Source of the DNA: an uncultured bacterium
GTDB lineage: Bacteria; Acidobacteriota; HRBIN11; JAKEFK01
NCBI GenBank assembly: GCA_963777505.1
Contig: CAVZQN010000009.1
Coordinates: 1 to 18,697 of the forward strand
Direction of reading: 5' to 3'
DNA: 18,697 bases
Below are positions 1-18,697 of the stretch, piece after piece. Every line of letters starts with the position of its first letter. Position 1 is the stretch's first letter. A program made the translations under genes and the position numbers. The notes under the pieces are model-generated. The model searched no databases. It was not told the DNA's origin and saw only the letters and a list, made by a program, of their open reading frames with translations.

Positions 1-749
1 GTATTTACCGGATGATCAGAAAGGGAAGCAGCCTGCGACGGGTCACAGTGCTTAAAACGGAATGGCACGCGCGATGTCATGTCATTTATGAAACGCGAGG
101 CATTGCTCCTGCGGCTGGTTTCGCTTCGAATGTAAGACCTTGCTCGTTCGCCTCGTGGCAGTTCCGATTACTCAGCAAAGGCGGTAGTGAAGTGTTAAAG
201 GCAAGTACATTGCCGAGATGCAGCGCGTACACTCGGTAGATCCCGATTGGAAAACCACATGGGGACTTGGCTTCGTAGTCAACGTAAAGACGATCAAACT
301 TTTGTTGGGCACTCCGGTGCGTGTCCCGGTTATTACACGTCTCTTGTAATGCTTCCGGAGAAAAAACTCGCGGCATTGTTATGGTCAATGCAATGAATAT
401 CAACACCTATGGAATCGCACAACAATTCCTGAAAATTGTTGGTAAAGCGGTCGATTCAAAAGAAACGAAAACAGCAAAACCAGAATTCGAAAAGTTTGCA
501 GGCCGCTACTGGAGTCCCTGGGGTGAAGCTATCATTCTTCCATGGAAAGATGGCCTCGCCAGCTTTGATCTGCCGACCGATGATCCGCTCGACAATTTGA
601 CTGAACTAAAACATATCGAAGGAAACACTTTTCGACGCGTTCGCAAAGATAGTTCCGACCTCGGTGAAGAAGTGCGTTTTGAAAGCAGTCCGGACGGAAA
701 AATAACAAAAGTTTGGTGGCATCAAAACTTCGCTACAAAAATGCAGTAA
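1..749 (+). CDS. Serine hydrolase, beta-lactamase/class C-like family, 3' part (5' end outside the window; several frameshifts)
   Basis: Joining frames gives ...ETRGIAPAAGFASNV-DLARFASWQFRLL...EMQRVH..DPDWKTTWGLGF...FVGHSGACPGYYTSLVMLPEKKL-GIVMVNA..., followed by the C-terminal domain of ORF 321-749. PAAG, WGLG and GHSG (HxG triad) are typical of this family. Several single-base indels lie in 1-375. Confidence 0.75.
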
Positions 750-753
750 TTTT

Positions 754-1529
754 TCAATCCTTACTCGCAGTTTTTTTACCCTTGCGATAATTTTTCGCAA
801 AGTATTCCAGTGCAGTACGAGTCTTCGTTTGCTGCGCTCCTGCTGGATTGAGTCCTATTTTTCGTAAATGCTTTTCAAATTCCTTTTGTGCACTTTGAGC
901 TTTTCCAGGCGGTACCTTAATCGACGCCTCTACAAGATCTTCACCATCAGGAAGTCTCCATTCTTCCGCTGTAAGTTCATAAGGAAATCCCTTATGTTTT
1001 AGTTTCCAGCGCAATACACGAATAGGACCAAGAACGCGAACATCATTGTAGTTGACTGAGCCTTTGTAGAATTCGATGAGAAAACGCTCCTGATCTTTTG
1101 AGAAGAGACTTCTGATTTCACGTTTGCCTTTTGCTACATCATCGATCTCGCCTCGATGTTGCGGAACTGTATGCGAAGCAGAGCAAACAACTCGTGGACC
1201 GACACAATCCGCTTCCAACTTAAAGCCATTCAATTTCTTCCACTCATTCGAAATCTTTTCTGGTTTCACAGGCCTGAACTTAACAGTAGAGTCATCCTCA
1301 TCACCTTTTACTAATCGCGCGCGTAATGCAACTCCAGAGTTGAACAGGTCGAGATGAACTGTGTCAAAAAAATATAGAATACGAACTTCCGCTGAGTCTT
1401 CGTTAGTTCTGATGCACGAAGAGCTTGGAGTTCTTGATCTGGCTTGACTGTTACTTTGATTTCAACTGCATCTAATAAAGTCTTAGCGCGCGAACGTTGT
1501 TGAGGTTTTTTAGGAACCTTCACAGTCAT
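754..1529 (-). CDS. CYTH/triphosphate-tunnel-like (adenylate cyclase-like) hypothetical protein, one frameshift near 1404
   Basis: ORF 1311-1529 (VEIKVT motif) joins ORF 754-1269 through a one-base shift, reading EDSAEVRILYFFDTVHLDLFNSGVALRARLVKGDEDDSTVKFRP. The ExK, YFDT, LRxR and TVK motifs are CYTH-like. The 776-nt span is one base short of 259 codons. RBS GGAGG precedes the ATG. Confidence 0.65.
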
Positions 1530-1693
1530 CTATGCCTCCTTAGTCTGCTAAGAGGCCGGCGGCAGTGTAATCCTTAATAGCTTTTTTGAACTGCGGCCAT
1601 TAGAAATAAGTGGCAATTTGTAACGATACCACCGGCCTTCATTTCAAGTTCAGCAAACGTGAGTGCTCAAATACATCAGAACGTTAATATCCA

Positions 1694-2899
1694 TTATTTA
1701 CGCAGTGATCTGAACCCCGCGCGAACCTCTTCTGTGAAGAGCTTCGGCTGTTCCCAGGCGGCAAAGTGCCCGCCCTTGTCGAGCTTATTGAAATGGATCA
1801 GTTTGGGATACGCCTTCTCTGCCCAGCTCCGCGGCGCTTGGTAGAGCTCGTCCGGGAACACGCTTACGGCCGCCGGGATGTTGACGCCCTTGACGGTAAC
1901 GTAACTGTACGGGTTCTCCCGGTAGAGACGACCGGAGGAGACGCCCGTGTTCGTCAACCAGAAGTGGGTGCAGTTGTCGAGGACGTCGTCTCGCGTCAGG
2001 CCTTCGGGCACGCCTTCAAAGGACCGCGCAATCAGTTCGAGGCTGCGCGGGTCGTGGTCGAGCAGCCAGGCAGCCAGGCCGACTGGTGAATCCGCGATGG
2101 CGTATAGCGTTTGCGGGCGCGACGCCATGTAGAAGGCGTACTGAACGTTCTTGTAGGTGAACGCCAGCATGTCGCACGCGAGCTTCTCGTCGGGAGAGAG
2201 ACCTGAAGGCAGCGGACTGCCAGCCCCGATGAGCTTGTCGATTTCAGGTGGGACTGTGCCAGGAAAGTTTGTGTGTATGCCGATCAATCCCGGCGGAGCC
2301 TGTACGGCCATCAGGTCCGTTACGACCCCGCCCCAGTCACCGCCTGACGCCACGTAGCGTGCGTAGCCTAGACGATTCATCAACACCACCCAGGCGCGGG
2401 CGATGCGGTCGGGGCCCCAACCAGTCGAGGTTGGCTTTCCTGAGTATCCATACCCAGGCATCGACGGGACGACGACATGGAACGCGTCCGATGCGATTCC
2501 ACCGTGTGCTGTCGGATTGGTCAGCGGCTCGATGATCTTGAGCTGTTCGACTATTGAGCCAGGCCAGCCATGAGTGATAATGATCGGGAGGGCGTTCTCG
2601 TGTTTCGAGCGAGCATGAATGAAGTGAATGTCCAGCCCATCGATCTCGGTGATGAATCCCGGGAAGGCGTTAAACCTCGCTTCGCACTTGCGCCAGTCGT
2701 ACTCCTTTCCCCAATAGCGCTGAAGCTTCTCGATCGTCGCGAGTGGCACTCCCTGCGACATGTCTGCGACGGGTTCTTTCTCAGGCAACCGCGTGGCATT
2801 GATGCGCCGAAGCATATCGGCCAGTTCCGCTTCCGGAACTTTCACACTAAACGGACGAATCGCGTTCTTCTCTGTAGCTTGCTCATTACTTTGTGTCAT
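1694..2899 (-). CDS. Epoxide hydrolase (EHN N-terminal domain plus alpha/beta hydrolase fold)
   Basis: IRPF..YDWR N-terminus, HGWP oxyanion motif, SMPGYGYS, GGDWG nucleophile and GGHFAAWEQP catalytic His. Intact 401-aa ORF with an AAGGGAG RBS. Confidence 0.93.
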   Translation of the reverse strand: MTQSNEQATEKNAIRPFSVKVPEAELADMLRRINATRLPEKEPVADMSQGVPLATIEKLQRYWGKEYDWRKCEARFNAFPGFITEIDGLDIHFIHARSKHENALPIIITHGWPGSIVEQLKIIEPLTNPTAHGGIASDAFHVVVPSMPGYGYSGKPTSTGWGPDRIARAWVVLMNRLGYARYVASGGDWGGVVTDLMAVQAPPGLIGIHTNFPGTVPPEIDKLIGAGSPLPSGLSPDEKLACDMLAFTYKNVQYAFYMASRPQTLYAIADSPVGLAAWLLDHDPRSLELIARSFEGVPEGLTRDDVLDNCTHFWLTNTGVSSGRLYRENPYSYVTVKGVNIPAAVSVFPDELYQAPRSWAEKAYPKLIHFNKLDKGGHFAAWEQPKLFTEEVRAGFRSLRK

Positions 2900-3227
2900 T
2901 TTCTTATCTCCCTTTTGATTGGTTTTGGGTTTTAGGTTTCTGCGCGGCTAAGGAAACGAACGCAGCGATAAGAACGCCGAGCGGATCTCTTCTAGAAAAG
3001 CAATGAAATGAAAATGTTGATCTACTTAACGCTGTGACCTACAAAAATAAGAAAGGTAGGATGGCGCGCATTAGACACTTGTGACCCTGAATTTTAAGAT
3101 CACTTAGTAACGCTATCAAAAAGTGCTTCTAGACAATATTGGACTTTAGTCCCATATCGCATGACATCATTTATTAAAGTATTACAGCTTGTGTGTTCCG
3201 TAAATTCAACTAATTATGTGGGCTTAA

Positions 3228-3264
3228 TTTGCCAAATAGCAAAAACGGTTTGCTGATTGGCAAA
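3228..3264. promoter_or_regulatory. Imperfect palindrome, candidate enhancer (UAS) for a sigma54 activator
   Basis: TTTGCCAA-AT-AGCAAA-aacgg-TTTGCT-GA-TTGGCAAA, located about 50-90 bp upstream of the sigma54 box. Confidence 0.5.
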
Positions 3265-3314
3265 ACGATCGACTTCTATCTCCTTTCCACACTCGTTATA
3301 AGTTGCCTCTCGAT

Positions 3315-3331
3315 TTGGCATGAGCGTTGCA
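3315..3331 (+). promoter_or_regulatory. Sigma54 (RpoN) -24/-12 promoter
   Basis: TTGGCATGAGCGTTGCA has exact GG-N10-GC spacing and differs by one base from the TGGCACG-N4-TTGCW consensus. It is followed by the RBS AGGAGG (3344-3349) and an ATG at 3359. Confidence 0.75.
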
Positions 3332-3358
3332 AATGCTGACAGAAGGAGGGTCATCGCC

Positions 3359-4522
3359 ATGTTTAGAGTCGGAATTAATTCAGCTCCAAGGATCGTATCA
3401 AAGGAAATCACTGAAGCGCAGGAAGCTCCATCACAAACGACAGAACAACAAGTTGTGCCAGCGGAATCCAAATTTGTACAAAAAGGGAATTCATCGATTC
3501 GAAGTGAAGCGATGTTTTCAGCAACGGCAATCCGAGCTCAGCTCAGTCAGCAGCTTACATTAAAAGAGTCAATGAAATTGAACCCGGAGCCGCTTCAAAA
3601 TCTGGAACAATCGGATCGTTTAGCCTTAACTTCGGAACAGGTGAATCGAGAAATCAATACTCCACTCGAATACGATTCAGGCAATCGTTTCAACAAGACA
3701 ACTCTGGAGAATGCCAACGTTCCGTCGTTAAATACTCTTTATACAGGATCGGGCGATGACAATGTGTTTATTCAGCATAATAAAAGTGATGACCTCGTGT
3801 ATGTTTCAGTGAATGGGAAAGAGGCCTGGAAGGGAACGTATGAACAGTTTTCGAAATTAACCATCGATACGGGCGATGGAAAGGACTTCGTATCAATCAA
3901 TACCACTGTAGCGAACGTTGTTACTGGCAGCGGAGATGATTTTGTAATGGTTGGATCTATAAGTCGTCAGGTTGATACAGAAACCGAAATAAAAATCAAT
4001 ACGGGCAGCGGTAATGATGCAGTAGAGAATTATGTATCCTCTGCCACCATTCAAACCGGCGATGGAATCGATAGCGTATACAATTTGGGTAATAAGACCA
4101 CTATCGACACTGGTGAGGGACAAGACAGAGTTTACAACGAAGGCAACATGAATCGGATTGAAACTGGAAATGGAAACGACCAAGTTCAAAACTATGGCAG
4201 TGACAACGAGATCCGTACTGCCTCTGGAAACGACCAAGTTTATAACTATGGCAGTGACAACGAAATTCGTACTGGCTCTGGAGACGATATGGTATACAAC
4301 CAGGGGGCGATCTTAGTCCAAGATCCAGTTGAGGCAATTTGGAATTATGCGGAAGGCGGTGGGGGCGACCGCAATATAATTGACACCGGTGACGGAAACG
4401 ATGCTGTTTCTTTTAGCTTATACGCAGATGACAACCTCGTTTCGACAGGATCTGGTGATGATTTCGTTGTTGATCATGGATCACTTAATCAAGTCGATAC
4501 CGCCGTGGAAGAGGATTCATAA
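3359..4522 (+). CDS. RTX/hemolysin-type calcium-binding repeat (beta-roll) protein
   Basis: About 12 (I/V)xTGxGxDxV repeats in the C-terminal two thirds and no Sec signal peptide. I moved the start from 3320 to 3359 because of the AGGAGG RBS and because the ATG at 3320 lies inside the sigma54 box. Confidence 0.75.
   Translation: MFRVGINSAPRIVSKEITEAQEAPSQTTEQQVVPAESKFVQKGNSSIRSEAMFSATAIRAQLSQQLTLKESMKLNPEPLQNLEQSDRLALTSEQVNREINTPLEYDSGNRFNKTTLENANVPSLNTLYTGSGDDNVFIQHNKSDDLVYVSVNGKEAWKGTYEQFSKLTIDTGDGKDFVSINTTVANVVTGSGDDFVMVGSISRQVDTETEIKINTGSGNDAVENYVSSATIQTGDGIDSVYNLGNKTTIDTGEGQDRVYNEGNMNRIETGNGNDQVQNYGSDNEIRTASGNDQVYNYGSDNEIRTGSGDDMVYNQGAILVQDPVEAIWNYAEGGGGDRNIIDTGDGNDAVSFSLYADDNLVSTGSGDDFVVDHGSLNQVDTAVEEDS
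4171..4278 (+). repeat. 54-bp tandem duplication (2 x 18 aa) inside the RTX-like gene
   Basis: TGGAAACGACCAAGTT...AACTATGGCAGTGACAACGA.AT.CGTACTG.CTC starts at both 4171 and 4225, encoding GNDQVQNYGSDNEIRTAS / GNDQVYNYGSDNEIRTGS. Confidence 0.9.
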
Positions 4523-4578
4523 GAGCTTGTTTAAAATTCATCATCTCCGCGTCTTTGCGGTGATAACCGTGTAGTAAA

Positions 4579-6342
4579 ATGATGCTGATGTTTTCATCAG
4601 CATTCTGGCGAAAGTTTTACTTCTTTGCGTTGCCGCTCGCCGTCGTGCTTACGATCCGTAATGCGCTGATGGATTTCCACTGGGGGTTAGCGCCTTCGCT
4701 GCAACTGACATTCAAGTACAACGCGATTGTCTGGGGTTTGTGGCTCTTGATCGCGCCGTGCCTGATCCGCCTGTTCCCACGAATCATCGCGCTCCCGAAA
4801 CAATATCGCTGGCCGATCCTTGTATTGCTTCCGCCTGTCACAGCCCTTTTGCACGTATTGATTCATCATTATTTATACGGGAGCAGGTTCCGTTTTATCC
4901 AGATTGGCTGGGGTGACTTTTACGTGACCGTACTTCTGTTTGCCTGTTATGCAGCAAAATTGCACGAAGATCGATTGCAAGCAGAGCAGGAATCCGCAGA
5001 ACTGGAGGCGCGGATCCAGCAGGTGGAACTGGCAAATATCCGGAACCGGCTCGATCCGGAATCGATCTATCAAACGCTAAGATCGGCTGCAAAACGTATC
5101 GATAACGATCCGGAAGCAGCGGATTTGCAGCTCTCGCGCTTAGGGGAACACTTGCGTTCCTTGCTGCGCGATTCTTTGGTTTACTTGAAGGATTCCATCC
5201 CGCGAAAGGAAAAAGAGTCTCCGAAGGATTTCGTCAATACACAATTGGTACGATGGGTCGCATTGTTGTGGATACTTCTGGGAGGCGCAATGGTGCTGGC
5301 GAGTCTTCTCGATCGGTGGTTTGTGTACTCCGTTGCTGTCAATTGGAAACAAATGTTTCGACTGTGGATTAGCTGGGTTGCATGTGCTGTATGGAGTCCC
5401 GCAATTTTCTGGATCAATCGAAATTATCCACTGACTCCCTTCCGAATCCGGCATGTAGCGATCCATCTGGTTTCTTGCCTTTACTTCCAATTCACAATCG
5501 GTTCTTGTTTGAATCTGATGGCGTTTGGATTCGAAAATTTTGTGGCCAGAATGCCAAGCATCTTCTACGGCGGGCTTTTCGTGGGTTTCAAATTTGATGT
5601 TTATGTCGCCATTTTGGTCCTTGGAATCCTGGTAGAGCGGTACAAAAAAAAGGCAAACGAGCGTCTTCGTGCTGCAAAGCTTGAGAGTACTTTGTTCCAT
5701 GCAGAACTCGATGCTCTTCGGATGCAGCTTCATCCGCACTTTCTTTTTAATGCGCTGAATTCCATCATCGAACTTCTGCATGAGAATCCGGAGCGGGCAA
5801 AGTCCTTGCTGCTGCGGCTCGAACAGTTTCTGGCAATGACATTGAACGCAGGGCAGGAACAGCAGATTTCACTTCGGCGCGAACTGGATTTCGTGGAATG
5901 CTACCTGGAAATGCAGAAAGTTCGGTTCCCGAAACGTCTTTCGATTCGCGTGGACATCGATCCTACAACGTCCGATTCGCGTGTTCCGGCTTTGCTGTTG
6001 CAGCCTTTAGTGGAAAACGCAGTTCGTCATGGAGTGGCTCGCAGCATGGAAGCAGGAGAGATCCGGATTCGGACAGAATCGAAAGGCAAGGTGCTTCGAC
6101 TTTCGGTGGAAAATACTTGTCCCATGGTAGGCCGCGAATCGGAAGTCAGCAAAGGCGTCGGGCTTACAAACACTCGCAAACGGCTCGAATACCTGTATGG
6201 CACTCAATATAGTATGGCGATGCAGCGCCTCGACTCCGGAGATATGTCCGTTACGATCGATCTGCCTATTTCTCGGATCCCCGCATCTCCCTTCAAGGAC
6301 ACAACGCAGATTTTTCAGACTGCGTTGTTGCCGATTGAATAG
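4579..6342 (+). CDS. LytS/YehU-family membrane sensor histidine kinase with a duplicated N-terminal sensor/pseudo-DHp module
   Basis: LRMQLHPHFLFNALNSI H-box, ELDFVECYLEMQKVRF, LLQPLVENAVRHG N-box and GVGLTN G-box. Two blocks of transmembrane helices, each followed by a His_kinase-like helical region. Confidence 0.92.
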   Translation: MMLMFSSAFWRKFYFFALPLAVVLTIRNALMDFHWGLAPSLQLTFKYNAIVWGLWLLIAPCLIRLFPRIIALPKQYRWPILVLLPPVTALLHVLIHHYLYGSRFRFIQIGWGDFYVTVLLFACYAAKLHEDRLQAEQESAELEARIQQVELANIRNRLDPESIYQTLRSAAKRIDNDPEAADLQLSRLGEHLRSLLRDSLVYLKDSIPRKEKESPKDFVNTQLVRWVALLWILLGGAMVLASLLDRWFVYSVAVNWKQMFRLWISWVACAVWSPAIFWINRNYPLTPFRIRHVAIHLVSCLYFQFTIGSCLNLMAFGFENFVARMPSIFYGGLFVGFKFDVYVAILVLGILVERYKKKANERLRAAKLESTLFHAELDALRMQLHPHFLFNALNSIIELLHENPERAKSLLLRLEQFLAMTLNAGQEQQISLRRELDFVECYLEMQKVRFPKRLSIRVDIDPTTSDSRVPALLLQPLVENAVRHGVARSMEAGEIRIRTESKGKVLRLSVENTCPMVGRESEVSKGVGLTNTRKRLEYLYGTQYSMAMQRLDSGDMSVTIDLPISRIPASPFKDTTQIFQTALLPIE

Positions 6343-6345
6343 CTG
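6276..6345. repeat. 70-bp direct repeat, copy A (further copies at 7665-7735 and 8969-9025)
   Basis: GATCCCCGCATCTCCCTTCAAGGACACAACGCAGATTTTTCAGACTGCGTTGTTGCCGATTGAATAGCTG. It encodes the kinase C-terminus on + and a propeller-gene 3' end (..QSEKSALCP*) on -. Confidence 0.95.
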
Positions 6346-6363
6346 GACAACTCCTACGATCCA

Positions 6364-7659
6364 CTAAGGACATTCTGTGGAAAGACTGAAAGGAAAATTC
6401 GTCGAACGAATATTAAGTGTCGCGGTATGAAATTCGGCGCTTAGATTATTGAGTGGAAAATCAGACCAGGAGAAAGGAGCATTCGAATTCCTGACCGGAA
6501 TCGTTGGCAGTCCGGAGCAACTGGTGGATCCTGTAAGCGGAAGCTCTACCAGGGTTACATCTTCTAAGGTTGTGTTGAAACCAACGCAACCGGCAGAAAC
6601 AATCGATTCAGAGTCAGCAGATTTCACTGCATTGGAGAATGCAGTTGACCTTTGATTCACTTCATAGCTTCTTTTCCATTTCACGGCGCCCGTTTTTGAG
6701 ATTTTCAGGACCACACCTTTCGTCAGTGATGCGTCCGGGTCGAACGCATTACCTGATAGCATGAAACTCTCGTCATCCAGAACAAACCCTGGACGAAGGC
6801 TCAAAGTATGTCCGGATATGCCGAAACTTTTCGTCCATAGCCTGCGATCCTGATCGTCAAAGCGAGCAATGAAGGTCTTGCCCGCTGCGGCTTGTTGGAG
6901 TGGGGCAAGGTAACCGAGAATGTAGCCTCCCGGACCGGGAAGATAAAACAAGCCTAACGAGTCGGCCGTCTCCGCAACACGTGACCATAAAACGTTTCCA
7001 GTTCTATCCAATCGAATCCAGAGCGCACGCATTTCGCTCTGGACTTCCGTGCTCGTTGGAATCACAAAGGAATGATCATTCAGGATTGCAATTTCTTCCC
7101 CCACGTGTTCCAGACCATTTGTTCCGATCACTTTTCGCCACAGCAGTGCACCTGCCCGCGAGAATCTCGCCACAAACAGATCCACATCAGTCGTCGAAGA
7201 AAAACGGTGCCCTGCTGCAATGATGCTGCCATCATTCAAGACTCTGACCATTCGAAATTCATCATCTTCGGGCGTTCCGAGAGTTTTTTTCCACACCAAA
7301 CGCCCTGTCCCGCTGAATTTTGCAATCCATCCATCGGTTCCGTTGGATGGAGTAACTATGCTTCCAACAACAGCGAAGCCATTATCACTTGTCACAGCCA
7401 CTGACCAGGGTATGAGAGCTCCATCGGCCGTGATCTTTTTCGTTGTCAGTATTGTTCCATCAGCGTTTAAAAGCATGAAAATGAGACTGCCCGAACTGTC
7501 GCGGATGGCGAGACCAACTTTTCCAGAACCATTCGTTCCGACTTCACCGGCGCACTGACGGCCGTCAGCGATGAAAGATGTAATCTGATCGGCATTGGCT
7601 AGAGTATGTGCAATCAAAAAGAATACAAATAACAATGTCAGAAAGTTCGTTCTAAACAT
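6364..7659 (-). CDS. Secreted beta-propeller-like repeat protein, paralogue 1 (divergent)
   Basis: Signal-peptide-like MFRTNFLTLLFVFFLIAHTLANA and ~50-aa repeats of the type GxLxWKKxLGT..D. It ends in CP like the other two paralogues. The ATG at 7659 is preferred to 7692, which overlaps the upstream gene. Confidence 0.75.
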   Translation of the reverse strand: MFRTNFLTLLFVFFLIAHTLANADQITSFIADGRQCAGEVGTNGSGKVGLAIRDSSGSLIFMLLNADGTILTTKKITADGALIPWSVAVTSDNGFAVVGSIVTPSNGTDGWIAKFSGTGRLVWKKTLGTPEDDEFRMVRVLNDGSIIAAGHRFSSTTDVDLFVARFSRAGALLWRKVIGTNGLEHVGEEIAILNDHSFVIPTSTEVQSEMRALWIRLDRTGNVLWSRVAETADSLGLFYLPGPGGYILGYLAPLQQAAAGKTFIARFDDQDRRLWTKSFGISGHTLSLRPGFVLDDESFMLSGNAFDPDASLTKGVVLKISKTGAVKWKRSYEVNQRSTAFSNAVKSADSESIVSAGCVGFNTTLEDVTLVELPLTGSTSCSGLPTIPVRNSNAPFSWSDFPLNNLSAEFHTATLNIRSTNFPFSLSTECP

Positions 7660-7664
7660 AGACT

Positions 7665-7735
7665 GATCCCCCGCATCCTCCTTCAAGGACACAACGCAGA
7701 TTTTTCAGACTGCATTGTTGCCGATTGAATAGCTG
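7665..7735. repeat. 70-bp direct repeat, copy B
   Basis: Near-identical to 6276-6345 and contains the stop codon of paralogue 2. Confidence 0.95.
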
Positions 7736-8953
7736 CTGTTTGATTGCGGAATGCTGCCGGAAGCACAGCGATCGAAAAATTTCTGAGCGTCATGGATGCT
7801 CCCGCTACAGAAATCGGTGCAGAAGTCATGCGGCTGCATCCTCCAGTATTGCCGGAAAGCGGAAGGTTCAAGGTCACCATGTCGCTTGCCTGCGTGTTCC
7901 ACCCGACGCATCCAGCAGCAAAAATGCTCCCATCGGTTTGCGGGACTGCGCCACTGATAGTGGATTGCGCAAGGTTTAGAGATCGCTTCCACTGCACTCC
8001 GCCGGTGCCGGAAATCTTCATCAGCACTCCTTTCAATGTCGATTGTGTAGATGCATTGCCCACCAGCACCAAACTTCCATCCGCATTTACGAAACCGTGA
8101 CTGAGAAACATCGAAGATCCAGAATGCGAATAAGACTTCGCCCACACCAATCGATCCGTTGCATCAAAACGGCTGATGTTTGTTTTTTCAAGTTGTCCTT
8201 GCTACATGCGGTCCCAGGCTTCCGAGATAGTACCCGCCGTTCGGATTCTCCATGTAAAAAACTCCGGCGAATTCCTTCGTGGATCCAACGCGCGCGCTCA
8301 GGACAGTGCCGCTCAAACTCAGCTTGATCCACAACGGTAAAAACGGGGACGATTCCTGTTCCAGCAGAAACCATCAACGCGGGTCCATTCGCGGAGGTGA
8401 TGGAGCTGCCGTGATCGAGGGAGGGAGTTCCAAGAACTTTTCTCCACAACAATGCGCCTCCCTTGGACAACCGTGCAATCAACAGGTCATACGAAGTAGA
8501 AGCGGAAATGCGATGTCCCAGCACCGCAATCGAGCCATCCTGCAATACAGTTACACCATGCAGTTCATCATTTTCGGCGGTGCCAAAAATCTTTTTCCAA
8601 ACGATGTTGCCGGCGGAACTCACCTTGAACACGATTGCATCCCTATCTCCGGAAGGCAGTGCAATTGCCCCCACAACAATAAATCCACCATCCGAAGTCG
8701 AGGCGATGTCCGAAGGGCTTATTGTTCCGCTGGAACTGAATCTCCTGTTGAATCTCAAACTCAGATCGGGATTGAAGAGCAACAGTCCCGCCACATTTTG
8801 ATCAATTACAAGTGTCGCGATCCTGCCATTGGCATCGATGGAAACATCCGCAGGACATTGGGATCCGGGCAGAACAAACTGGCTCAGCACATCTGCTGCT
8901 ACCGTATAGGAAACAAGTGTCAGTATGCATGCAAGAAATACGTAACGCGTCAT
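7683..8953 (-). CDS. Secreted beta-propeller-like repeat protein, paralogue 2 (two +1 frameshifts: sequencing error or recent pseudogene)
   Basis: ORFs 8087-8971 and 7683-8150 are collinear with paralogue 3 after removing one base in the A-run 8339-8343 and one near 8199. 1271 nt minus 2 = 423 codons. RBS GGAGGT precedes MTRYVF. Confidence 0.8.
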
Positions 8954-8977
8954 AAGTACACCTCCGTTCATCTCCCT

Positions 8978-10252
8978 TCAAGGACATAACGCAGATTTTT
9001 CAGACTGCGTTGTTGCCGATTGAATGGCCGTTGTTTGTGTATGGAATGTTGCTGGGAGCGCAGCGATCGAAAAATTACTGATCGACAATGATGCTCCCGC
9101 CACAGAAATCGGCGCAGAAGTCATGCTGCTGCATCCTCCAGTATTGCCAGAAAGCGGAAGGCTCAAGGCTACGACATCGCTTAAATCGTTCGCGCCGCTG
9201 CATCCGGCAGCAAAAATATTTCCATTTGTTTGCCGCACTGCGCCGGTGAAGTAGGAATGCGCAACATTCAGCAGACGTTTCCACTGAACTCCCCCGGAAC
9301 TGGAAATCTTCATCACCACTCCTCTAAATATCGATGGCGTTGATGGTGTAGATGAATTGCCCACCAGTACCATGCTTCCATCCGCATTTACAAAACCGTA
9401 CGGTGTAGTCAGCATATTTCCTGGAAACCCATAAGATTTTGCCCAAACCAGCCGATCCGTCGCATCGAAACGGCTGATGTTTGTTTTTTGGAGTTCTCCA
9501 TGCACCAGCGGTCCTGCGCTTCCGAGGTAGTACCCGCCATTCGGATTCTCCTTGTAAAAAATTCCGATTGATTCCCGTGTGGATCCAACGCGCGCGCTCA
9601 GCACAGCACCGCTCAAACTCAATTTGATCCATAACGGTGAAATCGGCGTGTCTCCTGTTCCAGCAGAGACCATTATTGCGGGTCCGTTTGCGGAGGTAAT
9701 GGATCCAGCATGATCGATGGAGGGAGTTCCAAGAACCTTTTTCCACAACAATGCGCCCCCCTTGGAAAGACGTGCAATCAAGAGGTCTAACGAATTAGAA
9801 GCGGTTATGCGATGTCCCAGCACTGCAATCGAGCCATCCTGCAATACAGTCACGTAGTGCAGCTGATCAATATCGGGGGTGCCAAAAACCTTTTTCCAAA
9901 GGATGTTGCCGGTGGCACCCAACTTGAACACGATCGCATCTGTATCTCCGGAGGGTAATGAAATGGTCCCCGCCACAACATATCCACCATCCGGAGTTGG
10001 GGTGACGCCTGAAGAGTCTAACGTTCCGCTGGAACTAAATCTCCTGTTGAATTTCAAAGTCAGATCGGGATTGAAGAGCAACACTCCGGCTGCATTTTGA
10101 TCAATTAAGGACGTTGCGATCCTGCCATTTGCGTCGATGGATACTCCAGTAGCGCATTGGATGCCTGGCAGAACAAACTGACTCAGCACATCTGCTGTCG
10201 CGGTAAAGGAAACCAGTGTCAGGATGCATGCAAGGAATGCGTAACGCGTCAT
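8978..10252 (-). CDS. Secreted beta-propeller-like repeat protein, paralogue 3
   Basis: Intact 424-aa ORF with the signal peptide MTRYAFLACILTLVSFTATA, WKKxFGT-type blade repeats, a C-terminal CP and a GGAGGT RBS. Confidence 0.8.
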   Translation of the reverse strand: MTRYAFLACILTLVSFTATADVLSQFVLPGIQCATGVSIDANGRIATSLIDQNAAGVLLFNPDLTLKFNRRFSSSGTLDSSGVTPTPDGGYVVAGTISLPSGDTDAIVFKLGATGNILWKKVFGTPDIDQLHYVTVLQDGSIAVLGHRITASNSLDLLIARLSKGGALLWKKVLGTPSIDHAGSITSANGPAIMVSAGTGDTPISPLWIKLSLSGAVLSARVGSTRESIGIFYKENPNGGYYLGSAGPLVHGELQKTNISRFDATDRLVWAKSYGFPGNMLTTPYGFVNADGSMVLVGNSSTPSTPSIFRGVVMKISSSGGVQWKRLLNVAHSYFTGAVRQTNGNIFAAGCSGANDLSDVVALSLPLSGNTGGCSSMTSAPISVAGASLSISNFSIAALPATFHTQTTAIQSATTQSEKSALCP

Positions 10253-10298
10253 CAGTACACCTCCATTTGAATCAAGGGAGCGTCGGCTTTCCCGCCTG

Positions 10299-10328
10299 AT
10301 TGTAGGAGTGATGCTACGCGGAAAACAA
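10299..10328 (-). promoter_or_regulatory. Candidate sigma70 promoter for the propeller array
   Basis: Minus strand TTGTTT-N18-TACAAT, about 10 bp downstream of the LytTR-type repeats. Confidence 0.45.
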
Positions 10329-10337
10329 GAATCTGTT

Positions 10338-10368
10338 CCCGAATGGTTCGCGCGGGCGCACGAACGGG
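10338..10368 (-). promoter_or_regulatory. LytTR-family binding site (direct repeat)
   Basis: Minus strand CCCGTTCGTG-N11-ACCATTCGGG with a 21-bp period. It resembles the AlgR site (ACCGTTCGTC) and the general LytTR direct-repeat geometry. Confidence 0.65.
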
Positions 10369-10383
10369 TGATAGAGCGCGCGA

Positions 10384-11103
10384 CTAAAGCGCATGTCCCA
10401 GCAAATGTTGAAGGCGCTCCTTATAACGCCGGCTCAGGATGAGCTGAGTTTCATCGTTCAGAACCACGCGATAGTCACCATGAAACAACGGCTGCAGTTT
10501 CTGAATGCGGTCAATGTTCACCGCATAGGAGCGATGAATCCGAACAAACTTCGATGGATCGAGCCGGGCAAGAAGTCCCGTGATTCCCTCACGCGACAGC
10601 AGTTGTTTCGACTTCACGTGAGTGATAGCAGAATGCCCGTTCGCTTCGATCCAATCGATATCATTCACGTTGATCAGGATGAGTTCTTCGCCGCTTCTCA
10701 TTGCAAGACGATTGGCGTAAATCGGGCTTCGTGAATCTGTTTCCAGGTGATGCAAAAGACGTTGCATCGCTTCGTCGAATCGGGGGCGGCTGAACGGCTT
10801 CAGCAGATAATCCACCGCCTGCACATCAAACGCTTGCACCGCATAGTGCTCGAATGCCGTGATGAAGATGATGTAAGGACGCTTCTCGCGAGGGATTCGT
10901 TGAAGCAGCTCAAATCCATTCAACCCTGGCATTTCCACATCCAGGAATAGGACGTCTGGATTGTCTTCCGAAATAGACCGCAAGGCTACGTTCGCATCAT
11001 CGAGGATTTCCACACGGCTCGCAATCGGATAAGACTTGAGGAACCTCTTCACTCGATTGCAGCTGAGCGGCTCGTCATCCACAATCAACACTTTGAGATT
11101 CAT
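10384..11103 (-). CDS. LytTR/AlgR-family DNA-binding response regulator
   Basis: REC domain (VLIVDDE, FLDVEMP, FITAF, DYLLKP) plus LytTR domain (IDWIEA, FVRIHRS, LSRRY). Confidence 0.95.
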   Translation of the reverse strand: MNLKVLIVDDEPLSCNRVKRFLKSYPIASRVEILDDANVALRSISEDNPDVLFLDVEMPGLNGFELLQRIPREKRPYIIFITAFEHYAVQAFDVQAVDYLLKPFSRPRFDEAMQRLLHHLETDSRSPIYANRLAMRSGEELILINVNDIDWIEANGHSAITHVKSKQLLSREGITGLLARLDPSKFVRIHRSYAVNIDRIQKLQPLFHGDYRVVLNDETQLILSRRYKERLQHLLGHAL

Positions 11104-11114
11104 ACCACAATCAT

Positions 11115-11234
11115 ATTTGAGATTTCAGATGTAAGATTGCAGATTGTAATTGAAGCATTTTAGATTGATAGACGCTCTATCAATCTTCCAATCGTAACAT
11201 TTCAATCTGAAATCAGTAATCTGATATCTAAAAT
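11115..11234. repeat. ~120-bp imperfect palindrome built from 7-mer repeats
   Basis: The left arm has GATTTCA/GATGTAA/GATTGCA units and the right arm the complementary TCTGAAA/TCAGTAA/TCTGATA units. Perfect core AGATTGATAGA-cgc-TCTATCAATCT at 11162-11186. Confidence 0.8.
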
Positions 11235-11238
11235 GGAA

Positions 11239-11261
11239 TGGCGGAGAGGGTGGGATTCGAA
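11239..11261 (-). mobile_element. tRNA-Ser 3'-end fragment, att site (island boundary)
   Basis: The minus strand reads TTCGAATCCCACCCTCTCCGCCA: T-loop, 3' T-stem, Ser-type acceptor strand, G73 discriminator and CCA. There is no anticodon or D arm upstream, so it is not an intact tRNA. Confidence 0.85.
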
Positions 11262-11385
11262 AACACAAAAAGCCGCTAAACCCTCACAACCGCAAGAGAT
11301 AGTATACAAAAGACTTATTTATTTCGGTTCAATTTCTTTCTGTTTCTTTTTGTATGTTTTCAGCCCGGTTTGCGGAACTTCTTCA

Positions 11386-11405
11386 TGGCACAAATCTGGC
11401 ACAAA
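11386..11405. repeat. Tandem TGGCACAAA repeat, candidate tyrosine-integrase arm-type sites
   Basis: TGGCACAAA at 11386 and 11397 (11-bp period), ~125 bp inside the att fragment, beyond an AT-rich tract. Confidence 0.6.
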
Positions 11406-11787
11406 AGTCTTTTGAGAAACGATAAAAAAGAAACAGATGTGACTTCTACACGGTCAAAGTTTTCGGAAACTTGCGGCGGAACGTGCGCATAACTCTTATG
11501 TGCGAGATTTCTGCTTTCAGGAATTTGATCGTTACCCGGTTACTTTCGCGCTGAAGCGATCGCGGCAATTCAAAACAAAGTCGGAGCCTTTCTTGAACAA
11601 TTAAAAGCTAAACCGTAGTAAAACGTCGATCTCTGTTTTTTGTCTTGTTCGTTCGCACCACAAGACCCTTTGAAATTTGTTGTTACATTGATTCAAAGAA
11701 CCCATTGAACACTCCTGATTAATTCTTCATATATTTAGATAGACAAGATATTGTTCCCCATTCACATAACAGATTGGAAGGGAAATA

Positions 11788-13054
11788 TTGGAGAAATCGG
11801 CAGGAAAAGAAACTCCACTGGTAAAAATTTTTGGCAGAGTTGGCTCATCGGTTGGTTATGCTATTCGTGATTTCCTTCATCGTAGTGATATTCCTTTCGA
11901 ATGGGTTCAACTGACCAGCGATGATCAAGCGCGAAAGGACGTGGGAGTTGATCATCTGCATGATTTCGCGGCTACCTGTTTGCGTTTTTCCGGATGGTAC
12001 TCGAATGGAGTGCCCAACGATTCAACAGATTACTCAAAAGCTTGGCTGGTTCAACACACCATCACGCAACGAATATGACCTTGCTATATATGGTGCAGGA
12101 CCCGCTGGTTTAAGTGCTGCTGTTTATGGTTCTTCTGATGGACTTAAAACAGTTTTGGTCGAACGATGGGCCGTAGGAGGACAAGCTGCGAGCAGCGCGA
12201 GCATCGAAAATTATCTGGGATTTCCTGGAGGAATCAGTGGAGCGGAATTGGCAGAAAGAGCACGCAACCAAGCTTGCCATTTTGGAACAGAAATCCTTTT
12301 AGGCCGTGAAGGAGTTCGCGCCGAATTCTTGCCTGGAAAAGGTGTGGGTCATCTAGCGGATGGCACGAAGATTGTTGCGCGTGCATCTATTTGTGCAACG
12401 GGCATGGAATACCGTCGTCTTGGTTTGCCGAATGAGGACCGGTTTCTTGGCGCGGGTTTGTATTATGGCGCAGGTGCCAGTGAAGCAGTTCTAACCAAAA
12501 ACCAACGTGTGTTTATTGTTGGTGGTGGCAATTCTGCCGGTCAAGCTGCAATGCACTTTTCCGCTTTTGCGAGTCAGGTAACATTGGTAGTTCGCGCCGA
12601 ATCTTTGAAAAGTACATTATCCCATTATCTTGTGGAGCGTATCTACGCTGCTTCCAATGTGGAAGTGCTGACGCGACATGAAGTAGTCGCATTGGAGGGT
12701 GATCAAATCTTGCAAGTGATTACTCTTCGTAACCTTGAGACTCGTCAGGAACGTAAGGCCAAAACTCAATGGTTGTTTGTATGTATTGGGGGAGTGCCGC
12801 AAACCCAATGGGCTACAGAGGTAGGCATTGTTCGTGATGAGAGTGGATACATTGTTACCGGGCCTGATCTGATTCTTGAAGGACGACTGCGAGAGAATTG
12901 GCCTTTGGACCGTAGTCCATATTATCTGGAAACAAACATACCGGGTGTGTTTGCTGCCGGCGATGTCCGCCATGGGTCAGTAAAACGCTTTGCCGCTGCA
13001 GTGGGCGAGGGTGCAATGGCAGTGGCCTTCGTAAATCGATATCTTGGGAACTAG
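11788..13054 (+). CDS. Thioredoxin reductase-like (TrxB-family) FAD/NAD(P)H oxidoreductase with an N-terminal glutaredoxin-like domain; one +1 frameshift near 11965
   Basis: GAGPAGLSAA, IENYLGFP, VGGGNSAG and TNIPGVFAAGDV motifs. ORF 11788 (..IRDFLHRSDIPFEWV..) joins ORF 11921 on removal of one T (HLHD-SRLPVCVFPDG). Confidence 0.85.
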
Positions 13055-13323
13055 AATTTGATATCAAGAAAATCAATATTCAACAATGCCAAATCCGATA
13101 AGAGGCATATTATTTACGATATCTGACGCTTCACTGAACTCCGAAGTTCTCTTCAGATTTAGAAAGTTCCGCCCTTTTTGAGTCAGGGGCGAAACGAAAC
13201 TGGTAGAAATCTTCGCTTCGGAGGCCAACCACCTTCGGGCCAAATATTGCTACTTCATTCGTATCTCCGTTTGATGGAAACGAACGAAGTAAACCGACTT
13301 AACATAACAGGAAAGGAATTCAT

Positions 13324-13809
13324 ATGGCAAGACGCTGGATTCCAACAGACTGGTCGGCACTTACATTTTATCAACGCATTGAAAGCTTAATCGCGTTGTT
13401 GCTAACTTTCATTACTACACTTGTCATTCTTGTTGCTTTGTACCGTTTGATTTTGGAAGTTGTCGGAGGGCTCGTTTTCGGCGCTTTAAATCCACTGGAG
13501 CACTCCAATTTCCAAACTGTGTTTGGTGAAATCATGACAGTACTGATTGCGTTAGAGTTTAACCACACTCTTCGATATGTTGTAACTCGCGAGCAAAGCG
13601 TTATTCAAACGAAAGTTGTCTTGCTAATCGCTCTCCTGGCATTGGCTCGCAAATTTATCATCTTGGATCTAAAAGAGATGACCTCTAACGAACTATTTGG
13701 ATTGGCGGCTGTTACATTGGCGCTTGGAATCACTTGTTGGTTATTGCCGGGGTCTGAAAATCATTCTCCTTTTATTAAGGAGACAAAATCCAAAGCAGGT
13801 GAAGGATAA
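13324..13809 (+). CDS. psiE: Phosphate-starvation-inducible PsiE-family membrane protein (PsiE-GI-like)
   Basis: Four hydrophobic helices with NPLEH..FQTVFGEIMTVLIALEF.H and IALLALARKFIILD motifs. Confidence 0.85.
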   Translation: MARRWIPTDWSALTFYQRIESLIALLLTFITTLVILVALYRLILEVVGGLVFGALNPLEHSNFQTVFGEIMTVLIALEFNHTLRYVVTREQSVIQTKVVLLIALLALARKFIILDLKEMTSNELFGLAAVTLALGITCWLLPGSENHSPFIKETKSKAGEG

Positions 13810-13849
13810 AGTGAATACCAAGCCTAATCTTGAAAAAATGAGGTGAAAC

Positions 13850-16600
13850 ATGGCTGAAAACCTATGTGATATTTGCAATAAACGACCTGCCGTTGCTACG
13901 GTGAGAGTAAGACGAAACGGCCGGGAAGAAAGGCTGAATGTCTGCCAATACGATTTGCAGCGACTTGAAAGTCAGCAAGAATTTTCCTCCCCATTTTCTT
14001 CATTCTTTAGCGGTGAAGATCCATTCGAGAGGTTCTTCGGCAAAGACTTTCCATCGTTTTCTTCCGACATGGGATATCCGATCCCTCGTCACCGTGAAGC
14101 GGTGGATATCAGTCAATACTTTTCCGATCAAACGAAAGAGTTGATTCAACAGTCAGGCGAGAAGGCCGTTGAATTAAGGCGTAATGAAGTTGATACGGAG
14201 CATCTCTTATTTGCTCTTGCTGATAGCGATGTCGTTCAGGAAATTTTCAAGCAATTCAAGATTAAGCCTCAAGATGTGAAGGAATACATTGATGCTAACG
14301 CACCTAAAGGACCAGAAGACAAGAAAGAAAAAGCCGGTCAGATTGAGCTTAGTATTTCTCCACGCCTTAAGAACGTTTTTGAATTTGCATTCGGCGCATC
14401 CCGTGAACTTGGCCACGGTTATGTTGGTCCTGAACATTTGTTAATCGGATTAACGCAAGAAGAAGGATTGGCCGGAGAGTTGCTTCGAAAATATGGGTTA
14501 ACGCCTGAGAGCCTACGCCAACAAACCGTAAAAGTCGTAGGCCGTGGCGCTGAAGAAGGCAGAGTAGATTCAAAATCGACTACTCCACTACTCGATAAAT
14601 ATTCACGTGATCTCACCAAGCTCGCAAAAGAAAGCAAACTCGATCCCGTGATCGGTAGATACGATGAAATAGAAACCACGATCGAAATCCTTTCGAGACG
14701 GACAAAGAATAATCCCGTACTGATCGGTGAGCCCGGCGTTGGTAAAACGGCAATCGTGGAAGGTCTGGCACAGAGAATTATTAATGAAGACGTGCCAGAG
14801 GTTTTGCTAAATAAGCGCGTCGTGGAATTGAACACAAATTCAATGATAGCCGGTACCAAATATCGAGGTGAGTTTGAAGAGCGGATTAAAAATGTACTGG
14901 ATGAAGTTACTCAACACAAAGAGGAATTGATTCTTTTTGTTGATGAAGTGCACACCATTGTCGGCGCAGGAAGTTCAGAAGGCGGTCTCGATGTTGCGAA
15001 TGTAATGAAGCCTCATCTGGCGCGCGGCGATCTGCATTTGATTGGTGCAACAACTCTCAATGAGTACCAGAAACACATAGAAAAGGATTCCGCATTAGAA
15101 AGGCGATTCCAACCTGTGTTTGTTCCGGAACCCACTGTCGAACAAACGATTGAAATACTTCGAGGCTTGCGTGATAAGTACGAAGCACATCACAAAGTGA
15201 AGATTACAGACGAAGCGATTGTTTCTGCGGCTAGTCTTTCCGATCGATATATTGCAAATCGGTTCCTGCCCGATAAAGCAATTGATTTGATCGATCAAGC
15301 AGCTTCACGCGTAAGAATTTTATCAACGCGAGTCCCGCGCGAGATTCGTGTAACCGACGAAAAAATTGGAAAGCTCAAACGCGAACAGGAATTTGCATCA
15401 TCACGAAAACAATTTGATAAAGCAAAAGAACTGGATAAGGAGATTAACTCATTAACAAAAGAACGCGAACAACTTCAAGAAAAAATGAAATTGCAAATTG
15501 GTGTGACTACTCCTGAGGTGAAAAAGGAACACATTGCAGAAATCCTTTCCAAACTCACAGGCATACCAGTAGCCGAGCTGACGGAAGAAGAAAAACAAAA
15601 ACTTCTAAAAATGGAAGAAAGGCTTCACGAACGAGTCGTTGGACAGGAACAAGCAATTGCATCGATTTCTGACGCAATTCGTAGATCTCGTGCCGGCCTT
15701 ACGGAAAGGAATCGGCCGATAGCGAGCTTTATGTTTCTTGGTCCAACAGGAGTTGGAAAAACAGAACTGGCAAAGTCGATTGCCTGGTTTGTATTTGGAG
15801 ATGAGGATGCGCTGGTACGCATTGATATGTCGGAATACATGGAACGGCATAGCGTTTCCAGACTTATCGGAGCGCCGCCTGGATATGTTGGTTATGAAGA
15901 GGCCGGACAACTGACTGAAGCGGTGCGTCGCCGTCCCTACCGCGTCATACTGCTGGACGAAATCGAAAAAGCACACCCGGACGTCTATAACGTTCTTCTG
16001 CAACTATTCGATGATGGCAGATTAACAGATGGAAAGGGAAGAGTTGTGAATTTTACCAACACTATCATTATCGCAACCAGCAATATCGGTTCCGATATCA
16101 TTCAGGAGAATCTACGCAGAACGGAGATGAATCGGAAGAGCTATCAGGACCTGAAGAACGAATTAATGAGGGTCTTGAGATCTCATTTCAGGCCCGAGTT
16201 CTTGAATCGAATCGACGAGATCATTGTGTTCCATGCATTGTCTCAAGCGCAAGTGAAAGACATCACGAAATTGCAGTTGGAAAGAGTAAAGCGAACTGCG
16301 AGAGGTCAGGGAGTGGAACTGATATTTGACGATTCCCTGATCGATTACCTGAGTGATGTTGGCTATCTTCCTGAATTTGGAGCGCGTGAGTTGCGGCGTC
16401 GAATTCAAACCGACGTCGAAACTGTTCTTGCAAGAGCGATGTTGAAAGAAGATATCAAGGAGGGTGATCACGTCAAATTAAGTTATCGCGATGGAGAAGT
16501 AAAAATAGAAAAATTAACAGATCGCGAGAAAAAGCCGAAGAATGAACGTGAAGAATTTGCAACTCGCGGAAGTGACCTAGGAAGAGCGAAAGATCGATAG
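13850..16600 (+). CDS. clpG: ClpG/ClpK-type AAA+ disaggregase (Hsp100, class I Clp ATPase)
   Basis: Two Walker A motifs ([16 protein letters not shown]), a Clp N domain and an extra N1 segment with CDIC..C. The short M domain [15 protein letters not shown] recalls ClpG. No IGF/LGF ClpP-docking loop follows TSNIGS. Confidence 0.85.
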
Positions 16601-16634
16601 TTCCTCACTGCAGTAAAAGTGTGATGAGGTAAAC

Positions 16635-17387
16635 ATGATTCCGATCCGCGATACGATACCGAGCCGTAATCCTTCGATAATGATGGTTGCGCTGATCATG
16701 GTGAACAGTGTCATCTTTGCTCTGGAATTAATGCTGCCTGAACACCAACTGGATGCACTCATTCATATGTTCGGGCTCATTCCGGCTCGGTACACGCATC
16801 CTGAATGGGCGATGATGCTCGGTTTCCCGGTTGATGATTACTGGCCATTTTTTACCAGTATGTTTTTGCACGGCGGTTGGCTCCATATCATCGGAAACAT
16901 GTGGACCCTCTGGATTTTCGGAGACAACGTGGAGGACCGGATGGGGCCTTTGCGCTTTTTGATTTTTTACCTGCTGTGTGGACTTGCGGGTGGAATTGCT
17001 CATTGGTTCACCAATGCCAATTCCGCCATTCCTACGATCGGAGCATCGGGTGCAATCGCAGGCGTTTTGGGAGCTTATTTCGTTTTATTTCCCAAGGCCC
17101 GCATTATTGCGATGATACCGATCCTGTTTTTTCCATTTTTCTTTGAAATTTCCGCTTTCGTTTATCTTGGCATTTGGATGGTAACTCAGATCTTTAGCGG
17201 GACTATAGCATTGACGCAGCAAGAAGCGGCAGGCGGAATTGCATTTTGGGGTCATATTGGCGGCTTTATGGCGGGACTTCTCTTGCATCCTTTATTTATA
17301 AGACGCGAAAGAAGTATGCGGCCAGATGAATGGGAATTGGAAGGAGCCTGGCATCCTTTTAAGAAACGTGAACGATGGAGTTGGTAA
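16635..17387 (+). CDS. Rhomboid-family intramembrane serine protease
   Basis: MIPIRD start, SMFLHGGWLHIIGNM, GDNVEDRMG, catalytic GASG and GHIGG motifs. Confidence 0.95.
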   Translation: MIPIRDTIPSRNPSIMMVALIMVNSVIFALELMLPEHQLDALIHMFGLIPARYTHPEWAMMLGFPVDDYWPFFTSMFLHGGWLHIIGNMWTLWIFGDNVEDRMGPLRFLIFYLLCGLAGGIAHWFTNANSAIPTIGASGAIAGVLGAYFVLFPKARIIAMIPILFFPFFFEISAFVYLGIWMVTQIFSGTIALTQQEAAGGIAFWGHIGGFMAGLLLHPLFIRRERSMRPDEWELEGAWHPFKKRERWSW

Positions 17388-18223
17388 CGATGAATTTCAA
17401 TGATCTTATATGGCTCTTTTTTATGTTTTCCGCTCTTCAACCTGCGCTCACCAAAAGAATGATGGAAATTTCTCGACAACGGATGATCGCTCAAATAGAA
17501 CGTAAGCGAGGCTCGCGCGTCATTCTCATGGTTCATCGCCAGGAAACTATGAGTCTTTTCGGGTTTCCTGTTTTTCGATACATAGATATTGATGATTCCG
17601 AAGCAGTAATCAGGGCTATCCATATGACTGATCCGGATATTCCTCTTGATCTTGTTTTGCACACACCAGGCGGTCTTGTTCTTGCTTCACTGCAAATTGC
17701 ACGGGCAATTCACAAGCACAAGGGTAAGGTCACGGTATTTGTACCGCACTATGCGATGTCAGGCGGAACGTTGATCGCATTAGCTGCAACTGAGATCGTA
17801 ATGTCCGAACATGCTGTGCTAGGTCCGGTAGACCCACAGCTTGGACAATTTCCTGCAGCTTCTCTAATTAAGGTGGTAACTCAAAAGCCAATCGCAGAAA
17901 TTGATGACGAAACTCTGGTGCTTGCAGATCAGGGTGAAAAGGCAATTAAGCAAGTTCAAGAAAGTGTTTGGGAATTGTTGACTGGTAAGATTCCCGATCT
18001 GCAAGCAAAGAATTTGGCCGAATTACTTTCTCAGGGAACCTGGACTCATGATTATCCGATTACTTTTGATAAGGCTACGGAACTGGGTCTACCAGTGAGT
18101 TCAAAAATCCCAGATGAAATTCTGAAGTTAATGAGTTTGTATCCTCAACCTATGCGAACAAAACAACCTACTGTGGAATACCTTCCGGAACCACGGACCC
18201 GGAAGCAAGCCACCCAACCATAA
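17375..18223 (+). CDS. SDH-family ClpP-fold serine protease (membrane-anchored)
   Basis: LHTPGG, AMSGGT (Ser), LGPVDPQ (Asp) and WTHDYPI (His), with an N-terminal hydrophobic segment. An alternative start lies at 17390. Confidence 0.9.
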   Translation: MELVTMNFNDLIWLFFMFSALQPALTKRMMEISRQRMIAQIERKRGSRVILMVHRQETMSLFGFPVFRYIDIDDSEAVIRAIHMTDPDIPLDLVLHTPGGLVLASLQIARAIHKHKGKVTVFVPHYAMSGGTLIALAATEIVMSEHAVLGPVDPQLGQFPAASLIKVVTQKPIAEIDDETLVLADQGEKAIKQVQESVWELLTGKIPDLQAKNLAELLSQGTWTHDYPITFDKATELGLPVSSKIPDEILKLMSLYPQPMRTKQPTVEYLPEPRTRKQATQP

Positions 18224-18227
18224 TAGG

Positions 18228-18524
18228 ATGAAACACCAAATTACATTGAAAAATCTCGAGCAACCACAACAGCTCTAATAGCTGCTGCCACGATTCCTGT
18301 CAAAACTTGATAAGCTGTTACCAGGCTTTTCTGCGGATCAAGCTTTTTTTTGCATGGAACGCTGGAAAAACACACAACCCGATCCCTTTATCGCGTCTCG
18401 CTTATTTTGAATCTGTTTGGGACCAAGCTTGTCAAACATGAAGTACGGTCAGACTTGAAACTGGCAATTCGCGAAGCATTTCTTGAACTGGAACGCCCAG
18501 CTCAAGAAGTACAAAGCCTTGGTG
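18228..18524 (+). pseudogene. HPF/RaiA-like ribosome-associated protein pseudogene, truncated
   Basis: Reconstruction: MKHQITLKNLEQPQQL**LLPRFLSKLDKLLPGFSADQAF/LHGTLEKHTTRSLYRVSLILNLFGTKLVKHEVRSDLKLAIREAFLELER/QLKKYKALV. In-frame stops at 18276-18281 and two frameshifts. DLxxAIxEAFxxLERQLxKYK is HPF-like. Confidence 0.6.
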
Positions 18525-18697
18525 GCTCGAATGCTGTGATGAAGATGATGTAAGGGCGCTTCTCGCGAGGGATTCGTTGGAGCAGCTCAAATCCATTCAA
18601 CCCTGGCATTTCCACATCCAGGAATAGGACGTCTGGATTGTCTTCCGAAATAGACCGCAAGGCTACGTTCGCATCATCGAGGATTTCCACACGGCTC
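18525..18697 (-). pseudogene. Truncated duplicate of the LytTR regulator REC region (copy of 10848-11020), running off the window end
   Basis: 173 bp aligned without gaps with 3 mismatches. The frame diverges after FITAFE and ends at 18502. Confidence 0.9.

Follow-up and report, generated by a model that had tools for sequence, protein, structure and literature searches.

The 18,697-nt stretch of DNA from an uncultured bacterium that was analysed here (hereafter the window) contains one full copy of a 7,677-bp unit, at positions 10848-18524, followed directly by the start (173 bases) of a second. Since the window ends 173 nt into this second copy, it presents one head-to-tail joint, at 18524/18525, rather than a demonstrated bracket around an island. 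The best explanation for the structure as a whole, offered tentatively as somewhat short of an even chance, is that an illegitimate break-and-join event was followed by homologous combination of the joint-bearing unit with the resident locus.

A repeat search of the window returned a direct repeat of 173 nt per copy (10848-11020 and 18525-18697; offset 7,677; 98% identity), which far exceeds chance; the remaining two-copy families outside the paralogue region at 6279-9952 span 21-54 nt with 63-91% identity in the same search. Base-by-base comparison revealed that 170 of the 173 bases are equal, confirming the repeat, the offset and the three silent third-position changes (Thr, Arg, Leu) described in an earlier note on this DNA. 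With respect to the minus-strand regulator gene at 10384-11103, these comprise C/T at 10858/18535 (codon 82, position 3, ACG/ACA, Thr kept), A/G at 10879/18556 (codon 75, position 3, CGT/CGC, Arg kept) and A/G at 10903/18580 (codon 67, position 3, CTT/CTC, Leu kept). All three are silent third-position transitions, and translation of both copies gives the same protein from S29 to E85. The mismatches fall within the first 56 nt of the repeat (clustering P = 0.034), the first being preceded by 10 equal bases, and the repeat is cut off by the window end 117 nt past the last mismatch, the second copy being seen for 173 nt only.

Copy 1 (10848-11020) covers the regulator gene from codon 86 (position 1) backwards to codon 28 (position 3), whereas copy 2 (18525-18697, minus strand) is a cut regulator copy with codons 29-85 visible, which runs off the window and retains a match to Pfam Response_reg (3e-12). 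Homology starts abruptly at 18525, the preceding 30 nt being unlike the 30 nt ahead of 10848, and the unit's last base adjoins its first at 18524/18525 in a novel head-to-tail joint of the kind that marks a tandem duplication. The reading frame of copy 2 is cut in codon 86 and proceeds through seven foreign codons to a stop at 18502-18504, which bears out the earlier claim that the junction cuts the regulator copy. Searches of both cargo ends revealed no common word of at least 11 nt; terminal repeats, inverted or direct, were absent, and no microhomology was visible at 18524/18525, as expected for an illegitimate join, unlike a transposon end. The end of the window at 117 nt past the last mismatch would in turn be expected if the assembler had halted on re-entering used sequence. 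That the equal tail of 117 nt corresponds to the assembler k-mer size is a hint only, and a plain unitig would break at the left copy too.

The left copy lies in an intact gene (10384-11103, minus strand) encoding a LytTR-family response regulator of 239 aa with a receiver domain (Pfam Response_reg, 1.3e-24) and a LytTR DNA-binding domain (1.4e-23), which scored 153.9 bits against the NCBIfam BtsR model, under the cut-off of 246. The upstream region, from the start codon to the tRNA fragment described below (11104-11238), contains no ORF with a family match. Relatives of the regulator with 89-93% aa identity were found only on short metagenome contigs (0.9-2.2 kb), and the best match on a genome contig shares 41% identity. 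Among the 80 related loci fetched with 10 kb flanks, 68 carry a kinase homologue, which in the top matches ends just upstream of the regulator match on the same strand; none of the 80 carries any cargo gene, and tRNA-Ser is absent from the 21 tRNAs that they contain. A protein database search with the 64-aa end fragment of the regulator copy retrieved one homologue (55% identity), and neither the cut 92-aa form nor a second instance of the joint was found among protein homologues of the fragment. One relative, P0019, was considered as a second cut form and dropped, since its tail aligns to the linker in a different relative of full length.

Between the regulator and the cargo lies a 23-nt fragment of a tRNA gene 3' end (11239-11261, minus strand), an att-type scar and the sole copy in the window, in agreement with the earlier report of a tRNA-Ser 3' fragment at this place. 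Many Ralstonia phage records match positions 11237-11261 perfectly (100% over 25 nt), and annotated tRNA-Ser genes, in at least six phage records among the matches listed, match at 86% over 29 nt. Its sequence can be read as CCA, discriminator, acceptor 3' strand, T-stem 3' half and T-loop. No whole tRNA gene was detected in the window by ARAGORN and no Rfam match was obtained; one copy of the tRNA core is present, the expected second place, 18916-18938 or later, being beyond the window end. Host-like DNA lies directly on one side of the fragment and cargo DNA on the other, such that a partial tRNA 3' end stands at one border, as in islands inserted at tRNA genes; the fragment would represent the left border of foreign DNA and the scar of an old integration. 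The end of an island that bears the tRNA fragment is normally far from the integrase, and the original island may therefore have reached past 18524. The ~7.7-kb integrase-less island of the earlier note is at most putative.

The cargo begins with an A+T-rich non-coding leader (11262-11787, GC about 0.39-0.41), in which none of 17 stop-to-stop frames gave a credible Pfam match (17 of the 19 frames were used, with 11723-11824 on the plus strand and 11762-11860 on the minus strand left out). This is followed, on the plus strand, by a gene for a thioredoxin-reductase-like FAD oxidoreductase (11788-13054; Pyr_redox_2, 1.2e-34), which scored 224.6 bits against TIGR01292, under the cut-off of 343. 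Its frame is broken at 11964/11966, a 70%-identical Paraburkholderia homologue aligning over residues 3-42 in frame 1 and 43-403 in frame 2. Next to it are genes for a PsiE-family membrane protein (13324-13809; PF06146, 3.5e-30), which matched 1321 plasmid records, all at less than 60% identity, and for a ClpG/ClpK-like stand-alone AAA+ disaggregase of 916 aa (13850-16600). The latter scored 1272.9 bits against the NCBIfam ClpG model and 1192.6 bits against ClpK, both under the cut-offs of 1900, with residues 1-879 aligned, and its best plasmid matches share about 61% aa identity. A gene for a rhomboid intramembrane protease (16635-17387; PF01694, 3.6e-39) then overlaps by 13 nt with that for an SDH-family Clp-fold serine protease (17375-18223; PF01972, 1.8e-114), which at 417.4 bits exceeds the NF047768 cut-off of 250.

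The remaining cargo tail (18224-18524) has no recognisable gene. It contains the frames previously called HPF-like, which are broken by adjacent TAA TAG codons at 18276-18281 and by a frame change, and which matched no Pfam or NCBIfam family at E up to 10, no PDB chain and no homologue in a large protein set. Comparison of one piece with E. coli HPF by BLASTP gave 9/45 identities (20%; E = 0.078), the sole signal obtained, and the other piece gave no alignment; the idea of an HPF-like gene cut by the junction was accordingly not upheld. The description of the unit as lacking a recombinase did stand, since none was identified in the 20 large ORFs, P-loop cross-matches of the ClpG-like ORF to TniB/IstB aside, or in 26 frames from non-coding stretches. 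Similarly, no replication gene was found among the ORFs and non-coding frames of the 7,677-bp unit. The integrase of their own that characterises tRNA islands and gene-end-replacing elements is thus absent from the unit, and might sit past 18524 in the original island.

GC3 values are 0.37-0.50 in the cargo, 0.47-0.59 in the regulator, kinase and propeller genes, and 0.34-0.41 in three genes at 321-4522. The window being a compositional mosaic, composition was rejected as a criterion of foreign origin; that the cargo is not distinct in composition from the window as a whole is a point against the favoured explanation. The middle propeller paralogue also has a broken reading frame (8087-8150). 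Together with that in the TrxR-like gene, this break suggests that the assembly may contain sequence errors, which likewise counts against that explanation.

The cargo was earlier considered island-like, and this fits its identification as a stress cluster centred on ClpG, the genes of which are also grouped with one another on plasmids from other phyla. Plasmid NZ_CP020447.2 of Paracoccus yeei carries a cluster of Hsp20, FtsH, ClpG-like, HdeD, rhomboid, SDH, TrxC and antiporter genes, and resembles the cargo in having an overlapping rhomboid-SDH pair, with an SDH protease of 67% aa identity, clustered with a ClpG-like gene; the rhomboid-SDH pair is annotated on alphaproteobacterial plasmids too. 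Plasmid pI of Paraburkholderia dioscoreae (PsiE, FAD oxidoreductase, ClpG-like, Hsp20 and HdeD) has the 70%-identical FAD oxidoreductase alongside PsiE and a ClpG-like gene. However, gene order and companion genes in both plasmid clusters are unlike those of the cargo. At the DNA level megablast returned no plasmid match for 10300-18697, and the non-coding ends showed no tblastx match to the two plasmid loci.

The tLST is described as a laterally spread stress cluster (PMC8290217), and tLST, LHR or TLPQC-1 has in common with the cargo a protein of the PsiE family, proteases and an enzyme of thiol redox chemistry; its ClpG/ClpK disaggregase has a candidate counterpart in the ClpG-like protein of the cargo, which scores under the curated cut-offs. 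Conversely, the cargo is without sHsp20, FtsH, YfdX, HdeD, Trx-GI, the KefB-like antiporter, HtpX and DegP, and instead has the TrxR-like flavoprotein and the rhomboid-SDH protease pair. Indeed, none of the tLST companion set annotated on an E. coli plasmid (sHsp20, YfdX, HdeD, Trx, KefB-like, HtpX-like and DegP-like) was found in the ORFs of 11262-18524, PsiE alone being common to both. The host is probably not a proteobacterium, and its lineage is probably Acidobacteriota-like.

Because the differences between the repeat copies are silent only, an origin of the right-hand copy as an allele of a sister lineage is modestly favoured, on the strength of three sites. The chance of three silent changes out of three is 0.014-0.027 if neutral, and the likelihood of the silent-only pattern is about 0.06 for in-place divergence versus 0.27-0.68 for an allelic origin. 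The resulting likelihood ratio of ~5-10, for three sites only, favours two working alleles over in-place drift of the right copy and lends modest support to the earlier suggestion that the copy diverged within a functional allele. Clustering of the mismatches in the first 56 nt is a point against the preferred explanation, which does not predict it.

According to the preferred explanation, the unit would consist of regulator codons 1-85, the upstream region, a displaced 23-nt tRNA-Ser 3' end and the integrase-distal arm of an island, this arm being the ClpG-centred stress-tolerance cluster. A single illegitimate break-and-join between regulator codon 85/86 and the tail, lacking a recognisable gene, that follows the SDH-protease gene would have created 18524/18525, with either a circle or a tandem repeat as the product. 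If the copy on the joint side carries a sister-lineage allele, as the silent-only differences suggest, then the joint-bearing unit would have joined the resident locus by homologous (Campbell-type, integrase-independent) recombination. In a cargo-free recipient the outcome would be a flanking repeat of roughly 414 bp ending at an intact tRNA-Ser, as pictured in the earlier note, and in a recipient already equipped with the cargo it would be a full tandem repeat. The presence of the left copy in an intact gene, with the right copy as a cut fragment, was counted in favour of this explanation; no vehicle is visible that could carry a 7.7-kb circle from one strain to another, and this was counted against it. 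The exact scenario put forward previously, in which an aberrantly excised circle re-integrated, is doubtful. A non-autonomous, integrase-free island that captured ~414 bp of host flank by aberrant excision and spreads among sister strains is unlikely; in that case the captured flank, from the tRNA-Ser 3' end to regulator codon 85, would provide the homology handle for Campbell-type insertion, leaving the regulator intact. None of the papers listed in a literature search on aberrant excision of genomic islands concerned such a structure.

The joint could feasibly reflect an assembly or population artefact, in which the joint, stemming from a minority structural variant, a circle present only transiently or a chimeric read in a mixed population, was attached by the assembler to the end of a contig built mainly from another strain; this is possible without being probable. 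The source is probably a metagenome assembly, and the two copies might therefore never share one molecule. An uncultured population is likely, given that the best genome-contig match to the regulator is 41% and that the 89-93% relatives are on metagenome contigs only; silent allelic differences are the pattern of two co-existing strains, the window breaks off within the repeat, 117 nt past the last mismatch, and two genes with broken frames hint that the sequence may be imperfect. However, a false join normally needs common sequence, none of which is visible at 18524/18525, and a free circle without a replication gene could not persist. A variant strain with the joint would still require the same illegitimate event, so an artefact of this kind concerns the place of the joint and not its making.

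Tandem duplication of 10848-18524 in place in one genome, with later divergence, appears distinctly unlikely despite being consistent with the head-to-tail geometry. Three tandem paralogues already lie at 6364-10252, so tandem duplication has occurred at the locus, a 7.7-kb near-identical repeat would presumably halt an assembler, and selection could favour additional copies of the ClpG stress cluster. As a rule the copies of a tandem duplication are identical, and they are unstable, whereas here there are three differences in 56 nt, and the likelihood of the silent-only pattern (about 0.06, against 0.27-0.68 for an allelic origin) also argues for copies that arose as alleles. More improbable still is a site-specific island inside the regulator gene, which would have supplied a new 5' end, with the right copy as the displaced original 5' end, the first 10 equal bases as the crossover core, and an integrase either lost or acting in trans. 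The geometry does match, since the element would hold the end of an intact gene and a remnant end would stand at its opposite border, and 10 equal bases precede the first mismatch; duplicated gene ends of such elements differ mostly silently (PMC13626634), and dusA islands take over the 5' end of their target, of which a remnant stays behind (PMC4482086). Nevertheless, the unit has no integrase or other recombinase, the internal tRNA-Ser fragment would need an extra capture step, and no related island was found in a regulator gene, with a cargo gene in 0 of the 80 fetched loci.

The joint is of an ordinary and known kind, with parallels in e14/icd-icdC, the dusA islands and tLST-like cargo. 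The specialised transducing phages lambda gal and bio capture host flank by aberrant excision, and the present structure would resemble them, with one border at an att site (here the tRNA-Ser core), the other at a random point in a neighbouring host gene, and the far arm of the element lost. Unlike lambda gal/bio, the unit shows no visible phage or transfer functions, and its putative re-integration would have proceeded by host homologous recombination; the aberrant-excision model of the earlier note may be regarded as a sub-case of break-and-join followed by homologous combination. In E. coli K-12, icd is flanked by an icdC fragment at e14, and 'parallel synonymous substitutions' are described (PMC13626634); the features in common are an intact host gene reaching into the element, a homologous gene-end fragment opposite, and mostly silent differences. 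However, e14 replaces the 3' end, has its own integrase and excises precisely, whereas here the 5' part is duplicated and the unit contains no recombinase. In the dusA islands the element provides dusA with a replacement 5' end, and the remnant of the old one is left at the other border (PMC4482086), as with the replacement and remnant 5' ends considered here for the regulator gene. Indeed, the arrangement that typifies gene-end replacement, an intact target with its end in the element and a remnant at the far border, is found in the window. The dusA islands differ in possessing a dedicated integrase by dusA and 21-bp semiconserved att repeats; the present unit has no integrase, its near-identical repeat is at least 173 nt, and a tRNA fragment is internal.

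If the joint represents a tandem repeat or an assembly loop, then the structure is routine. Should the joint lie on one chromosome, it would constitute a record of a ClpG cluster copied or moved without a recombinase of its own, in a lineage where ClpG clusters are hardly described, and a naturally occurring case in which an island captured host flank. Either way, the ClpG-PsiE-TrxR-rhomboid-SDH cluster probably widens the known range of tLST-like modules beyond the Proteobacteria.

A repeat search of the window returned a direct repeat of two 173-nt copies, at 10848-11020 and 18525-18697, with a spacing of 7,677 bases and 98% identity, and base-by-base comparison of the copies agreed with it and with the offset in the earlier note, 170 of 173 positions being the same. 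The left copy is contained in an intact response regulator gene (10384-11103, minus strand; 239 aa) with receiver (Pfam, 1.3e-24) and LytTR (1.4e-23) domains. Each of the three mismatches falls on the third base of a codon, namely C/T at 10858/18535 (Thr82), A/G at 10879/18556 (Arg75) and A/G at 10903/18580 (Leu67), and both copies encode the same protein from S29 to E85, bearing out the claim that the substitutions are silent. The right copy retains only the first base of codon 86, followed by seven foreign codons and a stop, and is a truncated fragment of the regulator gene. The repeat edge at 18525 is sharp, the 30 nt preceding it being unrelated to the 30 nt preceding 10848, and 11225-11800 and 18224-18540 have no word of at least 11 nt in common, direct or inverted. 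The first bases of a 7,677-bp unit (10848-18524) come after its last base, forming a head-to-tail joint at 18524/18525. The window ends within the repeat, 117 nt beyond the last mismatch; a stop at that distance (18581-18697) may reflect assembler re-entry into used sequence, so that the contig itself possibly ends here.

On the cargo side, the joint had been proposed to cut an HPF-like gene as well as the regulator copy; the latter is indeed cut, at codon 86. The 79-aa frame at 18314-18550 and its neighbouring frames matched no Pfam or NCBIfam family at E values up to 10, no PDB chain and no homologue in a large protein set, and the HPF-like gene was dropped on that basis. BLASTP of 18231-18407, with two adjacent stops read as X, gave 9 of 45 identities to E. 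coli K-12 HPF (E = 0.078), while the second piece gave no BLASTP alignment with that protein. The frames would represent a decayed remnant at most, and no gene is demonstrably cut on this side of the joint.

The best genome-contig match to the regulator has 41% identity, among Acidobacteriota, Gemmataceae and Pyrinomonadaceae MAGs; relatives at 89-93% identity were confined to metagenome contigs 0.9-2.2 kb long, and the remoter named relatives are from Acidobacteria and Blastocatellia. A LytTR-type histidine kinase gene (4579-6342, plus strand) converges on the regulator gene, with three propeller genes between. A kinase homologue is present in 68 of 80 fetched regulator loci, and the best fetched relatives have the kinase match on the same strand as the regulator match, ending within ~30-85 nt upstream of it. 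The intervening genes (6279-10252, minus strand) are tandem beta-propeller paralogues spaced by ~1,295-1,390 nt, the first overlapping the kinase gene end and the second and third sharing 75-89% DNA identity; each carries at its 3' end a 67-nt element, 91-96% conserved, which by its sequence appears to contain a 9-bp hairpin. The middle paralogue (7683-8971), flanked by whole neighbours of 442 and 424 aa, is divided between two ORFs that overlap, 8087-8971 and 7683-8150; the frame break is either real or a sequence error. Further left, a gene at 3320-4522 (plus strand) encodes a repetitive 400-aa protein assigned to no family, with sub-threshold DUF3060 as its sole Pfam signal, and contains 54-nt tandem repeats with 91% identity at 4171-4278, together with a 34-nt repeat family. 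An epoxide-hydrolase-like gene (1694-2899, minus strand; EHN and alpha/beta hydrolase domains) has a GC of 0.59 and GC3 of 0.71 against 0.43-0.44 GC in its neighbours, and is likely a recent foreign gene.

Right of the regulator start codon, a 135-nt upstream region leads to a 23-nt tRNA 3'-end fragment (11239-11261, minus strand), recognised by reading and by phage-record matches, which appears to comprise the CCA, discriminator, acceptor 3' strand, T-stem 3' half and T-loop. No further copy lies elsewhere in the window, in which ARAGORN found no whole tRNA and Rfam gave no match. Positions 11237-11261 (25 nt) are 100% identical to many unannotated Ralstonia phage records; in all, 193 phage records match the stretch, 111 of them at 99% identity or more, and six records among the matches listed carry annotated tRNA-Ser genes 86% identical to it over 29 nt. 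The matched Ralstonia phages presumably use a tRNA-Ser attachment site. The orientation of the fragment places the foreign DNA to its right; by arithmetic, a tRNA-Ser 3' end at offset 7,677 would fall at 18916-18938, past the window end, as the earlier note predicts.

The cargo opens with an A+T-rich non-coding leader of ~525 nt, followed by a thioredoxin-reductase-like flavoprotein gene whose frame is broken at 11964/11966; residues 3-42 of a 70%-identical Paraburkholderia homologue align in one frame and residues 43-403 in the following one, which points to a pseudogene or to an indel error close to a short run of T. Then come genes for a PsiE-family protein, a ClpG/ClpK-like disaggregase of 916 aa (residues 1-879 aligned to the ClpG model at 1272.9 bits, under its 1900-bit cut-off) and, at 16635-18223 (plus strand), a rhomboid protease overlapped by an SDH-family Clp-fold protease (417 bits, exceeding the cut-off of 250); 300 nt with no recognisable gene extend to the joint. 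GC3 is 0.37-0.50 in the cargo, 0.47-0.59 in the regulator, kinase and propeller genes and 0.34-0.41 in three left-part genes (321-4522), and the cargo is not marked as foreign by composition. No recombinase or transposase family was matched by the 20 large ORFs tested out of 104 of at least 50 aa in the window, the ClpG-like ORF alone giving related matches, to TniB/IstB, as cross-matches through the P-loop, nor was a recombinase found in 26 stop-to-stop frames from non-coding stretches. The label of an integrase-less 7.7-kb island is tentative: the integrase of a genomic island is usually found at the end with the intact tRNA, and the original island may therefore well have extended past 18524.

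The joint could have arisen from one illegitimate break-and-join of regulator codon 85/86 to the cargo tail, as a circle or a tandem repeat. The argument on origin comes from three sites in all: that all three changes are silent has a probability of 0.014-0.027 under neutrality and 0.27-0.68 where each copy evolved as part of a working allele. Tandem duplication in place with later divergence is improbable, since drift of the right copy in place, with the left under selection, would give this outcome with a probability of only ~0.06. An allelic origin of the right copy would thus be preferred 5-10-fold, a modest preference on three sites, and to that extent the proposal of divergence within a working allele stands; the bunching of all mismatches in the first 56 nt of the repeat (P = 0.034) is foreseen by no model, favoured or rival.

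The silent-only pattern therefore favours, at somewhat under an even chance, a unit from a sister lineage that would have combined with the resident locus through homologous recombination, without need of an integrase. The sub-case of a recipient without cargo, which is the earlier note's picture of an excised circle re-integrating, is possible but rather unlikely; the other would be a tandem repeat. That picture is coherent, and several structures would give the same 173 visible bases. It is likewise conceivable, if unlikely, that the joint belongs solely to a co-assembled variant or to a chimeric read. By analogy with e14 and dusA islands, described as replacing the gene end of icd (PMC13626634) and dusA (PMC4482086), a site-specific island might have replaced the regulator 5' end, which seems highly doubtful. 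The kind of feature is already known.

Plasmids of distant bacteria carry stress clusters in which the cargo genes recur in combination, which would make the cargo island-like. Forty plasmid records match the SDH protease, with identities of 60-80% in 15; among the 15 matches listed, 8 also have a rhomboid protease annotated under the match. The overlap between the two genes is 13 nt in the window and 10 nt at L081, a Paracoccus yeei plasmid locus (9306-10933); they make up a conserved pair of proteases, probably co-translated, within ClpG stress clusters. The P. yeei run (NZ_CP020447.2) comprises two Hsp20, MarR, FtsH, a ClpG-like ATPase, a sigma factor, HdeD, rhomboid, SDH, TrxC and a cation:proton antiporter, then transposases; Paraburkholderia dioscoreae plasmid pI carries PsiE, an FAD oxidoreductase, a ClpG-like ATPase, Hsp20 and HdeD within 10 kb. 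The classical tLST, as annotated on an E. coli plasmid, contains clpK, cls, ftsH, hsp20-GI, yfdX1/2, hdeD-GI, trx-GI, an antiporter, PsiE, HtpX and a DegP-like protease, consistent with passages of PMC8290217. Most of the genes that define tLST are absent from the cargo, which is therefore not classed as tLST; because its genes co-occur in plasmid stress clusters, it is predicted to work like a compact relative of tLST/TLPQC. The cargo is a new, compact relative of the ClpG-centred stress clusters, in a host that is probably non-proteobacterial.

Follow-up and report, generated by a model that had tools for sequence, protein, structure and literature searches.

The question raised by this locus is whether the six genes grouped around a large Clp ATPase make up a protein-quality-control unit, and how such a unit relates to the known heat-tolerance islands of the tLST type. 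Our analysis of the window, which is the whole stretch of 18,697 nucleotides, leads us to regard the region as probably a compact ClpG-centred protein-quality-control cluster, an explanation that takes in PsiE, the protease pair, the flavoprotein and the hpf-like remnant. It amounts to a lean and hitherto undescribed form of the known islands, not a wholly new system. The features on which the argument draws are the following:

10384-11103, minus strand: LytTR response-regulator gene, intact (Response_reg and LytTR domains)
10848..11020: left copy of a direct repeat, within the response-regulator gene
11104..11787: non-coding spacer, 684 nt, separating the response-regulator start from the trxR-like gene
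11788..13054, plus strand: TrxR-like FAD/NAD(P) flavoprotein gene (Pyr_redox_2, E 1.2e-34)
13324..13809, plus strand: PsiE-family membrane protein, island (PsiE-GI) type (PF06146, E 3.5e-30)
13850..16600, plus strand: ClpG-family AAA+ disaggregase, 916 aa (assigned by NF033607, tree, N1 residues and lack of a [VLF]GF loop)
16635..17387, plus strand: rhomboid intramembrane serine protease, 250 aa (PF01694, E 3.6e-39)
17375..18223, plus strand: SDH-type ClpP-fold serine protease, 282 aa (PF01972, E 1.8e-114; NF047768, 417.4 bits for a cut-off of 250)
18350..18524, plus strand: S30AE-related (HPF-like) gene remnant, with a frame shift and truncation at the repeat junction
18525..18697: second (right) copy of the repeat; fragment from the 5' part of the same LytTR response-regulator gene, differing at 3 positions and extending to the contig end

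The sequence-only reading had described six co-oriented genes, tightly spaced from psiE through hpf. Indeed, all six open reading frames lie on the plus strand in that order, and the spacing from psiE to the SDH gene does not exceed 40 nt (40 nt between psiE and clpG, 34 nt between clpG and the rhomboid gene, and a 13-nt overlap of the latter with the SDH gene), whereas 126 nt separate the SDH gene from the hpf-like one and two of the six genes are damaged, the trxR-like gene being frame-shifted and the hpf-like gene both frame-shifted and truncated. A further gap of 269 nt lies between the trxR-like gene and psiE. Upstream, the spacer contains a 60-aa open reading frame with no Pfam match, no tRNA and no Rfam match, and its promoter-like sites are not commoner than in shuffled sequence.

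The identity of the Clp ATPase is the point on which the assignment of the whole cluster turns. Its best NCBIfam model is that of ClpG (NF033607; 1272.9 bits over residues 1-879, the ClpB model scoring 1007.9), and it is 64% identical to Pseudomonas ClpG, 61% to that of Caballeronia, 59% to the ClpG of alphaproteobacterial plasmids and 57.6% to ClpK. In a tree of 47 rows the protein falls within an 18-row environmental clade (SH-aLRT 94), whose sister group comprises the 7 proteobacterial ClpG/ClpK rows (98), and the 13 ClpC-type rows and the ClpB rows fall apart from both. The cluster of ClpG proteins at 90% identity or above to which it belongs includes a member named from an Acidobacteriota MAG, and an Acidobacteriota host is probable. 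The domain order, comprising an N1 zinc-finger extension, N2 (Clp_N), AAA1, a short M-domain of ClpC/ClpG length, AAA2 and a short C-terminal tail, is that of the autonomous disaggregase ClpG of Pseudomonas aeruginosa, with Walker A motifs at 293 and 631 and Walker B motifs at 361 and 699. Taking the N1 residues as defined in PMC10641755, both proteins keep the three cysteines (C6, C9 and C32) and a V17-equivalent valine, and both are devoid of the ClpP loop; the window protein differs in having, according to the alignment, Asp at the position of zinc ligand H34 and Arg at that of L21, as well as in its separate environmental clade. Judged by family, it is therefore, as had been proposed, a true ClpG-type disaggregase and not a ClpC or ClpB. 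The ClpP-loop tripeptide ([VLF]GF) was not found in any of the nine ClpG-type rows compared and was found in all five ClpC rows. Because this loop is missing from the window ClpG, the proposed coupling of disaggregation to proteolysis is unlikely to proceed by docking onto a ClpP-fold protease.

The adjacent membrane protein has three hydrophobic segments and was likewise correctly recognized as PsiE of the island type, since it shares 49-50% of its residues with Klebsiella PsiE-GI and 40-45% with alphaproteobacterial island PsiE, and E. coli K-12 PsiE gives no blastp match to it at E≤10.

Two proteases are encoded downstream of clpG. In the rhomboid, S138 (within GASGA) and H207 are invariant across 42 aligned sequences, and identity to plasmid-island rhomboids is 43-48%. 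The SDH protease, 64-68% identical to its plasmid homologues, begins with a hydrophobic helix, and as a basic stretch comes after this helix the catalytic domain is predicted to be cytoplasmic. Its AlphaFold model (pLDDT 78.8) has as best PDB fold matches ClpP, the 1510-N stomatin protease and SppA. The fold is thus shared with the membrane-bound ClpP-fold proteases NfeD/1510-N and SppA (PDB 6m4b, 3viv, 3bpp, 4kwb), to which 2deo adds a weak sequence match, but the protein belongs to another family (PF01972), for which no solved structure was found in the PDB copy searched, and no stomatin gene lies near it. From their 13-nt overlap, the rhomboid and SDH genes are predicted to be translationally coupled. 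The arrangement recalls Bacillus subtilis YqgP, a rhomboid paired in membrane-protein quality control with FtsH, a second, processive membrane-bound protease (PMC7231995); in the window, however, the partner is an ATP-independent ClpP-fold serine protease and the pairing is genetic, in the form of overlapping genes.

The two outermost genes are less well preserved. The flavoprotein gene, which has a small glutaredoxin-like N-terminal part, carries a one-base frame shift near 11963-11968 that divides it into ORFs 11788-12078 and 11921-13054; in all five homologous loci (L095-L099) a single continuous frame covers what are here the N-terminal ORF (residues 11-59) and the main ORF (from residue 16). 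With TIGR01292 the protein scores 224.6 bits (cut-off 343.45). It had been taken for a TrxB-like redox partner, a role not supported in view of the frame shift and of the lack of a CxxC, as the residues aligned with the CATC redox motif of E. coli TrxB are GAGA. As for the putative hibernation factor, ORF 18350-18553 gives nothing significant against Pfam and NCBIfam (the sole Pfam row at E≤10 is DUF3829_2nd, E 0.18). Nevertheless, an exhaustive search of 1.84 billion representatives yields four relatives, and all four match PF02482 (S30AE/HPF family) above its cut-off, although only over the C-terminal half of the model. The closest of them, P0378, is intact with 128 aa. In the window copy, a frame shift near 18494-18497 and the break at 18524 leave about 58 of the 128 codons, and a second frame carries the homology (QLKKYKAL) on to 18521. 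What had been read as an added hibernation factor is consequently a truncated gene of a family with half an S30AE domain.

The gene set is found again elsewhere. Of 11 alphaproteobacterial plasmid loci that hold an SDH homologue, 10 also have ClpG, PsiE and the rhomboid, the rhomboid and SDH genes overlapping by 10 nt in eight annotated loci, and in three of five plasmid loci with a TrxR-like homologue, all three from Paraburkholderia, ClpG and PsiE lie within 4 kb. Homologues of the first five genes, all but the hpf-like one, are therefore clustered with ClpG on plasmids of Alpha- and Betaproteobacteria. Beyond plasmids, synteny rests only on contigs matching in size: relatives of ClpG, rhomboid and SDH protease occur on contigs of equal size (20171, 19647, 37032 and 141981), and the 19,647-bp contig of P0378 has the size of that carrying near-identical ClpG, SDH protease and rhomboid. 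Among 11 other long SDH-match contigs (at least 20 kb), one equals the size of a listed ClpG match, considering the best 120 of about 8000 matches for each protein. In a control of 80 Clp loci from genomes, none has an SDH homologue and one has a rhomboid homologue nearby; the linkage of rhomboid and SDH protease to Clp exceeds this one background, which comprises 79 ClpC/ClpB-type loci and differs from the alphaproteobacterial plasmid loci in taxon and replicon type. None of the cluster partners is found near the Pseudomonas core ClpG (L001) or the Caballeronia ClpG (L084).

Comparison with the known islands places the cluster more precisely. Like the canonical tLST of Klebsiella, it joins a ClpG/ClpK-type cytoplasmic disaggregase and a PsiE-GI-type protein, that is, a disaggregase with envelope or membrane proteins. 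With 26 tLST-type island proteins as queries, though, only PsiE, ClpG, rhomboid and SDH protease are matched in the window, and sHsp20, FtsH, YfdX, HdeD, Trx, KefB, HtpX and DegP are not found. The window is also without flanking mobile genes, its rhomboid, SDH protease, TrxR-like and HPF-like genes do not belong to the canonical locus, and its cluster has 45% GC against 61% in Klebsiella, while PMC8290217 gives tLST a GC content of about 61% and a DNA conservation above 80%. Our literature search found no paper that mentions a rhomboid in tLST. The alphaproteobacterial plasmid islands (Paracoccus yeei, Agrobacterium, Ciceribacter, Shinella, Brucella anthropi, Sinorhizobium fredii and Roseomonas; L081-L089, L100-L103) share ClpG, PsiE and the overlapping protease pair, but are much larger, IS-flanked and of 62% GC, carry three sHsp20, MarR, FtsH, a sigma factor, HdeD, an NDUFS4-like protein, TrxC and a KefB-like antiporter, and have PsiE divergent and about 4 kb upstream of clpG instead of adjacent to it. 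FtsH is present alongside the pair in 10 of 11 such loci, and in two of them HtpX and a DegP-like protease are annotated as well; the pair is thus an additional module and not, as had been suggested, a replacement for the usual proteases. The Paraburkholderia plasmid cluster (L095, L096, L099) shares the TrxR-like protein (70-71%; intact, with 404-411 aa in L095 and L096, the two loci with annotation), PsiE (42-47%) and ClpG (56-63%), but adds Hsp20, HdeD and a UBP-type zinc-finger gene, differs in gene orientations and lacks both rhomboid and SDH protease.

In the quality-control cluster that we favour, the N1 domain of ClpG would bind aggregates induced by heat or oxidants and ClpG would thread the aggregated proteins out without Hsp70 or ClpP, while the rhomboid would cleave damaged membrane proteins inside the bilayer and the membrane-attached SDH protease would degrade the pieces released, PsiE and the flavoprotein being putative accessory membrane and redox components. 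The most serious alternative, to which we give perhaps one chance in a few, is that rhomboid and SDH protease form a self-contained, widespread membrane-protease operon with a task of its own, for instance the processing of particular membrane proteins, and merely hitch-hike beside ClpG in a few lineages, with no functional link to disaggregation. Both proteases do have thousands of relatives at 60-75% identity (at least 8000 candidates per search); a Thermus plasmid SDH protease lacks rhomboid, ClpG and PsiE in the one record inspected of six, one MAG has a 47%-identical rhomboid adjoining a true ClpB with no SDH protease, and the absent docking loop of ClpG points the same way. Against this, the pair accompanies ClpG and PsiE in settings as remote from each other as the probable Acidobacteriota contigs and 10 of 11 alphaproteobacterial plasmid loci, and as protein identity between the two is only 43-68%, recent co-transfer of one block does not account for it.

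A decaying remnant, namely a duplicated or transferred fragment that gains frame shifts and no longer works as a unit, is a distinctly unlikely explanation. Two of six genes are disrupted and the hpf-like gene is cut off at the junction, as decay would have it; yet ClpG, PsiE, rhomboid and SDH protease are full-length with intact catalytic motifs, and copies 93-99% identical are present on other contigs. Moreover, a third gene of the window is split at 7683-8971, and all three frame shifts sit at short homopolymer runs, as expected of sequencing errors, so that homopolymer errors may stand in the place of decay.

The junction itself bears on mobility. The direct repeat (10848-11020 and 18525-18697) spans at least 173 nt and reaches the last base of the window; identity begins abruptly at 18525, the final 117 nt are identical to 10904-11020, and the hpf-like gene, intact on the sister contig, is cut exactly at this boundary. 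No integrase or transposase domain was detected by Pfam in the 19 larger ORFs of the window, those between the repeat copies included, and for this reason the proposed att site is unproven. A rearrangement junction is the best reading of the repeat, since duplication or an assembly join fits better than an att site: a 7,677-bp unit with one end within the response-regulator gene and the other within the hpf-like gene could have been duplicated in tandem, or the repeat could instead be an assembly join. Least probable of all is the sequence-only reading as a whole, a mobile island in an att site with rhomboid and SDH protease in place of the tLST proteases, a TrxB-like protein in place of thioredoxin and a hibernation factor as an extra. 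In its favour, the repeat flanks the genes on both sides, ClpG proteins about 67% identical are named from phyla far apart, consistent with horizontal spread, and the relatives in proteobacteria are plasmid-borne, with IS elements on either side. It is opposed by the missing recombinase, the truncation of the cluster's own hpf-like gene by the right repeat edge, the coexistence of the protease pair with FtsH and other proteases, the flavoprotein without CxxC and the half-domain of the HPF-like product. In base composition, the cluster (45.2% GC) departs only modestly from its flanks (49-50%).

[quoted passage not shown] The cluster under study is a new, minimal variant of such ClpG-centred stress islands, in which six co-oriented ORFs lie on the + strand between 11788 and 18553. 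Their co-orientation had been described in a sequence-only reading, whose observation was largely right and whose family calls were mostly right; Pfam/NCBIfam profile searches give clear family matches for five of the six ORFs:

11921-13054, + strand, Pyr_redox_2 flavoprotein (E 1.2e-34), similar to thioredoxin reductase (TrxR-like)
13324-13809, + strand, PsiE (PF06146, E 3.5e-30)
13850-16600, + strand, Clp ATPase of 916 aa (best NCBIfam model NF033607, ClpG)
16635-17387, + strand, rhomboid (PF01694, E 3.6e-39)
17375-18223, + strand, SDH-type ClpP-fold protease (PF01972, E 1.8e-114; NF047768, 417.4 bits against a cut-off of 250)
18350-18553, + strand, HPF-like ORF with no significant family match of its own

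From 5' to 3' the genes are separated by 269, 40 and 34 nt, a 13-nt overlap and 126 nt, so that the tight spacing described for psiE through hpf holds from psiE through the SDH protease gene and does not extend to all six genes. A sigma-32-like promoter pattern had no match, sigma-70-like and terminator-like sites are no more frequent than in shuffled sequence, and neither tRNA genes nor Rfam families were found.

The assignment of the Clp ATPase to the ClpG family is borne out by profile, phylogenetic and motif analyses. The ClpG model NF033607 scores highest (1272.9 bits, residues 1-879), followed by ClpK (1192.6) and ClpB (1007.9), the ClpG and ClpK scores being below the strict cut-off of 1900 that NCBIfam sets for these two models. 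Identities of the protein are 64% with a Pseudomonas ClpG, 61% with a ClpG from a Caballeronia plasmid, about 59% with ClpGs from alphaproteobacterial plasmids and 57.6% with ClpK of Klebsiella. In a maximum-likelihood tree of 47 rows with SH-aLRT support, a long stem divides the ClpG-type rows from 13 ClpC-type rows and ClpB, and the window protein groups with ClpG/ClpK and not with the housekeeping ClpC or ClpB. It falls inside a 25-row ClpG-type clade (support 85, or 93 at the node including the deltaproteobacterial row L045, a wrong-frame extraction with a branch length of 10 whose real gene is a ClpB and whose position was disregarded), where its 18-row environmental subclade (94) is sister to seven proteobacterial ClpG/ClpK rows (98). 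The protein has two AAA+ modules, with Walker A motifs at 293 and 631 and Walker B motifs at 361 and 699, and the alignment gives it an M-region of ClpC/ClpG length, which falls short of that of the two ClpB rows by about 58 columns. The ClpP-docking loop is marked by the tripeptide [VLF]GF, which is present in all five ClpC rows and absent from the nine ClpG-type rows, the two ClpB rows and the window protein; two AAA+ modules, a short M-domain of ClpC length and the lack of a docking loop are thus found together.

The alignment further reveals an N-terminal CxxC...C extension common to the window protein and ClpG/ClpK. For this zinc-finger extension (N1), a zinc site formed by C6, C9, C31 and H34 has been reported from NMR and mutagenesis, together with two hydrophobic residues of the first strand that bind aggregates, V17 and L21, the latter position being occupied by Gln in some ClpG proteins (PMC10641755). 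In the window protein C6, C9 and C32 are kept and Asp35 aligns with H34, an Asp also seen in the Caballeronia ClpG row and four environmental rows, while the ClpK and P. yeei rows keep the His; aligned by eye, V18 corresponds to V17 and Arg22 stands at the L21 position. Among the matches listed, ClpG relatives with 66-68% identity carry the names of candidate-phyla-radiation bacteria (Parcubacteria, Microgenomates, Saccharibacteria) and of Bathyarchaeota, which suggests a wide horizontal spread of this ClpG clade and hints at transfer of the disaggregase between domains. One member of the ClpG protein cluster at 90% identity or more is named from an Acidobacteriota MAG. As a separate observation, the MAG locus L002 carries two tandem Clp genes (626-6020); the first begins with a zinc finger resembling that of ClpE/McsA, and the tree nevertheless places it in the ClpC-type clade and not with ClpG.

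PsiE is likewise of the island type (PsiE-GI), as had been proposed, being 49-50% identical to Klebsiella PsiE-GI and 40-42% identical to PsiE of alphaproteobacterial islands; E. coli K-12 PsiE gives no blastp match to it at E≤10. The resemblance to known islands nevertheless covers only part of the gene set. Out of 26 proteins from Ciceribacter, Paracoccus, Klebsiella and Paraburkholderia islands used as queries, only PsiE, ClpG, the rhomboid and the SDH protease match the window at E≤1e-3, and sHsp20, FtsH, YfdX, HdeD, Trx, KefB, HtpX and DegP from this set have no match there. The tLST core, sHsp20-ClpG with the envelope module YfdX, HdeD, Trx, KefB, HtpX and DegP, is therefore not present as such. 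Islands of this type have been described mainly from Beta- and Gammaproteobacteria, with a GC content near 61%, DNA conserved to more than 80% and flanking mobile elements, and ClpG subgroups occur in various genetic contexts, some Alphaproteobacteria having the protein-homeostasis part (PMC8290217). In GC content, conservation and mobile elements the window departs from this description: the cluster has 45.2% GC (flanks 49-50%, proteobacterial islands 61-62%), protein identities are 40-67%, and the 19 larger ORFs encode no transposase or integrase domain. Because only four of the 26 island proteins match and the GC content is this low, the cluster is a distant, minimal relative of tLST, not a copy of it.

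The rhomboid matches PF01694 over positions 3-142 of 143 and retains the catalytic pair, S138 (within GASGA) and H207 being invariant in 42 sequences. In the SDH protease, S129 and the candidate His and Asp partners H96/H125 and D92/D153 do not vary among 41 sequences, and the predicted structure (pLDDT 78.8) has a fold like that of ClpP, 1510-N and SppA behind a long N-terminal helix. This helix starts with a hydrophobic stretch, after which basic residues follow, a pattern suggestive of a membrane anchor that carries a cytoplasmic catalytic domain.

Searching a plasmid collection with the SDH protease matched 40 records, of which 17 reached a coverage of at least 80% (11 alphaproteobacterial and 6 Thermus). 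Rhomboid, ClpG and PsiE homologues share an island with the SDH gene in ten of the 11 alphaproteobacterial plasmid loci (L081, L082, L085, L086, L087, L089 and L100-L103), so that these four genes are found together elsewhere as well; in the eleventh, L088, only SDH-TrxC-KefB is left between IS copies. Some of the ten are themselves modified: in L103 the SDH gene is split in two and an IS truncates the rhomboid gene, in L089 clpG is interrupted. The latter locus, on an unannotated record of pNGR234b of Sinorhizobium fredii NGR234 (14249-21275), has clpG directly downstream of the rhomboid-SDH pair, with an insert of about 2.6 kb. The typical order is PsiE-(YfdX)-3x sHsp20 / MarR-FtsH-ClpG-sigma-HdeD-hyp-NDUFS4-like-rhomboid-SDH-TrxC-KefB, with HtpX and a DegP-like protease in addition in L087 and L100, and eight annotated plasmid loci show a 10-nt overlap between the rhomboid gene and the SDH gene. 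The proposal that the pair replaces the usual proteases does not hold, because the pair coexists with FtsH, and in those two loci with HtpX and the DegP-like protease; the pair is an added module of a tLST-like island. In the one Thermus locus inspected of the six, the SDH gene stands alone. We also noted, just upstream of the rhomboid gene, a gene annotated as NADH dehydrogenase Fe-S protein 4 or as an ETC complex I subunit in L081-L087 and L100-L103, and a gene annotated as sigma factor after clpG in seven of the ten alphaproteobacterial loci, the other three having a short or unnamed ORF or none. Neither the NDUFS4-like gene nor the sigma factor is known to belong to the canonical tLST gene list.

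A genome scan with the ClpG query provides a background for this association. Its patterns included a motif common to all Clp ATPases, and the 80 loci retrieved were of ClpC/ClpB type in 79 cases; in three the match began at the N-terminus, and of these one (L001) stayed a ClpG in the tree. The flanks of these 80 Clp loci contain no SDH protease, no PsiE, one rhomboid and one TrxR-like homologue. Indirect evidence of co-location comes from metagenome contigs, since among the matches listed relatives of ClpG, rhomboid and SDH protease share contig sizes of 20171, 19647, 37032 and 141981 bp, the last with identities to the window of 81% (ClpG), 68% (rhomboid) and 74% (SDH). Contigs of 953, 1105 and 3279 bp were rejected, being too short for both proteins. 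A rhomboid relative with 62% identity is named from Candidatus Acidoferrum among the matches listed. A second kind of rhomboid-disaggregase adjacency is found in the deltaproteobacterial MAG locus L045 (9299-12622), where a 47%-identical rhomboid precedes, by 42 nt, a gene for a true ClpB (TIGR03346, 1396.8 bits, above cut-off) and no SDH protease is present.

As to function, the Pseudomonas ClpG proteins are autonomous disaggregases (PMC10641755), and by analogy the window ClpG may disaggregate on its own; direct docking of ClpG onto the SDH protease is unlikely, judging from the sequence, because ClpG has no ClpP-docking loop. The rhomboid YqgP works with FtsH (PMC7231995), and on this model the rhomboid would first clip damaged membrane proteins and the SDH protease would then degrade the resulting fragments. 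We put forward tentatively, as a rather doubtful proposal, that the overlapping rhomboid and SDH genes constitute a two-step membrane-protein disposal device, recruited repeatedly, in such distant phyla as Acidobacteriota and Alphaproteobacteria, to form a membrane arm for extreme-stress islands based on ClpG. Were this true, it would give the PF01972 family a first physiological role and a bacterial rhomboid a role in stress survival, and the tLST concept would reach well past Proteobacteria in a minimal ClpG-PsiE-protease form. The window shows a ClpG-PsiE cluster reduced to few genes, in a genome that is probably from Acidobacteriota, and it led to a rhomboid-SDH pair inside alphaproteobacterial tLST-like plasmid islands. 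Were this pair a membrane-protein quality-control arm of such islands, a bacterial rhomboid and an uncharacterised protease family would each gain a function open to testing, and mobile stress tolerance would extend to more genes and more hosts than are known for it.

This recurrent module appears to be undescribed and is the most interesting by-product of the analysis. The word rhomboid was not found in the literature on tLST, ClpK and TLPQC in a search of article text; it has no occurrence in the tLST review PMC8290217 or the 2025 survey PMC12603250, whose supplementary variant tables may list the alphaproteobacterial form. In full texts, ClpG together with rhomboid retrieves only an unrelated human Skd3 study, and rhomboid with locus of heat resistance solely a reference title; for PF01972, or serine dehydrogenase proteinase, the passages retrieved are passing mentions.

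The flavoprotein had been taken as a TrxB-like redox partner, a role which its sequence does not support: it scores 224.6 with the thioredoxin reductase model TIGR01292 (cut-off 343.45), and it has GAGA at the position of the CATC redox motif in E. coli TrxB, leaving no redox-active CxxC. On these two grounds it is a flavoprotein of TrxR fold and not a thioredoxin reductase. Comparison with homologues identifies the ORF 11788-12078 as the true N-terminus of this gene: in all five homologous loci, residues 11-59 of this ORF are continuous in frame with residue 16 onward of the main ORF. The window gene has therefore been shifted by one base at a short run of T near 11963-11968. Intact homologues with 70-71% identity occur on three Paraburkholderia plasmids, each at most 4 kb from PsiE (42-47%) and ClpG (56-63%), with HdeD beside them and, where annotated (L095), Hsp20. 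The more distant homologues of Gloeocapsa and Cupriavidus have no PsiE or ClpG neighbours, so that the association with PsiE and ClpG stands at three of five plasmid loci inspected, one further match (68.5%) lying outside those five.

The sixth gene does belong to the cluster, and yet the hibernation factor seen in it has to be abandoned. The ORF (67 aa) has no significant Pfam/NCBIfam match of its own (best row E 0.18), and an exhaustive search of 1.84 billion representatives returned four relatives. PF02482 (S30AE) is above cut-off in all four, in three of them with the C-terminal half of the model only, and in the closest relative, P0378 (128 aa), the match is limited to model positions 41-85 of 88. 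P0378 lies on a 19,647-bp contig, and a contig of that size also carries relatives of ClpG (97%), of the SDH protease (99%) and of the rhomboid (from the cluster at 90% or more). In the window a second frame carries the homology on (QLKKYKAL) to 18521, and homology ends at 18524; the frame changes at a run of C near 18494-18497, and what is left of the gene is a frame-shifted remnant of 58 of 128 codons. Given the incomplete S30AE domain, even the intact form is not a canonical hibernation factor.

The point at which this gene is cut off is exactly where a direct repeat begins. The copies (10848-11020 and 18525-18697) align over 173 nt with three mismatches, the last 117 nt being identical; the left copy lies within an intact LytTR response-regulator gene (10384-11103, minus strand), and the right copy is a 5' fragment of that same gene and reaches the contig end, so that the repeat is at least 173 nt long. 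Because of this exact coincidence, the simplest reading is a novel junction joining the interior of the HPF-like gene to that of the regulator gene, which could mean that a 7,677-bp unit was duplicated in tandem or amplified, or that the assembly made a join there. The suggested att site, as the end of an integrative element, finds a repeat in its favour and fits poorly, as the Pfam scan of the 19 larger window ORFs reveals no recombinase, integrase or transposase domain and the right edge cuts a cluster gene.

The window is a complete contig of 18,697 bp, and its remainder shows some further features. Three tandem paralogues of a beta-propeller gene (PQQ_2/NHL-like; 6279-10252, minus strand), in units of about 1,295-1,390 nt with 75-86% mutual identity, are each followed by a 67-nt hairpin-bearing repeat (6279-6345, 7669-7735 and 8964-9030), and the middle copy is broken by a frame shift into ORFs 7683-8150 and 8087-8971. 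All three frame shifts of the window (11963-11968, 18494-18497 and about 8090-8150) are located at short homopolymer runs, a position to be expected of errors in sequencing or assembly and equally compatible with real decay. The region 1500-3000 is GC-rich (57-58%, against 41-50% around it), contains an epoxide hydrolase gene (1694-2899, minus strand) and may be foreign DNA. Finally, a 400-aa ORF (3320-4522) with a weak match to a calcium-binding repeat family includes two tandem 54-nt copies that are 91% identical (4171-4278).
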